A stretch of DNA of 64,000 bases from Pirellulales bacterium (GTDB taxonomy: Bacteria > Planctomycetota > Planctomycetia > Pirellulales > Lacipirellulaceae): NCBI GenBank assembly GCA_050248495.1, contig JBFWSG010000004.1, forward strand, positions 23,686 to 87,685, given 5' to 3'. The position numbers and the translations under genes were made by a program. This document shows, piece by piece, positions 1-64,000 of this stretch. How positions within the stretch are numbered: position 1 is the stretch's first letter; each line of letters begins with the position of its first letter. The notes under the pieces are model-generated. The model worked only from the letters and a program-made list of their open reading frames with translations. It had not been told where the DNA came from and ran no database searches.

Positions 1-502
1 TTCCGTCAAAAAAGCGCGATTGGATCACGTCCCGCTGTTCCGTTGGCAATGTGGCCAAGGCCACTTTTAGAGCCTGCGCCGCTTCATCCCCGGCGACAGC
101 GCTGCTGGGATAATCTTCATCGAGCGCGACGAGCTCGATCAATTCGGCAACAGTACTCATCTTTCCGGCGTCGGCTGGCGTGATGCGATGCATGTCGCCG
201 CCGCGCTTCTTGCGGCGCAGCCGCTTCACCGCGTCGGCGAGCCGATGGTCCGCAATCGCCTGCAGCCACGCACGCAGTGTACCGCCAGCCGGATCGTACT
301 TGTCGAAGTCGCGGAACGCTTGCGTCAGCGAGTCTTGCAGCACGTCGTCGGCACTCAGGTGTCGACGCAGCGTCGCGGGGATATTGGCCGCGATATGCCG
401 CTCGAGGCGCGAGAAATGCGCCAACAGCAGTTGTTCAATCGCGGTCGCGTCGCCTTGGATCGCCCGATCGATCAGCTCACGTTCGACTTCGGGCTTGGCC
501 AT
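1..502 (-). CDS. ECF-type RNA polymerase sigma factor (sigma-70 family), partial; runs off the window start
   Basis: The reverse complement of 481-502 gives ATG GCC AAG CCC GAA GTC GAA (MAKPEVERELIDRAIQGDATAIEQLL...), a typical sigma-70 region 2 N-terminus. The C-terminal part (RLRRKKRGGDMHRITPADAGKMS) looks like a region-4 helix-turn-helix. This ORF is missing from the track because it is truncated by the window edge. Confidence 0.7.
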   Translation of the reverse strand, partial: MAKPEVERELIDRAIQGDATAIEQLLLAHFSRLERHIAANIPATLRRHLSADDVLQDSLTQAFRDFDKYDPAGGTLRAWLQAIADHRLADAVKRLRRKKRGGDMHRITPADAGKMSTVAELIELVALDEDYPSSAVAGDEAAQALKVALATLPTEQRDVIQSRFFDG

Positions 503-730
503 CGTTCGAAACTCCGCTGCCTGAAAGCGCTTTGCGCATCATATCCCCCAAATTGTAGGCGGTTTGCGAACAATCTCGCAAGCTGCGTACTTTGTGCCGA
601 AGTTGACGGCGACGGAAATGCGACAGCACGCCGAGGCGAATTTTTTGCTTTTTCGCGCGCGCCCCGCCGCGAAATATCGCTAGGTACTTAGGGTTGAAAT
701 CGAAGCCCTGAGAATCGAAAGGAGATTGCT

Positions 731-1414
731 ATGAGATCTACCCTCTTAATCATCGCCGTTTGGTCGTTCCCCGCGTTCGCCTACTGCCAGGCCAACGATC
801 CGATCTACCGGTTTCCGGAGCCGGCCCATTCACCGGTGCCGCTCTTTGCGTCGGATTACTGCTTCACCCAGGATCACCCGTCGACGGCAGCGGAAGGTTT
901 GCTCCGTGGCCTGGCCGCTTGGACTCATTCCCAAGGCAACTACCTGGTGAACCGCCAGCAAGCCGCGATCCTGTACGAGTATGTCCGCCACTTGGAGATA
1001 CTCAACAAACACAGTCGCGCCGAATGGAACGACTGGAAGCGCGCCCGCCGCGAGAAAAAGGTCCAAGCGAAACGCGAAAAGAATCTGGCGTCTCGCGCGG
1101 TCCGACTGCAAACGGCGTACGAGCTAAACGTCGATGAGCTGGACCGTTCCACGGGCACGATCTTCTGGCCCCAGGCGCTGCAGGCTCCGCAGTATGCTCA
1201 GCAGCGCGAGCGGCTCGACGAGTTGTATCGCCGGCAAGCGGGCTACGACAACCCGACGCCGAGCGACGCACGAGCGATCGTGGCCGAATGCGACCGGTTG
1301 ATCCGCCAGTCGAACCATGACCGCACGAAAATTGCCGCCAGCGACCACAGCGCCGCCCAGCGATTCTTGCGAGGTCTGAAGTACGAGCCTCTGTTCCGTT
1401 TGCAGGTGAACTAA
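731..1414 (+). CDS. secreted hypothetical protein (N-terminal signal peptide)
   Basis: A GGAG Shine-Dalgarno motif sits 6 nt upstream of the ATG. The N-terminus MRSTLLIIAVWSFPAFAYCQA is hydrophobic, the third codon positions are GC-rich, and an inverted repeat (gccccgtggcc...ggccacggggc) follows at 1436-1475. Confidence 0.7.
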   Translation: MRSTLLIIAVWSFPAFAYCQANDPIYRFPEPAHSPVPLFASDYCFTQDHPSTAAEGLLRGLAAWTHSQGNYLVNRQQAAILYEYVRHLEILNKHSRAEWNDWKRARREKKVQAKREKNLASRAVRLQTAYELNVDELDRSTGTIFWPQALQAPQYAQQRERLDELYRRQAGYDNPTPSDARAIVAECDRLIRQSNHDRTKIAASDHSAAQRFLRGLKYEPLFRLQVN

Positions 1415-1518
1415 CGCCGCCTGCCTCTGTGCCCCGTGGCCTGACACCACTGCCTCAATTGGTTTGGCCACGGGGCCTCTTCGATTTCACACGTCGGTCG
1501 TCCTCGTCGCGTGCGCAA

Positions 1519-1566
1519 CAAAAAAGGCCGTGGCGGCGTTTGGCCGGCCACGACCCTTTTTAAGTC
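1519..1566. terminator. A-run/hairpin/T-run element that could act as a terminator on either strand
   Basis: The sequence reads aaaaaaGGCCGTGGC..TGGCCGGCCA..CGACCcttttt. The stem pairs at 7 of 8 positions and is flanked by A6 and T5 runs. Confidence 0.35.
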
Positions 1567-2041
1567 AAACCTCCGGTTGATGGCGACGATGAGGAGTCGC
1601 TCGAAGAAAGGCGAGGTCGGGCTGTGCTGCGCACAGTCATGTGTTCGACCCTAGCCAATCGAAATTATGGTCCTCCCGACGGTATTCAACCGGAAAGTTT
1701 GATTTGGTTCGCGTCGTGTGGAATCGGATCGGTTGGTCCGCTGCGCACCTGCGACGCGTAATTGTATCGGCCGCTTTCGCCGAGGCGCTTCAACGAATCG
1801 CGCCGCGGGGAGTGAGACGATACAACATAATCGTAGTTCGCGGAAGCAGCGTTGGGAAATTATTTTTGCACGATCTGACAGCGAGCAAACGCTGTGCCGC
1901 AAACTGTGCCGGCGCGGGTAGCAAACACCGTGCCAGCGGCCGCTTCGGCTGCCAAACGCTCTTGCGGCTGCTCGTCGATTGCAGTAAAAGTTCCGCCCTC
2001 GTCGCTCGTACTCATCGATTTTCTCTGCGAGGTTGCGGAAC

Positions 2042-2488
2042 ATGGCAGCTTCAATTCCGTTCGGCTCACGGCGGTGTGGTCAACGACTGCTCGCATGCAC
2101 GGCCCGCTGGACATTGCTGATCGCGTTGGTCGGTGTCGGCAATTGGAGCGGCACCGCTGCGGGCCAGGGAAGCGCGACACCTTCGGGCAGGCCCACGATG
2201 CGGCCGCTCGACCCGGAGCATCCCGAGACTTACCGCGAGGTACTGATCTTTGGCCTGCGAGCCAAGCTCCCCTCCGAGCTGGAGTTCGTCGACTCGGTCG
2301 TCGTTGCCGTGGAGGAAGGCAAGCTCCCATCTCGACTGGTGGATCAAACCTATTTCTGGGCTCGCGCCCGCTCGGGCAGCAACGCGCTTGGCCGCTCGAA
2401 TCGCCCGATCATCTATTTCATTCCGGCCCTCGAAGCACGGGTGAAAAAGCTGCATCTCAACGTGGAACTCGCCGGTGGATTGCCGTAG
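2042..2488 (+). CDS. hypothetical secreted protein
   Basis: The ATG at 2042 starts MAASIPFGSRRCGQRLLACTARWTLLIALVGVG, which looks like a signal peptide. Codon usage is strongly GC3-biased. The upstream TTG at 2033 used by the ORF track is less likely. Confidence 0.45.
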   Translation: MAASIPFGSRRCGQRLLACTARWTLLIALVGVGNWSGTAAGQGSATPSGRPTMRPLDPEHPETYREVLIFGLRAKLPSELEFVDSVVVAVEEGKLPSRLVDQTYFWARARSGSNALGRSNRPIIYFIPALEARVKKLHLNVELAGGLP

Positions 2489-2601
2489 CAGAGCGGGGCT
2501 CGTTGGTTCTCCACCCGGTAGTCAGCGGCAGCCCAATCGGTTAAGATTGTCCCCTTGGGGCGCGAGCGCCGAGTTTTCTCCCCCTACCCAGTGGTTGGAT
2601 C

Positions 2602-2919
2602 ATGGCCCGGAAAGTAGTCAGTCGCAAAGAAAAACGAGCGGAAGTCGAAGCGGCGGAAAAGGCCGGCAAAAAGACGACGGCTACCAAGACCAAGAAGGAA
2701 CCGGGCGCCAAGGCGGCCCCCAAGCGCAAGAGCAGGGCCAAGGCGACCAAGGACATCCGCCTGAAGGCCTTCTGGGGCGTGTTCAATCAAACGCTCAAGC
2801 GGATCGCGCTATTCGAATACAGCGAGCGCAAGAAGGCGGATAAGATGGCCGCCGAGCTCACCGCCAACGGCAAGTCGCCCCACTTCGTCCAGCTGGTAAA
2901 AGACGTCGTGCAAGAGTAG
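2602..2919 (+). CDS. lysine/alanine-rich basic protein, histone H1-like / possibly nucleoid-associated
   Basis: The N-terminal ~55 aa are KKTTATKTKKEPGAKAAPKRKSRAKATK, low-complexity and highly basic. A non-repetitive C-terminal domain follows (FWGVFNQTLKRIALFEYSERKK...). Confidence 0.55.
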   Translation: MARKVVSRKEKRAEVEAAEKAGKKTTATKTKKEPGAKAAPKRKSRAKATKDIRLKAFWGVFNQTLKRIALFEYSERKKADKMAAELTANGKSPHFVQLVKDVVQE

Positions 2920-2943
2920 CGGCCCACAAGAATAGCGGCCCAC

Positions 2944-2965
2944 ATAGCCCGGCCATCCTGGCCGG
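2944..2965. repeat. REP-like palindromic unit, type A (ATAGCC + CCGGCCATCCTGGCCGG)
   Basis: CCGGCCA-TCC-TGGCCGG is a perfect hairpin. The same unit recurs at about 12352 and 40489. Confidence 0.7.
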
Positions 2966-3008
2966 TGCTGAGGCCGCGCTTTGTATTTCTTCGCCGATCG
3001 GCCCGGTT

Positions 3009-3030
3009 CGACCCAGGATGGGTCGGCTAT
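3009..3030. repeat. REP-like palindromic unit, type B (CGACCCAGGATGGGTCGGCTAT)
   Basis: CGACCCA-GGA-TGGGTCG is a perfect hairpin followed by GCTAT. It is the reverse-orientation analogue of type A and recurs twice at 40440-40488. Confidence 0.7.
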
Positions 3031-3038
3031 TTGCGCTG

Positions 3039-3135
3039 TCAGCCGCCGAGCACCGCGGTGAGCTTCTCCTTCGTCGCCGGGTCGTCGAACTCCAACTTGC
3101 CGAAGCCGCGATGGGCGCCGGCCGCGACTGCCGCA
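3039..3135 (-). pseudogene. 3'-terminal fragment (about 31 codons plus stop) of the receiver-like gene found intact at 5242-5610
   Basis: About 95 bp are roughly 90% identical to 5242-5340. The fragment translates to AAVAAGAHRGFGKLEFDDPATKEKLTAVLGG*, against AAVAAGAHRGFGKLEFDDPATREKLAAVLG* in the intact gene. Upstream of the fragment the similarity stops abruptly. The rest of the 3039..3689 minus-strand track ORF is antisense to the sigma-factor gene. Confidence 0.65.
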
Positions 3136-3239
3136 GGCTGGCGATTCTTCAGCACCGAGACACTTTCCGCGAAATGATTCGTGCCCTGTGGCGACTTGTA
3201 TGATGAAACGCGCAAGGCTGACGCGGTTCGGGTGCTCCG

Positions 3240-3776
3240 ATGACGGATTGGGATGACCTGGTGTGCCGAGAGGGACCGGCCGTTTGGCGGACGGCCTATC
3301 GGCTCATCGGGAATCAGGCTGACGCCGACGAGTGCTTTCAGGAGACGTTTCTCGCGGCACTGGAGCTGTCGCAGCGTCAGCCAGTTCGCAATTGGCCCGC
3401 GTTGCTGCAACGGCTCGCTACGACTCGCGCGGTCGACCGCATACGCAGCCGGATGCGGCGCAGACGGAGCGAAGAAGTCGCCGACGTCGCCTCCGCTGTA
3501 GGAAGCGAACCTGACCCGGCCGAGCAGATTGAAAGCAAAGAGTTGGTCGAAGCGCTGCGTTGGGCGGTGGCTCAATTGCCCGCCCGGCAGGCCGAGGCCT
3601 TCTGCCTTCATGAATTTGCCGACTGGAGCTTCGAGCAGGTTGCCGAGCAGCTGGGCACCACAGTCAACGCCGCGACGGTGCTGCTCCATCGCGCCCGACA
3701 GAAGCTACAAGAGCTGTTGAAGATGCAAAACTGTCTTTCGGCCGCACTCGACGAGCAGCGGCCAATTAGGGAATAG
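3240..3776 (+). CDS. ECF RNA polymerase sigma factor (sigma-70 family, regions 2 and 4)
   Basis: CFQETFLAALELSQ is region 2.2-like. EQVAEQLGTTVNAATVLLHRARQKLQELL is a region 4.2 helix-turn-helix. Confidence 0.9.
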   Translation: MTDWDDLVCREGPAVWRTAYRLIGNQADADECFQETFLAALELSQRQPVRNWPALLQRLATTRAVDRIRSRMRRRRSEEVADVASAVGSEPDPAEQIESKELVEALRWAVAQLPARQAEAFCLHEFADWSFEQVAEQLGTTVNAATVLLHRARQKLQELLKMQNCLSAALDEQRPIRE

Positions 3777-3780
3777 CGCC

Positions 3781-5232
3781 ATGACCGGCACGCATCGCAA
3801 CGAAGAATCCGAGGAGCTCTTGAATCGAGCTGTGGCCACAACTAGGCAACTGCCGCTGCCGACCGGGCCCTCGCCAGCCATCATGTCGCGAACTTTGGTG
3901 GCCTTGCGTGAGGCCGCGAGCCAGCCAGATATCACCTTTTTGCAAAGGATATATCACATGCCATGGACAACCAAAATAGCGGCGGCGTTGGCCACGGCAG
4001 CCAGTTTGTTGGTTGTATACGTGGGCCTATCGAACTTAACGGGCAGCGCACCGGCGTTTGCCGACGTCGTGGAAGTATTGAACAGCGTGCGTAGCGCCAC
4101 CTGGAAAACCACGACGGAGATCAAAGAGCTTCAAGAGGGATCAGTCTCATTGCTGGGCGGTGGAGTCACCACCACCAGAAGCTACGCCGCCGCGAGCGAG
4201 GAGAAGAGGCCTCAAAATGAGACCGGCGCAATGCGTGGCGCCGCGGAACGTGTGTCCACAGATGAGAACAGAGGCCCTCAAAACGAAACCGTCACTTTTG
4301 CCGGAGTTGGAATGTTCCTGGCACCTGCCCACGAACGAATGGAGTCTACCGGTCAGGGTGTGAAATCGATTCAAATCGTGGACGGTGAGAAGGACCAAGC
4401 ACTCACCCTGATTCCGGCCACGAAAATGGCCATCGTTATCCAGCTTAAAAACCTGCCACCAGGGCGCGAGAGTCCTTTCGGCAAGACTTTCCAAGGCTTG
4501 CGAGAGCTTGTTGTAGACGCCCAAAGTGGCAAAACGGGTAAGGCGGAGCGGCTTGGCGTCGAAACGATCGACGGCCGCCCTGCTGAGGGATTTCGAATTC
4601 AACTGGGCTCCACCGAAGTGAAGATCTGGGCCGATCCCAAAACTTTGCTGCCCGTCCGCGTCGAACAGACTACGACCTCCGGGCCGAAAGTCCGCCACGT
4701 GATGTCCGATTTTAAAGTCGACGTGGAACTCAACAAGGAATTGTTCAGCCTTGAATTGCCCAAAGGCTATACGCTCCAACAAACGGCACAGATCGACCTC
4801 GCGAAGGACCCGATCCACTATCTGGCGGAGACGCTGCGGCTCACGGCCGAAGTCAATGACGGTGTCTTTCCGCCCACGTTGCGCGGTGACGACGGCATCG
4901 ACGGAATTCTGATGCGATCGCCAGAAAAGTTGGCGAAAGCCATGGGCTCAGGCGCCGAGACTCCACAGCAATCAAGAGATACGGGAATCAAACTTTCTAT
5001 GAATCTCGGCGCTACGTTCGGCTTCTTAGGTGTACTCTCGGCTGAACAAAACGACTGGCACTACGCGGGCAAGGACGTCAAACTGAACGCGCCAAACCGG
5101 CCGATCTTCTGGCTCAGGCGCCACAAAGCGAGCGAGACCTACCAGGTGCTGTACGCCGATTTGAGCGTCAAAGAGGTTTCGCGGGAAAATGTGCCGAAGG
5201 CGCCGGCTCCGAATCCGCAGCCCGGGCCATGA
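3781..5232 (+). CDS. putative anti-sigma factor / single-pass membrane protein cognate to the upstream ECF sigma factor
   Basis: The gene starts 5 nt after the sigma factor stop. A cytoplasmic N-terminus is followed by one transmembrane helix (IAAALATAASLLVVYVGL) and a large extracytoplasmic domain with an internal RPQNET/GPQNET repeat. Confidence 0.6.
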   Translation: MTGTHRNEESEELLNRAVATTRQLPLPTGPSPAIMSRTLVALREAASQPDITFLQRIYHMPWTTKIAAALATAASLLVVYVGLSNLTGSAPAFADVVEVLNSVRSATWKTTTEIKELQEGSVSLLGGGVTTTRSYAAASEEKRPQNETGAMRGAAERVSTDENRGPQNETVTFAGVGMFLAPAHERMESTGQGVKSIQIVDGEKDQALTLIPATKMAIVIQLKNLPPGRESPFGKTFQGLRELVVDAQSGKTGKAERLGVETIDGRPAEGFRIQLGSTEVKIWADPKTLLPVRVEQTTTSGPKVRHVMSDFKVDVELNKELFSLELPKGYTLQQTAQIDLAKDPIHYLAETLRLTAEVNDGVFPPTLRGDDGIDGILMRSPEKLAKAMGSGAETPQQSRDTGIKLSMNLGATFGFLGVLSAEQNDWHYAGKDVKLNAPNRPIFWLRRHKASETYQVLYADLSVKEVSRENVPKAPAPNPQPGP

Positions 5233-5241
5233 GGCAATTGG

Positions 5242-5610
5242 CTATCCCAGCACCGCCGCGAGCTTCTCTCTCGTCGCCGGGTCGTCGAACTCCAACTTGC
5301 CGAAGCCGCGATGGGCTCCGGCCGCGACTGCCGCGTCCTGGTGATCGGCGTAGTTGGTGACGAGCATCACCGGCACATGGGCGACTTCGGCCGCCCGTTT
5401 GATCTCCCGCAGGATCTCGATGCCGTCCGAGTAGTCGGCGTCCAGCTTGCGGTTGATCAGCACCAGGTCGAAGTGGCCGGCGCGCAGCTCGGAGAGCGTA
5501 TCGGAGAGGCCGTGCGTCTGCACGATCTCGACATCGAAGTGGTTGGTGAGGTAACGTCGGATCGCGGCGTGGTCCGGCCCGCATTGCCCCACGTCGAGCA
5601 CGCGCTTCAC
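5242..5610 (-). CDS. receiver-like (CheY-fold) single-domain protein, atypical
   Basis: It is 122 aa with an alternating beta/alpha pattern and conserved-looking Thr (VMLVTNY) and Lys (GFGKLEF). The phospho-acceptor position appears to be Asn (DLVLIN), not Asp. Its start overlaps the upstream PQQ-propeller gene by 4 nt (5607-5610). Confidence 0.5.
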   Translation of the reverse strand: MKRVLDVGQCGPDHAAIRRYLTNHFDVEIVQTHGLSDTLSELRAGHFDLVLINRKLDADYSDGIEILREIKRAAEVAHVPVMLVTNYADHQDAAVAAGAHRGFGKLEFDDPATREKLAAVLG

Positions 5611-7400
5611 GACTTTGATTCCTTGTCGGCTGCTTTTTTGTCGTCCTTCTTGACGTCCTGCTTGCCGGCGGCCGCATCCTGCGAGGTATCTTTCTTCGGC
5701 GGCGCCTTGGGCTCGGCGCCTTCCTGGATCGCGAATAGGTGGGTGCGGTTGGCGATGTAGAGTACGTTGTCGGCGACGACGGGCGTGCTGTAGACGCTGT
5801 TGCCCATGTTGATTTCACCCAGCGCCGGCATATCGTCTTCCATGGCCACCTTTGGATCGGCTGAGTGACGGAAGATCGCGACGTCGCCATCTTCATCGCC
5901 GACATAGACTTTGCCGTCGACGATCAGCGGCGAGCCCCAGGCCGCGGCCAGCATGTCGTACACCCAGTTCACCTTGCCGGTCTTGGCGTTGAGGCAGTGG
6001 AACAACCCGCTGAAGTCCGCGATGTACAAGATGTCGTCCTTGATCGCCACGGTGCCCACAGTGCGGTGCATCGTTTCTTCAAAGTCGATCTCACCATCGC
6101 CGTTCGTGTCCTGGCTGGCGTAGTGCCAGATGACGGCCGAATTCGGATTCGGCCGCGCGAAGTCGCCCTCTTCCTTCACCACGGCCTGCAACCGCTTCGG
6201 CGGAATCGGCGTCGACGGGTCCTTCGAGTTGAAAGCCAGTTCCGGCGACACGTCGCCCCGCTTGGTCGGGTCGATGCAATACAAATGTCCGATGCCTTCG
6301 CCGTGCTCCGGATCCTCGCCGACCGCCACATACACCAGGCCGTCGTAAATTACCGGCGTGGCGATGATGTGGTTCCGCGTGGCCTTGCCGCTCACGGTGT
6401 AGAACGCATCCTTCGGGTTGGCGTCGAACTTCCAAAGCAACTTGGCATTGCCTTTGCCATCGCCCTCGGGAACGAAGCTGTAGACCCAGCCGTCCCCGCC
6501 GGCGAATAGAACTTGCGGCACTCCGCCCAGAACTCCATAAGTCGGCGACGACCACTGGCCGTGCAAAATGTTCAGCCCCGGCGAGCGGTCGGTCCAGAGC
6601 ACCTTCTTCGTGTCCTTATCCATTACGAAAAAACTCGGAGCATCCGGCGCGGGGATATAGTTGTGCTCGACGTCGACGCCGTTCGAAGTGTTGACGAACA
6701 ACAACTTGCCGGCGTCCGTCACCGAGCAGCTGCACATGTTGTGCTGCGAGATGCCCATCTCCTTCATCATGTCGAAGACCCAGATGACGTCGGCCTCGTC
6801 GTCGGTCGTGAACTGCTCGTCTTTATACGGCCCGTCATTTTCGCCGTCGTGGAAGCCCTCCGTGTCGAGGCAGCGGACCTCGCCGCGATTGGTGACAAAC
6901 CACAGCTTGTGGTCCTCGACCAGCGGCGCGGAGCAGACGCCCTGTTGCGGCCAATCGTGGACGCGCCCCGTCGGCAGCTTCTCGCTCGAATGCTGCCAGA
7001 GGAACCGACCGTCCTTGATGTCGAACGCCAACAGGCACCCCAAGTCGACGCTCGCCGGATAGCGGCTCAGCCAGCCGCCGTAGTTGTTAGTGCCGACAAA
7101 GACCTTGCCGTCGGCAACCACCGGATTGCCGTAGCTCTGCGAGCCGAGCTTGGCGACCCATTTGATATTCTTCGAGCCGGTCGGGTCCCAATCGCCCGTG
7201 CGGAGATTGAATTTGCCGACCTTCCATTCGCTCGGGATGTTGTGGCCGACCGCGACGTTATTGCGGCTGGACGAAATTCCCCATTGATTCACTTCGTGGG
7301 TGACCTTGTCATTCGTGTCGACGGCGTCGCCTGCAACCGCCGCCATACCAACAACACAGCATCCGCCCGTCACGATCAGCTTCAATAGCCAAAACTTCAT
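5607..7400 (-). CDS. PQQ-like beta-propeller repeat protein (BamB/PQQ enzyme-repeat family), secreted
   Basis: It has a signal peptide. Repeated motifs such as G.VY.G..DG.L.A.D..TGK..W recur throughout. The C-terminus is a lysine-rich tail. Confidence 0.8.
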   Translation of the reverse strand: MKFWLLKLIVTGGCCVVGMAAVAGDAVDTNDKVTHEVNQWGISSSRNNVAVGHNIPSEWKVGKFNLRTGDWDPTGSKNIKWVAKLGSQSYGNPVVADGKVFVGTNNYGGWLSRYPASVDLGCLLAFDIKDGRFLWQHSSEKLPTGRVHDWPQQGVCSAPLVEDHKLWFVTNRGEVRCLDTEGFHDGENDGPYKDEQFTTDDEADVIWVFDMMKEMGISQHNMCSCSVTDAGKLLFVNTSNGVDVEHNYIPAPDAPSFFVMDKDTKKVLWTDRSPGLNILHGQWSSPTYGVLGGVPQVLFAGGDGWVYSFVPEGDGKGNAKLLWKFDANPKDAFYTVSGKATRNHIIATPVIYDGLVYVAVGEDPEHGEGIGHLYCIDPTKRGDVSPELAFNSKDPSTPIPPKRLQAVVKEEGDFARPNPNSAVIWHYASQDTNGDGEIDFEETMHRTVGTVAIKDDILYIADFSGLFHCLNAKTGKVNWVYDMLAAAWGSPLIVDGKVYVGDEDGDVAIFRHSADPKVAMEDDMPALGEINMGNSVYSTPVVADNVLYIANRTHLFAIQEGAEPKAPPKKDTSQDAAAGKQDVKKDDKKAADKESKS

Positions 7401-7531
7401 CGCTTACACCTTCAGTTCAATCGCACAATTGTCTCACGCCAACGCGCGAATGCGCACAGGGGAGCAGTTGTGTTGAAAATCGTTTCGAATTGTCTTGTTC
7501 TTCGCGCCTTAGCGCCTTTGCGTGAGATAAA

Positions 7532-9811
7532 TTAGTTGTTCGGCGTCACGATCACGTTGTCCACGAAGATTTCCGCCTCGGGACAATTGCCGTAGAGGCC
7601 CGGTGTGCCGTGCAGATTGGGCGACTGATCGACCATCTCGACGGTCCAGTCCTGCGGCTCGGCATCGCCGCGCTTCCAGATCTTGCCCATCACCTTGGCT
7701 TCCTTTTCGCCCGGCTCGACGCGCAGCTTCATCGTGTACCAGGTATCCGGCACCGGGTCGAAGTCGACGCTGGTGTGCTTGCGATAGTCGCTCGTCGTCC
7801 AGGAGTCGAGCCGCAGCTTCTTGCTCAGCCCGCGGATCGTGAGCTGGTAGCGGCCGTCGATCAGCCCGATGTCGGAAATCTTTCCGCTCGCTTCGTCCTT
7901 CTTCAGAAGCACGTCACCCTGGATCGTGTAGTTCGACAGGTCGATCGGCCCCATCCAAACGAAGCTCCGCGTGCCGAGCTTGTTGTTGGGATCTTTCGGC
8001 GTGGGGAGGACGGTCTTCTTGGCGATGTACTTCTCGCCGCCGCTCTCGCGCGGCTCGAAGCGGACCCGGCCGCCGATCCAGGTGAGCGGCACGTCGCCGT
8101 CGTTGAAGTCGAATTTCCAGGGGAGCGGCGGCGTGATCCGCACCCGGGCCGTGCCCGTCAAGTCGCCGAGCTTGCAGGTGACCAAGGCGGTGGCCTGCTT
8201 TGCGTCCTTGGGGGCGATGTACGTGCCGTCGGAGGTGATGCTCCCCGGGCCGTCGACTGCATATTTAAGTGCGTCCGGCGCAAGCTTAGCCTTGATTTCA
8301 CGTCCGCGGGAATCGAACAGCTTTACGTGATACGACTGCTCCCCGCCGGGCTTGAGCAGCGCGTCGTAGGGAATTACTTGGAGCTGGGCGGGGCCGGCCT
8401 TGCCGTCCGGCGTCGACTCCTTGGGCTCCGGCGGCAGCGGATCGGCCGACGGCTTCACCGACGGATCGGCGATGCAATACAGCGCGCGTGAGGTCGGCAG
8501 GAACAAGCGGCCATGCGACACCGCGAGCGAGCCATCGCTCTGGTCGTTCGGGAGCCGCAGCTGCTGGATGACTTTGACGCCGGTTTTCGTCGGCTTGAGG
8601 ACGTACCAGCGGCCTTCCATCGTGCACAGGTACAGCTTGCCGTCGGCCACCAGTGGCGTGCTCCGCATGCTGGTACCCAGCGCCTTGCGAGCGATGAACT
8701 CGCCCGTCTTGGCGTTATAGATGTAGAGCTTTGCCCGGTCGTCGACAAAGTAGACGCGATCGTCAAGGATCACTGGCGAGGACTTGCCCGCCATCACTTG
8801 CAGCTCTTGCCACAGCTCGGTCCCCGTCAGGTCGCCTGATTTCTTGCCGTCGAGCGCGACGACAGCACCCATCGAACTGCCAACGCGGTTCTCTTCGCTG
8901 TGACTGATATATACAGTGCCGTCCGGCGCCACCAGCGGCGAGACATTCATGCCGGAACCGGACATTGGATAATGCCAAAGCGGTTTGCCGGTCCGCGGCT
9001 GCAACGCCCACACTTCGCCGTCGCCCGAGGCAAACACCAGCGCCGCCTGGCCGTCGATCATCGTCACGGTTGGCGTGCTGTAAGTCGTATCGAAAGGACT
9101 GATGCCCGTGCCGTTGAGCCAGCGGAGCTCGCCGGTCTTCTTGTCGAAGGACATGAAGCGATGCGCCGGGCGCGCCAGCCCGCCCCACTTCGGTGCATCG
9201 CCCCAGCCGACCACTACGGCGCTGATCAGCACCGTGTCTTCGAACACCACCGGCACATTCGTCCGGCCGCCGTAGGTCGAGATCAGCCCGAACTCTTCAT
9301 GCAGGCTGCGCTCCCATTTGACTTTGCCGGTCTTGCCGTCGAGGCAACAGAAGTAACCGCTCACGCCCTGGATGTAGACGTCGCCGGTTTCGGGATCGAC
9401 GACCGGGCAGGACCAGCCAATCCGCTCGTCCGGCACGTCGGTCAGATACATGTTGAAGCTGTGTTCCCAGATCGTCTTGCCCGTTGCGGCGTCGACGCAG
9501 ACGACTTTCTCCGACTCTTCCTCCGTGGCCGGCTTATCTCGGACGATCGTGTAGAGGCGGTCCTGAAACACGACCGGCGACGAACGGCCGCCGAGGTCCT
9601 CGCGAATCCAGAGCAGATTGCTCCCCTGGCCGCCGTCCGGATCCCAGCTTTCCGGGAGCCCTTTTTCCGTGGAGACGCGATCCTGCCGCGGACCACGCCA
9701 ATTTGGCCAATCCATCGGGTCCGGACCGGCCGCGGCGACGAAACTCACCAGCGACTCGACGAGCAAAACGGACGCAAAACCAAGGGAAACGACGCGAAAT
9801 CGACCGTTCAT
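7532..9811 (-). CDS. PQQ-like beta-propeller repeat protein with an extra C-terminal beta-rich domain, secreted
   Basis: It is a paralogue of 5607-7400, with motifs such as CLDGKTGKVKWE and YIYNAKTGEF. The start is likely at 9811 (MNGRFRVVSLGFASVLLV signal peptide, AGGTGA Shine-Dalgarno 7 nt upstream); the track ORF extends to 9901. Confidence 0.8.
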   Translation of the reverse strand: MNGRFRVVSLGFASVLLVESLVSFVAAAGPDPMDWPNWRGPRQDRVSTEKGLPESWDPDGGQGSNLLWIREDLGGRSSPVVFQDRLYTIVRDKPATEEESEKVVCVDAATGKTIWEHSFNMYLTDVPDERIGWSCPVVDPETGDVYIQGVSGYFCCLDGKTGKVKWERSLHEEFGLISTYGGRTNVPVVFEDTVLISAVVVGWGDAPKWGGLARPAHRFMSFDKKTGELRWLNGTGISPFDTTYSTPTVTMIDGQAALVFASGDGEVWALQPRTGKPLWHYPMSGSGMNVSPLVAPDGTVYISHSEENRVGSSMGAVVALDGKKSGDLTGTELWQELQVMAGKSSPVILDDRVYFVDDRAKLYIYNAKTGEFIARKALGTSMRSTPLVADGKLYLCTMEGRWYVLKPTKTGVKVIQQLRLPNDQSDGSLAVSHGRLFLPTSRALYCIADPSVKPSADPLPPEPKESTPDGKAGPAQLQVIPYDALLKPGGEQSYHVKLFDSRGREIKAKLAPDALKYAVDGPGSITSDGTYIAPKDAKQATALVTCKLGDLTGTARVRITPPLPWKFDFNDGDVPLTWIGGRVRFEPRESGGEKYIAKKTVLPTPKDPNNKLGTRSFVWMGPIDLSNYTIQGDVLLKKDEASGKISDIGLIDGRYQLTIRGLSKKLRLDSWTTSDYRKHTSVDFDPVPDTWYTMKLRVEPGEKEAKVMGKIWKRGDAEPQDWTVEMVDQSPNLHGTPGLYGNCPEAEIFVDNVIVTPNN

Positions 9812-10364
9812 GGACCCATCACCTGTCGAAAAACGGAAAAACCACCTGGCGAGAGGCTGAGCATCAGGAAGGCGACTGGAGAGTCGACCCAGCCGATACA
9901 AATTACGAGTTCGAGCCGTTTTGGTTCGATTTTCCTGGGGGATGATTCTGCGGCACTGCCAGCACCCGACCTCGCTGCATCGACTCCAGCCTCTCCCGCC
10001 CGACTCCTCAACGTTGCCAACTAGATAAACTCTAACGCCAGGATATCAGACTTCGTGGCCACTCACCACGTCCGGAGGGACTCACAACCGGTACGACCGG
10101 AAGCCCTTCGCCACGTGGCGCGCACTGCAAAGTCACCTTAAAAGTTGCGGCAGGCCCCACACCAAAAAATTCTTCCGATCCCTTCGAGGCGCGGTCGATA
10201 CGAGGGATGTCGCAGTGAGAGCACCCGCGTGCTTTCGCGCGACGGAGAGTCTGAACGTCGGCGCATCGGCCCGGACAAAATTCGAGCCATGGATTGGCTT
10301 GACTGATGCGACGACGTCCTACCTTGGAACCCCCCCAGCACGTCCCGCCTGATTCCGACTCCCG

Positions 10365-10381
10365 GCACTTTAAAAGTGCCC
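10365..10381. promoter_or_regulatory. palindrome GGCACTTT-A-AAAGTGCC upstream of the Cys-rich protein gene
   Basis: Perfect 8-bp inverted arms with a 1-nt spacer lie about 150 bp upstream of the 10528 start. Confidence 0.35.
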
Positions 10382-10527
10382 CTTACGCCGGTCGGAGACT
10401 CGGCTCGGAGTAGAAAGCATCCGTCTACACGATCGAACTGCGCGTTCGGCGTGGGGCGGCATCGCGCGTTGCCGGAAGTCGGCACAGATTCGCTGTGGGG
10501 AATTCCACAAATAGGAGACGATGTTCG

Positions 10528-11319
10528 ATGAAGTGGAACTTTTTGGGAGCGCTCATGATGAGCATCGCCCTGGCGAGCCCAAGTTTTGCGACTTGCTGCT
10601 TGCTGGACAAGATGCTCGGGGGCGGCTGCGGATGCTGCGAAGAGGCAAGCTGCAGCTGTTGTGAAAAATCGTGCTGCTGCGAGGAAGCGTCCTGCGGTTG
10701 TGAAGACAGCTGCTGCTCCTCGTGCGGCTGCGGCGGCGGTGGCTGCTGCGTGCTCGATCGGCTGAGCGGCTTGTTCAGCTGTCATCACGGCTGCGGCTGC
10801 TGCGAAGCCAGCTGCGGTTGTGAAGAAGCTTCTTGCTGTGCCGAAGCCTCGTGCGGCTGCGAAGATAGCTGCTGCTCGAGCTGCGGTTGCAAGAAGGGCT
10901 GCTGCCTGTTGGACGGCCTGTGCGGCATGTTCAAGTGTCATCACGGCTGCGGCTGCTGCGAAGCCAGCTGCGGTTGTGAAGCTTCTTGCGGTTGCGAAGC
11001 CTCGTGCGGCTGCGAAGATAGCTGCTGCTCGAGCTGCGGCTGCAAGAAGGGCTGCTGCCTGCTCGGTGGCCTGTGCGGCCTGTTCGGTCACAATCACGGC
11101 TGCGGCTGCTGCGAAGCCAGCTGCTGCTGCGAGCCCAGCTGCGGCTGTGCCTCGTCGAGCTGTGGTTGCGAAGGTGGTGGCGACAGCGCCGCTCCTGCCG
11201 AAGAAGCTGCTCCTGAGGAGAACGCTTCGGCTCGCATGATCCCGCCGTTGCCGATGGCTGATCCGAATGCCTCGATCAGCCGCGAGCGCGACGTCGTCCG
11301 CACCAGCTTCACCCGCTAA
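10528..11319 (+). CDS. secreted, extremely cysteine-rich (about one-third Cys) tandem-repeat protein, metallothionein-like
   Basis: A GGAGA Shine-Dalgarno precedes the ATG at 10528. The signal peptide is MKWNFLGALMMSIALASPSFA. Three ~50-aa repeats follow (CHHGCGCCEASCGCE(E)ASC..EDSCCSSCGCKKGCCLL.GLCG.F) with CxC/CC motifs, Glu and His, and a Cys-free acidic tail. Confidence 0.8.
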   Translation: MKWNFLGALMMSIALASPSFATCCLLDKMLGGGCGCCEEASCSCCEKSCCCEEASCGCEDSCCSSCGCGGGGCCVLDRLSGLFSCHHGCGCCEASCGCEEASCCAEASCGCEDSCCSSCGCKKGCCLLDGLCGMFKCHHGCGCCEASCGCEASCGCEASCGCEDSCCSSCGCKKGCCLLGGLCGLFGHNHGCGCCEASCCCEPSCGCASSSCGCEGGGDSAAPAEEAAPEENASARMIPPLPMADPNASISRERDVVRTSFTR

Positions 11320-11356
11320 GCGGCGAGTGAGCACGGTCGACTAGATCGATAGCAAC

Positions 11357-11396
11357 AGCCTGCCTCGGACCACAAGTCCGAGGCAGGCTTTTTTTG
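11357..11396 (+). terminator. rho-independent terminator of the Cys-rich protein gene
   Basis: cagcctgcctcggac-cacaa-gtccgaggcaggct is a 14-bp perfect stem. It is followed by tttttttg. Confidence 0.8.
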
Positions 11397-11420
11397 TGCC
11401 CGCACTCGTTCCATTTTCTG

Positions 11421-11510
11421 CCGCAGATGTCGCAGATGGCCGCAGATAACGCTCGGCGAAATCTGCATTCACCTAGGCTCCCAAATCTGCGAACATCTGC
11501 GCAATCTGCG
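11421..11510. promoter_or_regulatory. heptamer dyad array: 3 direct CGCAGAT units followed by 4 inverted ATCTGCG units
   Basis: The direct units are ccgcagat gt cgcagat ggc cgcagat. The inverted units are aaatctgc, aaatctgcg, acatctgcg and caatctgcg. The array ends about 30 bp before the ATG at 11540. Confidence 0.55.
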
Positions 11511-11539
11511 GCAACAAAATACCAAGGCCTCTGGCAAAC

Positions 11540-12325
11540 ATGTCCGGCAAAGGAATAGTCCTGGCCACGCTCCTACTGACCGCGATCTGCGGCGAGTCGT
11601 TCGCCCAGGGCACTTCTGCGCCGGTTGCTGCTCAAACGCCGACCGCCACCTCGCCCGACAAGATCGCCGCGGCTGTCGCCCAACTGATCGCCGACGCGAT
11701 CCCCCGCGAATACGAACGCAAGAAAGACTGGGGCCGCCAAAAGGAAATCACCACCGGCCTCCACAGCTACGGCAACTTCTTCAAATTCGACATGCACCGC
11801 ACCAAGACGGCGGTCAACCACGGCGTCTGGAAACACTATCGCGCCACACTCGTTGATCCGCAGCACAATTTACAGGTGCGGATCGACAACCTCCGCAGTG
11901 TGGCCGCCGGCCGTATTGCGTTCACGCTATTTGTGACGACGAAACTTCACGGCTGGGGACGGGCCAAAGTCTACGACCGAGGCGTCCACGTCATCGCGCT
12001 GGAAGCGGAGACCGACGCCAAGGTCAGCCTCTGGCTGGACTGCGAAATCGCCCTCGAAGCCGCGCCCGCGTCGTTCCTCAGCGGCATTGCGGTCCGGCCG
12101 CAGATCACTTCCGCCCGCATGAATCTCGATGAATTCCGCCTGACTCGGATCAGCGACGTCAGCGGTCCCGTGGTCCGCGAGCTGGGCGACGGGATCAAGC
12201 ACCTGATCGAAGACGAGCTCAACGGCCCGAAACTCGCCGCCAAGCTGAACCATTCGATCGAGAAGCGCCGCGACCGCCTGGTATTCACGCCCGATATGTT
12301 GCTGGGCGCGACACCCAACAAGTGA
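11540..12325 (+). CDS. secreted hypothetical protein
   Basis: The signal peptide is MSGKGIVLATLLLTAICGESFAQG. The ORF is clean, 261 aa, with GC-rich third positions. Confidence 0.7.
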   Translation: MSGKGIVLATLLLTAICGESFAQGTSAPVAAQTPTATSPDKIAAAVAQLIADAIPREYERKKDWGRQKEITTGLHSYGNFFKFDMHRTKTAVNHGVWKHYRATLVDPQHNLQVRIDNLRSVAAGRIAFTLFVTTKLHGWGRAKVYDRGVHVIALEAETDAKVSLWLDCEIALEAAPASFLSGIAVRPQITSARMNLDEFRLTRISDVSGPVVRELGDGIKHLIEDELNGPKLAAKLNHSIEKRRDRLVFTPDMLLGATPNK

Positions 12326-12348
12326 AACCAACGCAAGCTGCGTCAGCC

Positions 12349-12400
12349 ACATAGCCCGGCCATCCTGGCCGGAACAGGGTTTGGCCATCCCGGCCGGGAA
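12349..12400. repeat. REP-like element (two type-A-like palindromes)
   Basis: catagcccGGCCATCCTGGCCgg aacagggttt GGCCATCCCGGCCgg lies between two convergent genes. Confidence 0.65.
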
Positions 12401-12424
12401 ATGACTCCGCCATCTCGGCTGGCG

Positions 12425-13297
12425 TCACGAAGCCATCGTCCCCTTGATGGCGATGAACTGTTCCTGCGGCAAGATCATGTTGCGAATCCGTAGGCCAAAC
12501 TTGTCGCCGACCTTCACCACTTCGCCCATCGCAATCGGCTGATCGCAGACCACCAGGTCGAGCATCTCTTCGCACGATTTGTCGAACTTAATGATCGCAC
12601 CGGGCACCAGCTCGCGGATCTCTTGCACCGTGTGCTTCTGCGAGGCCAGATTCACCGCCACCGGCACCTGTACCTTCAAAAAGCTACGGCAATATTTCGG
12701 CAGCCGCGCCAGATCGTCCCATTCCTCTTCGGCCTGCTCCAAGGGGGGCGGTACTGGCTTCGCTGGAGCCGCCGCTGCCGCCGCCTGTTGGGGCAACAGC
12801 TCGGCATGCTTGCCAACCGGCCACAACACACTCCAGCGCCCTTCGTTGGCTTCCTGCTGAATTGTAATCGAAACATGCGTCGCACCCGCAGAGAGCTCCG
12901 CGCGGCCGAGCGCCGCCGCCACGCTCTCGAGCGGCACGATGTGATACTCGTCGGCCACGTGCGACGCCGGCAGAAGCAGCATGCTCAGCTCTTGCGCGAG
13001 GGTGCTCAGCCGGCTCTTGCCTGTCGCGTCCGGCGCCACATACCAAGGCGGCAACATCCCCGACGCTTCCGGCAACACCGCCACCGCCGCCGAATCGCCG
13101 CAGCGGAACACCACGGCGAGGCCCCCGCCGTCGAATCCGTCGGGGGGCGACTCTGGATCGTAGGCCGCCGGATCGTGGACCGTCGCCCCGGCAAATTCAC
13201 CGTCAAACGCTCGGGCCATCGCGCCCAGGATCTCGTCCGCCGAAGCCCGGCAGGCCAGCACGAGATCTTCGGCGATGTCCGGTGTAAACGCGGCCAT
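12425..13297 (-). CDS. fliN: flagellar motor switch protein FliN/FliY family (C-terminal SpoA domain)
   Basis: The C-terminus VPVAVNLASQKHTVQEIRELVPGAIIKFDKSCEEMLDLVVCDQPIAMGEVVKVGDKFGLRIRNMI matches the FliN/SpoA consensus (..PIAKGEVVVVDDNFGVRITEI.). Confidence 0.65.
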   Translation of the reverse strand: MAAFTPDIAEDLVLACRASADEILGAMARAFDGEFAGATVHDPAAYDPESPPDGFDGGGLAVVFRCGDSAAVAVLPEASGMLPPWYVAPDATGKSRLSTLAQELSMLLLPASHVADEYHIVPLESVAAALGRAELSAGATHVSITIQQEANEGRWSVLWPVGKHAELLPQQAAAAAAPAKPVPPPLEQAEEEWDDLARLPKYCRSFLKVQVPVAVNLASQKHTVQEIRELVPGAIIKFDKSCEEMLDLVVCDQPIAMGEVVKVGDKFGLRIRNMILPQEQFIAIKGTMAS

Positions 13298-13529
13298 GGA
13301 TTTTGCGCGCAGCGACAGGATGTGGGGAAAAGCAGGACCATCCGCGCACCCTCGCAGCCGATGCGCGGACAGTCACAGCATTTATCGGCCGCCGCGGTCG
13401 TCAAACTTGCCGCAGTCTCCCTCAATCCCGCCGCCGCCGCCCGAACCTGGGACCGAGTTGCTCGATCTCGTATAATTGCCTGACGATTTCGCATGCTGGC
13501 ACTGCTGGCCCCACGGCCGAACAAACTCC

Positions 13530-14672
13530 ATGTCGACCGCCACCCTCACTCCCGCCCCCGCCTTCGAGCTGCAACCCTACAAGTCGCTCTCGAACGACGA
13601 GCTCGCCGCGCGGATCCAAAAGGTCCGCGACGAAATGGGCCCGCGGCTGTTGATCCTCGGCCACCATTACCAGCAGGACGAGGTGATCGCGCTCGCCGAC
13701 CTCTCGGGCGACAGCTACCGCCTCAGCCAGCTCGCGGCCGAGAACCGCGACTGCCGCTACATCGCCTTTTGCGGTGTCCACTTCATGGCTGAAACGGCCG
13801 ACATCCTCGCCAACCGCCCGGAGAAGCTCGCGGAGCGCGGCGGCCAGCGCGTGCCGGTGATCCTGCCCGATCTCGCGGCCGGCTGCTCGATGGCCGACAT
13901 GGCCGCCATCAACCAGATCGAAGACGCCTGGGACCAACTCGGCGAGGTAATCGACACCGCCGACCTCACGCCGGTCACCTACATCAACTCCGCCGCCAGC
14001 CTCAAGTCCTTCGTCGGCCGAAACGGCGGCATCGTCTGCACCTCGTCGAACGCCCAGGCCGCGATCGAGTGGGCCTTCGCCAGAACCAGTCGCGTGATGT
14101 TCTTCCCCGACCAGCACCTCGGCCGCAACACGGCCCTCGGCATGGGCATCGCGCTCGACCAGATGCCGGTCTGGGATCCCTACGCCGACGCCCTCGGCGG
14201 CAGCACGGAAGACGAGCTCCAGCGCAGCAAAGTAATCCTCTGGAAGGGCCACTGCAGCGTCCACCAGATGTTCCGCCCCGAGCACGTCCGCCTGTTCCGC
14301 GAGAAGCACCCCGGCATCAAGATCCTCGTCCACCCCGAGTGCCCGCGCGAAGTGTTTGAAATGGCCGACGAATACGGCTCGACGGGCAAGATCATCAAAA
14401 CGGTCGAGTCCGCGCCGCCGGGCACCAAGTGGGCCATCGGCACCGAACTGCACCTGGTGAACCGGCTCAAGCAGCAGCACCCCGAACAGGAAATTCACTT
14501 CCTCTCGCCGGTCGTCTGCATGTGCGCGACGATGTACCGCATCGACCTCGCCCACCTCTGCTGGAGCCTGGAAAACCTCGCCGCTCTCACCCCCGTCAAC
14601 GTCATCGAAGTCGACGAAGAAACCGCCAAATGGTCACTCATCGCACTCGAGCGGATGCTCGAAGTGAAGTAG
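13530..14672 (+). CDS. nadA: quinolinate synthase A
   Basis: Signatures include ILGHHYQ, CGVHFMAETADIL, VHPECP and the Cys ligands. The start is likely the ATG at 13530 (MSTATLT). Confidence 0.85.
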   Translation: MSTATLTPAPAFELQPYKSLSNDELAARIQKVRDEMGPRLLILGHHYQQDEVIALADLSGDSYRLSQLAAENRDCRYIAFCGVHFMAETADILANRPEKLAERGGQRVPVILPDLAAGCSMADMAAINQIEDAWDQLGEVIDTADLTPVTYINSAASLKSFVGRNGGIVCTSSNAQAAIEWAFARTSRVMFFPDQHLGRNTALGMGIALDQMPVWDPYADALGGSTEDELQRSKVILWKGHCSVHQMFRPEHVRLFREKHPGIKILVHPECPREVFEMADEYGSTGKIIKTVESAPPGTKWAIGTELHLVNRLKQQHPEQEIHFLSPVVCMCATMYRIDLAHLCWSLENLAALTPVNVIEVDEETAKWSLIALERMLEVK

Positions 14673-14707
14673 CGAGACGCTTTTCGTCGGCGAGTTCTCA
14701 AAACAAC

Positions 14708-14742
14708 AGCAGCGTCGCACAGGGCCATGCCGCGCGACGCTG
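14708..14742. terminator. hairpin between the convergent genes nadA and the GY-rich protein gene, could terminate transcription on either strand
   Basis: GCAGCGTCGC-acagggccatgccgc-GCGACGCTGC is a 10-bp perfect stem. Confidence 0.5.
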
Positions 14743-14772
14743 CTTCGCTTTCCAACGCGGTCGTCGCCCGCG

Positions 14773-15075
14773 CTAAAAGCCGATCGACAGTGACACGCCG
14801 CCAGGATAGTTGCAGTGGCCGTGATGGCAGCCGCCGCCGTAGCCGTCATAACCTCCGTAGTACACCGGCGCGCCGTAGTAGATCGGCGGGTAATAACTCG
14901 CACGGTACACGCCCGGATAATATCCGCCGTAACCGCCGTAATACGCTCCGTAGTAGCCGCCATACCCGCCGTACCCGCGCCGGCAGCCGTGCGCCTCGGC
15001 CGAATCGGTCGCCACAAAACCCGCGACGCCCAGCGCCGCCACGAAACTGATCGCCAACAACACGCGACGAAACAT
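14773..15075 (-). CDS. small secreted glycine/tyrosine-rich low-complexity protein
   Basis: A GGAGAG Shine-Dalgarno precedes the ATG. The signal peptide MFRRVLLAISFVAALGVAGFVA is followed by GYGGYGGYYGAYYGGYGGYYPGVYRASYYPPIYYGAPVYYGGYDGYGGGCHHGHC. Confidence 0.65.
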   Translation of the reverse strand: MFRRVLLAISFVAALGVAGFVATDSAEAHGCRRGYGGYGGYYGAYYGGYGGYYPGVYRASYYPPIYYGAPVYYGGYDGYGGGCHHGHCNYPGGVSLSIGF

Positions 15076-15364
15076 CGGTCTCTCCTCGGACGCCTCGAAT
15101 GCGTCCTCTCACCTCGGGGGGAACTGACGGCGATCGGCCCGACACCCGGAACCGAATTGCCGTCGAAGATGAAGTTGCAGCCCCCGTGCCGCGCCGCAGC
15201 GCAGTCGCCCTAACCGTCGCCGCAAGAGCCATTTACAACGACGCGCGAAATCTTGCAGGCACCGCCCACACCGCGAAAAGCGCCTACAAAGCGACGACGC
15301 CCTGTATCAAAGGCGAACCATTCACAAGTACCCAGTGCCCAGTACTCAGTACTGCCTTTCCCAC

Positions 15365-15396
15365 TCCCTGCCCCCTGCCCCCTGCCCCCTGCTCCC
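15365..15396. repeat. simple tandem repeat (CCCTGC)x4 overlapping the 3' end of the OYE gene region
   Basis: The sequence is ccctgccccctgccccctgccccctgctcccc. Confidence 0.4.
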
Positions 15397-15398
15397 CT

Positions 15399-16856
15399 CT
15401 ACTCCCACGCCTGCTTGATCTCCACCAGTTTCTCCCGCTCCGGCAGCTCCTTGTAGTGCGGGTCGAGCGGGTAGCACCCCGAGATCAGCCCGTTCCGCGG
15501 CGCCGTCGTGCAATCGCTGAACGTCCGACAAATCCGCTTGCGGCTCAGCGGCTTCCCCGCGAGCGTATCCGCCGGCAGCTCCGGATACGAAAGCACCATC
15601 CGCCCCAGCCCGACGAAATCGACCCAACCCTCGCGGACCACGGCCTGCCCCACGTTCGGCAAATACTCCTGCAGATACGAATACCCCGTCCCCACGAGCG
15701 GCAGCGACGGCACGCTCCGCTTCACGTCGCGCACCGCCTGAATCTGCCGGCACACGCCCACGAGCGGATCCTCCGGCGGTAGGTACCCATCGGTCGGCGG
15801 AAAGATCGCCGGCCGCTGCATGTGCGGATTGTAGTACGGGCTCCCGCACGTGAGATTCACCATCGCCACGCCATGCTGCATCAACATGCGGACGAGTTGC
15901 AGCGGTTCCGCCAAATCCATTTGCAGCGGATCGTCCGCCGACACGCCGAACCCAAACTGGTACGGCAACAGATTCTCAAAATCCATCGGCCGCCCCAGCT
16001 GCCGGCCGCTCGCAAATGGCACCGAGTCGAACACGCTCAGCCGCACGCCGACGATTAACTGCGGCAATTCCTCCCGAATCCGATCGATGATCGTGAGCAT
16101 CAGCCGCGCCCGCCCGGCCAGGTCGCCGCCAAACTTCCCCGGCCGCGTCCGCGCGCTCAAAAACTCGTGCAGCAAATACCCGTGGCAGGCCTTCACGTCG
16201 ACAAATGCAAAACCCACCTCCGCCGCCAGGTGAGCCGCCCGCACATAGTCGTCCGCAAGCACCTCCAGCTCGGCATCCGTGAACACCATCCGGTCGTCGC
16301 CGGGCGCGAGATGATACTTCTCGGCCAACAGCGGATGATGGTACGCAATCCGCGGCTCGAACTTCTTGTGATCGTTCGGCTTGCAGAACCGCCCGCTATG
16401 CGTCAGCTGCAGTCCCACCAAGAGCCCATCGAGCGTTCCGAACGACTCCCGATGCGCCGCCCGCAAGCCGTCGAGTAGCGCCGCGAGCCCCGCGCGATTG
16501 CTCTCCACTGCCAATGTCTGATTCGGATTCGCCCGCCCGTCCGGCCGCACGGCCGCCGCCTCGCCGCCCCAGATCAGCTTCGCCCCGCTGAGCCCGAAAT
16601 TCCGCCACCGCCGCAACGTGTGCTCACTCGGCGAACCGTCCGTGTTCGCGTCCCAGCCCTCCATCGCATGAATGCACCAGCGGTTCGCCACCTCAAACCC
16701 GGCAACCGAAATCGGCGCCGCCAGCGGCGACCCGGCTTCGCGGGAGAGCACCCGCTCATCCACCGGCAGCTCCAGCCCCAACTCCGCAAGCCGCGCGCGC
16801 AGCGCCCCCACGTCCCGCATCTGGGCCACCTTGGGATAACTCACCGCCTCAGCCAT
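15399..16856 (-). CDS. NADH:flavin oxidoreductase, Old Yellow Enzyme family
   Basis: CHGYLLHEFLS is the OYE active-site motif (HGAHGYL). The TIM-barrel length and layout fit, and a C-terminal Cys-containing extension is present. Confidence 0.85.
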   Translation of the reverse strand: MAEAVSYPKVAQMRDVGALRARLAELGLELPVDERVLSREAGSPLAAPISVAGFEVANRWCIHAMEGWDANTDGSPSEHTLRRWRNFGLSGAKLIWGGEAAAVRPDGRANPNQTLAVESNRAGLAALLDGLRAAHRESFGTLDGLLVGLQLTHSGRFCKPNDHKKFEPRIAYHHPLLAEKYHLAPGDDRMVFTDAELEVLADDYVRAAHLAAEVGFAFVDVKACHGYLLHEFLSARTRPGKFGGDLAGRARLMLTIIDRIREELPQLIVGVRLSVFDSVPFASGRQLGRPMDFENLLPYQFGFGVSADDPLQMDLAEPLQLVRMLMQHGVAMVNLTCGSPYYNPHMQRPAIFPPTDGYLPPEDPLVGVCRQIQAVRDVKRSVPSLPLVGTGYSYLQEYLPNVGQAVVREGWVDFVGLGRMVLSYPELPADTLAGKPLSRKRICRTFSDCTTAPRNGLISGCYPLDPHYKELPEREKLVEIKQAWE

Positions 16857-16961
16857 AGCGCCAACTTTCTCGCAGATTCATCAACGGGTGCCGCCGCCAA
16901 ACTCTACATTCTAAACCCCCGCCGAATCTTCCACTAACCCACGATTCCAGCCACCCAACGG

Positions 16962-16977
16962 ACTGGTCGCTTCAGCG
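16962..16977. repeat. variant copy of the GCTTCAGC-loop hairpin element (GGTCGC-TTCA-GCGACC)
   Basis: It belongs to the same family as 17039, 18013 and 18249. Confidence 0.5.
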
Positions 16978-17038
16978 ACCAATAACACCCGCCACACTTC
17001 AATCGTCCACACCCGCTATACTACCCCCACCACCCCAG

Positions 17039-17060
17039 GCGAGCTCGCTTCAGCGAGCGT
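17039..17060. repeat. hairpin repeat element GGCGAGCTCGC-TTCA-GCGAGCG (copy 1)
   Basis: The element occurs as three near-identical copies (17039, 18013, 18249). Each has a GCTCGC/GCGAGC stem with a TTCA loop. Confidence 0.7.
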
Positions 17061-17064
17061 GTAG

Positions 17065-17166
17065 CTCCACCCTCAACCCTCCACCCTCAACCCTCCACCC
17101 TCAACCCTCCACCCTCAACCCTCCACCCTCAACCCTCCACCCTCCACCCTCCACCCTCCACTCCAC
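17065..17166. repeat. C-rich tandem minisatellite: (CTCCACCCTCAACC)x5 then (CTCCACC)x3
   Basis: It lies directly upstream (within 5 nt) of the ATG at 17171. Confidence 0.8.
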
Positions 17167-17170
17167 ACTT

Positions 17171-18013
17171 ATGCACATCCCCTCGCACTGGACCCGCGGC
17201 ACCGCCACCATTCGCCTGCCCGATGGCCGCGAGTTCCCGCTCACCGTCTGGGGCTGGGCCAACGACAAAGCCGCCGCCCAACGAATTGCCGCCGAGCGCC
17301 TGCAGCGTGTCCAGGATCGGTTCCGCTCTGGCGACTGGCCCGATTGGTACGCCTACGGGTCGCGCCCGCTCCGCGAGGAAATCCTGCAAACCTTCCACGC
17401 CGACGGCGCCGCCGAACCCGTCGCCATCGTGACCCGCAACGGCTACGGCACCCAAGTCCTCAACACATCCTCCCTGCTCTTTCTCGACATCGACCGGCCG
17501 CTGCCCACCTTGCGACAGCGCCTCCCGCGTTGGCTCGGCGGCAAACCCGCCCCCACCGGCGAAGAAATCCTCTTCAGGCTCCGCCGCGCGCTCGAAGCGC
17601 ACGCGCCCACGACATTCCGCATCTACCAAACCGCCTGGGGCTGGCGCGTTGCCGCGGTCGACCGTGAATTCAATCCCACCAGCGACTCGACCCAATCGCT
17701 CATGCGCGCGACCGACACCGATCCGTACTACATGCGCCTCTGTCAGGTGCAGCAAAGCTTTCGCGCCCGATTGACCCCCAAACCGTGGCGCTGCCACGTC
17801 GCCCCGCCAACGTCCCAATATCCCCGCACGGACGAACAGGCCCAGCGCCAATTCGCCGCCTGGCTACGTGACTACGAGCAAAAAACAACCGGCCACGCCA
17901 CCTGCCGCTACCTCGAAACGGTCGGCACGAGCAAACCGAATTCAACCCTCGCGTCACTCCTGGAACTCCACGACACCGTCACCCGCAGCCACGAACCACT
18001 CCCGCTGGCCTAG
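17171..18013 (+). CDS. hypothetical protein (possibly a 5' portion of a longer gene interrupted at 18011)
   Basis: The 280-aa ORF has good GC3 bias. It ends at a TAG formed at the junction with hairpin repeat copy 2. Confidence 0.65.
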   Translation: MHIPSHWTRGTATIRLPDGREFPLTVWGWANDKAAAQRIAAERLQRVQDRFRSGDWPDWYAYGSRPLREEILQTFHADGAAEPVAIVTRNGYGTQVLNTSSLLFLDIDRPLPTLRQRLPRWLGGKPAPTGEEILFRLRRALEAHAPTTFRIYQTAWGWRVAAVDREFNPTSDSTQSLMRATDTDPYYMRLCQVQQSFRARLTPKPWRCHVAPPTSQYPRTDEQAQRQFAAWLRDYEQKTTGHATCRYLETVGTSKPNSTLASLLELHDTVTRSHEPLPLA

Positions 18014-18038
18014 GCGAGCTCGCTTCAGCGAGCGGGCG
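18013..18038. repeat. hairpin repeat element copy 2 (GGCGAGCTCGCTTCAGCGAGCGGGCG)
   Basis: It starts within the stop codon of 17171..18013. Confidence 0.7.
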
Positions 18039-18245
18039 ACTCAGCATCTGACACCCGCCACCTTCCGCACCTGCCGCCTCGAGTACGTGAAGCAAGCCCG
18101 CAACCCGCTCACGACCTCCCAGTCCCACCGTCTGCAACAACTCGACTACCGCCTGCAACTCGTGGCCGAAGGCCAAGCCTCCGCCGCGACAATCCGCAAC
18201 GAAGCCCTCGATACCCTCGACGCCTTCAATTGGTCCCTGCCCTAA
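18039..18245 (+). other. coding-like ORF segment without an ATG; it may be the displaced C-terminus of the 17171 gene or a small GTG-initiated gene
   Basis: Frame 0 is open from 18012 to the TAA at 18243-18245 with strong GC3 bias (TQHLTPATFRTCRLEYVKQARNPLTTSQSHRLQQLDYRLQLVAEGQASAATIRNEALDTLDAFNWSLP). Deleting 22 nt of the hairpin element (18012-18033) joins it in frame to the upstream gene. Confidence 0.4.
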
Positions 18246-18248
18246 TGC

Positions 18249-18274
18249 GGCGAGCTCGCTTCAGCGAGCGGGCG
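18249..18274. repeat. hairpin repeat element copy 3
   Basis: It is identical to copy 2 and lies 3 nt after the TAA at 18245. Confidence 0.7.
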
Positions 18275-18753
18275 TCCTGCCCCAAGACTTCGCCACGCTC
18301 GGATCACTCTTCGTCGCCAACCCCAACCACGCCCTGCGCTCGCCGCCATAGGCCGTTCGCACCATCAGGATTTGCGCCTCGACGATCGCTGGCGCCACGT
18401 AAGCACAATGCGCCAGCACAATCTCACGCAGCACGACTCGAACCAATCGCTGGCGAAACCGTCTCACGACTTCCATCGCATCTCTTCCAAAAAGGGTTCC
18501 AGCATGCAGGGGAAATACGCCACATCGCCTCAAGAGTTTCCCAGCCCCGTTCACAGCTCCTGTCCCTCATCCCAGGCCCGGGATTGTAGCCGGGCTTTAT
18601 GTCCACCAACTCCATACAATTCCGGGGAGGTCGAACGATAGTCGCAAATGCTGGCGTGCTTCCGTCAGGTGCTTGCTTCCATCGACCAGGGCCCGATAAT
18701 CTGCGCTCACAATCAATCGCCTCCTCCAGTTACTCCTCCTTCCGAGCGCGAAC

Positions 18754-19644
18754 GTGGGACGTCTTACATTTCTGGTGGTCTTCACGAGCAATGCATTGTT
18801 GCTGCCCACGGCCTGTTTTTCAGCCGTCTCGAAAATTGACTCACCGTCACAAATCGAAAGCGGCACCACGATTTCGTTCGACGGCATCCCGGATTTGACG
18901 GTTCTAAATACCTTGTATCAGAACCAAGGTGTCACGTTCACACGCGATGACGCGGGGCCAATCTTCGCATTTGACGTTGTCGCGATCGGTCGCATAACCA
19001 CGTCGCCGCGAAACGTCCTCGCGACGATTCAGGCCGGAAGTGCCTCTGGCCCGACCACCCATCTCAACGTGCTGACGACGGCGCCGGCCCAAGCGATCGG
19101 AGCCTACTTTGGCAATGATCAGAACAATCCCGACTTCAAGTCGATTCGCCTTTCGGCATACGGGCTCGCTGGCGAATTGCTGGGATCCGTCGAGTCCGCC
19201 GCAAACAACAACATCCACGTCGACCAGTTCATTGGACTACGGAGCGACTCGCCAATCGGCAGAGTCCGCTTCCAGAATTTGAATGCGACCGGGGGATTGG
19301 CGGGCGGCTACTCAGTGGTCATCGATGACCTGGTGTTCTCCTCCGCGGCGCCAAATGTCCCTGGCGATTTCAACGCCGATCAATTCGTGGACGCCGCGGA
19401 TTACACGACTTGGCGCGACCACCTGGGCACCAGCTTTAACCTCAACGGCAACGGGAGTGAAGAGGGCGCGAGCGCGGGCGTGGTCGACCTGGCCGACTAC
19501 GCCTTGTGGACGCAACATTTCGCGCAGCCTGGCAGTGCCAGTCACGGCAGCATTGTGCCCGAGCCCATCGCCGTGTTGACAATGTCGACGGCTTGTTGCT
19601 TCGTATGCTCAGTGCGCCGGCGCCAAATCAACCACATGAGGTAG
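18754..19644 (+). CDS. PEP-CTERM-anchored secreted protein with dockerin-like Ca-binding repeats
   Basis: It has a signal peptide and two dockerin-type segments (GDFNADQFVDAADYTTWRDHLG and VVDLADYALWTQHF). The C-terminus VPEPIAVLTMSTACCFVCSVRRRQ is a PEP motif plus a transmembrane helix and an Arg cluster, i.e. an exosortase sorting signal. Confidence 0.7.
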   Translation: MGRLTFLVVFTSNALLLPTACFSAVSKIDSPSQIESGTTISFDGIPDLTVLNTLYQNQGVTFTRDDAGPIFAFDVVAIGRITTSPRNVLATIQAGSASGPTTHLNVLTTAPAQAIGAYFGNDQNNPDFKSIRLSAYGLAGELLGSVESAANNNIHVDQFIGLRSDSPIGRVRFQNLNATGGLAGGYSVVIDDLVFSSAAPNVPGDFNADQFVDAADYTTWRDHLGTSFNLNGNGSEEGASAGVVDLADYALWTQHFAQPGSASHGSIVPEPIAVLTMSTACCFVCSVRRRQINHMR

Positions 19645-19848
19645 ACGAAGCGCAGCCGCTAACAGCGGAGGGGGAGAATCGAACTCGACCGGCGCAGGGG
19701 CCGATCCGGGCTGGGCTCATAAGGCTCGTTGCATCACCAGACGCGGGCCGCTCTCCTAGGCTGGGAGTCATAAGCACCAAAAAGCATCCACCAGATGAGA
19801 AACAGAGACATAGGGGAATAGCGACAAACCTGCTCTACCTGAGGTTGG

Positions 19849-20097
19849 CTATTCGTGGCTAAAGAACTCTTTGTCAGAAACGTTGTCTTTTTTGGACAAC
19901 TTAAACTTCTTGCGGACGCCAGCCACGTAACAATCTAGGATCTCGTCCTCTTTCTTCTGCTTGGGAATCGGATACGAGAAGATATTCCCGTTGATGTTCC
20001 GCTTGAACATCGTGTGGCTGCCCTTGCCGCGCGCGGTCTCTTCCCAGCAATCATAGTGCGATAGAATGCGGCGGAGCTTTCTTAGCGAATACGGCAC
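19849..20097 (-). CDS. hicA: HicA-like mRNA interferase toxin
   Basis: LRKLRRILSHYDCWEETARGKGSHTMFKR..YPIPKQKK matches the HicA consensus (GW....KGSH..F.....P.HKK). It has an approximately 30-aa C-terminal extension. Confidence 0.6.
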   Translation of the reverse strand: MPYSLRKLRRILSHYDCWEETARGKGSHTMFKRNINGNIFSYPIPKQKKEDEILDCYVAGVRKKFKLSKKDNVSDKEFFSHE

Positions 20098-20106
20098 GCG
20101 GACATT

Positions 20107-20529
20107 TTACACCGCGCACGTACTTCCACCAGCGTATTCCCGATACTGGCATTCCTCGATCTCGAACGAATCGATATGCCGTGGAGCGCTAACTTCCTTG
20201 AGCTGCAATTCGCCAATGGCGATGTTCTTCCCGGCGGCAAACATCTCAAAAAACTTGCCGTCAGCCGGGCTGAAAAGATTGGCCGGATTATCGTGCTCGA
20301 TTGAAGCCTCGATTTGAAGAGCGATTGCATCGCCCAATTGATCCAGCGCTTCCTCGCGGGTATCCCCGTCACCCATCAAATCGAATTCAAGGCAATGCGC
20401 AACCCAAGCGTTCCCTTCCTTGTAGAAGACGATGCGGATCGGCAATCGCATTGACTCTGCCATGAACTTCCTTACACGCGGCGCAACAAAACGGCCCGAC
20501 CTGAACGGCTGGGCCATGATCGTTTCCAT
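20107..20529 (-). CDS. hicB: HicB-like antitoxin (UPF0150/HicB N-terminal domain)
   Basis: PIRIVFYKEGNAWVAHCLEFDLMGDGDTREEALDQLGDAI is HicB-like. The start is likely METIMAQ at 20529, with an AGGAAA Shine-Dalgarno; the track start is 20568. Confidence 0.55.
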   Translation of the reverse strand: METIMAQPFRSGRFVAPRVRKFMAESMRLPIRIVFYKEGNAWVAHCLEFDLMGDGDTREEALDQLGDAIALQIEASIEHDNPANLFSPADGKFFEMFAAGKNIAIGELQLKEVSAPRHIDSFEIEECQYREYAGGSTCAV

Positions 20530-20686
20530 CTTTCCTGGTTTGACATCCCGATCATCCTGACAGTCCATTTAATCGGGTCGCTAATGCAACTATATCCAAC
20601 CAAACGGCCGAAAGCAAAAGACTGGTCATGCCCCCCAGAAGTGCCGTCAAATTGATGAAAACACCGAGAAATACGCGGCCGGCGCC

Positions 20687-20726
20687 CGCGCGGATAGCTT
20701 TCAAAGCTTTGAAAGCTATCCGCGCG
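20687..20726. promoter_or_regulatory. 40-bp perfect palindrome CGCGCGGATAGCTTTC-AAAGCTTT-GAAAGCTATCCGCGCG
   Basis: Two 16-nt arms around a palindromic 8-nt core were verified by eye. It lies about 160 bp upstream of hicB and about 340 bp upstream of the HNH gene. Confidence 0.75.
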
Positions 20727-21062
20727 CACACGATCTGTCAACGGATGGCGGGTGCCAGAGGTCAAAATGAGGGCGCCAACTCCGTTGTAAATCACGAGCT
20801 CGGCCGCTATGATGACGCCCGTAGAACGAAACGCTGGCCTCTGGGGTGTTGCACTCGCCACCCCAGGGGCCAACTTCGTTTTTCGACATTGACGAAAATG
20901 CGATAGCACTGTTAGACTGTTCACGTTGTAGGAGTCCTGTCCGAACGGATTCGAGCGTTTCGTTCTACAAGCCTCTCGCTCAGCCGCCTCTGGCTCGCAC
21001 TCCTGGTATTTGTTTCCGCGCACCCGGTGCGCGCTGACATCCTTTTTAAAGGAGTGCATGTC

Positions 21063-21359
21063 ATGTATTGCAATTGGACGCATGAGGAACGGTCTGCTGT
21101 GTGGTTCAAGGGTCGCGCTGTCCCCGGCGTCGATGGCGACAAGTGGCGTCTCGACGTTTGCGGAGCTTGGATCGGCTGGCAGTTCTACGGCAACCGCAAC
21201 TCGCAGTATGGATGGGAAGTGGACCACATTGATCCACGCGGCGGCGACGGGCTTCACAATCTTCAGCCGCTCCAATGGGAAAACAACGTAGCCAAAGGCG
21301 ACGGACACTTGGCATGCGTTGTTACGGCATCGGGCGTGGAGAACGTTGCCGTTCGTTAG
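21063..21359 (+). CDS. HNH endonuclease, small stand-alone
   Basis: An AAAGGAG Shine-Dalgarno lies 7 nt upstream of the ATG at 21063. The HNH motif is YGWEVDHIDPRGGDGLHNLQPLQWENNVAKGD. Confidence 0.7.
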   Translation: MYCNWTHEERSAVWFKGRAVPGVDGDKWRLDVCGAWIGWQFYGNRNSQYGWEVDHIDPRGGDGLHNLQPLQWENNVAKGDGHLACVVTASGVENVAVR

Positions 21360-21567
21360 TCCTTTCCCGCGTTCCCTCCGGATGACAGAGCGCGCTCGTG
21401 GCTAGATCGAAGTCCGCGCGCACAAACACTCTGTCGTCCTCTGGGACGGCATCCATAATCCGGCGGATGCACTCACAGAGTGCGTCCGCCTCTTCGTTTC
21501 CAAGGGTCAACGGGTAGTCCTGCTGCCGAACGCTTTCAAGCAGCAATCGGATTGTCGCGTTATTCAA
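21322..21567 (-). CDS. hypothetical small protein (81 aa)
   Basis: An AAGGAG Shine-Dalgarno lies 4 nt upstream of the ATG. It converges on, and overlaps, the 3' end of the HNH gene. Confidence 0.4.
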   Translation of the reverse strand: MNNATIRLLLESVRQQDYPLTLGNEEADALCECIRRIMDAVPEDDRVFVRADFDLATSALCHPEGTRERTNERQRSPRPMP

Positions 21568-21727
21568 TGGTGCTCCTTAGCCATCCAGCGCGGTCGCCCG
21601 GAATGCCAGGCGAAGGGGGCGGGATGGTCGCAGGGCCGCAGAATCGCGGCAAGACCGCAGAGACGCACTCGGCGTGCCGGCGGCGACATTGTGGTAAGCT
21701 GGGCGAAATTCCGCCGGGGGTCCGACT

Positions 21728-21782
21728 CGCACACTTACATCCAGCACCACCTCGCTTTGGGTGGTGCTGGATTAAGTGTGCG
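21728..21782. terminator. long hairpin with a 23-bp stem and one bulge, directly downstream of the 21788..22432 gene
   Basis: cgcacacttaCatccagcaccacc-tcgctttg-ggtggtgctggattaagtgtgcg. Its left arm is part of a 39-bp direct repeat shared with 25788-25825. Confidence 0.55.
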
Positions 21783-21787
21783 GGGAT

Positions 21788-22432
21788 TTACGCGTGCCGA
21801 TAGCGTAGGTCGGGTATTCGGACGCCATAGCCAGCGCAGACATCGCACTCAGCTTCTATGCGCCCGAACTTATGGCCAGTGCCCTTGCATATCTGGCATT
21901 TGGGATAGTGGGACAATTCACCGGGAAGCTCGCCGGTGCCACCACACTTGCTGCAAATAGCTTCTATGCGATTCCATTTCAGACCAGAGCCTTTACACAG
22001 AGGGCATCTCATGGGCGGAATCGAATCTGCCGGATCGTTGCTTCCCGTTTTGCCTTCACGCACCATTCTTCGGTGAAGCATGAAATCGGCGATGGTTGCT
22101 GGTGTAAATCGCGGGATTTTAGGGAGGGCGGTAGACTTCACTACTGTGGTAATGGTCGCTGGCGATGGCGAAGCTGTAACTCCGTGAAATGTTTCCAGAA
22201 GTCCCCGCAATTTCGGAAGATTGACAACGACAATGATCGTCAGCCCAAGTAGGCAAAGTCCGGTTCGTACGATGTCATGGCTAAGAATCGTTGCGACAGC
22301 GTTGAACGCCATCCCCCAATTCCGGATGTCATCCGGCAGGCCACCCAAGCCAATAATACCAATTACAGTACCTAGCACGTTCCCTACTCGGCGCACGTTG
22401 CGCCACGGTGGTACGTTCCAATCGACAGCCAT
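21788..22432 (-). CDS. membrane protein (2 predicted transmembrane helices) with four DnaJ-type CXXCXGXG zinc-finger repeats
   Basis: The repeats are CPLCKGSG, CSKCGGTG, CQICKGTG and CDVCAGYG in the C-terminal 80 aa. The transmembrane helices are VLGTVIGIIGLGGL and LCLLGLTIIVVVNL. GC is about 52%. Confidence 0.6.
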   Translation of the reverse strand: MAVDWNVPPWRNVRRVGNVLGTVIGIIGLGGLPDDIRNWGMAFNAVATILSHDIVRTGLCLLGLTIIVVVNLPKLRGLLETFHGVTASPSPATITTVVKSTALPKIPRFTPATIADFMLHRRMVREGKTGSNDPADSIPPMRCPLCKGSGLKWNRIEAICSKCGGTGELPGELSHYPKCQICKGTGHKFGRIEAECDVCAGYGVRIPDLRYRHA

Positions 22433-22518
22433 GCCATGCTCCTACGACTTGACGCGCGCAGCCGTAGGCCATACCATGCAATCACCTAGATTGTGCATGG
22501 CCTACGTGGTCATTCAAA

Positions 22519-22551
22519 AGCTGACGGCTCCACCCGTCAGCTTTTTTGTTG
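22519..22551. terminator. hairpin plus T-run (agctgacgg-ctccac-ccgtcagct-ttttttg)
   Basis: The 9-bp stem lies between the zinc-finger membrane gene and the transposase. It is palindromic and could function on either strand. Confidence 0.45.
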
Positions 22552-22601
22552 CGTGAATTATATCGACTCTCTGCACAAAGCTACAGTGGCGGGGGCACCA
22601 C

Positions 22602-23561
22602 CTAGTCCGCCATCACATTCTCAATCATTTCTCGCACCGACCACACCTTTGTTGCAACGCCGTGGGCAACGGCCGGCGTCAGCCCTTTCAATGTCTTGTG
22701 TTGACGGCAATAGTTGTAATGACAGAAGTACACGGCCAGCGCGGCACGGTGGTTGTTCCACTTCTTTGAGAAGCAGTAGGTCAAGCGGCCCATGCGCTTC
22801 ATGTGGGTGCGGATGCTGCCGTTCATTCGCTCAACGTGCGAGGTGCATATCTGATCTTGTTGGAATGGCGTGCCGTGCATCGGGGTCCGGCTGGCCCCTA
22901 TTATCCGAGCCGGTGAGTACCGGCGCTGGTCCTCGTAGACATTGACGCCGTATATCTTTTGCATCACGCCGTGGTCGACGCGGTGTCCAAGCTGCTTTTT
23001 GATTTCGCTTGGATAGCTCCGCCAGCCGTCGCTACTAACGTGGAAGTGACCGAACGTGGCCCGGTCCAGTTTGGCGATGAACTGCTCGGTGTGCTGCTGG
23101 CTGCGGCGGCCCATGTGCCAAGTAATGAGCAGCTTTGATTGGCGGTCGATGGCGGTGTAGCAATAGCTGTCGCCGCAGCCGCCAACCATCTTCTGCGCTT
23201 TTGTGGTCGCGTTTTTTGCTAAAATAAATTGCCAAATTTCGTCCACCTGGGTGTCGCTGACAAACACGTCCTTAATGTGTTCGGCCATGTACTTTTCGCA
23301 GTGCTCGCCGAGCATCGTGAGCAGCGAGAGGATCGTCATTAAGTCGGTGCCGGTGAAGCGGGCGGTGGCGCGAACATTCATGCCCTCGCACAGCAGCTCG
23401 ACGATCTTGGCGGCTTGCTCAACGCCGATCCGCATGCCGCCCAGCATGGCGGTGGATTCGGTCCAGGACGCGCCGCAGCTCTTGCAGCGGTAGCGGGTGG
23501 CCCCGGCCTTAGTTTTCCCATTCGTGCGGCGGTTCTCATGCTGACAGACGGCGGCAATCAT
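22602..23561 (-). CDS. DDE transposase, IS1595-family-like
   Basis: An N-terminal zinc ribbon (RYRCKSCGASWTE) is followed by a DDE-like core (DEIW..., AIDR, SDGWRSY). The C-terminal motif is YFCHYNYCRQHKTLKGLTPAVAHG. Confidence 0.75.
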   Translation of the reverse strand: MIAAVCQHENRRTNGKTKAGATRYRCKSCGASWTESTAMLGGMRIGVEQAAKIVELLCEGMNVRATARFTGTDLMTILSLLTMLGEHCEKYMAEHIKDVFVSDTQVDEIWQFILAKNATTKAQKMVGGCGDSYCYTAIDRQSKLLITWHMGRRSQQHTEQFIAKLDRATFGHFHVSSDGWRSYPSEIKKQLGHRVDHGVMQKIYGVNVYEDQRRYSPARIIGASRTPMHGTPFQQDQICTSHVERMNGSIRTHMKRMGRLTYCFSKKWNNHRAALAVYFCHYNYCRQHKTLKGLTPAVAHGVATKVWSVREMIENVMAD

Positions 23562-23756
23562 TGCGAAACTTCCCCGTTCTTAGGGCCTTCGCTATGATTC
23601 AGTTCTCTAGGCTGGAATCTGGCGAAAGCCGGTTCTAGTTGCCCCCGGTCGCGTGCCAACGCTTCCGGGGGTTTACTTTTGCCTACATTTATTCTACCCA
23701 TAATTAATCGGCATTGCAAGGGTTGACGCAAGATTATTTATGGGTATATTTATGGC

Positions 23757-23933
23757 ATGGAAAACAAACGAGGCAGGCCGCCTAAGGCCCCAGAAGACCG
23801 CAGGACTGAGGACATCAAAATCCCACTGAGCGAAGCGGAGAAGCAGCAGATTCAATCTGCGGCCGAATCCGACGACGCCAAGCCCGTTACATGGGCCAGG
23901 AACGTGCTCTTGAGGGCCGCCAAGAGGCGGCTG
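23757..23933 (+). CDS. small ribbon-helix-helix DNA-binding protein (MobC/CopG-like), 58 aa
   Basis: This ORF is absent from the track because it is under 60 aa. It translates to MENKRGRPPKAPEDRRTEDIKIPLSEAEKQQIQSAAESDDAKPVTWARNVLLRAAKRRL. The RGRPPK, K-I-P-L-S-x-x-E and VTWARNVLLRAA pattern is typical of MobC-type RHH proteins. Confidence 0.5.
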
Positions 23934-24199
23934 TGAGCGGAGAGCAGGGGTTACGATCCCAGCCGCGAAAAGTTTGCACGGCCCCCTTCGGCGGGTTATA
24001 AACCACGCTACGCCAGCCAAGACGCGGGCCGCTCTCCGATAGAGAACGGTCTGTTGAGGCTTAGAATGTGGCGAACATGTTTCTAAGACACCTACGCTAC
24101 TGCTTGGTTCGCGGCTGGTTATTGATGCACCCAGAGCGATGCGCCAGAGGCCGTTATGGACGATTGATAAGGCGCACCCGAAGATACAGGCAAAGTAGG

Positions 24200-25699
24200 A
24201 TGACTACGGTCGATGCAGCGATCAATCCAAGTAAAAGTTTACCCGACCACTGGAGCGAATCGATGTCCGACATCACGTCGGTAAACGAGCAAATCGCTGC
24301 ATTGACGCAACGATTAGCCAATGTGAATGAGTCGGCAAATGCGTATGCGACTGCCGGACACGTGTTCGCCGCGGCCATAGCGCTCTTCACGGCCGCAGTA
24401 TTCTTTACATCGTATTTGGGGGCAAGTAAAACGCGGCAGGTTAAGAAAATCAGCGACGAACTTGCAACTGCTAGGGAAGCGCAGCTGAGTTTGATTCTTG
24501 CTGACAAAGACGCCAAGATCGGTGCAGCTAACGCGACGGCAGCTACAGCGAATGCCGAAGCAGCCAAGGCAAACGAGGGCCTCGCAAAGGCAGGCCTCGA
24601 TATTGAGGACCGCAAGAATGAGAACCTGAAATTGGAGTCGCAGGTTACCACTCTCCGAACAGCGGCCGCCAAAGCTGATGCAGCACTTGAGGAAACCCGA
24701 ATTAAGGCGGCAGAAGCGCTTGAGGGTCTCGCGGAAACCGGGGAATGGCAGCGAATACAAGAAATGATTCGCTCGGAGATCGAAGAAGAGCTGACCCCGC
24801 GAGGCGTTAACATAGAGTTGGCTAGTGCCAACATTCTAAAAGAGTTTCGCGGGACGAAATTCTTCGTGACAACGCCAACAGAAGTAGAGCCGATAAGGCT
24901 GGGTAAGGGAATTGAAGATTTGCTGTTAGAGTCAGGGTGGGAGCGTGTCGCGCCACTCTCGGCGATTGTCGAATCCGAAGAGTTTGAATTCGATAACAAC
25001 GTGACATTCAAGTCAAACTTTCGATCCGAGGAAGAATTAAAACCGGCAGTATATGCACTTGCCATCGTCCTGCAAAAAGAGCGAATTGACTGTTTCCATT
25101 TCATCGACACTTCTCCCAAGAGAGGGCAACCGCCAATTCCTAAAGGTGCCATTAGCATCGTCGTGGGACCAAAGCGCACAACGTACTCCAGGCAATTGAC
25201 CGACAGGGCGGACTCACCTCGGTGGGATGCTCGGCAGAAAGCGATGGTAGAGCTTGAGGGCCGCCGCGAAACAAAAGCACCACCAGATGCCTCCCTGCTC
25301 GGCCCCATGTCTGAAAATGCGTGGCGCGTCTTTGCAGAATGCGCGCCAACTTCAGGAGACGCAGTGTTAGTTGGAAATTCAATGAACGATCCGGCGGATG
25401 AATGGGTCGTCGGCGTCCGCGATGGATTGTTGGTGGCCGGATGGACCGTGGTATCGACCGTGCTATTCGACGAACAGCGTATGCTCGGCATTGAGCGCAA
25501 CGCCGTAATTCTTCGTAAGAACGCGCCAGCAGCACGCAGGCAACAGGCGGAGAAATTGCACAAGGCGCTCTCTGATGCCGGGTTCCAGCCAGTTTTTGTG
25601 GAGACAGAATCGCCGCCGAAAGGATTCGCGGTGTGCGTGTTAATTGGCGGTCCCGGAGATGGCGCGCAGGGCGACACTGGCCCGGCCAAACCGGAGTAG
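24200..25699 (+). CDS. hypothetical membrane-anchored coiled-coil protein (about 500 aa)
   Basis: The start is likely MTTVDAAI at 24200; the track start at 24068 gives an implausible Arg-rich leader. It has one transmembrane helix (HVFAAAIALFTAAVFFTSYL), about 120 aa of Ala/Lys/Glu coiled coil, then a C-terminal domain of about 300 aa with two related sub-modules. No family was recognised. Confidence 0.6.
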   Translation: MTTVDAAINPSKSLPDHWSESMSDITSVNEQIAALTQRLANVNESANAYATAGHVFAAAIALFTAAVFFTSYLGASKTRQVKKISDELATAREAQLSLILADKDAKIGAANATAATANAEAAKANEGLAKAGLDIEDRKNENLKLESQVTTLRTAAAKADAALEETRIKAAEALEGLAETGEWQRIQEMIRSEIEEELTPRGVNIELASANILKEFRGTKFFVTTPTEVEPIRLGKGIEDLLLESGWERVAPLSAIVESEEFEFDNNVTFKSNFRSEEELKPAVYALAIVLQKERIDCFHFIDTSPKRGQPPIPKGAISIVVGPKRTTYSRQLTDRADSPRWDARQKAMVELEGRRETKAPPDASLLGPMSENAWRVFAECAPTSGDAVLVGNSMNDPADEWVVGVRDGLLVAGWTVVSTVLFDEQRMLGIERNAVILRKNAPAARRQQAEKLHKALSDAGFQPVFVETESPPKGFAVCVLIGGPGDGAQGDTGPAKPE

Positions 25700-25787
25700 A
25701 AAGTGTTAATCACGGCGCACCCCCTGCGGAGTCGCCGCTTTTCGGACTCGCGGAACGCACCCACGACCGGACAAGGCGCCTCACTGC

Positions 25788-25825
25788 TGCCGGGGGACCG
25801 ACTCGCACACTTAATCCAGCACCAC
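25788..25825. repeat. direct repeat of 21713-21751 (gccgggggWccgactcgcacacttaMatccagcaccacc)
   Basis: Of 38 nt, 37 match copy A with one extra base, and the match extends a further 10 nt (gccctttgg vs tcgctttgg). The two copies bracket 4.07 kb holding the zinc-finger membrane gene, the transposase, the RHH gene and the coiled-coil gene. Confidence 0.6.
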
Positions 25826-26431
25826 CGCCCTTTGGCACACCCGTTGCATCTAATCCGTCGTCGCCTGAACGATCAGGCACCAAGCGTTCGGAACAAACGC
25901 TCGGGGCCGAACAGAGAAGAGGCATTTTGTCTGGGGTCGGTCGGCGAAGAGGCAAATCTGCCGTGTTCGGATCTGCATATCAGGAAAGAAGTTAGCGAGA
26001 TCTGCCCACCTCCCACAGAAACTCGCAAACCAGGCGCATTTCCGACACGTCACGGGCGAGTCGCGGTCTTCCGAGAGGCTAGACCACGACTCGCCCATCT
26101 TTTTTGACTGTTGCAAAATCGTACATGTGTATTTTTCCAATACACTTTTCTGGGACACTTCGTCACCCACCTGCCAGTCGACAAATCACGTCCGCAGAAT
26201 TTTTCCAAGATTTTCTCGGCCGCCAATTCGCGGAATCGCTCGACCCGCAAATCCACGACTGCTCAACTGTGTGTCCCCCGGTTGAGCAGTCGCAAAAAGC
26301 CGGCAAAAAGTGGTAGCCGCCCGTTGAACAGTCGCCCCCTTTTTTTCCGACACCTCGCACCGCCTGCGGACGTTAGAACGTGGGGCAGCCAAATCCGCGC
26401 GGTCGATCATAATCAAGCAATGAGGATCTCA

Positions 26432-26491
26432 CCGCTAATCCGCGCTAATGGACGCTAATTTCCATTAGCGCTCCTTAGCGACAATTAGCGG
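26432..26491. promoter_or_regulatory. heptamer dyad array: 3 direct CGCTAAT units followed by 3 inverted (A)TTAGCG units
   Basis: ccgctaat ccgcgctaat ggacgctaat ttcc attagcg ctcc ttagcg acaattagcg. The centre (cgctaat-ttcc-attagcg) is a perfect palindrome. The array ends about 25 bp before the GTG start at 26515. Confidence 0.55.
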
Positions 26492-26514
26492 TTTGCTTTA
26501 CCGGGACCAAGGCT

Positions 26515-28275
26515 GTGGCGCACGTCACTCGACCATCGCAGGTGCTCGCATTCGCCGCGGTCGCACTGTTGACACAGGCTGCATTCTTTCATCGCACGGC
26601 TCGCGCCGCGGACCAGGTCGTCGCCAGCGCTGCGACGGCGCCCGCGCGATCGGCCGGTGACGCCAACACGCCGCCGGAAGTGGCCCTGATCGACGAGGCG
26701 ATTTCGGCCGCCTGGGCGGACCAGAATCTCGCTCCCTCCCCGCCGGCTAGCGATGGCGAGTGGTGCCGCCGCGTGTATCTCGACATCCTGGGCCGCATCC
26801 CGACCGTCACCGAGCTGCGCCAATATTTTGCCGACCGGAAACGCGACAAGCGGGCCCGGCTGGTCGACCGGTTGCTCGGCCCCGAATATCGCGACGAGTA
26901 CGTCCACAACTGGACGACGATCTGGAGCAACGTCCTCATCGGCCGGACGGGCGGCACCGATCGCCGCTCGCTCACCAGCCGCGAAGGGATGCAGGTGTAT
27001 CTGAGCGAGGCGCTGGCTTACAACCGGCCGTACGACCAGATGATGCGCGAGCTGGTCACCGCCACGGGCGCCTGCCGGCCGGAGGACAAGAATTTCAACG
27101 GCGCGGCCAATTTCCTGGCCGACAAGATGGAAGAGAATGGCGTGCAGGCCACGGCCAAAACGGCCCAGATTTTTCTGGGCATGGCGGTGCAGTGCACGCA
27201 GTGTCACAACCATCCCTTCAACGAGTACCAGCAGAACCAGTTCTGGGAGCTCAACGCCTTCTTCCGCCAGACCCGCGTGCGGCGGATTCGGCTCGATGAC
27301 CAGCGGCAGCGGTTCGCGGGCCGCGTGGTCGACCGCGACTACCGCGGCGAGACGGGCGACGTTGCGAAAGCCGACCTGTTCTACGAGCTCCGCAACGGCC
27401 AGATGAAGGTCGCCTACCCGGTATTCGTCGACGGCACGTCGCTGGCCGAAGTCTACAAGGAGAAGGGTGAGGATTTTGGCGATCATGGCAAACTCAGCGA
27501 CGTCAACCGCCGCGAGGAGCTGGCCAAGTTGATCGCCGGGTCGCGTGAGTTTGATCGGGCAATCGTGAATCAGATTTGGGGCCATTTCTTCGGTTACGGA
27601 TTCACGAAGCCGGTCGACGACATCGGCCCGCACAACACGCCGTCCCACCCCGAGCTCCTCGACCAGCTCGGCCAATCGCTGCGCCGCGCGGAGTTCGACC
27701 TCAAGCAACTGATGCGGTGGATCGCGCTCTCGGAAGCGTACAGCCTGTCGAGCCGCACGACGAAGAAGAACGAGGCCGACGATCCGGAGCTGGGAGCGCG
27801 GCCGATGTTCACCCATTTCTACCTGCGGCAGATGGAGGCCGAGCAGCTGTACGAGTCGCTGCTGGTGGCGACCGCGGCCGACCAGACGGTGCAGAGCGAC
27901 GAGCGACGGGACGAGGTCCGCGAGCGGTGGCTGCGACAATTCAGCAAGGCTTTCGGCACAGACGACGGCGGCGAATCGACGAGTTTTAATGGCACGATCC
28001 CACAGGCGCTCGCGTTGATGAACGGGCCGCTGGTAAAACGGGCCACGGGCAACCAGGGGGGCAGCATGCTGGCCTGGGTGGCCGAGCATCCGAAGATGAA
28101 CAGCGCCGAGAAGATCCGCTACTTGTACCTGGCGGCGCTGTCGCGGCGACCGACGAAACCGGAGATCGCCTTGTCGAACGATCTGCTGGCGGCCCGCAAC
28201 GGGAATGTCGGGGCGGCGCTGCAAGACATTTGGTGGGCACTTTTGAATAGTAACGAGTTCATATTGATACACTAA
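26515..28275 (+). CDS. DUF1549/DUF1553 domain protein (planctomycete PSD1-like family)
   Basis: CTQCHNHPFNEYQQNQFWELNAFF is a DUF1549 signature. WALLNSNEFILIH is the DUF1553 C-terminal signature. A signal peptide is present and the gene starts with GTG. Confidence 0.8.
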   Translation: MAHVTRPSQVLAFAAVALLTQAAFFHRTARAADQVVASAATAPARSAGDANTPPEVALIDEAISAAWADQNLAPSPPASDGEWCRRVYLDILGRIPTVTELRQYFADRKRDKRARLVDRLLGPEYRDEYVHNWTTIWSNVLIGRTGGTDRRSLTSREGMQVYLSEALAYNRPYDQMMRELVTATGACRPEDKNFNGAANFLADKMEENGVQATAKTAQIFLGMAVQCTQCHNHPFNEYQQNQFWELNAFFRQTRVRRIRLDDQRQRFAGRVVDRDYRGETGDVAKADLFYELRNGQMKVAYPVFVDGTSLAEVYKEKGEDFGDHGKLSDVNRREELAKLIAGSREFDRAIVNQIWGHFFGYGFTKPVDDIGPHNTPSHPELLDQLGQSLRRAEFDLKQLMRWIALSEAYSLSSRTTKKNEADDPELGARPMFTHFYLRQMEAEQLYESLLVATAADQTVQSDERRDEVRERWLRQFSKAFGTDDGGESTSFNGTIPQALALMNGPLVKRATGNQGGSMLAWVAEHPKMNSAEKIRYLYLAALSRRPTKPEIALSNDLLAARNGNVGAALQDIWWALLNSNEFILIH

Positions 28276-28282
28276 AGGGAAT

Positions 28283-28364
28283 GACGAATGACCAATTCCT
28301 AATGACGAATGAATACGGTAGGCGGACGTACATACGTCATTGGGCATTCGGAATTCGTCATTCC
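28283..28364. repeat. TGACGAATGA / TCATTCGTCA repeat cluster (family also at 44897-44995 and 63480-63580)
   Basis: aatgacgaatgacc...taatgacgaatgaatac...cgtcattggg...ggaattcgtcattcc. The last unit is the exact reverse complement of ggaatgacgaattcc at 44899. Confidence 0.6.
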
Positions 28365-28382
28365 GCAGCGAAGGTTGCCACT

Positions 28383-29654
28383 ATGAAATGCGACTGCAGT
28401 ATTCCCCCCGGCATGACCCGGCGTCATTTCATGCGTCACCTGGCCGGTGCGTCGGCGCTGGCGCTCCCGGCGTTTGCGTTCACGCGGACACTGCGGGCCA
28501 ACGCTCCGGCGCTCTCGAAGGCGCACAAGTCGGCGATTCTGATCTGGCTCGGCGGTGGTCCACCGACGATCGACATGTGGGACCTCAAGCCGGGCGCCCC
28601 GACCGCCGGCCCGCTCAAGCCGATCAACACGACCGGCGATTTTCAGATCAGCGAGCGGTTGCCCAAGCTGGCCGAGCAGGGGAAGCACCTGGCGATCGTC
28701 CGCGCGATGAGCACCCGCGAGGCCGACCACGAGCGCGGCCGCTACTACATGCACACCGGCTACGTGCCGAACCCGAGCGTCGAGTATCCCAGCTACGGCT
28801 CTGTGATTTCGCACGAGCTCGAAGACCTGGTGCCGCAGCTCGAGATTCCGCCGTTCGTGTCGATCGGGGGCCCCAGCGAAGGGCCGGGCTTTTTGGGAAT
28901 GGCCTACGCGCCGTTCCAGGTCGACGCCAACGGCAACGTCCGCGACACCGAGATGAGCGTTCCCTGGCAGCGGATGGTCGATCGGCTCAAGCTCCTTGAA
29001 GCCGTCGAAACGCGATTCATCCGCGAGCGGCGCGGCAGCGCCGCCGAGGAGCACGCCAAGGTGCTTAAGAAGACGCAGGATTTGCTCACGAGCGACCAGA
29101 TGAAGGCGTTTCAGGTCCGCAGCGAGGAGCAGAAGGTCCAGGATCGCTACGGCAACACGAACGTCGGCCGCAGCTGCCTGATGGCGCGACGCCTGGTGGA
29201 GGTCGGCGTGCCGTTCGTCGAGGTCGACTTCGGCGGCTGGGACCTGCACAAGGACTGCTTCACGACGCTCGACACGAAGCTGCCGGAGCTTGACCAGGCG
29301 TACAGCGCGCTCCTGGAAGACCTCGCCCAGCGCGGATTGCTCTCGAACACGGTGGTGCTGTGCATGGGCGAGTTCGGCCGTACGCCGCGGATCAACGGCG
29401 ACGCCGGCCGCGACCATTTTGCCCGCGCGTGGAGCGCGGTCCTCTCGGGCGGCGGCATCCGCGGCGGCCACGCGATCGGCAAGACCAACGCCGACGGGAC
29501 AAGTGTCGACACTGAGCCGTTCTCATCCGAAGACCTGATGGCCTCGGTGCTGAAGGCGCTCGACATCTCGCTGGAAACTACCTTCACAACGCCCAGCGGC
29601 CGCCCGATGAAAATCGCTAACAGCGGCCGGGTCATTGGCGAGCTGTTTGCGTAA
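28383..29654 (+). CDS. DUF1501 domain protein (sulfatase-like fold, Tat-type signal), usual partner of DUF1549/DUF1553
   Basis: The Tat signal is MTRRHFMRHLAGASALALPAFAF. DUF1501 hallmarks are present (LIWLGGGPPTIDMWDLKP, GGGIRGG). The start is placed at 28383 because the track's first 34 codons lie in the repeat cluster. Confidence 0.8.
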   Translation: MKCDCSIPPGMTRRHFMRHLAGASALALPAFAFTRTLRANAPALSKAHKSAILIWLGGGPPTIDMWDLKPGAPTAGPLKPINTTGDFQISERLPKLAEQGKHLAIVRAMSTREADHERGRYYMHTGYVPNPSVEYPSYGSVISHELEDLVPQLEIPPFVSIGGPSEGPGFLGMAYAPFQVDANGNVRDTEMSVPWQRMVDRLKLLEAVETRFIRERRGSAAEEHAKVLKKTQDLLTSDQMKAFQVRSEEQKVQDRYGNTNVGRSCLMARRLVEVGVPFVEVDFGGWDLHKDCFTTLDTKLPELDQAYSALLEDLAQRGLLSNTVVLCMGEFGRTPRINGDAGRDHFARAWSAVLSGGGIRGGHAIGKTNADGTSVDTEPFSSEDLMASVLKALDISLETTFTTPSGRPMKIANSGRVIGELFA

Positions 29655-29767
29655 GGTAGAATAGCAGGGAGCTTGGAGCAAGAAGCGATATTTGGTCGAT
29701 ATTCGTTCTTACTCCGTGCCCCATGCTCCCCGCTCCTTGCTTTCCATACTTCCAGGAGGGTCCTTTG

Positions 29768-30052
29768 ATGGCCAATCGTCCCGAGCATCCGGAACACATC
29801 GTCGTCGTCGCTACCGCGCCGAATGAGCTTGAAGCGGGGGTGATGGTCGCGGCCCTGGAAGAGGCGGGCATCAAATCGACGATGTCGGGCGCTGCGACGG
29901 CCGATTTCCGCGTGGCAATACCGGGCGACGTCGAGATCCTCGTGGCACAGGAAGACGAAGCGCGAGCCCGCGAGATCATCCGCCTCGGCGAAGAGGACAA
30001 GGAAGATGTCGATTGGTCGCAAGTGGACGTCGGCGAGCCGGAAGACGAGTAG
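29768..30052 (+). CDS. DUF2007-like small protein (putative signal-transducing protein family)
   Basis: An AGGAGG Shine-Dalgarno precedes the ATG at 29768. The pattern IVVVATAPNELEAGVMVAALEEAGIKS...VEILVAQEDEARAREII fits DUF2007, and there is an acidic tail. Confidence 0.5.
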   Translation: MANRPEHPEHIVVVATAPNELEAGVMVAALEEAGIKSTMSGAATADFRVAIPGDVEILVAQEDEARAREIIRLGEEDKEDVDWSQVDVGEPEDE

Positions 30053-30402
30053 CGCGGTCCGTCGCGCGGTTCGTTGTGGGAGGCCTCTCCGGGTCCGGTT
30101 GACGCCTCCGAATGCCGCGCTCAATCGGCGTCGCAGTCGCCTCCCACAATTCTGATTTGTGACGCAACTCATTGCGCTGCCTGCGGATGATCGCGGTCCG
30201 ATTTGCGGCAAGATTCCCGCGGCGAGTGCGAAATACTCTCAATTCCGCAGGCCGCCAGGACAGCGGCAGTGCAAGTGTGCCGATTCTGCCGGTCGCAGGG
30301 CGTGGGGCCTGGTGGCGATTCGCAACGAAGAACGGCAAAAGCTACAATTTCGGACGGTTCGCGTCCGCTGCGGCGACACCGCGCACATGTGGGAGCTCGG
30401 CC

Positions 30403-31110
30403 ATGTTGGACACCATCTTCTCGATTGCGGCGCTGGTCGGTGGAACCGTCCTGGGCTTCCAGTTCGTGATGATGCTGCTGGGCTTCGCGCAGCATGGCCC
30501 GGCCGACATCGCGGCGGGGCATCACGTCGATCTGGGCGGCGCGGACGGATTTGACGGGTCGCTCGATGGGTCGATGGATACCAGCGGAAGTCTGGGCCAC
30601 GACGCCGGGCTGGGGCACGAGAGCGGCGCCGGCCACACTCACCAGGGCGATGTCTCGGATCACGGCGCCCATTGGTTCTACGAAGTCATTTCGATCCGCA
30701 CCCTCAGCGCGGCGGCCACTTTCTTTGGCCTGGTCGGCAAGGGCTTGTTGACCAATGGCCATACGCCGCTAGCTTCGTTCGTGTACGCGAGCCTGGCAGG
30801 CATAGCAGCGCTGTATGGCGTGTACTGGTTATTCCAGCAAATCTATTGGCTGCAAAACTCAGGGAATGAGGACGTCCGCTGCGCGATTGGCCTGTCCGCC
30901 ACGGTGTACGTGCCAATTCCGGCAGCGCAGTCGGGGGCGGGTAAGGTAACCTTTCGGCTGCAAGATCGCACGGTCGAGTACCAAGCTGTGACCGATGAAG
31001 GTTTGCGATTGGCCACTGGCGAACGAGTGGTGATCGTGGGAATTGTCAATTTGGGCACGGTTTGCGTCGCAAGAGAATCTCAAACGGCCGACGCTCAAGT
31101 TTCGGCCTAG
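30403..31110 (+). CDS. NfeD-like membrane protein (N-terminal transmembrane segments plus C-terminal OB-fold)
   Basis: A GGGAG Shine-Dalgarno lies 6 nt upstream of the ATG at 30403. The C-terminus GKVTFRLQDRTVEYQAVTDEGLRLATGERVVIVGIVNLGTVCV is an NfeD beta-barrel. A His/Gly/Asp-rich linker is present, and the gene sits immediately upstream of flotillin. Confidence 0.65.
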   Translation: MLDTIFSIAALVGGTVLGFQFVMMLLGFAQHGPADIAAGHHVDLGGADGFDGSLDGSMDTSGSLGHDAGLGHESGAGHTHQGDVSDHGAHWFYEVISIRTLSAAATFFGLVGKGLLTNGHTPLASFVYASLAGIAALYGVYWLFQQIYWLQNSGNEDVRCAIGLSATVYVPIPAAQSGAGKVTFRLQDRTVEYQAVTDEGLRLATGERVVIVGIVNLGTVCVARESQTADAQVSA

Positions 31111-31165
31111 GAACAAATCGTAGAAAACACTTTCGACCTTCTTTGACCAAAAAGGCATCCATTCC

Positions 31166-32836
31166 ATGAACGTCAATTCAATCCTATTTGGCCAAACTGC
31201 CATCTCTTCGCTCAACGCACTCTTTGCCGAAGCTTGGCCGTGGCTGGCGGGACTGGCGTTGATTGTAATTTTCTTCATGTTCCTGGGTTTTGTAAAATCG
31301 ACGATTCGCCGCTGCAGCAGCAACCAGGTGCTCGTGATCTATGGCGGGCTCACAGGCACGGGCCGCACGGCAAAGACGATCCACGGCGGCGCCGGCATTG
31401 TGCTGCCGTTTTTGCAGGACTACCGCTACCTGAGCCTGGAGCCAATTCAGATCGAAATCCCGCTTCGCGGCGCGCTCTCGATGGAGAATATCCGCGTCAA
31501 CGTGCCGAGCGTATTCACGGTGGCCGTCGGCACGCAGCCCGACGTCATGAACAATGCCTCGATCCGTCTGCTGGAGCTGACGACGGACGAAATTCGCAAG
31601 CAGGCCGAGGAAATCATCTTTGGCCAGCTGCGGCAGGTGATCGCCTCGATGAAGATCGAGGACATCAACCGCGACCGCGATACGTTTCTGCAGCATATTC
31701 AGAATTCGGTCGAGCCGGAGCTCAAGAAGATCGGCCTGGTGCTGATCAACGTGAACATCACGGACATCACGGACGAGAGCGGGTACATCGACGCGATCGG
31801 GCAGAAGGCGGCGTCGCAGGCGATCCAGCAGGCCCGCGGCGACGTGGCCGAGGAAGTGAAGCAGGGCGAAATCCGCGTGGCCGACGCCGAGCGTGAGAAG
31901 ACGGTCATGGTCGCCAGCGCCACGAAGCTGCGCGAAATCGGCACGCGCGAAGCAGCCCGCGAGCAGGCGGTAAAGATCGCGATGCTCGAACGGGAACAGA
32001 CCGTCGGCGAGCAGACGGCGGCCTTCCAGCGCGACGTGGAGGTGAAGCAGGCCGAGCAGAACAAGCGCGTGGCGGTAGCCGAGGCGAATGCGGCGGCGGT
32101 GGACGGCGAGAACATCGCCGACGCCAAGATCGCCCAGTCGCAGGCGACGCTGCTCGAACAGCGGGCCGAGGCGTATGAGCGCGGTGAATCGCGCAAGCGA
32201 GCTGCCGAGGCCGCGGTCATCGAGGTGCAGAACCGCGCGATGGCCAAGGCGGCGGTGGCCGAGGCGGAACGCGTCGAAGCCGAGGAGCGGGCGAAGTTGG
32301 AAGCTCCCGCCAAGGCGCAAAAGGCTCGGATCCTGGTCGACGCCGAAGCCGAGGCCCAGAAGCGCCGGCTGGAAGCGGAGGGTGAGGCGGCGGCGATTTA
32401 CGCCCGGCTCGAAGCCGAAGCCCGCGGCCATTACGAAATCCTGGCCAAGAAGGGCGAAGGTCTTAAAATGATTGTCGAGGCCTGCGGCGGCGCGCAGCAG
32501 GCCTTTCAGCTGATGATGCTCGAGCACCTAGATACGCTCGCCGAAAGCTCGGCCAAGGCGATCAGCAATATCAAGTTCGACAAGGTCGTGGTGTGGGAGA
32601 ATGGAGGCGCGAATGGCCGCTCGAACACGGCCGACTTCCTGCACAAGATGGCTGGCACGCTGCCGCCGATGATGCAGGTCATGCGCGACATCGGCGGCAT
32701 TGAGATTCCCGAGAGCCTGGCGAAGCTCGCCGGCGAAGATGGGGCGACGACGGGGAACGGCAATGGACGAGCTCCGTATGCGGAGAACGCGGTTGCGGTC
32801 GAGGAACCAGTGGCGACGGCGACGAAGAAGTCGTGA
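31166..32836 (+). CDS. flotillin-like SPFH/band-7 protein
   Basis: An N-terminal transmembrane segment is followed by an SPFH domain (VLVIYGGLTGTGR...IQIEIPLRGALSMENIRVNV) and a long Ala/Glu-rich coiled-coil flotillin domain. Confidence 0.85.
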   Translation: MNVNSILFGQTAISSLNALFAEAWPWLAGLALIVIFFMFLGFVKSTIRRCSSNQVLVIYGGLTGTGRTAKTIHGGAGIVLPFLQDYRYLSLEPIQIEIPLRGALSMENIRVNVPSVFTVAVGTQPDVMNNASIRLLELTTDEIRKQAEEIIFGQLRQVIASMKIEDINRDRDTFLQHIQNSVEPELKKIGLVLINVNITDITDESGYIDAIGQKAASQAIQQARGDVAEEVKQGEIRVADAEREKTVMVASATKLREIGTREAAREQAVKIAMLEREQTVGEQTAAFQRDVEVKQAEQNKRVAVAEANAAAVDGENIADAKIAQSQATLLEQRAEAYERGESRKRAAEAAVIEVQNRAMAKAAVAEAERVEAEERAKLEAPAKAQKARILVDAEAEAQKRRLEAEGEAAAIYARLEAEARGHYEILAKKGEGLKMIVEACGGAQQAFQLMMLEHLDTLAESSAKAISNIKFDKVVVWENGGANGRSNTADFLHKMAGTLPPMMQVMRDIGGIEIPESLAKLAGEDGATTGNGNGRAPYAENAVAVEEPVATATKKS

Positions 32837-32985
32837 CGCTGCGAGGCTGGGTGGCTGGCGGTCGAGGTTGAGCCGAGCCCCCAGGGAATTGTCGCGCAGT
32901 GGTACTGCTGGGGGCTCGTAGACCAAGCATCCTGCTCGGTGCCCTCTCGACCGCCAGCCACCCAGTTCACGCGCGGAAGTATCGG

Positions 32986-33735
32986 TTACTTCGTGTCGTG
33001 CTCTTTGCACCAGGCGATCATTTGATCGACGGTCATTGACTTCTTGTCGATCGGCCCGGATGGCGCTTTGGCGGCGGGGGCTGGTGCCGCGGGGGCTGGT
33101 TCGTCGGCCGGCGCTTCGGCTGCGGCCTCTTCCACCGGTTCTGGCTCCGCTGGCGGTTTCGCTGCGGGGGCCGGTGCGGCTTTGCCTGCCGCGCCGCCAG
33201 CTCTCGCGGCGGCGAGCATGTCGGCGACGCTCATCTTCGAGCGGTCGACCTTGGCGGGGGCGGCGCCGGGGGCTTTGGGTGCTGGGGCAGGTTTGGCTTT
33301 TGCTTCCCCGCCCGCTGAAGCTCCCTCGCCGCCTGCCGGTTTGGCGGGGGCCTTCGCGCCTCCGCCGGAGCGGAGCGCGGCGAGGATGTCGGCGGTGGAT
33401 TGCTTCGCACCGCCGGTCGCCGCTGGTTTTGCGGCGGGCTTGGCCGCCGGCTTTGCCGCCGCGGCCTCCTTCTTGGCGGGGGCTTCCTTGGCGGGCGCTT
33501 CTTTGACCTTGGGAGCGGGCGGCGTGTCGACCACCTTCAGGAACGCGGGGTCGATGTCATACCAGCCGATGTTGAGGTGATAGTCGTTGAACTCGACCAG
33601 GGCGCGGCCGCTCATGTTGACCGTCTTCACCGTGCCATACGTGTCGCGGAAGCGGGCCAGCTCGGGCCGCGAGCCGTCGACCACCACGTACTTATCCGTG
33701 TACTTCCGCTTGAGCTCGTCAATCAGGTCGACCAT
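32986..33735 (-). CDS. hypothetical protein with a globular N-terminal domain and an Ala/Pro/Lys-rich low-complexity region
   Basis: The short motif [SM][VT]AD[MI]LAA[AL]R[AS]GG recurs twice ([26 protein letters not shown]), with a related terminal [23 protein letters not shown] repeat is present. The mirror + strand ORFs are rejected as GC artefacts. Confidence 0.55.
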
Positions 33736-33899
33736 CGCGCGACATTCGCTCCGTACTGCAAGAAACCACCGTGGATGGGGAGTCCGCCATTTTGGTCCAA
33801 AGCCGCCCGGCGGGCAAGGACGGCCGAATGGTTGCCGCCGCCCGCGACGCCGTCCATAATCAAGCTCCGGTTTCCCGCTACATCCAGGAGAGATTTCCC

Positions 33900-34721
33900 A
33901 TGCGTTCGCGGCGGCTGTTGGTATCGGCGATTGTTGCTGGTGGGGTCTTGTCGGCGGTGGCTGTCGTGGCGATGAACCGCGAGTACCTGCCTGGAATCGA
34001 ATGGCAGGAGCCGCCGGTCGTGACGCCCGGCGAGAACGGCAGCCCGCCGTCCGATGCGATCGTGCTCTTCGACGGCACCGACCTCTCGGCCTGGGAACCG
34101 TCGAACACGTGGAAGGTCAAAGACGGCGTCTTGACCGAGGGCAAGGGAGATATTCACACCAAGCAGAGCTTTGGCGACGTACAGCTGCACGTCGAGTGGT
34201 CGTCGCCGACTGAACCGCACGGCGAGGGCCAGGACCGCGGCAACAGCGGCGTGTTTCTGCAGGATCGCTACGAATTGCAAGTGCTCGATTCGTACAAGAG
34301 CAAGACCTATTTCGAAGGCCAGGCGGGAGCGATCTACAAGCAGACGCCGCCGCTGGTGAACGTCACGCGTCCGCCGGGAGAGTGGAACTCGTACGACATC
34401 ATCTGGACCGCACCGACGTTCAACGACGACGGCACGGTCAAGACGCCGGCCTACATCACCGCGCTCCACAACGGGGTGTTGATTCTCAACCACTTCGAAG
34501 TGGTCGGCCTCACGCCGTGGACCGACGCGCCGAAGTACGAGGCCCACGGCGCGGCCCCGATCCGGCTGCAGGACCACGGCCACCCGGTGCGGTTCCGTAA
34601 CATCTGGGTCCGCGAGCTCAAGCCGCTCGAGGCCAAGCGAATCCGCGAGCCGTATTTCCACGACCACGACAGCGGCAAGGAATGGCCGGTGTCGGCAGGC
34701 GAAACGCCGCCGGCGACGTGA
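33900..34721 (+). CDS. DUF1080 (3-keto-disaccharide hydrolase-like) secreted protein
   Basis: An AGGAGAG Shine-Dalgarno precedes the ATG at 33900. The signal peptide is [24 protein letters not shown]. Motifs [11 protein letters not shown]...WKVKDGVL...NSGVF...ELQVLDS...GEWNSYDII fit DUF1080. Confidence 0.7.
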
Positions 34722-34768
34722 AATTGTGTTGCACGATCCAGCCTTGGCCATCCGCAATATTGTTGGTC

Positions 34769-35053
34769 ATGACGTCGCGCCGAATACAAATCGATTTGCG
34801 GCAGATATTCTTGTCGATGATCTTCTTCGCCGGCGCGGCCACCGTGTTCGCCGCAAGCCTGAATGACCAGATCTACAATAGCGGTCACGGAATGCTTGTG
34901 TGGGCAATCATTCCGCCGACGATCGGTGCACTTGTCGGCGCAGGAATCGGAGTGCTTTTTCGCCGAGTTTGGCTGCTTGCGACGATTGGATTTATCTTGC
35001 CATTCATGGTTGTCTGCTACGCAATGTGGCAGTTATCAAATATCGATTGCTGA
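34769..35053 (+). CDS. small hypothetical membrane protein
   Basis: Three hydrophobic segments are present (IFLSMIFFAGAATVFAA; AIIPPTIGALVGAGIGVLF; LLATIGFILPFMVVCYAMW). Confidence 0.35.
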   Translation: MTSRRIQIDLRQIFLSMIFFAGAATVFAASLNDQIYNSGHGMLVWAIIPPTIGALVGAGIGVLFRRVWLLATIGFILPFMVVCYAMWQLSNIDC

Positions 35054-35097
35054 CGGTCGATTTTGATTCCTCAATTTGGCCAGCCAATCGCACGCAA

Positions 35098-36220
35098 TCA
35101 CTCGTCGTCGTCGCCGTCTTCGATGGGCTGGCCGGCGCGCCAGCGGAGGACGGAATCCAGGAAGCCTTGGATGTCGCCGTCCAGGACGTTGTGGAAGTTG
35201 CCCTGCTGATACTTCGTGCGGGCGTCTTTCACGCGCTGGTCAGGGTGCAGAAAGTAATTGCGAATCTGCGAGCCGAAGCCGACCTTGGCCTGCTGCTGGT
35301 ACTTGGCCGCGTCGGCGGCTTCGCGTTTTTCTTCCTCGGCGCGGGCCATCCGGGCGCGGAGCATCTTCCAGGCGGTGGCCCGGTTCTTGTGCTGCGACCG
35401 TTCGCTCTGACACTGCACGACGATGTTCGTCGGCAAATGGGTGAGTCGAATCGCGCTCGAGGTCTTGTTGACGTGCTGGCCGCCGGCGCCGCTCGCGCGG
35501 AACACGTCTTCGCGGACGTCCTCGGGGTCGATCTCGATTTCGACCGAGTCGGAAATCTCCGGCGACACGTCCACGGCCGCAAAGCTCGTCTGCCGTTTGC
35601 CTTCCGAGTTGAACGGGCTAATCCGCACGAGGCGGTGCATGCCGGTCTCGCCGCGGAGGTAGCCGTAAGCCATCGGGCCGCGGATGGCGACCGAGGCGTG
35701 CGTGATGCCGGCCTCTTCGTTGTCCTGCCGCTCCAGGAGCTCGACCGAGTAGCCGTTCTTCTGGGCCCAAAGCGTGTACATGCGGAGCAGCATCTCGGCC
35801 CAGTCGTTGGCGTCGGTGCCGCCGTCGCGAGCGTTGATCGTGAGGATCGCGCCGGCGGCGTCGTGCCGGCCGTTGAGCAGGGCCTTAAGCTTCAGCTGCT
35901 CGACCAGCGTTTCGAGGGCGGCGATTTCGCTCGGCACTTCGGCCGCGAACGACGGATCTTCTTCCGCCATTTCGATCATCGCCGATACGTCATCGCTGCG
36001 CTTGATCGCTTCATCGAGAGGCGCGATCACGGAGGTGAGCGACTTGCGCTCCTCAACCGTGGCTTGCGCTTTTTCCTGGCTGCCCCAGAAATCGGCTTCG
36101 GCCATGCGCTCATCGATGGCCTTGATGCGGTCCTTCTTGGCCGCGTAGTCAAAGAGAGTCTCGTAGCTGGAGGATGCCTTCGCGGATCGCTTTGGCGCGG
36201 TCGATGAATTCTTTTTCCAT
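35098..36220 (-). CDS. prfB: peptide chain release factor 2 with programmed +1 ribosomal frameshift
   Basis: SPF and GGQ motifs are present (SGAGGQHVNKTSSAIRLTHLPT). The true start ATG is at 36218-36220 (MEKEFIDRAKAIREGILQLRDSL). It is followed by the canonical CTT TGA C shift site at 36148-36154, after which the frame continues as DYAAKKDRIKAIDE... Confidence 0.85.
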
Positions 36221-36468
36221 GCTTCTAAAGGCTCCTAGAAAACACTACGTGCGACGCGCCATTTGGTTGCGAATTATCACAATTGCGATTACGACCAGTG
36301 CGATCAGCAGCATTTCGGTTGGTCCGATGCCGATCATTTTCGCTCCCTCACGACATAGTGAGTCGGGCTGGAAAGCCTGACCGACGGTGGAAAATCATTA
36401 TAGGTGGCGGCCATTCGGCGGACGAGGGCGCTTGTGGCGGCGTTGGAAAGGGCCGTAGACTCGAAGAT

Positions 36469-37719
36469 ATGTCGCGCGTTGTGCTGGCCATGAGTGGAGG
36501 AGTCGATTCGAGCGTCGCGGCCCACTTGCTCACGCAGGCGGGCCACGAGGTGATCGGCGTCTTCATGCGCCATGGGGAGCAGTCGCCCGTGGCGTGCGCG
36601 ACGACCGAGAGCGCGGCAGCCGGCGACCTACGCGTCGCCGGGGTGGGGGCGAAGCCGGCGACCGGCCCGCGTAGCGGCCCGGCTGGTCACACGAATTCGG
36701 GGGCGCTGCCGATTGTTTCGCGGCTCGATCATAAGCAGGGGTGTTGCACGGCGGCGGATGCGGAGGATGCGCGGCGCGTGGCCGACAGGCTTGGCATCCC
36801 GTTCTATGCTTTGAATCTGCAGGAAGAGTTCGGCCAGATCATCGACTACTTTGTGGCCGAGTACACGGCGGGCCGGACACCGAATCCGTGCGTGCAGTGC
36901 AACAACTGGATCAAGTTTGGCAAGCTGTTCGACTACGCGGACAGCGTCGGCGCCGAGTTCGTGGCGACGGGGCACTACGCGCGGCTCGAGGCAACTGCCG
37001 CCGGAGGCTCGGCGCTCGTGCGCGGCGTTGACGCGGCAAAGGACCAGTCGTACGTGCTGTTCGGCATTCGCCGCGACCTCTTGCCACGGATGATGCTGCC
37101 GGTGGGCGGATTCGAGAAGCCAGCGATCCGCGCGATGGCAGCGGAATTGGGCCTGCGCGTCGCCGACAAAAAGGACAGCCAGGAAATCTGCTTCGTGACG
37201 CACGATCGGTACGACGAGTTCGTACGGCGACGGGATGCGGGCGACCGCGGTGGTGAAATGGTCACCTCCGACGGCACGGTCGTCGGCGAGCACCGGGGGA
37301 TCGAAAGCTTTACGGTCGGCCAGCGCAAGGGCCTCGGCGTCGCACTGGGGGACCGCAAATTCGTCGTCCGCATCGAACCCGAGTCGCGCCGCGTGGTGAT
37401 CGGCGACCGAGAGGAACTGTATTCGCGCGAGCTGACGGCGCACGGCGTGAACTGGCAAAAAGGGGACATTCTGCTTTTATCCGAGCGGCTCGCGAAGGCG
37501 GCGGTGGTGGGCGGAAAAGTAGAATGTCCCCTTTTTAGGTGTTGGGCACAAATTCGCTACAACGCTACGGCGCAACGAGCCACGATGGCGGTGCTGCCAG
37601 ATGCGCGGATACAGGTAGAATTCGACGAGCCGCAATTTGCGATCACGCCGGGCCAGGCGGTCGTCTGCTACGACGCCAAAACCAACTCCCGTGTGCTTGG
37701 CGGCGGGTGGATCGAGTGA
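36469..37719 (+). CDS. mnmA: tRNA-specific 2-thiouridylase
   Basis: The PP-loop (SGGVDSS), the catalytic Cys region (RTPNPCVQCN) and the C-terminal barrel (ITPGQAVVCYD) are present. A low-complexity insertion of about 45 aa follows the PP-loop. Confidence 0.85.
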   Translation: MSRVVLAMSGGVDSSVAAHLLTQAGHEVIGVFMRHGEQSPVACATTESAAAGDLRVAGVGAKPATGPRSGPAGHTNSGALPIVSRLDHKQGCCTAADAEDARRVADRLGIPFYALNLQEEFGQIIDYFVAEYTAGRTPNPCVQCNNWIKFGKLFDYADSVGAEFVATGHYARLEATAAGGSALVRGVDAAKDQSYVLFGIRRDLLPRMMLPVGGFEKPAIRAMAAELGLRVADKKDSQEICFVTHDRYDEFVRRRDAGDRGGEMVTSDGTVVGEHRGIESFTVGQRKGLGVALGDRKFVVRIEPESRRVVIGDREELYSRELTAHGVNWQKGDILLLSERLAKAAVVGGKVECPLFRCWAQIRYNATAQRATMAVLPDARIQVEFDEPQFAITPGQAVVCYDAKTNSRVLGGGWIE

Positions 37720-37807
37720 CGGGTTGTAGGAGGCCTCTCTGAGGCCGATTACGCGCTCGAATTGACAACGTTATCGGCGTCGGAGACGCCTCCTACAGGA
37801 AGCAGTC

Positions 37808-39865
37808 ATGCCCAATCATCTCGCCCACGAATCGAGCCCGTATCTCTTGCAGCACCAGAACAATCCGGTGGATTGGTATCCCTGGGGGGACGCGGCAATT
37901 GAAAAGGCGCGGCGGGAGGGGAAGCCGATTTTTCTGTCGATCGGTTACTCGGCCTGTCACTGGTGCCACGTGATGGAGCACGAGAGTTTTGAGAGTGAGG
38001 CGATCGCGGCAGTGCTCAACGCGCATTTCGTGTCGATCAAAGTCGACCGCGAGGAACGGCCGGACCTTGACCAGATCTACATGAACGCGGTGCAGATGCT
38101 CACGGGCCGCGGCGGCTGGCCGATGAGCGTGTTTCTCACGCCGGAGCTCAAACCGTTCTATGGTGGCACGTACTGGCCACCGACCGGCCGGCAGGGCATG
38201 CCGGGGTTCGATCAAATTTTGACGGCCGTGGTCGATGCCTGGCAGAATCGCCGCGAGCAGGCCATGACGGCGGCGGACCAGCTGACGGCTGAGCTGCAAA
38301 AAGTCGGCGCGGGCGAGGGCGGCAGCGATGCGAGCGCGCTCTCGCTCGATTTGATCGGCGGCGCGGTGAACCAGCTCGCGCGGATGTTCGATCGGACGTA
38401 CGGCGGCTTCGGGCAGGCGCCGAAGTTTCCGCATCCAATGGATTTGCAGCTGCTCTTGGCCGTTTATTCGAGGAACAAACAGCCGGCGCTACTCGACATG
38501 GTCCGCGTGACGCTCGACCGGATGGCGGCGGGCGGCATTTATGATCACTTGGGCGGCGGCTTCGCGCGGTACTCGGTCGACGCCCACTGGTTGGTCCCTC
38601 ATTTCGAGAAGATGCTCTACGACAACGCCCTCCTGGCTCGGGCGTACACTGACGCGTACCTCGTCACGGGCGACACAAACTATGCCCGCATCGTCCGCGA
38701 GACGCTCGACTACGTGCTCCGCGACATGACCGACCCCAAAGGCGGCTTCTACAGCACCGAGGATGCCGACAGCGAGGGCGAGGAAGGACTGTTTTACACC
38801 TGGACGCCGGACGAGATCGACGCGGTGCTCGGCGACGAACGCGGGGCGACGTTTGGCCGCGTATTCGACGTCACCGACGCCGGCAATTTCGAGCACGGCC
38901 GCAGCATCCTCAACCTGCCGAAGACGCTCGAGCAGTGTGCCAAGATTATGAAACGGCCGCTCGAGGAACTGGTCAATGAATTGACGCAGTCCAAAAAAGA
39001 ATTGTTCGAGGTGCGTGAGAAGCGCACTCATCCCGGCAAGGATGACAAGGTGATTGTCGCGTGGAACGGGCTGGCGATCGACGCCATGGCCCGGGCCGGC
39101 ACGGCGCTTCACGAGCCGCAGTACGTATTGGCGGCCGAATCGGCGGCCGACTTCATCTTGCGCGACATGCAGCAGGACGGCCGGCTGCTGCACACCTGGC
39201 GGCAAGGGCAGGCGAAGCTCGCGGCCTATCTCGACGATTACGCGGCACTCGCCAATTCCTTCGTAACGCTGTACGAAGCGACAGGCTGCGAACGCTGGAT
39301 CGACGAGGCGGTGCGGCTGATCGACGTCGTGCTGGAGCGGTTTGCTGATCGTGAGGGAGGCGGCTTCTTTTACACAGCAAACGATCACGAGACGCTGCTC
39401 ACACGGACCAAGGAACTCACCGATAGCAGCGTGCCGAGCGGCAATTCCCTGGCCGCGACGGCGCTGCTGCGGCTGGGGAAGCTGCTCGGCCGCGGCGAGT
39501 ATTTGGAGGCGGCCGAGAAAACGCTCCTGGCCGCCGAGCCGGTTCTGCAGCGTGCGCCAATGGCGGCCGGGCAGATGCTGCTGGCGCTCGACCGGTATTT
39601 GGGGCCGAGCAACGAATTGGTGCTGGTCGGCACGATGGATGAGGAATTTGAGAACGCGGTCCGTGCAATTCACAACCGCTACTTGCCGCGCAGCGTGCTC
39701 GCATACCGGGGCGAAAGGTCTGAGTCCGCGCTTCTTGACGAAATATTCGCCGGCAAGGTCGCGCCGGACGGCGGCCCGGCGCTCTATGTCTGTGAAAATT
39801 ACGCCTGTCGAGAACCCGTCGTAGGTATCGCGGCGATTCAAACGGCGGTCGACAACTTCGCCTAG
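37808..39865 (+). CDS. thioredoxin-domain protein (DUF255/YyaL family: N-terminal thioredoxin fold plus C-terminal six-hairpin domain)
   Basis: [50 protein letters not shown] is the family N-terminal signature. Confidence 0.85.
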
Positions 39866-40371
39866 CCGCCGGCGCTTGCGGCGCGCCGTTGCTCGCGCTG
39901 ACTGATCACCAGTACCAGATAGATCGCCAGCACCTGGACCGGCAACGGGACGGTCTCGGTGAAGTCGCCCACGCGGCTGCGCGTGAACAGGCCGGTATGC
40001 TGAATCGTGCCGACGACGCTGTCGCCGCTCATGAGATGGTAGGTCCTCGTGAACCAACCGGCCGGTTGCAGGAACCAGGTTTCCTTGGCTTCATCGAGCA
40101 CTGCCTCCAGTTCGAACCGCCGCGACCAGAAGCCGCGTTTCACCTGGCACACGCTCGCGTCGCCCGAGAGCAGTTGAAAGCCGTCCTTCCAGAGCGACGT
40201 CTTGCGAATCGCGAAGGGATGCCCGGCGATGGTGAAGTCGCAGCCTTCGATCCAGAACTGCATCTTCAGCGACGCGACCGTTTCGCCGCCACGGCGCAAG
40301 TCGAAATGGCGCGAAAAGGCGCCTTGTGGCACGATGTCCCAGTGGCTGGATGGCTCGGTCATGCGGTCCAT
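39862..40371 (-). CDS. hypothetical protein
   Basis: The ORF is clean at 169 aa with a hydrophobic C-terminus. It overlaps the previous gene by 4 nt in convergent orientation. Confidence 0.45.
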
Positions 40372-40439
40372 TCAAGATGACGAGGCGGCGATTGGCAATG
40401 GCGGCACTTGACCGAATCAAGGCGGGCGGCGAATTCATT

Positions 40440-40512
40440 CGACCCTGGATGGGTCGGCTATTTTTCACGACCCAAGATGGGTCGGCTATATAGCCCGGCC
40501 ATCTTGGCCGGA
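40440..40512. repeat. REP-like array: two type-B units plus one type-A unit
   Basis: cgaccctggatgggtcggctat ttttca cgacccaagatgggtcggctat atagcccggccatcttggccgg. Confidence 0.7.
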
Positions 40513-40532
40513 AAAAGTGGCGCAAAAAAGAA

Positions 40533-40574
40533 GCCGCCTGCTCGAGTCAACTCGGGCAGGCGGCGGCAGGGTGT
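40533..40574 (-). terminator. rho-independent terminator (minus strand)
   Basis: On the + strand the sequence reads aaaaaag-GCCGCCTGCTCGAG-tcaa-CTCGGGCAGGCGGC. On the minus strand the hairpin is followed by a U-run. Confidence 0.5.
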
Positions 40575-40759
40575 TGGAGGGAGAGAAGGGGTGAGGTGTC
40601 ATTCCTCAAAGTGTTGTGTCATAGGCTGCAGGTGCTCCGGTTGGTGATGAAAACCGTTCACACCTTCTCCTACGGCCGGCCGGCGGGGTGTTACGGCCGC
40701 GGCAAAAAATGGCAAGTTTTGCAGCAAGTCCCGCGAAATCACGGTCCCGATGCGCCGGC

Positions 40760-43700
40760 CTAGGGATCCGCCTTCTCAATCCTGGGTAGTGGGAAGACGA
40801 GCAAGTTGTTGTCCCAGACCTGGTAGACTTCGTGACGTATGCGACCCTGGGTGACGCCGTCAGGAAGCCCGCTGGCTTCGGTCACGAAGGTAGCTTCCGG
40901 CGCACGGCCGAGTGCGCCGGTGCTCCACAAGAGCGGCGTGTGAGCGGCAATCGACTCGTGCGATGCGTCATAGAAACTGCGGAGTTCCAGCTCCAAGCCT
41001 TGCGGCCGGTACGCGAATTCGCGGCCTGTGTACGGATCGATAGGCACGAACGGCAGGTAGTCAGATACGAGATCGGCCAGCGCTCCTGGATAACTACCGT
41101 GGTCGGCGCGATAGGCTAACAGGGCGAGCTGTTGCCGCAAGCCCAAACCGGCGACATCGGCATTGACGACCGAAGCGAGCCATCCGCCGAACGAGCGGTT
41201 CTTTTGCAATTCCCTCCGCAGGAAGGGCGATGTGCGGAGCCACGAATAGGGCGGATTCTCAGGCTTCCAATCATCGTCGTAGCGATTGAAATAATTGCTG
41301 CCCGATTGGACTTGTTGGATCTTGCGGCGGAGACTAAAGCCGATGTCTTCGTTCCTGTCTTCACCTTCAACCAGTACGTTGTGCTGCGACCAGTCGCGTA
41401 GCATTTCCTGGTTGAGCCGCCAGATCACATTGCGCCACTGGGCGACCTCGGCGATCGTGAGATAGTCGAGGATGGAGAGCGCCCGGGCGCGCTCCAGCGG
41501 CAATTCGTTCGACATCACGGCCACGTAATCGTCGACGCTGGCGTCCTTGCCCAAGAGCCGCGTCGGCTCCTTGCCGCGGATGATCGCCCGCAGCTGTTCG
41601 TGTGTGGCGACGATTTGCGGTGGGGGCGTCCACAACGCGATCGAGCTGACCGTGTCCGGAGTCGGCTCGCGCTCGGTCACGGGCGGATAGATTCTGTCGA
41701 GCGCGGCGATGGCCCGCTTGATCCGCTCGCTGGTCTGGCCCTTCGCGCCGGCCCACCGGACAAGGCCGCTTTGGGCGCGCAGCCGTTCCTGGACCGACTG
41801 ATAGACGTTCGTCGACGGCCCGTTCCACAACCGTTCCCAGAGCGTCAGGGCTGCGAGGTGAAACTCGAGCGCGGCGTCCAGCTGTCCGTCGCGCGTCGCC
41901 CAGCGGGCGGCTTCCCGGAGCAAAAACCTGAGGTCCTGGACCCGAGAGAAGCCGCCTTCGGAGACGGTGAGTCGGTAGTCGCCGAGGGCCAGCGGCACGG
42001 CCTCTTTGAGGATCTTTTCGTTGGCGGCCACGAGCGCCTGCAAATATTCGTCACCGTAGGAGCCCATCCCCATCCCTTCCTCTTCGACCAGCTTGTCGGG
42101 CCGCGGCGGGTAGTCGATCTTTTCACCGAGGCGCACGAGTCGATCGACTGTGGCCTGGTTTTTCTCCGGAAGATCGGCGGCCGATTGTTCGACCCAATGG
42201 GCGACGATCTGGTCAGCATGAAACGGCAACCCCGTTGAAAATTGCAGTTGACCACCAACTTGAATTGGACCCTCGAGATTCGTCAGCGCCTGGTATTTGT
42301 CTTCCAGGCTGATGGACCGCGCCGCAGGCAATCGCCACGCGATGAAGACGAGCGGGATCAACACCGCGGCCGCCACTTTGGCCCAACTGGCGAACGACTT
42401 GCGATCGACGAGCCAATCGGGGACGCGCAGCCACGTGGCGGCAACCAGGCCCAGAGCGATCGGCAACAGGAACACCGGCGGCTTGAGCTGCCAGGTCCAA
42501 GCGGCGAGGCCCCACGCCCCCAGCGGCAGCGCCAGCGCCAGTGCCGCGAAGCCGGCCACCAGCGCGCGGCGAAAAAAGAGCGACGTCGCCTGGCCCAGCG
42601 CGAAGCCCAAGGCGGCGCCCCACAAGCCAAATGCGAGGCTGCGGCTGGCGATGTCCAGATCGCGCCATTGTTCGGCGAGATATCGCGTGTCCCAGCTTGG
42701 ATTATAGTAGACGATATTCGGAAATTGGCGCCGCATCGCTGCGATGAAATCAAATGTCGCGGAGATCGATACGATGGCCGCCAGAATTGCCGCAAGCGCG
42801 ATCGGCATCGACCAGACCGCGAGCCGCGAGAACCAGACGTACCGCGGCCAGACGGCATGCTCGGCCAGGAAGCGATATTTGAACTGTCGCTGGTCGGCAT
42901 AGAACACCACCGACCAATAGATCGCCATCGCCAAGAGGGCAATCGGATACGGAAACATCACCAGATGGCTGAAACGAATCCGCGTCGCCATGTTCAGCAT
43001 GTCGGCGATCAGCAGCAGCATGAAACAGAGCCCGGGCACGATCAGCGACATGGCCAGCATCGGCTTCCATGATTGTCGCCAGGTGTGCCAGAGAAGATGG
43101 CCGAGCACTCGCGGGCTGTGGTGTCGAATTAGCGCGGCGCCGCGAGAGGCGACGCCGCGGAGGTAAGTGAGGGGTCTGGAATTGTCGGATGTCGACGGAG
43201 CGGGCGCCGTCGTCTCCGACGCTTTCCCTTGGTGCTCCTGGACCAGCCAGCGGCGGGCAACGAGCACATCGATCACCAGGATGCAGACGGCGACTGCGAT
43301 CCGGGGCACCAGCACGCCCGCATAGCTTTCGAGCATCATAAAGTTATCGGTGCGCTCGCCGAAGATGTTTGCGATCCAGGTGACGGCGAGCGACTCGGCG
43401 CCGATCGCCAACAGGGCCGCCAAGAGCGGCTGGCGAATCAATAGCGAAAAGAACATCCCCCAGGCCAGCATCTCAATGATTGCGAAGCCAAATGTCGAGA
43501 GCAGGAGCGAGAATTGCGCCGCGCTGGGCGCCCGCATGCCGGCAAACTGCCACGCAGTGATCAATAGCAAGGCCGCGAGCATCAATGAGCTGGTAACGGC
43601 GAACGACGCTTTGCCTGTAAACAGCGGCAGCCAGCGCGTGGGGAGGCCACTCAGGTAGGCATATGTTTCCTCTTCGTGCTCCATGGAAAACGTCGTAGCG

Positions 43701-43906
43701 GCAACGCCGACGGCGTAGAGCGCGGCAGCGGCGAGCGCGATGCCGAACACCGTGGTCACCGGATCGGAGCTGGGCGGCGCCAGGGCGATCGTGACCGCCT
43801 GCAACAGCGCGGCGATCACGCAGGCCGCGAGCCAGAAGCCGCGCAGGGTGCGGTATTCCTTCCAGGCAAAACGCGCGGCGACGGGGGAGAGGGTGACAGA
43901 TGACAT
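40760..43906 (-). CDS. ABC-2-type transporter permease with a very large (about 600 aa) extracytoplasmic domain
   Basis: Multiple N-terminal and central transmembrane helices are present. It lies immediately downstream of the ABC ATPase in the same operon, and the large soluble domain is inserted between the membrane bundles. Confidence 0.65.
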   Translation of the reverse strand: MSSVTLSPVAARFAWKEYRTLRGFWLAACVIAALLQAVTIALAPPSSDPVTTVFGIALAAAALYAVGVAATTFSMEHEEETYAYLSGLPTRWLPLFTGKASFAVTSSLMLAALLLITAWQFAGMRAPSAAQFSLLLSTFGFAIIEMLAWGMFFSLLIRQPLLAALLAIGAESLAVTWIANIFGERTDNFMMLESYAGVLVPRIAVAVCILVIDVLVARRWLVQEHQGKASETTAPAPSTSDNSRPLTYLRGVASRGAALIRHHSPRVLGHLLWHTWRQSWKPMLAMSLIVPGLCFMLLLIADMLNMATRIRFSHLVMFPYPIALLAMAIYWSVVFYADQRQFKYRFLAEHAVWPRYVWFSRLAVWSMPIALAAILAAIVSISATFDFIAAMRRQFPNIVYYNPSWDTRYLAEQWRDLDIASRSLAFGLWGAALGFALGQATSLFFRRALVAGFAALALALPLGAWGLAAWTWQLKPPVFLLPIALGLVAATWLRVPDWLVDRKSFASWAKVAAAVLIPLVFIAWRLPAARSISLEDKYQALTNLEGPIQVGGQLQFSTGLPFHADQIVAHWVEQSAADLPEKNQATVDRLVRLGEKIDYPPRPDKLVEEEGMGMGSYGDEYLQALVAANEKILKEAVPLALGDYRLTVSEGGFSRVQDLRFLLREAARWATRDGQLDAALEFHLAALTLWERLWNGPSTNVYQSVQERLRAQSGLVRWAGAKGQTSERIKRAIAALDRIYPPVTEREPTPDTVSSIALWTPPPQIVATHEQLRAIIRGKEPTRLLGKDASVDDYVAVMSNELPLERARALSILDYLTIAEVAQWRNVIWRLNQEMLRDWSQHNVLVEGEDRNEDIGFSLRRKIQQVQSGSNYFNRYDDDWKPENPPYSWLRTSPFLRRELQKNRSFGGWLASVVNADVAGLGLRQQLALLAYRADHGSYPGALADLVSDYLPFVPIDPYTGREFAYRPQGLELELRSFYDASHESIAAHTPLLWSTGALGRAPEATFVTEASGLPDGVTQGRIRHEVYQVWDNNLLVFPLPRIEKADP

Positions 43907-43945
43907 GGGAGTGAGAACGATGAGCGGTGAATGATGAGTGATGAA

Positions 43946-44893
43946 CTAGGCCAGACCAGGCGAATCGATCATGGGCGATGGCGTTAACAGCGCGGCCGAC
44001 GTTGTCGAGGGCGCGCCCGTCATGTAAGCGACAAAAATCTCTTCGAGCGACGGCGTCCGCGACTCCACGGCGGTGACGCCGGTCGTAAAGCGGAGCGCAT
44101 CGATCGCCGCTTCATCGAGGCCGCGGGTGATGAGCTCGTATTGCCGCCCTCGATGCCGTTCGTGAATCACCTGTCCCTCCAGCGGCGGCAGCGGGCGATG
44201 CGGGTCCTCCATCGTCACGGTGACTTGCCGCGTGCTGCGTTTGATATCTTCCAAACGGTCGACCAGGAGCACGCGGCCGGCGTGGACGATCGCAACGATA
44301 TCCGCCACCCGTTCCACCTCGCCGATCTGGTGACTGGAGAGGAGCACCGTTCGTCCCTCGGCGGCGACGTCGACCATGCTTTCGAGAAACTCACGGCGGA
44401 CCATCATGTCGAAGCCGCTCGTAGGCTCGTCCAGGATCAATAGCTCCGGCTTGTGGGCCATGGCGAGCGACAACGCCACTTTGCCGCGCATGCCCTTGGA
44501 CATCTGACTGAGCTTGCGGTCGAGCGGTACGCGGAAGCCCTCGACCAGGCGGCGGAATTCGAATTCGAAGCCGTCTGGATAGAAGCCCGCGGTAAACCAG
44601 CCGATCTCGGCGGCGGTCATCCAGTCGTAGAGCGTGGGCCGCTCCGGCAGGTAGCCCACTCGGCGACGAATTTCAAAGCCCTCGCGGCGGCTATCGAGCC
44701 CCAGCACGCGGACCTCGCCCGCCGTGGGCGACGCCAGGCCGAGCATCAACCGGATCGCCGTCGTCTTGCCGGCGCCGTTTTCGCCCAACAGCGCGAAGAC
44801 CACACCGGGCGGCACCGCGAGCGAGACCTGGTCCAGCGCGGCCTGCTGGCCATAGAGCTTGGTGACGCGATCGAGCTCGATAACCGGGTTCAT
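43946..44893 (-). CDS. ABC transporter ATP-binding protein
   Basis: Walker A (GENGAGKTT), the ABC signature (LSQMSKGMRGK), Walker B (LLILDEPTSGFD) and the H-loop are all present. Confidence 0.9.
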   Translation of the reverse strand: MNPVIELDRVTKLYGQQAALDQVSLAVPPGVVFALLGENGAGKTTAIRLMLGLASPTAGEVRVLGLDSRREGFEIRRRVGYLPERPTLYDWMTAAEIGWFTAGFYPDGFEFEFRRLVEGFRVPLDRKLSQMSKGMRGKVALSLAMAHKPELLILDEPTSGFDMMVRREFLESMVDVAAEGRTVLLSSHQIGEVERVADIVAIVHAGRVLLVDRLEDIKRSTRQVTVTMEDPHRPLPPLEGQVIHERHRGRQYELITRGLDEAAIDALRFTTGVTAVESRTPSLEEIFVAYMTGAPSTTSAALLTPSPMIDSPGLA

Positions 44894-44896
44894 AAG

Positions 44897-44995
44897 TTAC
44901 TCCAGGAATGACGAATTCCCAATGACGAATGACGAATGACGAATGAGGTTTCGTGGTGCCGAGCTTCGTCATTAGTCATTCGACATTAGTCATTG
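44897..44995. repeat. TGACGAATGA / TCATTCGTCA repeat cluster
   Basis: ggaatgacgaattcc caatgacgaatgacgaatgacgaatga ... cgtcattagtcattcgacattagtcattgac. Confidence 0.6.
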
Positions 44996-45008
44996 ACTTC
45001 CTCTGTGG

Positions 45009-45401
45009 TTAATTCTTCTTCGCACGACGCAACGTGGCTATTTCCGCGCGGACCAGTTGTTCGATTTCGGCGTTGTCGAGGCCGCTGGTGGCCGCTTCTT
45101 CCAGGACCAATTTGAGTCGGGCGCGGATCAGTTTGGTCCGTTCCGACTGGCACTGGCGACGGGCGGCCGGCGCGACGGCCAGGCCCGTGCCGCGGACCGA
45201 TTCGAGCACGCCGTCGTCTTGCAATTGGCGATAGGCACGGGCGACGGTGTTTGGATTGATCGCCAGGTCGCGGGCCAGCTCGCGGACGCTCGGGACCAGC
45301 TCGCCCGACGCCAGGGCCCCGTCGGCGATGGCGAACTTCACCTGCCGCACGATCTGGTCGTACACGGCCAGCCCGTTATGTGCGTCGATGGTGAAGAACA
45401 T
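45009..45401 (-). CDS. GntR-family transcriptional regulator, YtrA subfamily
   Basis: The winged HTH is PSVRELARDLAINPNTVARAYRQL. A short C-terminal helix is present. It leads an ABC-transporter operon, as in ytrA-type systems. Confidence 0.85.
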   Translation of the reverse strand: MFFTIDAHNGLAVYDQIVRQVKFAIADGALASGELVPSVRELARDLAINPNTVARAYRQLQDDGVLESVRGTGLAVAPAARRQCQSERTKLIRARLKLVLEEAATSGLDNAEIEQLVRAEIATLRRAKKN

Positions 45402-45433
45402 CTGCTGGGCCTCCGACGAAGGGAGCGGTCGAC

Positions 45434-45454
45434 TGTACTAGCGTACTAGTACGG
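45434..45454. promoter_or_regulatory. putative YtrA operator: TGTACTAG-C-GTACTAGTAC
   Basis: It contains the perfect 10-bp palindrome GTACTAGTAC (45443-45452) and a direct GTACTAG repeat, about 35-55 bp upstream of the GntR start codon. Confidence 0.5.
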
Positions 45455-45907
45455 TAACAAAGCGTGGCCGCGCGCGTCAAGCCGATTGTCGAAGAGTTTC
45501 CCTCCGCCGCCGCGGCGAGGTGCTGGTTCGCGTGCAAAAATCGGTGACGCAATGCGCGAACGAGGCCGATAGACTCGCCGCGATCGGCAGTGCTTGCGCG
45601 ACCCTCAAAGGGGAAGGAGCAGTTCCCGCTGATCGGCTGGGAATTGCGACGAAAATACTTGACTTTTCATTTGCGGCCCGATAGGCTCAAGCCTTCTAGC
45701 CGCAAAACGACATTGCGGCCGTCAGCTCTTTTCCCGAAAACTTAGGTTCTGCGACGGCGGCTAGCCTGGACGCCGCGCGGGACTACGGGGCGGCTTCCGA
45801 GGGGGAGCTGGTCCAGTGTATGTCCGTTGGATTTGTGGGCAGAAGCACTTCTATCGGTGCGCCGTCGCTGGGGCGCGGCGTTCCTTTGCACAGCTAGCGA
45901 GGTTTCT

Positions 45908-48004
45908 ATGTTTCGCAATCTGATATCGTTGATCGCTCGGCCTTCCACGGTGAAGTCGCGTCGTCGCCGTGGCCACAACAACTTGCGCTCGCTGTTGTCG
46001 ATCGAGAGTCTGGAAGATCGTATTGTGCTGGCGACTTCGGTCACCATCACGCCGGCAGCGGGCGTATTCGGCATTCAGGATCTCGACTACCAATACCAAA
46101 AGCTGGCCACGTTCGTCGTAACGACGGATGATTTTTCGCTTCCCGCATTTTCGATTGATTGGGGCGGCGACCCGACGATTCCCGGTAACATTACACCCAT
46201 CGAGTCGACCTTCACAAGAACGGACATCTCGCTGGTGCCGGGTGAAACAAGCACCTTCGAGGGAGTTCTGTACGGCACGTTCAGCTACGATCTTGCCGGC
46301 CCGAAGACTGCCACCATCACGGCCGTCGATCCGCTTAATCCGTCGGTCGAATTGGCAGCGGAAGGCATGGCAATTAATGTTTTTGAACAGCACTCCGGAA
46401 GCGAAACGTTTTCTCTCCTACCGCCGGCCGGACCCATCTCCGAAGCCGGCAGCTACGCTTACACGCTGAATTCGAGCTTTGGCGTTTCGGCAATCTCTTA
46501 TTCCATCGACTGGGGCGACAGCGTGCAAACCGGCATCAGCACCTTCGATGCGGTATCGTTGCATTCGCACACGTACGCGGATGATTCGCCGTTTGCGCTC
46601 AATAACTACCGGATTTCAGTTGCGGTGGAGACTGCTGGCGGCACCTTCGCCATTCAGGGCCCGGCGGTGGAGGTTCTCGACGTGGCGCCAAGCGTCGTCA
46701 TCGATGGGCCGACCAGCATTGCTGCGAACGACACGTACACGCTCAATTTGTCGTCCAGCGACGTTAGTGCCGAGGATCAGCCGGTTCAATGGCTGGTTTA
46801 CTGGGACTATGTGAACGACCCTGGCACATTCGAGATCGTGGATGCGGACCTCACGTCGGTGACTCATGTTTACACGACCGATGGGCCGCGGACGATTTTT
46901 GCCGAGTTCATGGACGATGACTTTCTTACCACGCCATCCAATACCGTTGACGTCACCGTCGGCAGCCAGCCGACGGCAGACGCGGGCGGTCCCTACACCA
47001 CGCTCGCCGATGTGCCGATCACGCTCACCGGCGTCGGCGCTGGCGGCACGAATCTGGCCTACGCCTGGGATCTCGATGGCGACGATATGTACGGCGAGCT
47101 GGGTGAAGTCGGCGCCGCGGTCACGTTTGATCCGGCCGGCGTGGCGGGTACGCGCACCGTGCGGCTCAAAGTAACCGACCTCGACACCAACGTCGTGAGC
47201 GAGCCGGATGAAGCCATGATCACGGTCAACGCCACCGGCGCGCTGGTGGTAGATGAAACTTTGCACGTGCTGGGCAGCGGCACGGGTGGCGACACGGTGA
47301 CCGTGAGCGTCAGCGGCGGCAACATCGTCGTCAACACAGGTTCCGGACCGCAGACGTTCAGCCTCGCCTCGATAGATGAGCTCAACGTCCGCACGGGGGG
47401 CGGCAACGACATCATCACGATTGCGGCCGCTGTCACGATTCCGACGACGGTTGACGCCGGCGACGGCGACGACCTCATCCTGGGTGGCGGCGGACGCAGC
47501 GTGCTCATGGGCGGTGCGGGCACCGACATCATTTACGGCGGTGCAGGCGACGATGTGCTCATGGGTGGTACGGGCAACGACCTGTTATTGGGCGGCGGCG
47601 GCAACGACGCTCTCGTGGGCGGCGGCGGCACCGACATCCTGGAAGGCGGTGATGGACGAGACGTTCTTGTCGGCGGTGTCGGCAGCGACGCCATCTTGGG
47701 CGGAAGCGGTGACGACATCCTCATCGGCGGCTACACGATCCACGACGGTAACGTCGCGGCGCTGGATCAGATCATGAACACTTGGACGAGCGGCGCCAGC
47801 CTGACCGCTCGAATCAATCTCCTCACGGCGGTGGGTGGTTTGCTCGAGGCCAATGAAGCCGTGTTTGACGACGATGCAATCGACGTGATTACCGGTGGGG
47901 CCGGCGCCGACTTGATCTTTGGCGACCGCAGCCTGTTCGGGGATGGTGCGATCGATCTGATAGCGCTGCAGACGGCCCAGGACCGCTTGATCGCGCTCAA
48001 TTGA
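45908..48004 (+). CDS. secreted RTX-type (hemolysin-type Ca-binding repeat) protein with PKD-like modules
   Basis: The C-terminus holds 12 or more nonapeptide repeats (GGAGTDIIYGGAGDDVLMGGTGNDLLLGGGGNDALVGG...). The N-terminus is RRRRGHNNLRSLLSIESLEDRIVLA. Confidence 0.75.
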   Translation: MFRNLISLIARPSTVKSRRRRGHNNLRSLLSIESLEDRIVLATSVTITPAAGVFGIQDLDYQYQKLATFVVTTDDFSLPAFSIDWGGDPTIPGNITPIESTFTRTDISLVPGETSTFEGVLYGTFSYDLAGPKTATITAVDPLNPSVELAAEGMAINVFEQHSGSETFSLLPPAGPISEAGSYAYTLNSSFGVSAISYSIDWGDSVQTGISTFDAVSLHSHTYADDSPFALNNYRISVAVETAGGTFAIQGPAVEVLDVAPSVVIDGPTSIAANDTYTLNLSSSDVSAEDQPVQWLVYWDYVNDPGTFEIVDADLTSVTHVYTTDGPRTIFAEFMDDDFLTTPSNTVDVTVGSQPTADAGGPYTTLADVPITLTGVGAGGTNLAYAWDLDGDDMYGELGEVGAAVTFDPAGVAGTRTVRLKVTDLDTNVVSEPDEAMITVNATGALVVDETLHVLGSGTGGDTVTVSVSGGNIVVNTGSGPQTFSLASIDELNVRTGGGNDIITIAAAVTIPTTVDAGDGDDLILGGGGRSVLMGGAGTDIIYGGAGDDVLMGGTGNDLLLGGGGNDALVGGGGTDILEGGDGRDVLVGGVGSDAILGGSGDDILIGGYTIHDGNVAALDQIMNTWTSGASLTARINLLTAVGGLLEANEAVFDDDAIDVITGGAGADLIFGDRSLFGDGAIDLIALQTAQDRLIALN

Positions 48005-48053
48005 GGCCCTCTTATTCTGGCAGCACAAAAGGTCATGCGGTCGAATACATGGT

Positions 48054-48080
48054 CCGGAGCCGCTCATTCGCAGCTCCGGA
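48054..48080 (+). terminator. hairpin downstream of the RTX gene (tccggagc-cgctcattcgca-gctccgga)
   Basis: An 8-bp perfect stem is followed by a weak T-rich tail. Confidence 0.35.
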
Positions 48081-48371
48081 CTATTTCGTTTCCAGGCAGT
48101 AAACACCGGCAAAATCGGCCCCTCCGGTGTTTTCCTGCTTGGCGCAATGTGTGCTACGATAGATCATTGACACTTGAACGCCGGTGACGATTGCGCCGGC
48201 GCCCAGGCGGAGTGTCTGTTTATCATTTCGCCATTGAGTTAATTTAGGGCGCCGAGCCGTTTAGCCCGAGTAGAGAATATGCGCCCAGATTGCGGGGCGG
48301 CCTGGGCTTAGCGTCTGCGTCGCCCCTGCCGCCATTGGGTCGGCCCGATCCGGCCCGCCAACTCCCCCACC

Positions 48372-48404
48372 ACGAAGTAGCCCACGTAATACGAAGTAGC
48401 CCAC
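48372..48404. promoter_or_regulatory. 14-bp direct repeat ACGAAGTAGCCCAC x2 abutting the start codon of the large transglutaminase-like gene
   Basis: cACGAAGTAGCCCACgtaatACGAAGTAGCCCACcATG. The second copy ends 1 nt before the ATG at 48406. Confidence 0.45.
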
Positions 48405-48405
48405 C

Positions 48406-51400
48406 ATGCCGATCCGCGTCGCGCTCCACCATCGCACCGAGTACAAGTACGATCGCCTGACCGAGCTGGGTCCGCAGGTGGTTCGTTTGCGCCCGGCGCC
48501 CCATTGCCGCACGCCAATCCGCGCCTACTCGCTGAAGATCTCGCCGCCCGGGCACTATCTCAATTGGCAGCAGGATCCGTACGGCAACTACCTCGCGCGT
48601 CTGGTGTTCAACGAACAGGTCAACGACTTCGTCGTCGAGGTCGACGTGCAGGCCGAGATGACGGTCATCAATCCGTTCGACTTCTTTCTGGAGCCCGCGG
48701 CCGAAAGGTATCCGTTCTCCTACACACCGACGTTGCTCAAGGACTTGATGCCGTTTCTGCACGTCTCGCCGGTGATGGAGAATTCACCGCTGGCGGACTT
48801 CATGCGGACGATCGACACCACGCCGCGGAAGACGATCGACTTCCTGGTCGACTTGAACCGGCACTTGAAAGAAGTGATCGGCTACGTGATCCGCTTGGAG
48901 CCCGGCGTACAGACGTGCGACGAAACGCTCAGCAAGCGGACCGGCTCATGCCGCGACTCGGGGTGGCTGTTGGTGAACATCCTGCGGCACATGGGCTTTG
49001 CCGCGCGGTTCGTGTCGGGCTACTTGATTCAATTGACGGCCGACGTGAAGTCGCTCGACGGGCCGAGCGGGCCGGAACACGACTTCACCGACCTGCACGC
49101 CTGGGCCGAAGTCTATCTGCCGGGGGCGGGCTGGATCGGCCTCGACCCGACGAGCGGCCTGATGGCGGGCGAAGGGCACATTCCGCTGGCCTGTACGCCT
49201 GAGCCGATCAGTGCCGCGCCGATCACCGGCACCACGTCCGAGGCGAAGTGTGAATTCGGTTTCGAAATGAGCGTCACGAGGATCCACGAAGATCCGCGGG
49301 TCACGCTGCCGTACACCGACGCCCAGTGGCAGGCGATCACGGATTTCGGCCACCATGTCGACGAGCACCTGGAGCGCGGCGACGTGCGGCTCACGATGGG
49401 CGGCGAGCCGACCTTCGTGTCCATCGACGACATGGAGAGCGACGAATGGCGGACCGCGGCCACGGGCCCGCACAAGCGGCGGCTCGCCGGCGATCTGTTG
49501 ATGCGATTGAAACATCGCTGGGCGCCAGGTGGCTTGTTGCACTTGGGACAGGGCAAGTGGTATCCGGGCGAATCGCTGCCGCGCTGGGCGCTGCGCTGTT
49601 ACTGGCGCGAAGATGGCCAGCCGATCTGGCGCGACGAGTCGCTGTTTGCCGATCCGTTGGTACCGGGCACCCACACCGCCGAGGACGCTCAGCGGTTTGG
49701 CCGCGAATTGGCAGCCCGGCTGGGCGTGAATCCGGACTTCGTCACTTTTGGTTACGAAGACGCGCTCTACTACACCTGGAAGGAGCGGCGGCTACCAACG
49801 AATGTCGATATCCGCGATTCAAAGCTGGAAAACAAGGAAGAGCGGGCGCGACTGGCCAGAGTGTTCGAACAAGGAATCACTTCGCCTATCGGTTGCGTTC
49901 TGCCGCTACGAAAGCTGTGGTGGCTCGCCGAACCGGTGTGGGAGAGCGGCACCTGGGTCGTCCGCTCGGACGAGATGTTCCTGATCCCCGGCGATTCGGC
50001 GATGGGTTTCCGCCTGCCGCTGCAATCGCTGCTGTGGTACAGCGGGGCAAAGGCCGAAATGGCTGGCTACGCGATCGAGCCATTTGAAGCGCGGCTGCCG
50101 CTGCCGGAACACGACCAATTGCGTGAAGAGCTCTTTGCTCGCAGCGCGGCCTGGGCTCACAAGCGGCAACCCGTGCTCGTGGGCGGCGGCGATTCGTCCG
50201 GCGGCCCCGACAGCGGCGGCGGGCGACATGGCGGTGGTGGCGGCGAAGGCTTTGGCACCAACGGCAAGACGCCACACGATCCGTTTGCCGATCCGCGCGA
50301 TTTGCCCGAGTGGCAGCGGAACGATCCGGCGTTCGTCGTGCGGACGGCCATCTGCGTTGAGCCGCGCGGCGGCGTGCTGCACATCTTCATGCCGCCTTTG
50401 GATCGGCTCGAAGACTATTTGGAGCTCGTCACCGCGATCGAAGACACCTCGGCGGCGCTCGCGCTTCCGGTCGTGATCGAAGGCTACCTGCCGCCACACG
50501 ACTCGCGCGTCGACCATATCAAAGTGACGCCCGACCCCGGCGTGATCGAGGTAAACGTCCACCCGGCCCATCATTGGGAAGAGCTGGTCGACATCACGAC
50601 CAGCGTCTACGAAGACGCGCGCCTCGCGCGCCTCGGCACCGAGAAGTTCGATCTCGATGGCACCCACACCGGCACTGGCGGCGGCAACCACGTGGTGCTC
50701 GGCGGCCGCACGCCGCAGGACAGCCCGTTTTTGCGCCGGCCCGATTTGCTGCGGAGTCTCGTGGCCTACTGGCACAATCACCCGTCCCTCTCGTACCTGC
50801 TCTCGGGCACGTTCATCGGCCCCACGAGCCAGGCACCGCGCGTCGATGAAGGCCGCCGCGACTCGACGTACGAGCTGGGCATCGCGTTCGAGCAGTTGCC
50901 CAAGGACGGCTATTGCCCGCCCTGGCTCATCGACCGCGTCTTTCGGCATTTGCTCGTCGACGGCACCGGCAACACCCACCGCGCCGAGTTCTGCATCGAC
51001 AAGCTGTTTGCACCGGAATCATCGACCGGCCGCCTCGGGCTCGTCGAGTTCCGCGCGTTCGAAATGCCGCCCCACGCCCGGATGAGCCTCGCGCAGCAGG
51101 TGCTGCTGCGGGCGCTCGTGGCCCGCTTCTGGGAGCGGCCCTACGAAACAAAGCTCGTCCACTGGGACACGACGCTCCACGACCGCTTCATGCTGCCCCA
51201 CTTCGTGCGGCAAGATTTTGAAGACGTCGTCACCGACACGCGCGAGTCCGGTTTCGAGCTGGACCTGGCCTGGTTCGCGCCTCACTTCGAGTTCCGCTTT
51301 CCGATCATGGGTGAGTTCACCCAGCGGAGCACGCGCGTCGAACTGCGCAAAGCAATCGAACCGTGGTACGTGCTCGGCGAAGAGCCGGCCGGCGGCTATA

Positions 51401-51846
51401 CCGCGCGGTACGTCGATTCGAGCGTCGAGCGGCTGCAGGTGAAGGTCGAAGGCATGACCGACACGCGGCACATCGTCACGTGCAATGGCCGCCAGGTGCC
51501 GCTCCATCCGACCGGCACCCAGGGCGAGTTCGTCGCCGGTGTGCGGTACCGTGCCTGGCAGCCGCCCAGCTGTCTCCACCCGACGATCCCGGTCGACACG
51601 CCGCTCGAGTTTGGTCTGGTCGACACGTGGCAAAACCGCTCGCTGGGTGGGTGCACCTACCACGTAGGCCATCCGGGCGGTCTGAACCCGTCGACTTTCC
51701 CGATCAATGCCTTCGAGGCCGAGAGCCGTCGAGCGGGGAGATTTTTCCGAATCGGCTACCAGGGAGGCGTTTTGCCGCCGGCGCGGGAGGAAACAAACCC
51801 CGATTTCCCGATGACTCTCGACCTCCGCCGCGGACGAAACCGATAG
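48406..51846 (+). CDS. large transglutaminase-like family protein (Bact_transglu_N + transglutaminase core + DUF2126)
   Basis: The N-terminus is [29 protein letters not shown]. The Cys-His-Asp core context is [27 protein letters not shown]...DLHAWAEVY...WIGLDPT. Confidence 0.8.
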   Translation: [1146 protein letters not shown]

Positions 51847-51918
51847 AATTTACGTATCTCGCATGGTTTGCCTCGTCTCGCGTTGTCATCCTTCTAGGCG
51901 TTCAAGGCGGATTTTTAA

Positions 51919-54489
51919 GTGTCAGTTTCGGAGATGCGCTCGGACATAGGATTGTTCGGCCCGTACGCCGGCATTCCGAAACATTTCGACGAAGTGTTTG
52001 CCGCACCGGGCAAACTTCGGACGCATTGGCGTCGCTTCTCCGAACTCACGGCCGCGCTCGGTAAGGAAGAATTCGGCCGCCGCTGGGAGCAGGCCCGCCG
52101 CCTGATCGAGCAGCAGGGTCTCACCTACCCGGACCCCAGCGATCCGACGGGGCAGCGGCGCCCCTGGGAACTCGACCCGTATCCACTTTTGATCGCCGCC
52201 GACGAATGGCGTTCAATCGCCGCCGCGCTGCGCCAGCGGGCCCGGTTGCTCGACCTCGTGCTCCGCGACGTCTACGGCTCCCAGGAGCTGCTGCAGCGGG
52301 GGCTTTTGCCGGCAGAGCTCGTGTATCGCCATCCGAGCTTCCGGCTGCCGTACTGCGGCCAGCTGCCGCCGCACGATCGCTATTTGCATTTTTATGCCGC
52401 CGACTTGACGCGCTCGCCCGACGGCCAGTGGTGGGTGCTGGCGGATCACACCGAAGCGCCCTCCGGCGTCGGCTTCGCGCTCGAAAATCGGCTCGCCATG
52501 TCGCGGATGCTCCCCGAAGTGTTCCGCCAATGCCACGTGCAGCGGCTCGCGCCCTATTTCGTCGCCGTGCGCGAAGAGCTGGTCCGTCTCGCCCCGCAAC
52601 ACTATCGCGACCCGCGGATCGTGATCCTCACGCAGGAAGCGGGCGGCCACAACTATTTTGAAGACGCCTACGTCGCCCGCTATCTTGGCTACACGCTGGC
52701 CGAGGCGGGCGACCTCGCGGTCCGCAACAACCACGTCTTCATGAAAACGCTCGGTGGGCTGCTGCCGGTCGACGTGCTGGTCCGCCGGCCCAACAGCGAC
52801 GAGTGCGATCCCTTGGAGCTCTCCGACCGCTCGGCGTTCGGCGTGGCAGGCTTGATGCACTCGGCCCACACTGGCCGCGTCGCCGTCGCCAACACGCTCG
52901 GCAGCGGCCTGGTCGAATCGCCCGTGTTCATGGCCTTCATGCCGAGCTTGAGCCAGGCGCTGTTGGGCGAGCCGCTGTTGATGCCCGGCGTGGCTACCTG
53001 GTGGTGCGGCGACAAGAAGTGGCGGCCGTATGTGCTGGGGCGGCTCGACCAGCTCGAGGTGCAACACGCCTATCGCCGCCGCGGCTCAGAGCACCAATCG
53101 GCGGCCGAGCTGGCCAGTCTCTCGAAAGCCGAGCTCGCGGAGCGAATCGCCGCCAATCCGACTCAATACATCGCCCAGGAACGAGTGACCCGCTCCACCG
53201 CACCGATCTGGAGCAACGGCAACGCCGCCAAGCCCGCCTACGTCGCCCTCCGCGTGTTCGTCGTGGCCAGCGGCAGCGGATACACGGTGATGCCCGGCGG
53301 ATTGACGCGCGTCTCTTCGTCCCTCGAAACGTTGCGGCTCTCGCTCGTCGAAGGCCATCACAGCAAAGACACCTGGGTCCTCTCCGACGGCCCCGTCGTG
53401 CCGGTCACGCTGATCAAGACCTCCGACGACGAGGTGCCTCTGCGGCGCGGCGGCGTCGACCTCCCCAGCCGCGTGGCCGAGCAATTTTTCTGGATCGGGC
53501 GGCAGGCCGAACGGGCCGAGTCGCTCGCCCGGTTGCTGCGGACCGTGACCATGCGGCTCACCAGCGAAGCCGACTCGACGACGCTCGTCGAGTTGCCGAG
53601 CCTCTTGCGCGTGCTCGCCGAAGGCGGACAGATTGAGCCGGGCTTTGTGGTCGACGAAATTCGCACGCGGCTGCCGGCCATCGAGCGCGTGCTGCCGCTC
53701 GCGGTGTTCGACGACGAGCAGCCGCATGCCCTGCGGGCCACAGTCTCGCAGCTGGCCCATTTGAGCGCGCTCGTCCGCGACCGCATCTCGCTCGACACCT
53801 GGCGAATCCTGCGCCAGCTGGACGAGCAGTTCTGGCCGTCGACGTCGGAAACCGATCTGGCCGATCTGTTGGAAAAACTAAATTCCCTGCTGCGCAACCT
53901 GGCGGCATTCACGGGCCTCGCGCTCGAGAACATGACCCGGACCCAAGCCTGGCAGTTTCTGCAGCTCGGCCGGCGGATCGAACGCGGGATGCAAACCTCG
54001 AACCTGGTCCGCGTGATGCTCCACTCCGGCGGGGCGACCGAACATGCGGTGCTCGAAGCGCTGCTCGAGGTGGCCGACAGCATCATGACCTACCGCTCGC
54101 GGTATCTGGCCCGCGTCCAGCTCGCGCCGGTGCTCGACCTCTTGCTCACCGACGAGTCGAACCCGCGGTCGGTGGCGTTTCAATTGGCCTGCTGCGCCGG
54201 CCACGTCGAGCAGCTGCCGCGCGACCCGCTCGAAGACGACTCGCCGGAAATGAAACTCGTCGCCGCGATGGTCGAGCTGATTCGCAACGTCGACAGCCAG
54301 ACGCTGGCCCGCGACTACATCGCCGGCGACGCGGAGCAGCTCGACGGGCTCTTTGCCCAACTCGAGTCGCTGCTGCCCAAATTGTCGGACGCCGTTTCAC
54401 ACCGCTACTTGCTGCACGTCGGCCCGACGCAGCGGCTGGCGGAAATCGGCGCAGCGGACAGCTTGCATCACGCGGAGCTTGCCGACTAA
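51919..54489 (+). CDS. circularly permuted ATP-grasp domain fused to an alpha-E domain (DUF404/DUF407 + DUF403)
   Basis: Its position between two transglutaminase-like genes is the conserved operon context. It is 856 aa, with the N-terminal half cpATP-grasp-like and the C-terminal half alpha-helical. Confidence 0.75.
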   Translation: MSVSEMRSDIGLFGPYAGIPKHFDEVFAAPGKLRTHWRRFSELTAALGKEEFGRRWEQARRLIEQQGLTYPDPSDPTGQRRPWELDPYPLLIAADEWRSIAAALRQRARLLDLVLRDVYGSQELLQRGLLPAELVYRHPSFRLPYCGQLPPHDRYLHFYAADLTRSPDGQWWVLADHTEAPSGVGFALENRLAMSRMLPEVFRQCHVQRLAPYFVAVREELVRLAPQHYRDPRIVILTQEAGGHNYFEDAYVARYLGYTLAEAGDLAVRNNHVFMKTLGGLLPVDVLVRRPNSDECDPLELSDRSAFGVAGLMHSAHTGRVAVANTLGSGLVESPVFMAFMPSLSQALLGEPLLMPGVATWWCGDKKWRPYVLGRLDQLEVQHAYRRRGSEHQSAAELASLSKAELAERIAANPTQYIAQERVTRSTAPIWSNGNAAKPAYVALRVFVVASGSGYTVMPGGLTRVSSSLETLRLSLVEGHHSKDTWVLSDGPVVPVTLIKTSDDEVPLRRGGVDLPSRVAEQFFWIGRQAERAESLARLLRTVTMRLTSEADSTTLVELPSLLRVLAEGGQIEPGFVVDEIRTRLPAIERVLPLAVFDDEQPHALRATVSQLAHLSALVRDRISLDTWRILRQLDEQFWPSTSETDLADLLEKLNSLLRNLAAFTGLALENMTRTQAWQFLQLGRRIERGMQTSNLVRVMLHSGGATEHAVLEALLEVADSIMTYRSRYLARVQLAPVLDLLLTDESNPRSVAFQLACCAGHVEQLPRDPLEDDSPEMKLVAAMVELIRNVDSQTLARDYIAGDAEQLDGLFAQLESLLPKLSDAVSHRYLLHVGPTQRLAEIGAADSLHHAELAD

Positions 54490-54524
54490 CTTGGAACGGT
54501 AATAGCCGGCAACGCGACGCACCG

Positions 54525-55409
54525 ATGCGATACAACATCCGCCACACCACGATCTACTCCTACACCGATCCGGTGCCGGTTTGCCACAACTTGGTGCATC
54601 TCGCGCCGCGGGACACGCCGGCCCAGTCGTGCCGCGAGCATCGCGTGGTGATCGATCCGCAGCCCTCGGTGCGGGCCAAGCGGCGCGATTACTTTGGCAA
54701 TGACCTGGAGTTCTTCTCGATCCAGGAAGCGCATGAAGGACTGAGCGTCACGGCGATGAGCCTGGTGGACGTGTCGTCGCCGGTGCTGAAGGTCGGCGTG
54801 AAAACTCCGCCTTGGGAAAGCGTCGTTGCCGAGATTCCGGCGAACACGCGGCCGCCGGGACTGGCCGTGTATTTCCTCACGCTGCCCTCGCCGCGGATTC
54901 GCGCCTCGACCGCGCTGGCCGAATACGCGCGGCCCAGCTTCCCCGCCGGGCGGCCGATCTTTGATGCCGTCCGCGATTTTACGGCCCGCATCCACAACGA
55001 CTTCACGTTCGATCCCAAGGCCACTACGGTGAGCACGCCGCCGGAAGAGCTGCTCCAATTGCGCCGCGGCGTGTGCCAGGATTTCGCCCACTTGCAGATC
55101 GCCTGCCTGAGGTCGCTCGGCCTGGCGGCGCGGTACGTGAGCGGCTACGTAGCCACCAATCCGCCGCCCGGAATGCCGCGGCTCGCCGGCGCCGACGCCT
55201 CGCATGCCTGGGTCAGCGCCTTCTGCGGCCCCTTGGGCTGGGTCGACTTCGATCCAACCAACGACACCGTGGTCGGCGATCAGCACATCACCATCGGCTG
55301 GGGCCGCGACTACGGCGACGTCTGCCCGATCCAGGGCGTCTTCATCGGCGGCGGTCAGCACAGCATGCGCGTGGGCGTCGACGTGATCCCGCTGCCGGCG
55401 CTGAAGTGA
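54525..55409 (+). CDS. transglutaminase-like protein (Bact_transglu_N plus transglutaminase core)
   Basis: The N-terminus is MRYNIRHTTIYSYTDPV. The catalytic-Cys context is GVCQDFAHLQIACLRSLGLAARYVSGY...DASHAWV...WVDFDPTN. Confidence 0.8.
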   Translation: MRYNIRHTTIYSYTDPVPVCHNLVHLAPRDTPAQSCREHRVVIDPQPSVRAKRRDYFGNDLEFFSIQEAHEGLSVTAMSLVDVSSPVLKVGVKTPPWESVVAEIPANTRPPGLAVYFLTLPSPRIRASTALAEYARPSFPAGRPIFDAVRDFTARIHNDFTFDPKATTVSTPPEELLQLRRGVCQDFAHLQIACLRSLGLAARYVSGYVATNPPPGMPRLAGADASHAWVSAFCGPLGWVDFDPTNDTVVGDQHITIGWGRDYGDVCPIQGVFIGGGQHSMRVGVDVIPLPALK

Positions 55410-55415
55410 GCCCCG

Positions 55416-58400
55416 CTACTGCGAACCGTTATCGCGGGCGCCGCGGCGGATGGCGGCCAGGCGGTCGCGGAGCGTGAAGGCGTGCGGCTGATGATGGGTC
55501 GCCGAATGCTCGGCCTCGCCGTTTTCGGCGAGCGTCAGGGCCTTCTTTCGCGGCGGTTGCATGATTTCCGGCTCGCGGGCCGCAATCGCTTCGACTGCCG
55601 CCACTCGCTGCGGCAATTCGTCGCGAGCGGAATCGTCCTCTTCGGCGTCGTGCGGCGGATGATCTTCGTGGTCGCGCTTACGCCTCTGCGGCTGAACCGG
55701 AAACGCCTTGCCAAGCGGGCCGGCGAGCAGGGCCGGCAGCATGATCAGCTCGGCCACCATGCCGGCCACGAGAATCGAGAGCATCAGCCAGCCCATTCGC
55801 TGCGTCGGCGTGAAGGTGCTCAAGACGAACACCGACAGGCTCAGACCGCTGACCAGCGCTGCCTGGATCGTTGGCGGCGCACAATGGCGGTAGGCTTTGC
55901 GAATTGCGGCCCGCCGGTCGCGGAGCCGATTAAGATCCTGACGGTACCAGGTGAGAAAGTGAATCGTATCGTCGACCGCCACGCCGAGCGCAATGCTGGC
56001 CGACATCATCGAGCCAATGTCGATGTTGATTCCCAGCCAGCCCATGGCTCCGAAAATCACCAGCACGGGCAGCACGTTCGGCAACATCGCCACCGCGCCG
56101 CCGGCAATGCTTCGCGAGACGAACATCAACAGCGGAGTGATCGTCACGAATGACCAGAACGAGCTCTGCATCAAGTTGTCGAGCAGCGCCCGTTGGGCTT
56201 TGTATACGATCGGGACGACGCCCGTGTAGACGGCCGAAATCGTGTCGGCACTGGGCTGGTCGTGATTGACGATGAACGTGTCGCGCCCGGCGCTGACGTC
56301 CCGGGCGTCGACCACATGGATGCCCGCGTCCTTCAGGTCCTTGATCTGAGCATCGGTGAACGGACCGGCGAGCACCACGCTGTCGAATTTCTTCAGTGCG
56401 TCAAGGAGCTTGTCGCGCTGCGCCTGGTCGAGCTTCGCCAGGTTGTACGAAGCATATTGAATCTTGAGCCGCGCATTCCGCAGAAACATTTTCCAGGAAT
56501 CGGCAAAGATCTGCTGCGAATCGATATCCGCGGCCGAGCTGGTCGAATTGGCGCCGGCCTTGGTCGAAGCAATTGACTTGGAATTCGCTTCCTTCTCGGC
56601 GCGCGGATCCCAGATGCAAACCGTGTCGCCGGCAAACGACTCGCCGGGATGGTCGGCCACGAGCTGCCGCAACACCACCTGCCGCAACCGCTGCGCGGCC
56701 AGGACGGGTTCAACGATGTGCCGCACGCTTTCCACAAACTCGCCGTAGTCAAGATCGCGGAACGCAGCCGCTCGCAGACTCACGCGCCACAGCTCCGAGC
56801 CGTCGCTGTCGTCGGTGGCGAGATAGCCGCTCTTGGTCAGGTTTTTGTGGCTGGCTTCGAGCTGGGCGTTGGTCGTGGTACGGCGACCGACGGCAAACAC
56901 GTCGCGCCCCTCCGGCAGCGGCGGGGCAAACGTGGCCGCGGCCATCGCCGGGCCGACGAGGTCTTTCCCTTCCGGGCCGATCTCCCGCTCGATCGAGTCC
57001 TGAATCCAGGCCACTGTCTCCATCCGCTCCAGGAAGGAGAGCGTTTCCGGAACTTCATCTACGTCGACGTCCAGCTCGTTGTCACGCAGCATGTGACTCG
57101 GGAAGCGGACCACCACTTCCATCGGCACCAGCCGGGCAACATTGTTTTCCAGCCAGCCATAGTCCGTGCGAACGCGGGCCTGGCTGTCGAACAGCTTGAG
57201 CAAGTCGATCGACGTATGCATCATCGTGACGCCATAGCCTACGATGCCGATGAACAAGAAGCAGCCGATCGTTACGGCCGCGTTGTGCCGGATCAAAAAA
57301 CTGCTGACATTGGACCAGACCTGCTCCGACCAGATGGTGCCGGCGTGAGGATCGTGATGCCGATGGTGGTGCTCCTCTTCGTCCTTGTCAGACTTCTTCG
57401 GTAGCCAGGCGCGAGTCGGCCACATTTGTAGCGCCGCAGGCAACAGCGCAAATAACATGATCAGCATCAGGAACACGCCGATCGCCGAGAACACGCCGAA
57501 CTTGGCGATCGGCGCGATGTCGCTCACATACAGCGAACCGAGCCCGATACCGGTGGTCACCGAGCACAATAGCGCCGGCTTCCAGCCCAGGCGAATCGCT
57601 TCTCCCGGCGCGCCTTCGAGACCATGCTCCTTGAGCGCTTCGCGGTAGTAGTTGATCAGGTGAATCGAGCCGGAGATCGCCAGCACATAGAGCATCGACG
57701 GCATCGACATCAACACCGCGTCCATCCTATGGCCCGACCAGTAGACGGCCGACAGCCCCGCGGCGGCGCTTAACATGCCGCAGCCAAACACGATCGCCGT
57801 GAGCCGGATACTCCGCAGCGACCACCAGGCCAGGAGTATGCCCAAAAGACCCGAAATCGCGCCGAGGCGGGCGATCGTGCGGCCCCCCTCTTCGTCGATG
57901 GCCACGTTTTCGACCGGCGGGCCGCCCAGGCGGACTGATTCCATCGGAACGCCGCATTGTTCCAGCGCCTTCCACAAAATGCCCGGCTTGCGCTTCCACG
58001 GCAGTTTGCCGTCGGGGACGCTGCGGCCTAGCACGCCGGGGAAGTTCTCGATCGCGGCGTCCGAGAGCATCACGACGATGCAAGTTTGCTTACCGTCCGG
58101 CCCGATCAGCACATTTTCCAGCCGCTTGTGCGCCTCGGCGTACGGGATCTCCGATGGCTTGGAGGTCAGGTCATTGAGCAGCCGCCGGGCGGTCGTCACG
58201 GCCTGAAACATTCCTTCGTAGCCGGCGGGCTCACCCGGCTTGGGCCTCACATCGGCATTCGGGCCCAACAGAAACTTGGCCAGCCGCTCGATCCGCGGAT
58301 CGTCTGGCTTGGCATCCGGCAGCTCCGGGTTGTCGCCGAGCGTGCAGCCGTCCCAGCTGATCAGCACGAATTGGTCGGCGACGAAATGCTGGCGGAACCA

Positions 58401-58604
58401 GCGAAGTTCCGTCGTCTCGCGGAAGGTCGACGGCAGCCAGTCCTGGACCTTGTTCGTATTGCTCTTTACCGCCTTTTGAGCGCCCTGCAATAGCAGCGGC
58501 GTGGCGAAGGCGAAGAGCATCAAGATGGCTAGCGAATAGCGCGCGTAAAACGGCTTCTGCTGGCTCATTGCGCGATCGCTCGAGTTTCGTTGGACGTTGG
58601 GCAT
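55416..58604 (-). CDS. MMPL/RND-superfamily exporter with two 6-transmembrane-helix bundles
   Basis: Two hydrophobic bundles are each followed by periplasmic domains. A His-rich stretch (EEHHHRHHDPHAG) is present. The size and layout fit an MMPL/HpnN-like transporter. Confidence 0.65.
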   Translation of the reverse strand: MPNVQRNSSDRAMSQQKPFYARYSLAILMLFAFATPLLLQGAQKAVKSNTNKVQDWLPSTFRETTELRWFRQHFVADQFVLISWDGCTLGDNPELPDAKPDDPRIERLAKFLLGPNADVRPKPGEPAGYEGMFQAVTTARRLLNDLTSKPSEIPYAEAHKRLENVLIGPDGKQTCIVVMLSDAAIENFPGVLGRSVPDGKLPWKRKPGILWKALEQCGVPMESVRLGGPPVENVAIDEEGGRTIARLGAISGLLGILLAWWSLRSIRLTAIVFGCGMLSAAAGLSAVYWSGHRMDAVLMSMPSMLYVLAISGSIHLINYYREALKEHGLEGAPGEAIRLGWKPALLCSVTTGIGLGSLYVSDIAPIAKFGVFSAIGVFLMLIMLFALLPAALQMWPTRAWLPKKSDKDEEEHHHRHHDPHAGTIWSEQVWSNVSSFLIRHNAAVTIGCFLFIGIVGYGVTMMHTSIDLLKLFDSQARVRTDYGWLENNVARLVPMEVVVRFPSHMLRDNELDVDVDEVPETLSFLERMETVAWIQDSIEREIGPEGKDLVGPAMAAATFAPPLPEGRDVFAVGRRTTTNAQLEASHKNLTKSGYLATDDSDGSELWRVSLRAAAFRDLDYGEFVESVRHIVEPVLAAQRLRQVVLRQLVADHPGESFAGDTVCIWDPRAEKEANSKSIASTKAGANSTSSAADIDSQQIFADSWKMFLRNARLKIQYASYNLAKLDQAQRDKLLDALKKFDSVVLAGPFTDAQIKDLKDAGIHVVDARDVSAGRDTFIVNHDQPSADTISAVYTGVVPIVYKAQRALLDNLMQSSFWSFVTITPLLMFVSRSIAGGAVAMLPNVLPVLVIFGAMGWLGINIDIGSMMSASIALGVAVDDTIHFLTWYRQDLNRLRDRRAAIRKAYRHCAPPTIQAALVSGLSLSVFVLSTFTPTQRMGWLMLSILVAGMVAELIMLPALLAGPLGKAFPVQPQRRKRDHEDHPPHDAEEDDSARDELPQRVAAVEAIAAREPEIMQPPRKKALTLAENGEAEHSATHHQPHAFTLRDRLAAIRRGARDNGSQ

Positions 58605-58843
58605 CTTGCCGCCGCGACGGTCGTGCTCGACCGCTCGGCGTCCATATCGGGGTCACGGCCCGAAACGGGATTCGGGACCAAAATTCGCCATTCCTTCGGC
58701 GGTTCTATTGTAAACTTGCGGGCTTGCGCGTGTCGAGGCGAGCTATCGGCCGTGGCGTCCGCTGTCTCGAACGGCCATAATCAACGCATAAGCCCCCGGT
58801 GGGGAAATCTTGCCTTTGGATCTCGTCTTAAGGTGCATGACGC

Positions 58844-61582
58844 ATGCAAAGGCCGTGGGTCGCCATCGTTTCGTTTTGGGTAATTTGGGTCGCGGCCGCA
58901 CGAGTGCTGGCAGCCGAAAGCGACGCGATCAATTCGCTACCCGCCGCGATGGACGCCAGCGCCCAGTGGCCGCAGCCCACGAATGTGTCCCGGCCGTGGA
59001 CCCGCTGGTGGTGGCTCGGGTCGGCCGTCGACCCGGAGAATCTGTCTCGGCTATTGGAGACCTATCAGGCGGCAGGCCTGGGCGGCGTCGAGATCACGTC
59101 GATCTATGGCGTCGAGGGCATGGAAGACCGCGAGCTGCCGTTTCTGTCCAACGATTGGCTGAGGGCGCTACGACACACGGTCCGCGAGGCGCAGCGGCTG
59201 GGCATGGGTGTCGATCTCGCGACCGGGTCCGGCTGGCGGATGGGCGGGCCGAGCGTCACGGAGGCTGATCAGAATCTCGAAGTCGTGATTCGCAAAGTCA
59301 CTCTCACGGGCCCCGATGTTTTCGGGCGGCAGTTCCCTTCGCCACCCCAAGCGCTCGTGGCGTATAGCGCGGGCGGCGACACGGTCGACCTGACCGCGGA
59401 AGCGGCAACCAAGGGTCAAGTTCGCTGGGACGTGCCCGAGGGCAATTGGACAATTTACATCGTCGACCAGCGCTGGTCGCGCGACAACGTGAAGCGCCCG
59501 GCCCCCGGCGGCGAAGGACGCAACATCAATCCTCTTTCGCGCCGCTCGGTGGAAAGCTTTCTCGCCTATTTCGGCCACAAACTCGGCTCCCTGCCTGCCG
59601 AAGGCGTCCGCGCCCAGTTCCACGACTCCTACGAATACGAAGGCAACTGGTGCGATGACTTCTTCGACCAGTTCGAGCGACGGCGCGGCTATCGGCTGCA
59701 GGACCATCTGCCGGCGCTCGACGGAGACGCGGATGCCGACGAAGTCGCGCGCGTCAAGCACGACTACCGCGAGACCGTGTCCGACCTGGTGCTCGAGAAT
59801 TTAATCGAACCATGGACGGCATGGTCGCACGAACAAGGGATGCTCGCCCGCAATCAATCGCACGGTTCGCCGGCCAATTGGCTCGACTTGTACGCGGCGT
59901 GCGACATCCCGGAGATAGAAAGCTTCGGGCGATTGGAGGGCGGCGACACGAACCGACTCGTCTTCAAGTTTGCGTCCTCCGCTGCCACCGTAACGGGAAA
60001 GCCGCTCGTCTCCAGCGAGTCGGCCACCTGGCTGGATGAGCACTTCCAAGAAACGCTCGGCGAAGTGAAGGAGATCGTCGACCGACTCTTTCTTGGCGGC
60101 GTGAACCACATCTTCTATCACGGCACCGCCTACTCGCCCGCCGACGCTGCCTGGCCCGGCTGGCTGTTCTACGCGTCGACTCAGTTCAATCCGCAGAATC
60201 CGCTCTGGCGCGACTTCGCGGCGCTGAACGAATACGTCACCCGCTGCCAAGCGGTGCTGCAGTCGACGCGACCCGACAACGACATCCTGCTCTACTGGCC
60301 GATCCACGATTTCTGGCAAGACGAGCGCGGCCTCCGCAAGGATCTCCGAGTCCACAACAGCCGCGAGTGGTTCGACGCCACCGAGTTCGGCGAGACCGCC
60401 CGCTGGCTCGAAGAGCACGGCTATTCGTTCGATTACATTTCCGATCGCCAGATCATCGCCAGCGAAATCGAGGGCGGGAGAATCAAGACGCCGGGCGGCC
60501 GCTACGCCGTGCTGCTGTTTCCCGGAACCAGAACGCTGCCATTGAAAACGGGCCGGGCGGTCAACCGGCTCGCCAAGGGCGGTGCGACCATCGTTTCCTA
60601 CGGCCAGGCGCCCGCCGGCACGCCCGGCCGGAAATTCCGCGACGAACAAGCGGAGTTCGACGCGCTGGCCCGCGAGTTCATGCCCCGGATGAACCGGTCC
60701 GATGGCTTTTCGCGGGCGAGTTTAGGGCAGGGCCAGATCGTCATCGCCAAGGATCTCGACAGAACACTCCAGGAACTCAAAACTCCCCGCGAAGCTTGGG
60801 CAGTAGAGGGCCGGCTCCAATTCCTCCGCCGCAGCTGGTCCGGCGGCAGCGTGTACTTCATCAAAAACGTATCGCCTGAGCCGTTCGACGAACGAATCCA
60901 ACCGGTGACAGATTTCGCCACCGCGCTAATCATGGATCCCGTGGACGGGAAGATCGGTCGGGCCGACTACGATGCCGATACCGGCGGCCTGCGGTTGCAG
61001 CTCGCCCCCGGGCAGGCCGTCTTTGTGAAGACGTATCGCAAGTCAATCGACGCTCCCGGATGGAACTATCAGGCCCCAGCCCACTTGCCTTCCGAAGTGG
61101 AGGGTGAGTGGAGCGTCGAGTTCGTTGCCGGCGGGCCGGAGCTGCCGCCCCCTTTCAAGACACATCGGCTGGCCAGTTGGACGGAGCTCGCAGGTGCTGA
61201 AGGCGAACGCTTTGCCGGCACCGCGCGGTACACCATTCGCTTCGCACCGGACGTCGCTGCCAGGCGTTTTCTCCTCGATTTAGGACACGTTGCGGATAGC
61301 GCTCGGGTGAGCCTCAACGGCAAACCGGTGGCCACGCTCTTCGCGCCGCCCTACCGGGTGGAAATCGGTCCGCTCTTGGCGGAGAATAATACACTTACGA
61401 TCGAAGTCACCAGCGTCGCGGCCAATCGGATTCGCGATCTCGATCGGCGCGGCGTGAAGTGGCGGATTTTCAAAGACATCAATTTCGTGAACATCGAATA
61501 TAAGCCGTTCGACGCGTCACAGTGGCCGTTGCGGCCAGCTGGGTTGTTCGGGCCGGTGACGCTCACGCCACTCGCCGATTGA
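58844..61582 (+). CDS. secreted glycoside hydrolase, possibly GH106 alpha-L-rhamnosidase-like
   Basis: A signal peptide is followed by a PWTRWWWLGSAVDPENLSRLLE...GLGGVEI N-terminal motif typical of that family. The rhaA gene is immediately downstream. Confidence 0.5.
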   Translation: MQRPWVAIVSFWVIWVAAARVLAAESDAINSLPAAMDASAQWPQPTNVSRPWTRWWWLGSAVDPENLSRLLETYQAAGLGGVEITSIYGVEGMEDRELPFLSNDWLRALRHTVREAQRLGMGVDLATGSGWRMGGPSVTEADQNLEVVIRKVTLTGPDVFGRQFPSPPQALVAYSAGGDTVDLTAEAATKGQVRWDVPEGNWTIYIVDQRWSRDNVKRPAPGGEGRNINPLSRRSVESFLAYFGHKLGSLPAEGVRAQFHDSYEYEGNWCDDFFDQFERRRGYRLQDHLPALDGDADADEVARVKHDYRETVSDLVLENLIEPWTAWSHEQGMLARNQSHGSPANWLDLYAACDIPEIESFGRLEGGDTNRLVFKFASSAATVTGKPLVSSESATWLDEHFQETLGEVKEIVDRLFLGGVNHIFYHGTAYSPADAAWPGWLFYASTQFNPQNPLWRDFAALNEYVTRCQAVLQSTRPDNDILLYWPIHDFWQDERGLRKDLRVHNSREWFDATEFGETARWLEEHGYSFDYISDRQIIASEIEGGRIKTPGGRYAVLLFPGTRTLPLKTGRAVNRLAKGGATIVSYGQAPAGTPGRKFRDEQAEFDALAREFMPRMNRSDGFSRASLGQGQIVIAKDLDRTLQELKTPREAWAVEGRLQFLRRSWSGGSVYFIKNVSPEPFDERIQPVTDFATALIMDPVDGKIGRADYDADTGGLRLQLAPGQAVFVKTYRKSIDAPGWNYQAPAHLPSEVEGEWSVEFVAGGPELPPPFKTHRLASWTELAGAEGERFAGTARYTIRFAPDVAARRFLLDLGHVADSARVSLNGKPVATLFAPPYRVEIGPLLAENNTLTIEVTSVAANRIRDLDRRGVKWRIFKDINFVNIEYKPFDASQWPLRPAGLFGPVTLTPLAD

Positions 61583-61618
61583 GCAGGGGACACGACTAAT
61601 GTTCAGGGGGACGGACGA

Positions 61619-62890
61619 GTGACGACGAGCGACAAGGCAATTCAATCGGCATACGCCGCCGCCAGAGAGCGCTATGTGGCGCTGGGCGTCGATACGGACG
61701 CAGCCCTCAAGCGGCTCGCCGCCATTCCGATTTCGCTCCACTGCTGGCAGGGCGACGACGTTGCCGGGTTCGAGAACGCCGGCGAAGAGCTCGGCGGCGG
61801 ACTCGCGGTCACCGGCAACTATCCTGGCAAAGCCCGCACGCCCGAGGAGCTCCGCGGCGATCTAGATCAGGCTTTCGCGCTGCTTCCCGGCAAACACCGG
61901 CTCAATCTGCACGCCTTCTACGGCGATTTCGGCGGCCGCCGTGTCGACCGCAACGAGATCCGTCCCGAACATTTTCAAGGCTGGATTGACTGGGCCAGGT
62001 CGCAGCAAGTCGGCATGGACTTCAACCCGACTTTTTTCTCCCACCCCAAAGCCGCCGACGGCTTCACCCTATCGAGTGCGGACAAAGGCATTCGCGAATT
62101 CTGGATCGAGCACGGCATCCTCTGCCGCCAGATCGGCGCTGCCATTGGCAAAGCCCTTGGCACCGCGTGCGTGACCAACGTCTGGATCCCCGACGGCTAC
62201 AAGGATTTACCCATCGACCGCCGCGGTCCGCGCGAGCGGCTCGCCCAATCGCTCGACGCCATCTTCGCCGAGAAGCTCGACCCCAGGCACAATCTCGACG
62301 CCGTCGAAAGTAAACTCTTTGGCATCGGCTCCGAGAGCTACGTCGTCGGCTCGCACGAGTTCTACCTTGGCTACGCGATCAAGCACAAAACGCTCCTCAC
62401 GCTCGACGCCGGCCATTTCCACCCCACCGAAACGATCAGCGACAAACTCTCGGCCGCGTTCTCTTGGCTCGACGAAATTCTGCTCCATGTGAGCCGCGGC
62501 GTCCGCTGGGACAGCGACCACGTCGTGATCCTCACCGACGAGCTCGAAGCCATCGCCCAGGAGCTGGTTCGCGGCGACTACCTCGCCCGCACCCACATCG
62601 GCCTCGACTATTTCGACGCCAGCATCAACCGCGTCGCCGCCTGGGTGATCGGCACCCGCGCGATGCTCAAGGCCCTGTTGCTCGCGCTGGTGGAACCGAC
62701 CGCCAAACTCCGCGATTGCGAACGCGCCGGCGACTTCACCGCCCGCCTGGCCCTCTTGGAAGAAATCAAAACCCTCCCCGCCGGCGCCGTCTGGGACTAC
62801 TACTGCCTGGAGCAAAACGTCCCCGTCGGCCTCGCCTGGCTCGATGTTGTTCGTACGTACGAACGAGAGGTGCAGAGTCGCCGCGGCTAA
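61619..62890 (+). CDS. rhaA: L-rhamnose isomerase
   Basis: It is colinear with E. coli RhaA throughout ([73 protein letters not shown]). Confidence 0.9.
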
Positions 62891-62941
62891 TCAAGGTGCC
62901 GATTTCCGACTATGAGAGAATTGCAGCAGACGCGTCGCAGG

Positions 62942-63415
62942 CTAGTCGCCGTCCCAAACAACCTCGCAATTGGGAAGAGCTGAGCGGACTCTCGAAATTC
63001 CGGCGATAGTGACGTGGGTGCCTTCAACGTGGATGTATTCTAACGTCTTGATCTTGGACAGGATTTCCAGCCCAGTGTCGGTAACGCCTGTATTCGTCAG
63101 GTCAACATTGTCCAGCTTCGACAAGTCATTTAGATGTCGCAGGCCGTCGTCCGAAACCTGTGTGCCTTCTAGGCCAATGACCGTGAGCTCTTCTTGGAAC
63201 GCCTGCAGAAGTCGGAGCGAGTCATCGGAGATCCTTCGTTGACGACACTGGATCCCAAAAACTTGCGATCCACCATGGCGAAGTGACACGTGAGCTCCAA
63301 GTTTTTGGAAGTGCTCAATAGCGCTTTGACGGTCGATCATGGCGCCCCCGGCGGACGTATCCGCGCCACAAAGCAACGGAAAATTTCGGAGCGTGAATTG
63401 TAGCAGATCTTCCAA
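62942..63415 (-). CDS. leucine-rich-repeat protein
   Basis: Repeats such as LxxLxLxxTxVxDxGL occur (LIGLEGTQVSDDGLRHLNDLSKLDNVDLTNTGVTDTGLEIL). Confidence 0.45.
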   Translation of the reverse strand: MEDLLQFTLRNFPLLCGADTSAGGAMIDRQSAIEHFQKLGAHVSLRHGGSQVFGIQCRQRRISDDSLRLLQAFQEELTVIGLEGTQVSDDGLRHLNDLSKLDNVDLTNTGVTDTGLEILSKIKTLEYIHVEGTHVTIAGISRVRSALPNCEVVWDGD

Positions 63416-63479
63416 ATTTGGGCCCGCTCAGCGATTTAAGCCATCCAAGCGGCACGGCGATTGCTCCTCAGCAGCCTGA

Positions 63480-63580
63480 ATTCGACCGTCATTCATTCGG
63501 AGTTTCGCACCAATTGTGGAGTCATGGAATGCCCATAGTCATTCGTGTGAGGTTAGCTGCCATTCGGCTCGCTCATTCGT
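63480..63580. repeat. TCATTCG-family repeat cluster
   Basis: The units are cgtcattcattcgg, tagtcattcgtg, gccattcggc and cgctcattcgttg. The cluster overlaps the 5' part of the track ORF starting at 63418. Confidence 0.45.
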
Positions 63581-63888
63581 TGCGGCTGTCGATTCTCGAA
63601 GAAACCAAGACGTGGGAGATTGGCGTCGACGACGAAGGGCGTGCGGGGATCGTTGCCGGGCCCTTTCGCCTCGTGATCACGCCGCGAGCAGTGCGGCTGT
63701 TCGACGCCCTGCATCTTTATTGCGACGGGGCCGAGATTTGGCTGCCGCTCTGGTGGCGTCTGCGAATGCGAAACGCCGTGCGGCTGGTGCTGGCAGAAAA
63801 CGCGCTCGAAATGCTCGACGTTGAGGAGCCGACCAAGACTTCGAAGTCTGCGCGAGTGGCCCGCCGACGTGAGAAGCAATCGGCATAG
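63529..63888 (+). CDS. hypothetical protein
   Basis: GC3 is biased from MPIVIRV at 63529 onward. The start is uncertain because of the upstream repeat cluster. Confidence 0.35.
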   Translation: MPIVIRVRLAAIRLAHSLRLSILEETKTWEIGVDDEGRAGIVAGPFRLVITPRAVRLFDALHLYCDGAEIWLPLWWRLRMRNAVRLVLAENALEMLDVEEPTKTSKSARVARRREKQSA

Positions 63889-64000
63889 GCCTACGCCGGG
63901 TGGCTGGCGGTCGAGTGACAGCGCGCTCCCGGCTACTTAGCCACACACCGCCGCAAACTTCTCGGCAGCGGCATTCCAGGCGTCGCGTTCGTTCGGCTCG

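Follow-up and report, generated by a model that had tools for sequence, protein, structure and literature searches.

A dispersed REP-like hairpin family in Lacipirellulaceae/Pirellulales, with copies inside tRNA synthetase genes and just past stop codons

The closest known kind of element to the hairpins described here is the REP, intragenic REPs included. By definition, a REP carries the tetranucleotide GTAG (or CGTC) at one end of its palindrome (PMC3733652), and intragenic REPs that lie in frame have been documented in genes for tRNA synthetases and repair proteins (Di Nocera et al. 2013, PMC3733652). The hairpins of this study share with REPs a G+C-rich imperfect palindrome of 20–40 nt with a short loop, an occurrence as singles, clusters, and inverted doublets, a frequent position just past stop codons, oriented like the upstream gene, and the presence of some copies in frame in genes for tRNA synthetases and DNA metabolism. 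They differ from REPs in that the GTAG/CGTC tag is absent from both strands, that the copy number is low (tens per genome), that half or so of the copies, if not more, lie within genes, as opposed to a small minority of REPs, that existing codons are overlain with no residues added, and that copies are strongly conserved at orthologous sites with compensatory changes in the stem. Rickettsia palindromic elements (RPEs) are situated in surface loops, are retained across species, and reach tens of copies per genome. Like our element, they are palindromic repeats found in frame in housekeeping genes (PMC3733652). However, RPEs are ~100–150 nt long and are true insertions of 30–50 residues, whereas the present element has 24 nt, i.e., eight codons. 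Added residues of the RPE type were absent from the Fmt sites tested, and CysRS site 1 was ambiguous in this respect. Uptake sequences (the USS of Haemophilus and the DUS of Neisseria) likewise overlie genes without the gain or loss of bases, favor certain reading frames and parts of proteins that tolerate change, are conserved between related species, and also form inverted pairs after genes. A short motif that overlies coding sequence without indels and prefers certain frames is common to uptake sequences and our element, but uptake sequences number in the thousands, are not themselves hairpins, and show no stem covariation. MITEs are likewise short, non-coding, and repeated. This class was rejected because the element has only 24 nt, no internal sequence bounded by terminal inverted repeats, no target-site duplication, and no empty sites; an alignment of 85 copies contained neither conservation beyond the 24 nt nor duplicated flanks.

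The element was detected in a 64-kb stretch of a Lacipirellulaceae genome, referred to below as the window, for which the first-pass annotation had reported a 26-nt hairpin in three copies. These copies are real: the 26-mer GGCGAGCTCGCTTCAGCGAGCGGGCG has perfect matches at 18013–18038 and 18249–18274 and a match with three mismatches, every one at the 3′ end, at 17038–17063, all on the + strand, and no copy occurred in 100 dinucleotide-preserving shuffles. The reported starts at 18013 and 18249 were right, and that at 17039 was one base off (17038). In terms of the 24-nt unit defined below, copy 1 (17038..17061, + strand) agrees at 23 of 24 positions, its 3′ GGG being replaced by GTG, a variant that is also present at L060 and L071, and the covariance model scores it at 39.4 bits (E = 6e-7). 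It is located in a divergent intergenic region, ~110 nt 5′ of the ATG of a gene that we call ORF A. Copy 2 (18013..18036, + strand; 24/24; 44 bits with the covariance model) is identical to copy 3 over 26 of 26 bases, and its first base, G, is the final base of the TAG stop codon of ORF A. Copy 3 (18249..18272, + strand; 24/24) starts 3 nt past the stop codon of the next reading frame, as had been noted, and marks the end of synteny with L001, the locus of the closest relative outside the source MAG; ~250 nt further downstream, the G+C content changes from 0.65 to 0.55. A fourth, decayed copy was found on the − strand at 33307..33330 (31.2 bits with the covariance model, E = 5e-5), within an Ala/Pro/Lys-rich ORF (32986–33735, − strand). 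Its sequence, GGC GAG GGA GCT TCA GCG GGC GGG, is in frame as GEGASAGG; three stem pairs are broken, and the loop and flanks are intact. A search of 16500–18800 against Rfam 15 (E ≤ 10) gave nothing meaningful, and a promoter and terminator scan of the region found nothing. An intrinsic terminator was rejected because there was no terminator-like site in 16600–18800 and the hairpins are followed by GGGCG, and a CRISPR array was rejected because there are at most three exact copies per 8-kb locus, with irregular spacing.

The position of copy 2 had led to the proposal that it splits a gene. The observations behind this proposal were largely sound: copy 2 begins in the TAG of ORF 17171–18013, the downstream frame 0 stays open to the TAA at 18243–18245 without any ATG, and deletion of 18012–18033 fuses the two frames, although the fused product has 350 aa and not the 358 aa given. 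A stable hairpin thus overlaps a stop codon, followed by a coding-like frame at an offset of +1, as would be expected if copy 2 were either a MITE-like mini-insertion that interrupts one 350-aa gene or a bypass or frameshift recoding site that joins the two frames. The first-pass annotation had itself suggested that orthologues ending at the position of the ORF A stop would speak against a split, and this is what was found. We used the hypothetical fused 350-aa protein as the query and obtained 1,315 homologues, 120 of which were listed. Among those listed, 115 were 272–292 aa long, and all but two matched exactly the first 80% of the query, i.e., ORF A alone. They came from Planctomycetes, Gammaproteobacteria, and Betaproteobacteria, so that homologues from several phyla stop at the same residue, and no listed orthologue runs past the stop of ORF A. 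In L001, where ORF A is 88% identical, a separate 96-aa gene with its own ATG (ORF B) is located 3′ of ORF A. A DNA alignment of the window with L001 showed that 135 nt are missing from the window, with the junction between 18054 and 18055, and that this deletion took the start of ORF B and its first ~35 codons. The coding-like stretch therefore lacks an ATG because the 5′ end of ORF B was removed, and what is left (18055..18245, + strand; 63 codons plus TAA) is the 3′ two-thirds of that gene. Furthermore, the intergenic spacer of L001 has a diverged hairpin, GCGCTTCTCGCACCCGCGAGCTGCCAA, at the site of copy 2, with 27 nt against the 26 nt in the window, so copy 2 does not represent a net gain of sequence. 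Judged from these alignments, the split is refuted and a mini-insertion or recoding site at copy 2 is scarcely credible: ORF A (17171..18013, + strand) is a complete 280-aa gene of a widespread family, and the stretch behind it is a truncated neighbor, which in the window would be either a pseudogene or the source of a 52-aa product that starts from GTG 18087. For annotation, this means that ORF A should be entered as intact and the ATG-less stretch as a truncated neighbor gene, and that the hairpins should not be taken as gene disruptions. Two more distant relatives of ORF A (L006 and L008) have no ORF B, and neither the remnant nor the full-length ORF B had a significant match in Pfam or NCBIfam.

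No significant match to Pfam or NCBIfam was found for ORF A, either. An AlphaFold model built with 46 homologues had a pLDDT of 83, and in the FLDID motif D106 is invariant and D108 nearly so. The predicted fold has weak matches to AEP primase/PrimPol and dsRBD-like folds, which weakly suggests that ORF A is AEP primase/PrimPol-like. By analogy with the RepB′ primase and its ssiA/ssiB hairpins, the local hairpins could then be cis sites for ORF A, within a small mobile or replicative module. The density of the hairpins (four in 1.3 kb around ORF A, against approximately one per 100 kb or more elsewhere), the weak fold matches, and the break in G+C content and synteny just past copy 3 would fit such a module, which we nevertheless regard as very improbable.

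The hairpin belongs to a family that is apparently undescribed; our literature search for the element sequence or the encoded peptide found no paper. In the alignment of 85 copies, the conserved unit is exactly 24 nt, GGCGAGCTCGCTTCAGCGAGCGGG, and is preceded by a weak cC, giving the consensus flanks cCG-GGCGA...GGG-(c/g). It is composed of 5′-GGCGA, a 6-bp stem (GCTCGC/GCGAGC), a TTCA loop, and GGG-3′, and its predicted folding energy is −14.1 kcal/mol. When one genome per species was scanned, the exact 20-mer core was found in 81 copies at 73 loci of other genomes, which bears out the earlier view of a repeated element, one with numerous copies elsewhere. Nearly all carriers are MAGs of Planctomycetota, Pirellulales, Lacipirellulaceae, or Bythopirellula, and the three richest contain 29, 15, and 13 exact copies. 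The window and the loci L001–L081, with ~8 kb around each copy, comprise 680 kb in all. In 618 kb of these loci, the numbers of copies with 0, 1, 2, 3, 4, and 5 mismatches were 67, 25, 10, 4, 5, and 3, respectively, and among perfect hairpins with a 6-bp stem and a 4-nt loop in the 680 kb, the TTCA loop occurred 101 times and the next most frequent loop 15 times. Sixty-eight copies at unrelated sites are identical across all 24 nt. Several loci have clusters of three or four copies in 3 kb, head-to-head doublets are found in L030 (5123−/5150+) and L022 (2390−/2415+), and the 5′ half of the element is partially duplicated in tandem in L058 and L065. All genomes are MAGs, some of them long-read bins with frameshift errors (e.g., L040 and L066). 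An assembly or adapter artefact was rejected because the same in-frame sites recur in MAGs of different studies, built from Illumina as well as from long reads. A 450-nt repeat in L058, L061, and L070 also carries the element, and its Rfam search gave only spurious miRNA-like hairpin matches.

We analyzed the placement of the copies relative to genes, which were called with a crude rule based on ORFs and G+C content by codon position. By this rule, at least 64 of 102 copies fall within long ORFs whose G+C pattern is that of coding sequence. At least 41 of the 102 are in sense frame 0, where the element is read as GGC GAG CTC GCT TCA GCG AGC GGG (G-E-L-A-S-A-S-G); the other intragenic copies comprise 13 in the remaining two sense frames and 10 in antisense. 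The host genes encode CysRS (two sites, one directly before KMSKS), IleRS, Fmt, the tail of FtsK (two sites), an AddB-like nuclease, PabB, an NAD(P)HX dehydratase, and an HlyD-like protein. Among the extragenic copies, at least seven, including copy 2 of the window, lie 0–35 nt past the stop codon of the upstream gene and have the same orientation as that gene. Where two genes converge (L033 and L055), each copy faces its own gene, and therefore the orientation of the copies follows transcription and not replication. A motif at the peptide level was rejected because the copies are identical as DNA and contain GCT and TCA, which are rare codons, in genes whose GC3 is near 0.8. The excess of sense frame 0 may partly reflect peptides that are tolerated; the antisense peptide PLAEASS seems equally benign, yet it is 5-fold rarer. 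One RNase HII-like gene contains both a sense copy and an antisense copy, the latter read as PLAEASSP.

Similar flanks placed 36 of the 81 exact copies in 15 groups, 14 of which span different species, and at least 33 of the 81 are at orthologous sites of different species; the exact-match scan behind these counts favors unchanged copies, and only the CysRS and Fmt sets were gathered irrespective of the element. The divergence at 4-fold degenerate sites was 28–32% among three CysRS genes and 40–55% among five IleRS genes. In these same genes, the element is identical at 22–24 of 24 positions, and the differences concern the last base or one compensated stem pair. The stem also varies in a coordinated manner. 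The variant GCCCGC/GCGGGC occurs in exact form at five sites, in addition to near-variants, and other compensated stems are GCGTGC/GCACGC, GTCCGC/GCGGAC, and GGTCGC/GCGACC. Across 28 distinct variants, 92.9% of the cells are paired, and both partners have changed in three of the six pairs (10 cells); the observed covariation score was reached by none of 500 shuffles. G.U versus A.C mismatches among the variants were too few to discriminate between the two strands. Changes that look compensatory could also arise without selection, through templated correction of quasi-palindromes.

The pairing is also visible as covariation between amino acids. In 120 CysRS orthologues, the residues at the third and seventh positions of the octapeptide covary as L-S, P-G, V-T, and A-A, with 4, 7, 7, and 9 occurrences, respectively, at site 1 and 7, 4, 2, and 14 at site 2. 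These positions correspond to the stem pairs C7:G20 and T8:A19, and the DNA of L036, L082, and L163 agrees with this assignment, in a DNA-level comparison that was small (~6 close relatives among the matches listed). At orthologous sites in aminoacyl-tRNA synthetases, Fmt, and FtsK the hairpin is identical across species, and we consider the element a clean natural case in which nucleic-acid structure constrains protein sequence.

The genome-organization proteins offer a further comparison. The parS, matS, and Noc/SlmA sites likewise overlap coding sequence and are shared between species. The element could, in a similar manner, be bound at the DNA level, whether as a palindromic duplex or as an extruded cruciform, by a protein that organizes the chromosome or acts in replication. 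Tens of copies per genome that overlie genes without indels and are conserved at orthologous sites would fit this idea, and GCGAGCTCGC is a perfect 10-bp palindrome. Nevertheless, the covariation of the stem points to structure rather than particular bases as what is recognized, the orientation at convergent gene pairs follows gene direction, and copies are clustered within 1–3 kb, so we consider a site of this kind improbable.

The Fmt genes show the element superimposed on coding sequence and not inserted into it. Among 120 Fmt orthologues, the loop site reads GELASAS-G on the same eight codons that encode PSANAIP-G or GDVAATP-G in relatives that are 76–80% identical. At the N-terminal site, a form with the P-G stem is used in another frame, G GCG AGC CCG CTT CAG CGG GCG GG, to encode ASPLQRAG, which aligns without gaps with the conserved PSPVKVLA of the real E. 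coli gene. Here, L163 and L165 have CTT CAG CGG and the hairpin forms, whereas L164 encodes the near-identical ASPLQRSG with CTG CAA CGC and the hairpin is broken, so that formation of the hairpin depends on particular synonymous codons. Because the motif in Fmt is written on existing codons without an indel, it is not a MITE-like insertion, in agreement with the near-equal lengths at the site of copy 2, and this part of the earlier interpretation was given up. In CysRS, the short forms at site 1 lack ~17–20 aa and not eight. No clean empty site of 24 nt was found at the sites compared (difference of ~17–20 aa at CysRS site 1 and 0 aa in Fmt).

A stronger version of this observation would be that the motif is not inserted at all. 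A signal would be written over existing sequence by point mutation or short templated patches, under selection on the sense strand and at tens of sites per genome, in essential genes and at gene ends alike, and would force the covariation in CysRS and Fmt and rewrite the SPVK of Fmt. We offer this only tentatively and think it rather doubtful. If it were true, the hairpins would represent a new kind of intragenic cis-element “regulon,” with a hairpin-binding factor in planctomycetes.

The main rival of a hairpin that acts in the transcript is a selfish REP-like repeat with no host function, which was spread or re-homogenized by a RAYT, another HUH transposase, or short-patch templated conversion and is kept where it is harmless. 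The size, G+C-rich stem, tetraloop, and dispersal of the element fit REPs, as do the clusters and the REP- or REPIN-like inverted doublets, which are head-to-head in L030 and L022 and tail-to-tail in L033 and L055. The documented in-frame REPs (PMC3733652), the 68 copies that are identical over 24 nt at unrelated sites, and the tandem duplications of the 5′ half in L058 and L065 point in the same direction. However, no RAYT-like ORF was found in the 680 kb (~8 kb per copy) with tblastn and a single distant query, E. coli RayT (best E = 1), and the GTAG/CGTC tag is missing. A selfish origin also has to be reconciled with at least 33 exact copies (of 81) that different species share at orthologous sites and that are not strain-specific, with a decay slower than the neutral rate, with the lack of a clean empty site, where the two Fmt sites represent replacement rather than insertion, and with the strong bias to the sense strand. 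We therefore consider a selfish repeat possible, although on the unlikely side. If it is correct, the family would be REP-like yet spread without the hallmarks of RAYTs, and it would replace sequence instead of inserting into it.

Our best guess, to which we give an even chance, is that the element is a hairpin of the sense-strand transcript that is under selection. This reading is based on the sense bias, the orientation that follows the gene at convergent pairs, and the position on or after stop codons, together with conservation above the synonymous rate and covariation of the stem with a fixed loop and fixed single-stranded flanks. In coding regions, in leaders, and at or just behind stop codons alike, selection would preserve the ability of the motif to fold on the sense strand, and the hairpin would act in the transcript, either by being recognized by a protein or by blocking exonucleases. 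The whole of this, i.e., an old, vertically inherited, dispersed REP-like family of Lacipirellulaceae/Pirellulales that is under sense-strand selection and acts in the transcript, is in our estimation evenly poised between right and wrong. What is shown is the family, with its distribution, placement, conservation, and stem covariation, and that no gene is split; the action at the RNA level, and its nature, we infer solely from the bias in strand and the location behind stop codons. In E. coli, Liang, Rudd and Deutscher reportedly found in 2015 that REPs within ~15 nt of a stop codon stall terminating ribosomes. In the window, the hairpins would flag the 5′ leader of ORF A as well as the 3′ ends of both ORFs, A and B, and they may modulate mRNA stability or translation termination there, as E. 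coli REPs near stop codons reportedly do. A general transcript signal leaves the three copies in 1.3 kb beside an AEP-like gene unexplained. If a protein that reads the hairpin exists, the family would constitute a post-transcriptional or single-stranded-DNA signal in a phylum for which almost nothing is known about such control.

Two further repeats are located beside copy 1. A tandem repeat, CTCCACCCTCAACC, in 6.7 units (17065..17158, + strand), lies in the interval from copy 1 to the ATG of ORF A; L001 does not have it. Upstream of copy 1, the hairpin GGAC-TGGTCGC-TTCA-GCGACCA (16962..16985, + strand; −11.7 kcal/mol, z = −4.6) had been recorded as a variant of the same element. The similarity is genuine in part: the 12-mer core TCGCTTCAGCGA recurs at 16967–16978 within the 7-bp hairpin TGGTCGC-TTCA-GCGACCA, so that the TTCA loop and the inner stem TCGC/GCGA are common to both. 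The covariance model of the main element scores the core of this hairpin alone (E = 0.09), and the 3′ outer arm has decayed. By its sequence, we assign this hairpin to a second family, as a truncated member, and not to the main 24-nt family; the full form of the second family, GGACTGGTCGC-TTCA-GCGACCAGTCC, with an 11-bp stem, is present at L028:3088.

In cysteinyl-tRNA synthetase genes (CysRS) at two other loci (L166:10001-11821 and L083), the first site of the 24-nt hairpin element carried the stem variant that encodes Ala at peptide positions 3 and 7, and this copy appeared to be interrupted immediately after the TTCA loop. The additional 24 nt, GAC TTC GGC GAG CTC AGT CGA GCC, included another GGCGAGCTC and could represent a nested copy or a product of slippage. 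At L065 and L058, the 5' half of the element was partly duplicated in tandem. In the copy at L035:1461-1484, the loop was inverted (GCTCGC-TGAA-GCGAGC) and the flanks were normal, as would be expected of a loop flip by template switching at a hairpin or cruciform.

The element also occurred at least three times in one genome (JANNTD01) within a repeat unit of approximately 450 nt (L058:4150-4850, L061:3350-4040, and L070:1300-1990, the last on the minus strand). This unit comprised approximately 330 conserved nt 5' of the element and a long hairpin (ggcacgaaaag.cacaagaa...) 3' of it; a search of the unit against Rfam returned no family, only spurious miRNA-like matches. A bacterial class A RNase P RNA (292 bits) was located at L061:2834-3290 on the plus strand, approximately 400 nt from an element copy. 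Two further element-bearing contigs (L022 and L062) came from CAXMSB01, a metagenome-assembled genome labelled as the gammaproteobacterium Granulosicoccus sp. The IleRS gene of L062 was 77–82% identical to the IleRS copies in Bythopirellula and other planctomycetes, and these contigs are probably contamination of the bin.

ORF A (window 17171-18013) is one of over 1,300 related proteins of approximately 280 aa each (including P0001-P0120), a family for which there was no annotation in Pfam or NCBIfam. Identity between the planctomycete and gammaproteobacterial members was approximately 50%; D106 (in FLDID) and H267-D268 were invariant, and the predicted fold bore a weak likeness to AEP primases. 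A perfect 14-nt tandem repeat (CTCCACCCTCAACC × 6.7, window 17065-17158), with a 7-nt sub-period of CTCCACC, took up the space that separates element copy 1 from the ORF A start codon (ATG). This repeat was not present in L001, the relative whose ORF A is 88% identical. A 153-nt tandem repeat (window 10741-11147; 2.5 copies, 88% matches), which contained nested 18-nt repeats rich in GCTGC/TGCGA, was unrelated to the hairpin element.

Synteny of the window with L001 ended at copy 3. Approximately 250 nt beyond this copy, the G+C content fell from approximately 0.65 to approximately 0.55 (window 18500-23000), and an ORF with a weak match to HicA toxins was located at window 19849-20097 on the minus strand. 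An acquired segment may have its edge here.

What the first reader, a model, noticed from the sequence alone, without database searches (positions are those of the whole stretch)
19645..26100. Lower-GC genomic island packed with conflict and mobile-element genes and two uncharacterised membrane proteins
Between the PEP-CTERM gene and the DUF1549/DUF1553 gene, GC falls from about 65% to about 50%. The segment carries a hicBA toxin-antitoxin pair, a 40-bp perfect palindrome, a stand-alone HNH nuclease, an IS1595-like transposase and a MobC-like RHH protein. It also carries two proteins with no recognisable family: a 2-transmembrane-helix protein ending in four DnaJ-type CXXCXGXG zinc knuckles, and a 500-aa membrane-anchored coiled-coil protein. 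TA modules and HNH nucleases are common neighbours of anti-phage defence systems. The two unknown membrane proteins, possibly together with the RHH protein, are the best candidate in this window for an undescribed defence or conflict system.
Basis: partly seen in the sequence, partly recalled or inferred. Interest (0 to 1): 0.8.

Follow-up and report, generated by a model that had tools for sequence, protein, structure and literature searches.

The report
IS1-type cargo transposon carrying an allo-tRNA
The low-GC "island" is one intact 4.1-kb IS1-family transposon carrying passenger genes, next to what looks like the broken remains of a second copy; the two unknown membrane proteins are separate passengers rather than a demonstrated defence system, and the transposon's conserved core unexpectedly includes a tRNA-like gene (an allo-tRNA).

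Summary
The compositional island is real: 55.8% GC against 62-63% in the flanks, not 50% against 65%. Most listed genes are present, but the transposase is IS1 family, not IS1595.

The key structure was missed. Perfect 23-bp inverted repeats (21760-21782 and 25804-25826, GGTGGTGCTGG...) enclose exactly the zinc-knuckle protein, the transposase, the RHH protein and the coiled-coil protein. This is a 4,067-bp transporter IS.

Among 47 related elements in Planctomycetota and Acidobacteriota with clear repeats, 41 have perfect 8- or 9-bp target duplications around 1.8-8.1 kb units with variable cargo.

The conserved core is transposase, divergent RHH gene and a roughly 100-nt structured allo-tRNA (anticodon UAU, 23937-24040, minus strand). 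Homology between elements stops at the tRNA 5' end and near the transposase stop codon, which defines two cargo slots.

The left half of the island (19659-21751: HicAB-like pair, palindrome, HNH, orf81) lies between a decayed allo-tRNA and a right-end remnant. I read it as a truncated tandem copy.

The zinc-knuckle gene recurrently follows IS1-type transposases. The coiled-coil protein has one partial homologue. No defence-model match was found for either. Related elements carry HEC-04-like, PD-Lambda-2_B-like and TA-like cargo, so a conflict role stays possible but unproven.

The parts
19659..19759 (-). Decayed allo-tRNA-like sequence; inner end of the truncated transposon copy A
   Evidence: Covariance models R1 and R2 score 31.3 and 47.4 bits (E 2.5e-4 and 3e-6). 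Rfam tRNA-Sec scores 23 bits, below its threshold. An 18-nt exact repeat links it to 24020-24037. It aligns to the intact copy. ARAGORN finds nothing.
19849..20097 (-). HicA-like toxin gene (82 aa); cargo of copy A
   Evidence: Pfam HicA_toxin E=0.015 and PHROG toxin E=9e-4. A GKGSH motif is visible in the sequence.
20107..20529 (-). HicB-like antitoxin gene (140 aa as called by NCBI)
   Evidence: Pfam DUF7387 E=5.7e-5 and PHROG HicB-like E=0.0064. The gene call comes from L001.
20687..20726 (.). 40-bp perfect palindrome
   Evidence: Arms 20687-20706 and 20707-20726 are 100% complementary. It is present in two assemblies, and one Logan contig ends inside it.
21063..21359 (+). Small HNH-type nuclease gene (98 aa)
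   Evidence: PHROG endonuclease VII E=1.4e-6 and HNH E=0.0049. No Pfam or PDB match. A DHIxP...NLQPL...N motif is visible in the sequence.
21322..21567 (-). orf81, unknown; TTG start preceded by AAGGAG
   Evidence: No family match. Called as a gene in the Logan contig.
21713..21751 (.). Remnant of a transposon right end: 15-nt inner flank plus an inverted-repeat copy (21727-21751) with one inserted base
   Evidence: The direct repeat 21713-21760 versus 25789-25835 is 91.7% identical. Aeoliella L008 has an equivalent remnant 8 nt from its left repeat.
21752..21759 (.). Left 8-bp flank TCGCTTTG (a diverged target duplication, or a dimer junction)
   Evidence: It matches the right flank GCCCTTTG at 6 of 8 positions.
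21760..21782 (+). Left terminal inverted repeat GGTGGTGCTGGATTAAGTGTGCG
   Evidence: It is 23/23 complementary to 25804-25826. These are the only two copies in the window, with 0 expected by chance.
21788..22432 (-). Zinc-knuckle membrane protein (214 aa): two predicted transmembrane helices plus 4x CxxCxGxG. Cargo in the transposase-side slot
   Evidence: It recurs directly downstream of IS1-type transposases.
22448..22589 (-). Conserved non-coding leader of the zinc-knuckle gene: a terminator-like hairpin, a TATAAT box and a second hairpin
   Evidence: It is 86.7% identical to L003 2166-2308, whereas the coding region is 66% identical.
22602..23561 (-). IS1-family DDE transposase (319 aa, single ORF, N-terminal zinc finger)
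   Evidence: NF033558 100.3 bits, NF050000 33.1 bits and PF03400 41.4 bits. It is 66% identical to the L008 transposase.
23677..23764 (.). Imperfect palindrome in the divergent transposase/RHH promoter region; candidate RHH operator
   Evidence: 33-nt arms, 73% complementary. Analogous palindromes lie at the same place in L007 and L003. The operator role is inferred.
23757..23936 (+). RHH protein gene (59 aa); a core gene of the transposon family
   Evidence: Homologues lie divergent from the transposase in 26 of 81 loci. Weak NikA-like and RHH_7 matches.
23937..24040 (-). allo-tRNA-like gene: anticodon loop UUUAUAA (anticodon UAU), long variable arm, G73. Inner border of the second cargo slot
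   Evidence: R1 scores 93.7 bits and R2 87.9 bits. Covariation is shown. ARAGORN calls the L008 orthologue tRNA-Ile(tat). Four pairwise alignments end at 24037 or 24038.
24263..25699 (+). Membrane-anchored coiled-coil protein (478 aa); cargo in the tRNA-side slot
   Evidence: Its only homologue is P0002 in L007, in the same slot. The C-terminal 293 aa have no homologue.
25804..25826 (+). Right terminal inverted repeat
25827..25834 (.). Right 8-bp flank GCCCTTTG
   Evidence: It corresponds to the perfect target duplication GCCTTTTG in L008, and the flank is homologous.

Best explanation
Positions 21760-25826 are one intact IS1-family transporter IS, that is, an insertion sequence that carries passenger genes.

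Its conserved core (22602-24040) holds three parts:
- a single-ORF DDE transposase;
- a divergently transcribed RHH protein, which I infer binds the palindromic region between the two genes and regulates them;
- a structured allo-tRNA with anticodon UAU, lying convergent to the RHH gene and abutting its stop codon.

Two variable cargo slots lie between this core and the 23-bp terminal inverted repeats. The transposase-side slot holds the zinc-knuckle membrane protein together with its own conserved leader. The tRNA-side slot holds the coiled-coil membrane protein.

The transposase is expected to cut at the repeats and insert the whole unit with an 8-bp target duplication. This is shown for relatives and inferred here.

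Positions 19659-21751 are most likely the tRNA-to-right-end part of a second, tandem copy. That copy has lost its transposase and RHH gene, and its cargo is the HicAB-like pair, the palindrome, the HNH gene and orf81.

The two membrane proteins are independent passengers of unknown function. By analogy with cargo in related elements, my best guess is a maintenance, exclusion or defence role for the mobile element. This is not shown.
For: Element boundaries:
- The 23/23 inverted repeats enclose exactly the four genes and occur nowhere else in the window.
- The repeat starts GGTGGTG, which fits the IS1 end pattern GGnnnTG. That pattern is from my memory of ISfinder.
- The transposase passes the IS1 family cut-offs.

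Family-wide support:
- A genome scan gave 80 related loci. 47 of them have repeat pairs matching at 19 or more of 24 positions (45 at 20 or more), around units of 1.8-8.1 kb.
- 37 of those 47 have a perfect 8-bp target duplication and 4 have a perfect 9-bp one.
- Cargo differs between elements.

Core and slot boundaries:
- Homology between the window and L008 runs over 22641-24037 only. The alignments with L062, L026 and L012 end at 24037 or 24038.
- The RHH gene is found in 26 of 81 loci.

allo-tRNA:
- 15 of 32 predicted pairs show compensatory changes across 7 copies.
- Across 24 matches, 90.8% of cells are paired against 67% in shuffles, and the covariation score is 0.562 against 0.188.
- ARAGORN calls tRNA-Ile(tat) at the same position in L008 and L046.
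- The features match the published description of allo-tRNA-UAU (PMC5389517).

Copy A:
- The decayed tRNA (47.4 bits) and the 38-nt end remnant are in the same order and orientation as in the intact copy. Their spacing is similar: 4,281 and 4,076 nt.

Cargo origin:
- Cargo GC3 is 0.53-0.57, against 0.72-0.77 for the core and 0.81-0.84 for host genes.
Against: - The window's own 8-bp flanks match at only 6 of 8 positions.
- The exact transposase is recorded at this one locus only, so recent mobility in this genome is not shown.
- No left end, transposase or RHH remnant of copy A was found. The PEP-CTERM gene ends 14 nt before the decayed tRNA, so copy A could instead be a partial duplication.
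- Aeoliella has a related element at the orthologous site in the opposite orientation. Its transposase divergence (66%) is similar to that of the neighbouring host genes (64-67%). An old resident element is therefore as possible as a recent arrival.
- The allo-tRNA model detects the element in only about 17-19 of the 80 loci. It is a core part of sub-lineages, not of the whole family.
- The functions of the RHH protein, the allo-tRNA and both cargo proteins are inferred, not tested.
Confidence: 0.85

Rival explanations
1. The zinc-knuckle protein, the coiled-coil protein and perhaps the RHH protein form one undescribed membrane-based anti-phage or conflict system inside a defence island.
For: - The region is foreign DNA with TA-like and HNH genes beside it.
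- Related transposons carry HEC-04-like and PD-Lambda-2_B-like proteins.
- The N-terminal two-helix module of the zinc-knuckle protein is shared with proteins that have other C-terminal domains, a pattern common in defence effectors.
- One homologue sits as a moron-like gene next to a methyltransferase in a prophage.
Against: - The two proteins never co-occur elsewhere. The coiled-coil homologue in L007 lacks a zinc-knuckle partner. The zinc-knuckle homologues in L003-L006 and L094-L101 lack a coiled-coil partner.
- They are on opposite strands at opposite ends of the element, separated by the transposase core.
- The RHH gene travels with the transposase, not with the membrane proteins.
- There are no PADLOC matches.
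Confidence: 0.07
2. The zinc-knuckle protein is not random cargo. It is an accessory factor of IS1-type transposons, for example a membrane-tethered DnaJ-type zinc-finger protein that modulates transposase folding or activity, or element maintenance.
For: - Its gene lies directly downstream of, and co-directional with, an IS1-type transposase in the window, L005/L006, L094 and L096-L099. In L096-L099 there is a 1-nt gap, and the protein is seen on 16 contigs.
- L088 has fragments of both genes. The gene ends 5-45 nt before the terminal repeat.
- In L003 it keeps the same position and leader next to an IS5-type transposase and an RHH gene.
Against: - None of the 80 genome loci found with the transposase query (L008-L087) carries it.
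- One homologue is in a prophage with no transposase nearby.
- Its GC3 (0.53) differs from that of the core (0.77), so it was acquired separately.
Confidence: 0.25
3. The element is an old, vertically inherited resident of this chromosomal site. It would be shared with Aeoliella since their common ancestor, later inverted and re-loaded with cargo, rather than an independent recent insertion into a hot spot.
For: - Both genomes have the same right flank and a near-identical 8-bp duplication (GCCCTTTG and GCCTTTTG).
- Both have an end remnant 8 nt outside the left repeat.
- Transposase identity (66%) is similar to that of the adjacent DUF1549 (64%) and DUF1501 (67%) orthologues.
Against: - The orientation relative to DUF1549 is opposite, and both cargo slots differ.
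- The repeats are perfect within each genome but differ between genomes.
- The window's end remnant resembles the window's own repeat far more than it resembles that of Aeoliella.
- These points fit repeated targeting of a resident end-like sequence better.
Confidence: 0.3
4. The island is a classical tRNA-targeting integrative island. The tRNA-like sequences would be attachment sites and the 18-nt repeat (19739-19756 and 24020-24037) would be attL/attR.
For: The 18-nt exact direct repeat derives from a tRNA-like 5' end. Cargo starts exactly at the tRNA 5' end.
Against: - There is no integrase in the region.
- The repeat is part of a roughly 100-nt homologous tRNA-like unit that lies inside target-duplication-flanked IS1-type elements in 13 other loci.
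- tRNA-targeting islands normally abut the 3' half of the tRNA, not its 5' end. This point is from general knowledge.
Confidence: 0.05

Closest known systems
IS1 family insertion sequences, single-ORF passenger-carrying forms (transporter IS; the 'ISMhu11-type' group of ISfinder, recalled from memory)
   Same: - DDE transposase passing the IS1 profiles, with an N-terminal zinc finger.
- About 23-bp terminal inverted repeats beginning GGnnnTG.
- 8-9 bp target duplications in relatives.
- Passenger genes inside the repeats. The transporter-IS concept is described in PMC9330008.
   Different: - No InsA/InsB' frameshift arrangement.
- A divergent RHH gene and a structured allo-tRNA form part of the conserved core.
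- There are two defined cargo slots.
- The ISfinder entries could not be consulted, and 'ISMhu11' occurs in no held paper.
allo-tRNA-UAU (Mukai et al. 2017, Nucleic Acids Res, PMC5389517)
   Same: - Long variable arm and a tRNA-Sec-like long D-stem with a small loop.
- A long acceptor helix with a 3-bp T-stem, and an extra helix giving a five-way junction.
- UAU anticodon.
- Found near TA genes and a 'transposon-related protein'.
   Different: - The paper reports Clostridia, Proteobacteria and Acidobacteria; here the copies are in Planctomycetota as well.
- Here the gene has a fixed position inside target-duplication-flanked IS1-type units, at the border of a cargo slot.
- No held paper mentions both 'allo-tRNA' and 'transposase'.
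Tn3-family and other unit transposons that carry TA or defence passengers
   Same: Terminal repeats, a transposase and variable passenger genes, including TA modules (PMC9330008).
   Different: A different transposase family, no resolvase or res site, a much smaller unit, and an embedded tRNA-like gene.
DnaJ cysteine-rich zinc-finger domain proteins (PF00684) and the phage family TIGR02642 / PF27659
   Same: Four CxxCxGxG motifs. The zinc-finger part gives partial matches.
   Different: - No J domain.
- Scores are below the family cut-offs (30.4 against 32.7, and 28.3 against 101.4).
- The N-terminal two-helix membrane module with GLGGIPDDxxxWG is not part of either family.
HicAB type II toxin-antitoxin systems
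   Same: Adjacent small genes in toxin-antitoxin-like order, with a GKGSH motif and a HicB-like N-terminal fold signature.
   Different: All profile scores are below the curated cut-offs. Toxicity was not tested.

Membership tests
IS1 family insertion sequence | DDE transposase matching IS1 family profiles | tested here: met
   NCBIfam NF033558 scores 100.3 bits (cut-off 100) and Pfam PF03400 scores 41.4 bits (cut-off 24.1).
IS1 family insertion sequence | N-terminal zinc-binding domain of the IS1/IS1595 type | tested here: met
   NF050000 scores 33.1 bits (cut-off 28), residues 5-35.
IS1 family insertion sequence | Terminal inverted repeats of about 20-25 bp beginning GGnnnTG (consensus recalled from ISfinder) | tested here: met
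   The window has 23/23 repeats beginning GGTGGTG. Related loci have pairs of the form GGT(A/G)(G/C)TG....
IS1 family insertion sequence | 8-9 bp target site duplication | tested here: inconclusive
   In the window the flanks match at 6 of 8 positions (TCGCTTTG and GCCCTTTG). Among relatives, 37 of 47 have a perfect 8-bp duplication and 4 have a perfect 9-bp one.
IS1 family insertion sequence | InsA/InsB' two-ORF arrangement with programmed frameshift (classical IS1) | tested here: not met
   There is a single 319-aa ORF. This fits the single-ORF subgroups rather than classical IS1.
IS1 family insertion sequence | Demonstrated mobility or multiple copies | tested here: not met
   The exact transposase is recorded at one locus only, and the repeat sequence occurs only at the two ends within the window. 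The full genome was not available.
   No IS1595 model is listed among the NCBIfam matches at E<=0.1. Only the zinc-finger domain shared by IS1 and IS1595 matches.
allo-tRNA (Mukai et al. 2017) | 12-bp acceptor branch split 8/4 or 9/3 instead of 7/5 | tested here: met
   The consensus has a 9-pair acceptor helix and a 3-pair T-stem, 94.9% and 100% paired across 24 sequences. Caveats: the alignment was fitted to the model, and it includes three or four canonical tRNAs.
allo-tRNA (Mukai et al. 2017) | Long variable arm and a tRNA-Sec-like D-arm (long stem, small loop) | tested here: met
   A 7-pair variable-arm helix and a 5-pair D-stem with a loop of about 5 nt. Rfam tRNA-Sec is the best, though sub-threshold, family for the decayed copy.
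allo-tRNA (Mukai et al. 2017) | UAU anticodon group with possible five-stem junction | tested here: met
   UAU sits at the anticodon position of the 7-nt loop in the window and in the ten planctomycete loci with a strong model match. Nine of these eleven copies have the loop C/UUUAUAA. An extra 3-bp helix encloses the D and anticodon arms.
allo-tRNA (Mukai et al. 2017) | Expression, processing and aminoacylation | not testable with these tools
   The paper reports that six UAU-group members converted to amber suppressors were inactive in E. coli.
Known anti-phage defence systems (PADLOC-DB v2) | Match of the zinc-knuckle or coiled-coil protein to a defence protein model | tested here: not met
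   The zinc-knuckle protein has no match. The coiled-coil protein has only a JetC coiled-coil match at E=0.011 and 11.9 bits.
HicAB toxin-antitoxin | Profile matches to HicA and HicB above the curated cut-offs | tested here: inconclusive
   HicA_toxin scores 15.8 bits against a cut-off of 27. PHROG toxin has E=9e-4 and HicB-like E=0.0064.
DnaJ cysteine-rich domain (PF00684) | Four CxxCxGxG repeats forming two zinc centres | tested here: inconclusive
   Four motifs are present, and the cysteines are invariant across 9 homologues. The Pfam score is 30.4 against a cut-off of 32.7. The structure model is too poor to use (pLDDT 43.5).
TIGR02642 / PF27659 phage protein family | Full-length match to the family profile | tested here: not met
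   Score 28.3 bits against a cut-off of 101.4. Only residues 141-175 match profile positions 182-215 of 267.
MobC/NikA-type RHH relaxosome accessory proteins | Profile match, plus a relaxase or oriT context | tested here: not met
   NikA-like scores 18.2 bits against a cut-off of 27. There is no relaxase nearby. The conserved partner is the transposase.

The most novel reading that the evidence does not exclude
The allo-tRNA may be a working part of this transposon family rather than a hitch-hiker. It could mark, and perhaps mediate, cassette exchange at a dedicated cargo slot. Alternatively it could regulate the RHH/transposase module as an antisense or processed RNA.

On this reading the family would be a cargo-shuttling platform in soil and aquatic Planctomycetota and Acidobacteria. 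The zinc-knuckle and coiled-coil proteins would be undescribed membrane effectors for exclusion or defence. Acidobacterial members with UUA or CUA anticodons might even act as transposon-borne nonsense suppressors.
Probability: 0.2. Interest if true: 0.8.

Novelty: new variant of a known kind. Interest (0 to 1): 0.55.

Why it matters
- It replaces a vague 'defence island' label with a defined structure: one intact transporter IS of the IS1 family and an inferred truncated copy.
- It gives a concrete genomic home to allo-tRNA-UAU. [quoted passage not shown]
- If the fixed position of the allo-tRNA at the cargo border is functional, it offers a testable route to what these RNAs do. It could also show how small transposons collect and swap TA and defence genes in poorly studied phyla.
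- It is a caution for genome scans. Low GC plus TA and HNH neighbours can simply be the contents of nested transposons.

Tried and rejected
- **Structure prediction.** Both unknown proteins gave unusable models (pLDDT 43.5 and 36.1), so I ran no fold searches.
- **Homologue searches.** Full-length searches found only 2 relatives of the zinc-knuckle protein and 1 of the coiled-coil protein. The coiled-coil C-terminal domain alone found none.
- **Profile search.** The zinc-knuckle profile search found 210 proteins (E <= 0.001). Only about ten of the 150 listed align over most of their length.
- **Collection scans.** A metagenome scan with the zinc-knuckle alignment gave 6 loci, only one of them informative. 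A viral-contig scan gave none.
- **RNA scans.** ARAGORN and Rfam at gathering thresholds found no RNA in the window. The tRNA-like gene emerged only from repeats and cross-locus alignment.
- **Classical tRNA-integrating island.** Considered and rejected, because there is no integrase and the tRNA-like unit lies inside IS1-type units.
- **The 298-aa ORF after the zinc-knuckle gene in L096.** Its translation looks non-protein-like and it is unrelated to the coiled-coil protein.
- **Terminal repeats around L003 and L094-L099.** These could not be defined because the contigs are too short.
- **Literature.** Searches for 'ISMhu11' and for IS1-family passenger genes gave nothing specific.

Full report
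**Observation**

Sliding-window composition shows a real trough between about 18.5 and 26.5 kb. Recomputed, 19645-26100 is 55.8% GC, against 62.3% to the left and 63.2% to the right. The lowest of 216 other 6.4-kb windows is 60.2%. The tetranucleotide distance of the island from the flanks is 0.027, against at most 0.015 for other windows. The island is therefore confirmed, but the drop is from about 63% to about 56%, not from 65% to 50%.

Several labels needed correction.
- The transposase is IS1 family. NF033558 scores 100.3 bits against a cut-off of 100, and PF03400 scores 41.4 against 24.1. No IS1595 model matches.
- The HicA, HicB, HNH and RHH labels rest on sub-threshold matches and motifs.
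- PADLOC finds nothing for any protein of the region beyond two chance-level hits.

**The structure that was missed**

A repeat search found a 23-nt perfect inverted repeat at 21760-21782 and 25804-25826. These are the only two copies in the 64-kb window, with none expected by chance. The repeats enclose exactly four genes: the zinc-knuckle protein, the transposase, the RHH protein and the coiled-coil protein. The repeat begins GGTGGTG. This fits the IS1 end pattern GGnnnTG, which I recall from ISfinder and could not check here.

To test whether this is a real transposable unit, I scanned one genome per GTDB species with an alignment of this transposase and its relative from L007. This gave 80 loci in Planctomycetota and Acidobacteriota.
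- A scripted search for GGnnnTG-type repeat pairs on either side of the transposase gave 47 clear pairs, matching at 19 or more of 24 positions (45 at 20 or more). They bound units of 1.8-8.1 kb.
- 37 of those 47 units have a perfect 8-bp direct duplication of the flank, and 4 have a perfect 9-bp one.

These are therefore units that transposed together with everything between the repeats. That makes them transporter ISs, a known category (PMC9330008). In the window itself the 8-bp flanks match at only 6 of 8 positions (TCGCTTTG and GCCCTTTG).

**Core and cargo**

The closest relative is L008 (Aeoliella sp., transposase 66% identical). It has 24/24 repeats (GGTGGTGCTCAAATAAGTGTGCTC) and a perfect duplication, GCCTTTTG, but entirely different cargo:
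- a 147-aa ORF with no family match plus an XRE-HTH protein, which looks TA-like by layout only;
- a DUF3800 gene.

Nucleotide homology between the window and L008 covers only 22641-24037. Alignments with L062, L026 and L012 also end at 24037 or 24038. The conserved core is therefore the transposase, the intergenic region, the RHH gene and about 100 nt beyond the RHH stop codon. Everything between the core and each repeat is variable.

The RHH gene is found divergent from the transposase in 26 of 81 loci. Palindromes occupy the RHH/transposase intergenic region in the window, L007 and L003. I infer that the RHH protein is the element's regulator. It is not a partner of the membrane proteins.

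Cargo elsewhere in the family is heterogeneous. It includes a full-length HEC-04 match (1.5e-48), a PD-Lambda-2_B match (4.7e-52), an HTH/ImmA-type peptidase and a P63C-domain protein.

**The tRNA-like gene**

The roughly 100 nt after the RHH gene are more conserved than the proteins. They are 82.5% identical between the window and L062, whose transposases share only 40% amino-acid identity.

Read on the transposase strand, this stretch folds as a tRNA with these features:
- a long variable arm;
- acceptor GGAGAGC...GCTCTCC followed by G;
- UAU at the anticodon position in the window and in all ten planctomycete loci with a strong match (loop UUUAUAA in the window, C/UUUAUAA in nine of the eleven copies);
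- a canonical T-loop in some copies.

ARAGORN calls tRNA-Ile(tat) at that position in L008 and L046. It calls tRNA-Asp(gtc) and 'tRNA-Pyl'(cta) at the same position in L040 and L055.

RNAalifold on seven copies predicts 32 pairs, 15 of them with compensatory changes. Covariance models built from these copies find the element at the same position in about 17-19 of the 80 loci. Thirteen of those loci have clear repeats, and in each the element lies inside the target-duplication-flanked unit. Across the 24 matches:
- 90.8% of cells are paired, against 67% in shuffles;
- the covariation score is 0.562, against 0.188 in shuffles and at most 0.137 for slid partners;
- the layout is a 9-pair acceptor helix, a 3-pair T-stem and an extra 3-pair helix that makes a five-way junction.

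These are the published hallmarks of allo-tRNAs, and specifically of the UAU group. Mukai et al. found that group to be the most abundant and inactive in E. coli suppression assays. [quoted passage not shown] No held paper contains both 'allo-tRNA' and 'transposase'.

I therefore regard the fixed placement of allo-tRNAs inside an IS1-type transporter IS, at the border of a cargo slot, as not described in the literature I could search. Acidobacterial copies carry UUA, CUA, GUC and UAC anticodons.

**The left half of the island**

The sequence at 19659-19759 first looked like a degenerate tRNA-Sec (23 bits). It is in fact a decayed copy of the same allo-tRNA (47.4 bits with model R2; alignments).

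At 21713-21751 there is a copy of the last 38 nt of the intact element's right end, with one inserted base. It lies 8 nt before the left repeat of the intact element.

The order, orientation and spacing of the tRNA and the right end are the same as in the intact copy. I therefore read 19659-21751 as the tRNA-to-right-end part of a second, tandem copy. Its cargo would be the HicAB-like pair, the palindrome, the HNH gene and orf81, and its transposase side has been lost. This is an inference, at about 70% confidence. No left end was found, and the PEP-CTERM gene ends 14 nt before the decayed tRNA.

On this reading the whole low-GC segment from 19659 to 25826 is transposon DNA.

**Site history**

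Aeoliella has its element upstream of the orthologous DUF1549/DUF1553 gene (64% identity; DUF1501 67%). It shares a homologous right flank, an almost identical 8-bp duplication and an end remnant 8 nt outside its left repeat. However, the element lies in the opposite orientation and carries different cargo.

Either this is a hot spot where a resident end-like sequence attracts insertions, or it is an old resident element that has since been inverted and re-loaded. I cannot decide between the two.

**The two unknown proteins**

The zinc-knuckle protein belongs to a small family. A profile search found 210 representatives at E <= 0.001 among 1.84 billion. Only about ten of the 150 listed align over most of their length. 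Its N-terminal two-helix module (GLGGIPDDxxxWG...H..RW) and its C-terminal 4x CxxCxGxG domain also occur separately, with other partners.

Every context with enough sequence is a mobile element:
- directly downstream of, and co-directional with, an IS1-type transposase in the window, L005/L006, L094 and L096-L099 (16 contigs, 1-nt gap), with fragments of both genes in L088;
- next to an IS5-type transposase and an RHH gene in L003/L004, with a leader 87% identical in nucleotides while the coding region is 66% identical;
- beside a methyltransferase, between the portal and terminase genes of a prophage, in L101.

The coiled-coil protein has one homologue (32% identity over the N-terminal third), which occupies the same slot in L007. 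Its C-terminal 293 residues have no detectable relative.

The two proteins never co-occur elsewhere. Their GC3 (0.53 and 0.57) differs from that of the core (0.72-0.77) and from host genes (0.81-0.84), so they were acquired separately. The AlphaFold models were too poor to use.

**Verdict**

The finding is a real foreign segment. It is explained by a known kind of element, an IS1-family transporter IS. The 'undescribed defence system' reading is not supported as stated. A conflict or maintenance role for either passenger remains possible, by association only.

The unexpected result is that an allo-tRNA and an RHH gene belong to the conserved core of this transposon lineage, and that the core defines two cargo slots. 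I rate this a new variant of a known kind, of moderate interest.

Noticed in passing
L067 6782-6876, L073 6739-6835, L080 6665-6760, L084 5677-5774, L055 6774-6870: In acidobacterial members of the transposon family, the embedded allo-tRNA-like genes have anticodon loops CUUUAAA/C (anticodon UUA) or CUCUAAA (anticodon CUA). These are nonsense-suppressor-type anticodons, carried on a mobile element.
   Followed up: partly
window 22448-22589 and L003 2166-2308: The non-coding leader of the zinc-knuckle gene is 87% identical between two elements whose transposases belong to different families (IS1 and IS5), while the coding sequence is 66% identical. It holds a TATAAT box, a terminator-like hairpin followed by a T-run, and a second hairpin. 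It may be an attenuator or another cis-regulatory RNA.
   Followed up: partly
window 21727-21782 and L008 5461-5522: In both genomes an inverted-repeat-like remnant lies exactly 8 nt outside the left repeat, forming a hairpin-like end-to-end junction. This resembles the abutted ends of IS dimers or circles and could be a targeting signal.
   Followed up: partly
window 18013-18038 and 18249-18274: A 26-nt exact direct repeat (GGCGAGCTCGCTTCAGCGAGCGGGCG), itself partly palindromic, lies in the 740-nt intergenic region upstream of the PEP-CTERM gene. It may be a REP-like element.
   Followed up: no
window 26431-26492: An inverted repeat rich in GCTAAT units (29-nt arms, 79% complementary, 4 nt apart) lies immediately upstream of the DUF1549/DUF1553 gene start. 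It may be an operator or a leader structure.
   Followed up: no
window 30750-31500: A second, smaller GC trough (about 54-58%) lies downstream of the DUF1501 gene. I did not examine it.
   Followed up: no
window 24154-25764 (minus strand) and L007 9738-11126 (minus strand): Long antisense ORFs (536 and 462 aa) overlap the coiled-coil genes. Their Ser/Ala/Arg-rich translations look like antisense artefacts. The plus-strand reading is the one conserved between the two loci.
   Followed up: partly
L101 5135-6627: A zinc-knuckle homologue (P0008, 43% identical) sits next to an N6/N4 DNA methyltransferase. The pair lies between the portal/capsid genes and the large terminase gene of a prophage-like region, which is a typical moron position.
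   Followed up: no
L012 76-684, L044 18-698, L068 63-659, L085 63-470 (element coordinates) and L007 7909-8313: A recurrent protein of 134-226 aa with no family match (tested only for the L007 and L044 members) sits right next to one terminal repeat in several planctomycete members of the transposon family. It may be another semi-core gene.
   Followed up: no
window 20697 (start of Logan contig L002): An independent assembly breaks exactly in the middle of the 40-bp perfect palindrome. This is consistent with the palindrome being real and troublesome for assemblers.
   Followed up: no

Follow-up and report, generated by a model that had tools for sequence, protein, structure and literature searches.

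Between the hicBA genes and an HNH nuclease gene of this Pirellulales bacterium lies a long palindrome, which raises the question of whether it belongs to the toxin-antitoxin genes, to the nuclease gene or to neither, and of whether it would act as DNA or as RNA. The window referred to below is the whole 64-kb stretch of DNA that was analysed. The palindrome and the genes on its two sides are located as follows:

20687..20726, no strand assigned: perfect 40-bp palindrome (reverse-complement identity, simulations, folding).
20107..20463, minus strand: hicB, 118 aa, with a HicB-like fold in its N-terminal half.
19849..20097, minus strand: hicA-like toxin gene, 82 aa, with a GKGSH motif and a weak Pfam HicA_toxin match (E = 0.015).
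21063-21359, plus strand: HNH gene, 98 aa, its start preceded by AGGAG.

Positions 20687-20726 read CGCGCGGATAGCTTTCAAAGCTTTGAAAGCTATCCGCGCG and are identical to their own reverse complement, forming a perfect 40-bp palindrome of 20+20 nt with a spacer of 0. This confirms the zero mismatches of the original prediction, whose 16-nt arms around a palindromic 8-nt core are an equivalent description of 20+20 nt without a spacer. The symmetry breaks abruptly on both sides, where a C at 20686 is set against a C at 20727. In 20 first-order Markov simulations of the window, with loops of up to 10 nt allowed, the longest perfect arm was 9-13 nt against 20 nt in the palindrome; the claim that it was very unlikely to have arisen by chance is borne out, and chance is excluded. 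Folded as single-stranded DNA, the palindrome reached -24.9 kcal/mol (z = -6.4 against shuffles). All other strong hairpins of the window have loops and are terminator-like in appearance. The centre of the palindrome is AT-rich (GATAGCTTTCAAAGCTTTGAAAGCTATC, 36% GC over the central 28 nt), with CGCGCG at both ends, and its core can also be read as three AGCT-centred boxes of 9 bp, at intervals of 9 bp, a pattern without another match in the window. The hicB and HNH genes diverge from a gap of 599 bp, in which the palindrome is located 337 bp upstream of the HNH gene.

The original prediction had itself anticipated that the palindrome might be an artefact of assembly or a member of a dispersed repeat family; both were tested and neither held. 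An artefact might be suspected from the behaviour of short-k assemblies, which break exactly at the palindrome: two independent Logan contigs from another read set (L002 and L003) stop within it on the same 30-mer. A break on a shared 30-mer is, however, expected of a true palindrome, because a de Bruijn graph at k=31 behaves in this way. Furthermore, positions 17860-28857 of the window are 100% identical, palindrome included, to JBFWVU010000170.1 of the Pirellulales MAG GCA_050246575.1, an independently deposited contig that crosses the palindrome with unique flanks on each side. A search for further copies yielded nothing related, with none elsewhere in the 64-kb window, zero matches of the 26-nt core in 185,579 species-representative genomes and zero matches of a palindrome 20-mer in IMG/VR viral contigs. 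The 20-mer had 14 matches in JGI/ENA metagenomes, all in unrelated AT-rich sequence without the GC-rich ends and mostly from human-gut assemblies. An artefact or a dispersed repeat is thus scarcely credible.

A REP or MITE was rejected on the same grounds, the palindrome being present as a single copy in the window and absent from the genome and viral collections, with only unrelated 20-mer matches in metagenomes. The ends of an insertion sequence, or a junction of abutted inverted repeats, were rejected since the nearby IS1-family element has no similar ends and the arm has no second copy. Rfam returned nothing at gathering thresholds and, at permissive E-values, generic miRNA hairpin models far below threshold; no tRNA was found by ARAGORN. 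The open reading frames overlapping the palindrome (92 aa on the plus strand; 59 aa and 278 aa on the minus strand) were treated as non-coding, since Pfam scans, where run, gave no match and GC content was even across the three codon positions. Short-k assemblies were seen to break within inverted repeats at more than one locus: L002 and L003 start at the window palindrome and L085 starts in the apical part of the related L086-type repeat described below. Such breaks imply that elements of this kind are under-represented in contig collections.

One candidate role put forward for the palindrome was that of a recognition or cleavage site for the adjacent HNH endonuclease. Many nucleases act on symmetric sites, and the distance of 337 bp to the HNH gene is compatible with such a role. 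HNH homologues of 61-74% identity were found in four independent lineages (L018/L019, L020-L023, L083 and L084), but no comparable palindrome was seen in any of them over about 1.2 kb upstream and 1.5 kb downstream of the start of the gene. The two closest of these loci (L018 and L020/L021) have in common with the window only about 250 nt beside the HNH gene, ending about 100 nt short of the palindrome, whereas hicBA relatives on contigs of about 1-1.6 kb, which carry no HNH gene, have upstream DNA homologous to the palindrome. The association with the HNH gene therefore finds no support in the four homologue lineages, and a role as its site is very improbable.

The leader of about 250 nt that the HNH homologue loci have in common (window 20814-21062; L018 5778-5806; L020 2398-2430) has features of its own. 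It contains a hairpin (window 20835-20872, followed by a T-run) of which the position is kept while the sequence differs, and in the window this hairpin is enclosed by a 22-nt long-range inverted repeat (20814-20835 / 20954-20975). Promoter-like sites are found on this side at 20785-20813 and 20889-20918. The 3' end of the HNH gene is overlapped by 38 nt by the convergent gene of an 81-aa acidic protein (21322-21567, minus strand); the same arrangement with a convergent small gene occurs at HNH loci L018-L023 and L083, and the 81-aa gene could be a partner or immunity gene.

The genes that follow the 81-aa gene encode a protein of 214 aa with a DnaJ-type zinc-finger region, an IS1-family transposase, an RHH protein of 59 aa and a protein of 543 aa, which has weak matches of the coiled-coil (SMC-like) type. 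At 53-59%, the GC content of the 18-26 kb part of the window is below that of the surrounding DNA (about 63%), and the genes on either side are typical of planctomycete chromosomes. This low-GC stretch (18000-26000) contains hicBA, the HNH module, the IS1-family transposase gene (22602-23561) and the RHH gene, and the ends of the identical MAG contig, at 17860 and 28857, fall on either side of it. An AT-rich, 33-nt imperfect inverted repeat (23677-23764) lies between the transposase and RHH genes.

The RHH protein, encoded 3 kb away, had been the basis for a further suggestion, namely that the palindrome is an oriT-like nick region which this protein serves. oriT regions contain inverted repeats, and the RHH protein has a weak NikA-like match, although at E = 0.0028 and 18 bits this stays below the cut-off of 27 bits. 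The larger predicted proteins scanned over about 10-30 kb of the window, however, comprise neither a relaxase nor a coupling protein nor a type IV secretion component, and the flanking genes are chromosomal (PSCyt2, PSD1, DUF1501, FliN). The IS1-family transposase gene and three other genes separate the RHH gene from the palindrome, and neither plasmids nor phages gave a match to hicBA with its upstream region. The suggestion is left unsupported by these results, which make an oriT extremely improbable. Relatives found in viral contigs reach no more than 32-36% identity, and chance accounts for the viral matches to the leader motif. A protelomerase target of the telRL type was also rejected; the palindrome is perfect over at least 40 bp, as such a target would be, but there was no protelomerase-suggesting match among the scanned neighbours and the context is chromosomal.

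The closest relatives of hicB are P0122 (76% identical HicB; L085-L088) and P0123 (69%; L089). Their loci have in common with the window a non-coding control region of about 300 nt, extending from hicB up to the palindrome region. Similarity starts at about the -35 element of a predicted promoter, P1, and continues through hicBA, the DNA of which is about 70% identical. Since this upstream DNA is common to the hicBA relatives, and the HNH loci share the HNH-proximal part only, the palindrome belongs to the hicBA cassette and is assigned, by sequence comparison, to the hicBA side. The comparison of the palindrome region itself draws on three informative lineages, namely the window, L086/L087 and L089. 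Elsewhere in the Planctomycetota, a comparable palindrome was found within 500 bp upstream at 0 of 47 more distant hicB loci, which counts against the regulatory explanation preferred below and in favour of an origin without a function. The control region comprises the following elements:

20736..20741, minus strand: -35 hexamer of P1, TTGACA, identical in the window, L086/L087 and L089.
20713..20718, minus strand: -10-like hexamer of P1, TAGCTT, inside one palindrome arm and identical in the three lineages.
20641..20664, minus strand: T-rich block GTGTTTTCATCAATTTGACGGCAC, between P1 and P2 and common to L086 and L089.
20589..20617, minus strand: predicted promoter P2, TTGCTT (20617-20612), 17 nt, TATAGT (20594-20589), with homologous sites called by promoter scan.
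20464..20588, minus strand: hicBA leader, with sequence motifs common to five lineages.

P1, predicted on the minus strand and facing hicB, consists of TTGACA, 17 nt and TAGCTT. One palindrome arm begins 8 nt upstream of the -10 hexamer, covers it and reaches the predicted start site, which, judged from the -10, would fall near 20706-20708, the centre of the palindrome; the second arm lies just downstream of this site. An inverted repeat thus covers the predicted core promoter of a toxin-antitoxin operon, as in hicO-like operators. The pattern TTGACA-N16-18-TAnnnT has P1 as its sole match on either strand of the 64-kb window, where 0.15 matches are expected. Both hexamers and their 17-nt spacing are the same in the window, L086/L087 and L089, while the spacer sequence is only about 40% identical; fixed hexamers at a fixed spacing with a free spacer sequence are the pattern of a promoter. 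The similarity of the window to L086/L087 and L089 fades just upstream of the P1 -35. At the corresponding place in L089 (37-66, minus strand) there is a strong divergent promoter-like site (TTGTCA, 18 nt, TACAAT; 10/12), with a -35 region in common with P1. A weaker version is present in L086 and none in the window, in agreement with the end of window homology at the P1 -35.

The explanation that we prefer, tentatively, is that the palindrome is a cis-regulatory inverted repeat of the hicBA upstream control region, and it may well make P1 unavailable to RNA polymerase. As the conserved -10 lies in the first arm, transcripts from P1 would not contain that arm, and for these transcripts the repeat could act only as DNA. 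Action at the DNA level, with the symmetric palindrome occluding P1, would then be most likely. A dimeric protein bound to the symmetric site might block P1; alternatively, the spacer-free palindrome with its AT-rich centre might be extruded as a cruciform under negative supercoiling, with the same effect. Either way, the outcome would be control of read-in from P1 towards the main, proximal P2 and hicBA. Horwitz and Loeb are said to have engineered, in 1988, an E. coli promoter that is regulated by cruciform extrusion. The palindrome has the sequence features of a cruciform promoter, in that it is perfect, spacer-free and AT-rich at the centre and lies over predicted core promoter elements, and extrusion, if it occurs, would take the -10 out of the duplex. 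Set against the preferred explanation, TAGCTT agrees with the consensus at only 3 of 6 positions, and P1 is 243 bp from the hicB start, whereas most relatives have a -10-like element about 40-70 nt from the start.

P2 (TTGnnn, 17 nt, TATAnT) lies about 110 nt downstream of P1, proximal to hicB, and is better conserved than P1. Homologous sites were called by the promoter scan in L086 (TTGCTA-17 nt-TATATT), L089 (TTGCAA-17 nt-TATACT) and L091 (TTGACC-17 nt-TATATT). After P2 follows a leader of about 120 nt with a CCCGAT/ATCGGG hairpin at 20547-20577 and a GGCCC/GGGCC hairpin at 20493-20515; the latter is followed by GTTTT (TTTT at 20488-20491), about 25 nt before the hicB ATG, and with its TTTT looks like an attenuator. 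The pairs of both hairpins are mostly invariant, and covariation therefore speaks neither for nor against them. No Rfam family matched the leader. P2 and the leader were found in five lineages (window 20464-20617, minus strand; L086 434-600; L089 139-342; L091 2896-3105; L094 about 2850-3000), and the motifs common to them suggest a structured control region. An upstream frame that starts MAQP in the window is not conserved, which indicates that the leader is conserved at the level of nucleic acid. A 183-aa open reading frame upstream of hicB in L086 was dismissed as spurious, having no protein-level homology in the window and a frame that is not conserved across lineages.

The region of several hicBA relatives also contains a hairpin repeat of about 56-70 nt (CGCACACTTAcATCCAGCACCACC...GGTGGTGCTGGATTAAGTGTGCG). 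Copies were located in the window (21711-21779 and 25789-25835), L086 (86-153) and L087 (50-117), with further copies in L094 (3907-3941), L095 (1387-1421) and L024 (2288-2322). The repeat adjoins hicBA relatives in several lineages and its identity is about 88%, against about 70% for hicBA DNA; it may be an element of the REP or MITE type or else a shared terminator.

The three informative lineages differ at the palindrome itself. L086 and L087, which come from two different samples, have a perfect 16-nt inverted repeat, with the arm CGTGACGGTAGCTTTT, about 32 partly self-pairing nt and the arm AAAAGCTACCGTCACG. The first arm starts at the same position relative to P1 as the arm in the window, from which it differs at 5 of 16 positions, and all five changes are matched in the partner arm. 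In L086 an extra outer pairing (CAAGTTG/CAACTTG) extends to the -35 hexamer. In L089, P1 is kept, TAGCTTTTCCGCG runs directly into the conserved T-rich block and the second arm is absent. In two lineages the repeat has thus been either under selection or homogenised by concerted evolution, and in a third it is dispensable. For the preferred explanation, P1 without a second arm in L089 means that the repeat is dispensable in at least one lineage, and the change in arm distance from 0 nt in the window to about 32 nt in L086 is a poor fit to a single rigid dimer. It also disfavours a cruciform in L086, where a repeat with about 32 nt between its perfect arms would extrude poorly.

Concerted evolution raises the prospect that the palindrome has no function, having arisen as an inverted duplication of the promoter region via template switching, with its arms kept identical by hairpin-templated correction in the absence of selection. 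The two lineages differ at 5 of 16 positions and yet each has perfect arms, a result that concerted evolution by template switching would give, and the want of a second arm in L089 agrees with this. In addition, the extra segment of L086 lies between similar short direct repeats (GCTTTTCGCG, CCTTTTTCGCA), as expected of gain or loss by slippage. However, the stem base occupies one and the same place relative to the promoter in two lineages with only about 70% identity in their hicBA DNA. This speaks for long retention, even though palindromes tend to be deleted, and a position over the core promoter is unlikely to be without effect. A neutral origin is, on this evidence, distinctly unlikely.

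The same comparison bears on the level at which the repeat would act, since it could also form an RNA hairpin, with a duplex of 18-20 bp, in minus-strand transcripts arriving from upstream. Such a hairpin might insulate the cassette or terminate transcription at its boundary, might serve in stabilisation or processing, or might be a dsRNA site recognised by HicA, a protein with a dsRBD-like fold. The stem base is kept, the arms compensate and the apex ranges from 0 to about 32 nt of imperfect pairing, which is evolution more like that of a hairpin than of a dimer site. As RNA, the region folds at -53.7 kcal/mol in the window (z = -4.8) and at -55.1 kcal/mol in L086 (z = -4.0), and in each of the three lineages the T-rich block lies 12-24 nt further downstream. 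HicB, moreover, has no recognisable DNA-binding domain, and the regulation of such hicBA operons is described as open (PMC10865869). Against this, the position of the conserved -10 keeps the first arm out of P1 transcripts, the window has no conserved promoter or minus-strand gene immediately feeding the site, no U-run adjoins the stem as it would in a canonical intrinsic terminator, and the repeat is absent in L089. We consider an RNA hairpin unlikely, if arguable.

A canonical intrinsic (Rho-independent) terminator was rejected, because the flanks (GGCGCC and CACACG) have no T-run, the site was not called by the terminator scan and the flanking genes diverge. The palindrome resembles Rho-independent terminators and REP-type hairpins in being a very stable, GC-clamped intergenic hairpin, and differs from them in the lack of a U-run at the stem, in its single copy and in lying between genes that diverge rather than converge. 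Perfect palindromes without a spacer are, even so, found among terminator-like elements of the Planctomycetota. One of these, a 34-bp perfect palindrome at L027 1929-1962 (TAAGGCCCGGCGATCACGTGATCGCCGGGCCTTA), was rejected as a second hicBA case, being located between convergent genes and terminator-like; it is found in a Humisphaera MAG beside a hicA homologue, at a locus where hicA and hicB are divergent and do not form one operon.

Whether the preferred explanation can include HicB as the acting factor depends on the protein. The start of hicB at 20463 was set by alignment of 30 relatives, which begin MxxLRxPLRIVFY. The N-terminal half resembles the HicB/UPF0150 fold, with weak matches to DUF7387 and HicB_lk_antitox; the Pfam matches of the 30 family members fall on this HicB-like fold (residues 9-64 in the member shown in detail), and the sole PDB sequence match is to the N-terminal domain of TTHA1756 (2yzt). 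An AlphaFold2 model of HicB was confident at about residues 4-56, intermediate at 60-88 and had pLDDT <50 at 89-118. Neither Pfam nor the model, which shows no RHH or HTH topology, gave a recognisable DNA-binding domain in the C-terminal half, in contrast to the HTH, RHH or Phd/YefM domain of the antitoxins that bind hicO-like operators. The cassette holds no other regulator gene, which, with the nature of the HicB family, counts against the preferred explanation. The original prediction had suggested an auto-regulatory operator of hicBA, and of the three roles that it offered this fits best, in that the palindrome lies in the hicBA-conserved block, over the predicted -10 and start of P1 facing hicB. 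Self-repression by HicB, on the other hand, is unsupported, given the absence of a recognisable DNA-binding domain. P1 is also a distal element, at 243 bp and upstream of the better conserved P2.

Palindromic operators of type II toxin-antitoxin genes include hicO of E. coli hicAB, BS2 of Yersinia pestis hicA3B3 and S1-S2 of Burkholderia pseudomallei hicAB (PMC11594946, PMC10865869). In Yersinia and Burkholderia, the operators of HicB lie over the -10 box, and hicAB of E. coli is served by two promoters (PMC11594946). The present locus is similar in having an inverted repeat over the -10 upstream of a hic operon and, like E. coli hicAB, two tandem promoters, both predicted here. The known hic operators are, however, imperfect repeats of about 15 bp bound by a HicB with an HTH or RHH domain, whereas this is a perfect 40-mer beside a HicB without a recognisable DNA-binding domain. 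It also differs from them in covering the distal of the two predicted promoters and in an arm distance that varies between lineages. A palindromic cis-element in a toxin-antitoxin promoter region is therefore of a known kind, and what is unusual is that it is perfect, 40 bp long and associated with an antitoxin that has no recognisable DNA-binding domain.

Class 2 hicBA loci, as defined by Gerdes in 2024, have the antitoxin gene first and a small HicB (63-103 codons) without a DNA-binding domain (PMC10865869). The order hicB then hicA, with 9 nt between the genes, and the partial RNase H-like fold of HicB without a recognisable DNA-binding domain agree with this class; in close relatives, too, the 82-aa gene follows hicB. 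In contrast to Class 2, HicB here has 118 aa, above the 63-103 codons, and a conserved C-terminal half of which the fold was not recognised. HicB proteins without a DNA-binding domain are common, and the regulation of this hicBA class is an acknowledged open question (PMC10865869).

A more speculative and rather improbable extension is that hicBA modules of this kind are regulated by nucleic-acid structure in place of contact between antitoxin and operator, either through a promoter-embedded hairpin that acts as a cruciform or through dsRNA sensed or cut by a dsRBD-like HicA, together with an attenuator-like leader. If so, the palindrome would be the visible part of a new cis-regulatory scheme for the hicBA class whose antitoxins lack a DNA-binding domain. 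If the repeat controls P1, as we tentatively prefer, it would provide this class with a concrete and testable cis-element, for which the two lineages with compensating arms and the one natural variant without a second arm constitute a small natural experiment. Otherwise, it would be an ordinary single-copy regulatory palindrome, unconnected with the HNH nuclease and with DNA transfer.

Follow-up and report, generated by a model that had tools for sequence, protein, structure and literature searches.

The window analysed here is a 64,000-nucleotide stretch of DNA from a Pirellulales bacterium, in which a sequence at 21713-21751 (copy A) recurs in direct orientation about 4 kb downstream (copy B). 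The window and all of the sequences compared with it are metagenome assemblies. The genes around the two copies belong to two elements, E1 and E2, and this island (19.6-25.8 kb) has a G+C content of 0.53-0.59, compared with 0.61-0.67 in the neighbouring sequence. E1 (about 19648 to 21751) begins where homology to the element of locus L006 starts, at 19648, and its truncated left side abuts the stop codon (19644) of a PEP-CTERM-type gene (18754-19644). It has no transposase, ribbon-helix-helix (RHH) gene or left end, and retains the tRNA-like gene 1 (19660-19756, minus strand), four passenger ORFs and a right terminal repeat. The passengers, taken from the ORF list, encode 82 aa (19849-20097, minus), 153 aa (20107-20568, minus), 110 aa (21027-21359, plus) and 81 aa (21322-21567, minus). 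Only the 153-aa product gave a Pfam match (DUF7387, weak), and none of the four matched PADLOC or NCBIfam models; the labels HicA/HicB-like and HNH-like, which were read by eye and not from tools, might apply to some of them.

E2 (21760-25826) includes a 214-aa membrane protein gene with DnaJ-type CxxCxGxG zinc-finger repeats (21788-22432, minus), a transposase gene (22602-23561, minus), an RHH gene (23757-23936, plus), the tRNA-like gene 2 (23934-24037, minus) and, from the ORF list, a gene for a 499-aa protein with a membrane segment and a coiled coil (24200-25699, plus). The zinc-finger gene matched Pfam DnaJ_CXXCXGXG with E = 4.8e-7, under the gathering score, and tblastn against all fetched loci found it only in the window and in identical contigs. 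The coiled-coil protein would be 543 aa long if started at the GTG at 24068; it has no family match in Pfam, NCBIfam or PADLOC, and its gene is absent from the related loci. Beyond E2 lies the conserved non-coding leader (25835-26514, plus strand) of a DUF1549-DUF1501 operon, whose DUF1549/DUF1553 gene occupies 26515-28275.

The RHH gene encodes 59 aa with a weak NikA-like Pfam match. It diverges from the transposase gene, and its position is constant in L005, L006, L007, L009, L089, L090, L095 and L096. Between the two genes is an imperfect palindrome (23677-23764; inverted repeat 23677-23709/23732-23764) that encloses divergent promoter-like sites at 23723-23750 (plus) and 23719-23691 (minus), and this palindrome is probably the operator of the RHH protein. 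The tRNA-like gene 2 converges on the RHH gene, whose stop codon it overlaps. Both tRNA-like genes resemble allo-tRNA(UAU), and their first 18 nt are identical. Gene 2 scored 89.6 bits (E = 3e-17) with the covariance model R1, and its covariation-supported fold has a 9-bp acceptor stem, a 3-bp T stem and a long variable arm. Gene 1, with a degenerate 3' acceptor strand, scored 68.8 bits (E = 1.6e-12) with R1 and 23 bits with the Rfam tRNA-Sec model, under the gathering score; ARAGORN found no tRNA in it. Published allo-tRNA(UAU) loci adjoin transposon-related and toxin-antitoxin-like genes (Mukai et al. 2017, PMC5389517), and the tRNA-like gene described here, with its 12-bp acceptor branch, long variable arm and UAU anticodon loop, also lies beside such genes. 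Acidobacteria, Clostridia and Proteobacteria are the sources of the published loci, whereas this one is from Pirellulales; moreover, the published UAU cases were mainly of the 8/4 form (PMC5389517), and the fold with the best support here is 9/3. A further difference is that the RNA gene here can be located within a defined IS1-family transposon, where its position, against the stop codon of the RHH gene, is fixed.

The transposase is a 319-aa protein with an N-terminal zinc-binding domain. The preliminary description gave the gene content between the repeats correctly, except that the transposase belongs to the IS1 family and not to IS1595. It matches Pfam DDE_Tnp_IS1 and the NCBIfam model transpos_IS1 (100.3 bits; cut-off 100); the N-terminal zinc-domain model shared by both families, IS1_IS1595_Zn, gave 33.1 bits, and the NCBIfam scan returned no match to the IS1595 transposase model. 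Its homology to IS1 is also demonstrated at the sequence level by tblastn to annotated IS1 and IS1A transposases, with 25% identity to IS1A across 83% of the length. The candidate DDE residues D107, D178 and E244 are invariant in 24 homologues. E2 shares with the IS1 family (IS1A, ISfinder) a homologous DDE transposase with the IS1/IS1595 N-terminal zinc domain, the GGnnnTG ends and, in relatives of E2, 8-bp target duplications. It differs in its length (4.07 kb versus 0.74-1.18 kb for the family), in its single long transposase ORF instead of insA/insB with a frameshift, in bearing the RHH, tRNA-like and passenger genes, and in the confinement of its close clade to one chromosomal locus. The IS1 family also includes single-ORF and ISMhu11 subgroups, listed in ISfinder at up to about 4.6 kb.

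Local alignment of copy A (21713-21760) with copy B (25789-25835) gave 44 matches in 48 columns, the remainder being three mismatches and a single-nucleotide indel (copy A has an additional C at 21738). The blastn-short E value within the window was 9e-11, far beyond chance, and no third copy was found in the 64 kb. The 37/38 match first given for the 39-mer was reproduced apart from this indel; copy B itself lies at 25789-25826, one position off from the 25788-25825 first assigned to it, and the similarity extends another 9 bp, through the loop of a hairpin. Both junctions are present base for base in an NCBI MAG contig (L003, equal to 17860-28857 of the window) and in a Logan contig (L004, equal to 20697-25888). 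Copy A is indeed the left arm of the hairpin (DNA minimum free energy -29.6 kcal/mol, z = -8.9), and copy B matches the complement of the right arm at 23/23 positions (21760-21782). No partner arm accompanies copy B, which does not fold (z = +1.9).

The very stable hairpin of copy A, downstream of the convergent 81-aa and 110-aa ORFs on one side and of the zinc-finger gene on the other, could recall a transcription terminator reused at the 3' ends of independently acquired cassettes, as had been proposed. This is highly improbable: copy B is one-armed, neither copy is followed by a T-run or called by a terminator scan, and the arms are transposon ends common to the relatives, where they flank 8-bp duplications. 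The other part of that proposal was borne out, since the two gene sets here were acquired independently of each other. A dispersed repeat of a generic (REP- or MITE-like) kind, present twice here by chance, deserves just as little credence, although the window has a true REP-like family elsewhere and L001 has an end / 8 bp / end junction that lacks a transposase within 3 kb. Occurrence at many unrelated loci, which the preliminary description named as the sign of a generic REP, was not seen: the 22-nt hairpin arm has exact matches in only 2 of 185,579 species-representative genomes, one copy each, and no exact match in viral contigs. There are just two copies in 64 kb, and in all informative relatives the repeat accompanies the transposase module at this locus.

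The hairpin is the right end of E1 and the left end of E2, which face each other across 8 bp. Its right arm (21760-21782, plus strand) is the left terminal inverted repeat of E2, GGTGGTGCTGGATTAAGTGTGCG, which starts with GGTGGTG in agreement with the IS1 signature GGnnnTG; it is complementary at 23/23 positions to the right terminal repeat at 25804-25826, and the transposase presumably binds these 23-bp ends. The family end consensus, GGTGGTG-N6-TAAGTGTG, is matched in the window only by the two ends of E2, with 0 matches expected. Based on these terminal repeats and on homologous elements of the same architecture in L007, L089, L091, L095 and L096, E2 is a complete IS1-family transposon of 4,067 bp with passenger genes. 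Copy B consists of 15 subterminal bp (25789-25803) and the right terminal repeat of E2 (25804-25826), and copy A of 15 subterminal bp (21713-21727) and the terminal repeat of E1 with the 1-nt insertion (21728-21751); the full similarity of each copy also includes an 8-bp flank. The 39-bp repeats are, in short, the matching right-hand ends of E1 and E2, and they are direct repeats because both elements point the same way. The earlier suggestion that they are the ends of a composite unit stood insofar as these are transposon-end sequences. They are not the two ends of a 4-kb unit: the transposase-bearing unit spans from the hairpin right arm (21760) to copy B (25826), with inverted repeats as for a DDE transposon, and copy A lies outside it, in the neighbouring transposase-less element. 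The 15 subterminal bp common to A, B and L005 are conserved beyond what we can account for.

The left and right flanks of E2 are TCGCTTTG (21752-21759, the spacer between the E1 right end and the E2 left end) and GCCCTTTG (25827-25834). They agree at 6/8 positions, for which our binomial arithmetic gives a chance probability of about 0.004; since they are only partly identical, the target duplication of the E2 copy is suggestive but not proven. Close homologous elements have matched inverted repeats and identical flanks. The equivalent 8-mers are the same on both sides in L007 (TCCCTTTG), L089 (CGCTATTG), L091 (CGCATTTG, with inverted repeats matching at 21/21), L011 (AAAGAAGG) and L096 (GGCCGTTA). 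Moreover, at least eight more distant elements (about 38-40% transposase identity, 2.3-3.2 kb) with ends GGTAGTGG... have perfect 8-bp duplications at unrelated sequences, and therefore the family transposes with an 8-bp duplication. In the source organism, the analysis encountered neither an empty site nor a circle nor a second copy, and the sole other assembly carrying the flanking gene is identical to the window.

The preliminary description had also considered att-like sites. In such a reading, the 48-bp repeats would be attL/attR-type sites that share a crossover core, and a site-specific recombinase would move the 4-kb segment as an integrative element. A low-G+C segment bracketed by direct repeats, the occupancy of the same chromosomal site in relatives, and the likeness of copy A to an attP-type palindrome and of copy B to a hybrid site would fit such an element. 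However, no tyrosine or serine recombinase was found in the 10 ORFs scanned between 18.7 and 28.3 kb, and the DDE transposase is the sole DNA-rearranging enzyme there. The unit with matched ends is 21760-25826, with inverted repeats; elements occur in both orientations, one lies inside another's end with an 8-bp duplication, and family members duplicate 8 bp at unrelated targets. The att reading was dropped as very improbable.

The position of the elements is itself conserved. All of the close homologues (at least 56% identity) with enough context, 9/9 loci, adjoin a DUF1549-DUF1501 operon, and four of these nine were picked without reference to that operon. Immediately upstream of the operon, related Pirellulales have 1-3 of these elements at the same position, in either orientation. 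A conserved tRNA-like gene, an RHH gene and variable passengers are found in every close-clade element except the inverted one of L011. The stretch from about 25789/25820 to 26179 shares 83-90% identity with L005, L006 and L007, the host-side homology to these three starting at copy B. The leader marks the edge of the hot spot, and its initial ~40 nt can still be recognised in L089, L090 and L091. In L005 and L006, a right end of the copy A type (38-39 nt at the single element of L005) adjoins the host leader directly and the second element is absent; such an arrangement would be the state expected before the arrival of E2. End / 8 bp / end junctions like that of L001 were also found in L007, L089 and L011. 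In L095, two RHH-transposase sets and three tRNA-like genes are arranged serially; L096, with a pair of transposase genes, has a newer element inserted within the end of an older one; and L090 has two ends in direct orientation, each adjoining leader-like sequence. The newer elements of relatives sit beside or inside a resident end. Inheritance of an ancient insertion, instead of repeated homing, could explain in part why one locus is constantly occupied across family-level divergence; the identities of the transposase correlate weakly with those of DUF1549 (r = 0.58; Spearman 0.39, p = 0.08).

These observations suggest, with a probability of roughly 80%, that the locus holds two related IS1-family transposons, head to tail, in a lineage-specific hot spot upstream of the DUF1549-DUF1501 operon; the arrangement is a familiar mobile element in an unusual form, as opposed to a repeat of a new type. 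The anatomy of the repeats, the recurrence in relatives of these ends flanked by perfect 8-bp duplications, and the stacking of 1-3 elements elsewhere are directly demonstrated. Since its left end is missing, E1 is counted as an element by comparison with relatives: its order of tRNA-like gene, cargo and right inverted repeat is that of the complete elements in L005, L006, L089 and L091. E1 would be the older resident, a sister of E2 whose left part, including the left end, transposase and RHH gene, was presumably lost by deletion. E2 would have inserted into the 8 bp immediately outside the right end of E1, and as a result the E1 right and E2 left repeats face each other across the 8-bp spacer.

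New copies may be guided to the border of a resident end in the manner of IS30 IR-targeting, where a new copy adjoins a resident terminal repeat and (IS30)2 tandem dimers contain an end-to-end junction with a short spacer (PMC9333248). The E1/E2 junction is similar; however, its spacer is 8 bp, the length of the target duplication, versus 2 bp in IS30, both relative orientations occur versus only IRL-IRR junctions in IS30, and the junctions here are old and stable. Circles with abutted ends have been reported for the IS1 family, according to references cited in bioRxiv 10.1101/2023.06.07.543989. Tn7 at attTn7 also uses one conserved position beside a conserved operon, where elements pile up. 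The E1/E2 locus differs in that TnsD-like and CRISPR-type targeting proteins are absent, the orientation varies, and the apparent target is the edge of a resident end instead of a host gene.

A host-retained platform, as opposed to a selfish transposon, is an unlikely alternative, but the least improbable of those considered. A domesticated IS1-type transposase, with the RHH protein and the tRNA-like RNA, would take up and stack variable cassettes at a fixed chromosomal site, and the repeated ends would be cassette boundaries in an integron-like logic built on a DDE enzyme. The nine informative genomes share the site across deep divergence (DUF1549 identity down to 56-59%), the transposase ORFs are kept intact with invariant DDE candidates, the tRNA-like RNA is under structural selection, and most homologues were seen on a single contig. 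Relatives have wholly different cargo in the interval from the tRNA-like gene to the right end: across the set it includes the 82/153/110/81-aa ORFs, the coiled-coil protein, DUF1828+DUF6978, a 230-aa ORF, a 455-aa ORF, PemK and MT-A70. On the other hand, ends and 8-bp duplications of this sort are those that ordinary transposition gives, the more distant relatives insert at unrelated sites, and the orientation at the site varies. Stacked copies also decay, with transposase fragments in L006, L089, L095 and L011. By the comparison with DUF1549 identities, the transposase lineages track the host only loosely, and this resembles the turnover of selfish elements.

The region between ~19 and 26 kb has a G+C content of 0.53-0.59, compared with 0.61-0.67 in the adjoining sequence. 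From left to right, this island contains a tRNA-like sequence (19660-19756, minus strand), four small ORFs of 82, 153, 110 and 81 aa (taken from the ORF list), and the first repeat copy (copy A) with the hairpin. Next in order are a membrane protein (214 aa, with zinc fingers of the DnaJ type), the transposase (319 aa; 22602-23561, minus strand; recognized by Pfam and NCBIfam), a divergently oriented RHH-type gene (59 aa), another tRNA-like sequence (23934-24037, minus strand), and a 499-aa coiled-coil protein. The second repeat copy (copy B) follows, and then come a non-coding leader of ~680 bp and the DUF1549/DUF1553 and DUF1501 genes. In the transposase/RHH intergenic region, divergent promoter-like sites overlap with an imperfect palindrome (23677-23764; arms of 33 nt that are 73% complementary), which is likely to be an RHH operator.

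The 39-bp direct repeat reported in the preliminary description was confirmed by local alignment (37/38 matches plus an indel), and the similarity extends 9 bp beyond it. Copy A at 21713-21760 and copy B at 25789-25835 align over 48 columns, with 44 identities, 3 mismatches and one 1-nt indel (blastn-short E = 9e-11); the coordinates of copy B are shifted by one from those first reported. No third copy was found in the 64-kb window. Copy A also forms the left arm of a hairpin, as had been noticed (arms 21728-21751 and 21760-21782, 8-nt loop, DNA MFE -29.6 kcal/mol, z = -8.9), and copy B is indeed an exact complement of the right arm (23/23). Copy B itself lacks a partner arm and did not fold in the folding computation. 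Both junctions are exact in two independent assemblies, in contigs L003 (window 17860-28857) and L004 (window 20697-25888). A reused terminator module, which was one earlier proposal, is extremely improbable: copy B lacks a stem, there is no T-run at either copy, and neither copy was called by the terminator scan. It is hardly credible that the repeat is a generic REP or another dispersed repeat scattered over many unrelated loci. There are two copies in 64 kb and about one locus per genome, and the genuine REP-like family of the window looks quite different. The hairpin arm had two matches among 185,579 species-representative genomes, with one exact copy per genome, and no match in viral contigs.

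The direct repeats had also been proposed as the ends of a composite transposable unit. Transposon ends are present; however, the 4-kb unit is not bounded by copies A and B, because the matched ends are inverted repeats at 21760 and 25826 and copy A lies outside them. The sequence GGTGGTGCTGGATTAAGTGTGCG at 21760-21782 recurs as its reverse complement at 25804-25826, with 23/23 matches. The predicted mobile unit with the transposase is therefore the inverted-repeat-bounded element E2 (21760-25826, 4,067 bp). Its terminal inverted repeats start with GGnnnTG, the end signature of the IS1 family; GGnnnTG ends and duplications of 8-9 bp characterize this family (ISfinder table reproduced in PMC10425158; also noted in PMC6807381). 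The end consensus GGTGGTG-N6-TAAGTGTG occurs in the window only at 21760-21780 (plus strand) and 25806-25826 (minus strand), with 0 occurrences expected. The flanks of E2, TCGCTTTG and GCCCTTTG, are an imperfect match (6/8), with a chance probability of ~0.004 by our own arithmetic.

With a probability of roughly 0.8, as judged from sequence comparison, the apparent composite unit represents two stacked, related IS1-family transposons. The second of these, E1 (~19648-21751), is predicted to be a sister element of E2, which keeps a tRNA-like gene, cargo and the right end, and has lost the RHH gene, the transposase and the left end. Homology to the element of a related locus (L006) ends at 19648, four bases past the stop codon of the neighbouring PEP-CTERM-type gene. 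The E1 cargo contains genes which we take to be HicAB-like and HNH-like, from labels assigned by eye only; no cargo protein matched the defence-system models of PADLOC. A perfect 40-bp palindrome (20687-20726; CGCGCGGATAGCTTTCAAAG / CTTTGAAAGCTATCCGCGCG) lies in this cargo between the 153-aa and 110-aa ORFs, and is exactly the break point of the Logan contig L004.

Copies A and B are direct repeats because E1 and E2 share the same orientation, and they are longer than the 23-bp terminal repeat because homology also covers the subterminal 15 bp of the right end and the 8-bp target. The right repeat of E1 and the left repeat of E2, with an 8-bp target copy between them, make up the hairpin, which is a by-product of end-to-end insertion. 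The bulge of the hairpin is an extra C in copy A, as could be expected if an inactive end had decayed.

The transposase of E2 had been described as IS1595-like, whereas Pfam, NCBIfam and tblastn all place it in the IS1 family. It scored 41.4 bits with the Pfam model DDE_Tnp_IS1 (cut-off 24.1), 100.3 bits with the NCBIfam model transpos_IS1 (cut-off 100), and 33.1 bits with IS1_IS1595_Zn (cut-off 28), the model of the N-terminal zinc-binding domain. In tblastn searches it shared 25% identity over 83% of IS1A (E = 2e-8), and 38% identity with annotated IS1-family transposases. The residues D107, D178 and E244 are invariant in 24 transposase homologues. No inverted repeats were found close to the transposase gene, where those of a ~1-kb IS would be expected (22433-22640 against 23540-23760); the E2 ends lie 0.8 and 2.3 kb from this gene. 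Classical IS1 elements have 740-1180 bp, two ORFs joined by frameshift, and no passenger genes; whereas E2 has 4,067 bp, a single transposase ORF of 319 aa, and four other genes together with the tRNA-like gene. Since it differs in all three respects, E2 is best described as a putative passenger-carrying variant of the IS1 family, which has the transposase homology and the end signature of the family and departs from the classical format.

All sequences compared here are metagenome assemblies, and in these no mobility, empty site or circle was seen for the source organism. A within-species look-up found the identical DUF1549 protein in only one other contig, itself identical to the window. Transposition of such elements is indicated indirectly, by related copies that differ in orientation or lie nested and have fresh 8-bp duplications.

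The related loci were compared by tblastn with defined proteins, as tblastx against the window was too noisy. One of the two genomes with the hairpin arm, and the loci fetched via the DUF1549 protein, share synteny with the window along its right flank. Their host-side homology to the window starts at copy B (25789 in L005, 25792 in L006, 25820 in L007 and L008), and all sequence to the left of this boundary varies between genomes. The recurrent module order is transposase (minus strand), RHH gene (plus strand), tRNA-like gene (minus strand), variable cargo, copy-B-type sequence and host leader.

Elements with target duplications were found at several related loci. For example, in a marine genome (L091) the left end reads ...CCACC CGCATTTG / GGTGGTCTGTGATTATGTGTT... 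and the right end ...AACACATAATCACAGACCACC / CGCATTTG GCACGG..., so that 21/21 inverted repeats have a perfect 8-bp direct repeat on both sides. Perfect 8-bp flanks also surround the elements of L089 (CGCTATTG) and L007 (TCCCTTTG), a complete element in L011 that is inverted relative to all others (AAAGAAGG), and an element in L096 (GGCCGTTA) that is nested in a terminal repeat belonging to an older, inverted element. L091-L094 were also considered as strains with an identical transposase and different cargo, and this was rejected, as they are the same DNA with differing gene calls. A metagenome scan with a transposase profile gave mostly distant and few close members among the matches listed. 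The distant members among these matches (~38-40% transposase identity) are 2.3-3.2 kb long, with ends GGTAGTGGGTCAGTTTGAAA..., and at least 8 distant relatives have perfect 8-bp duplications, at unrelated targets such as GAATGGCG, ACAAATAG, GCTTTTCT, CGGAATGC, TGACCGCG, TGTCCTTG and CAGTGGCC. The ends of close and distant members all fit GGnnnTG.

These duplications bear on the earlier suggestion that copies A and B are att-like sites; att sites of a site-specific recombinase are very improbable. The family duplicates 8 bp at random targets; the orientation is not fixed, since in L011 and in the older element of L096 it is opposite to that of the others; and the 10 ORFs scanned between 18.7 and 28.3 kb contain no tyrosine or serine recombinase domain. 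An integron is likewise not supported: there is no IntI among the ORFs scanned, the unit is delimited by transposon ends with 8-bp duplications, and the cargo genes lie on both strands.

The close transposase homologues (at least 56% identity, with enough flank) were all located 2.3-5.7 kb from a DUF1549-DUF1501 operon among the matches listed. The loci counted are the window, L006, L007, L011, L089, L090, L091, L095 and L096; L011, L091, L095 and L096 were picked independently of the operon. Many of them hold more than one element. In L095 a series of three tRNA-like genes occurs with two RHH-transposase sets, in L096 there are two genes for the transposase, and transposase fragments remain at the locus in L089, L006 and L011. 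Junctions of the type end / 8 bp / end also occur in L007, L089, L011 and L001. In L011 the new copy adjoins the resident end, with 16 further bases between it and the leader, and in L096 it lies within the resident end. In L005 and L006 a copy-A-type end sits directly on the leader, which represents the state without E2.

The identities of the transposase and of DUF1549 correlate loosely (r = 0.58, Spearman 0.39, p = 0.08). Stacking, recurrent junctions and this loose correlation together point to a probable turnover of elements at the site, in which new copies would be drawn to the edge of a resident element end; we lean slightly towards such targeting. It would resemble the IR-targeting of IS30, which also creates end-to-end junctions (PMC9333248). 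For IS1 itself, circles with abutted ends are reported in references cited in bioRxiv 10.1101/2023.06.07.543989. Vertical descent may also contribute to the persistence at the locus. Co-divergence of the transposase and the host gene, tried as a test of domestication, was rejected, as only the weak correlation was seen. A cassette platform retained by the host is unlikely, since stacked copies have decayed and the anatomy is that of an ordinary transposon, both of which favour selfish elements.

The leader beside these elements (25835-26180) is 83-90% identical in L005, L006 and L007, a conservation equal to or above that of the adjacent coding genes, and its first ~40 nt (GCAC..TTGCAT.TA) are traceable even in distant relatives. 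It had no match in Rfam. The leader may function as a promoter or as a regulatory RNA, or may be part of what draws transposons to the site. Two further loci showed unusual arrangements. In L001 (4962-5011; CAWKBP010000006.1, another Planctomycetota MAG), the junction has the form end / 8 bp / end, and its right-hand end matches the left end of E2 exactly over 22 nt. There is no transposase gene within 3 kb of it, just a 41-nt transposase 3' remnant and a DnaJ-type zinc-finger ORF, and the locus may represent either a stack that has decayed or a derivative lacking the transposase. L090 has two element ends in direct orientation (8524-8560 and 10940-11013), each preceded by leader-like sequence (GCAC..GTT.G), one of them also by 16 nt from the tip of another end. 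Simple head-to-tail stacking does not account for this pattern, which suggests that a rearrangement involved the host leader.

The two tRNA-like genes of the window are of the allo-tRNA(UAU) type, and covariation across 10 copies supports their fold. These copies, from the window and related loci, share a cloverleaf in which the acceptor stem has 9 bp, the D stem 5 bp and the T stem 3 bp; the variable arm is long, and the anticodon stem carries a near-invariant loop, CUUAUAA. In the alignment 84.4% of cells are paired, against 39-54% with the partners slid; compensatory changes occur in 17 of the 27 pairs, and none of 500 shuffles reached the observed values. The 9-bp acceptor helix has 81% of cells paired and four pairs with double changes, the 3-bp T stem is 100% paired (middle pair AU in five sequences and GC in five), and five of the six pairs in the variable-arm helix show double changes. 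Published allo-tRNAs have a 12-bp acceptor branch divided 9/3 or 8/4 instead of 7/5, and allo-tRNA(UAU) variants were inactive in E. coli translation (Mukai et al. 2017, PMC5389517). The tRNA-like genes share the 12-bp branch as 9/3, the long variable arm and UAU in a 7-nt loop, and on these predicted features they match the published class.

Within an IS1-family transposon, each tRNA-like gene of the window has the RHH gene (or what remains of it) on one side and the cargo on the other. Both genes were undetected by ARAGORN, which called no tRNA either here or in 13 loci, and fell under the Rfam thresholds. A covariance model gave two matches in the window, and it also matched in all close loci and in the distant loci L057 (82.7 bits) and L063 (42 bits). 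The complete inverted element of L011 gave no match to this model, so the RNA is common in the family and not indispensable. L057 (272-3909) has the order end, ~2.2 kb of cargo, tRNA-like gene and transposase; as this architecture is kept at 37% transposase identity to the window, the tRNA-like module would be older than the Pirellulales clade. A tRNA integration site was also considered and rejected: the tRNA-Sec-like hit is an element-borne tRNA-like gene, and the 18-nt perfect repeat (19739-19756 and 24020-24037) is the common 5' end of the two genes, not an att duplication.

The stacked transposons overturn no known mechanism. They belong to an IS1-family clade with 2-3 kb of passenger genes, which in Pirellulales was found only at one chromosomal position, where the copies insert beside or inside one another's ends. 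This confinement to one locus, the stacking, and the embedded allo-tRNA-like gene at a fixed position appear to be undescribed. The cargo was different in every genome examined, which makes the locus a predictable place to seek accessory genes; and a covariation-backed allo-tRNA-like gene at a fixed position in a defined transposon makes its role testable. It is quite unlikely that in the Pirellulales clade the transposase, the RHH protein and the allo-tRNA(UAU)-like RNA form more than a selfish transposon, namely a conserved three-part machine with the RNA as a working part, and that the locus is a host stacking site for exchangeable toxin-antitoxin- or defence-like cargo. The structured RNA might then, for example, regulate insertion or direct it to the edge of the resident end, and the orphan allo-tRNA(UAU) class would thereby gain its first function.

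Several other repeats occur in the window. The dispersed REP-like family, with ..CATAGCCCGGCCATCCTGGCCGG.. and TTCGACCCAGGATGGGTCGGCTAT.. (2924-2967, 12331-12374 and 40470-40513; 3007-3032, 40438-40463 and 40466-40491), is partly palindromic and unrelated to copies A and B. A AATGACGAATGA-type motif is present in direct and inverted copies at the DUF1549/DUF1501 junction (28278-28364) and 16.6 kb away (44905-44953); the L003 contig (GCA_050246575.1) ends close to the former site. Upstream of the island there is a 14-nt tandem repeat, CTCCACCCTCAACC, of ~9 units (17051-17182). Repeats of 153-159 nt at 10666-11199 are rich in Cys codons (TGC/GGC/GAA), and are probably coding.
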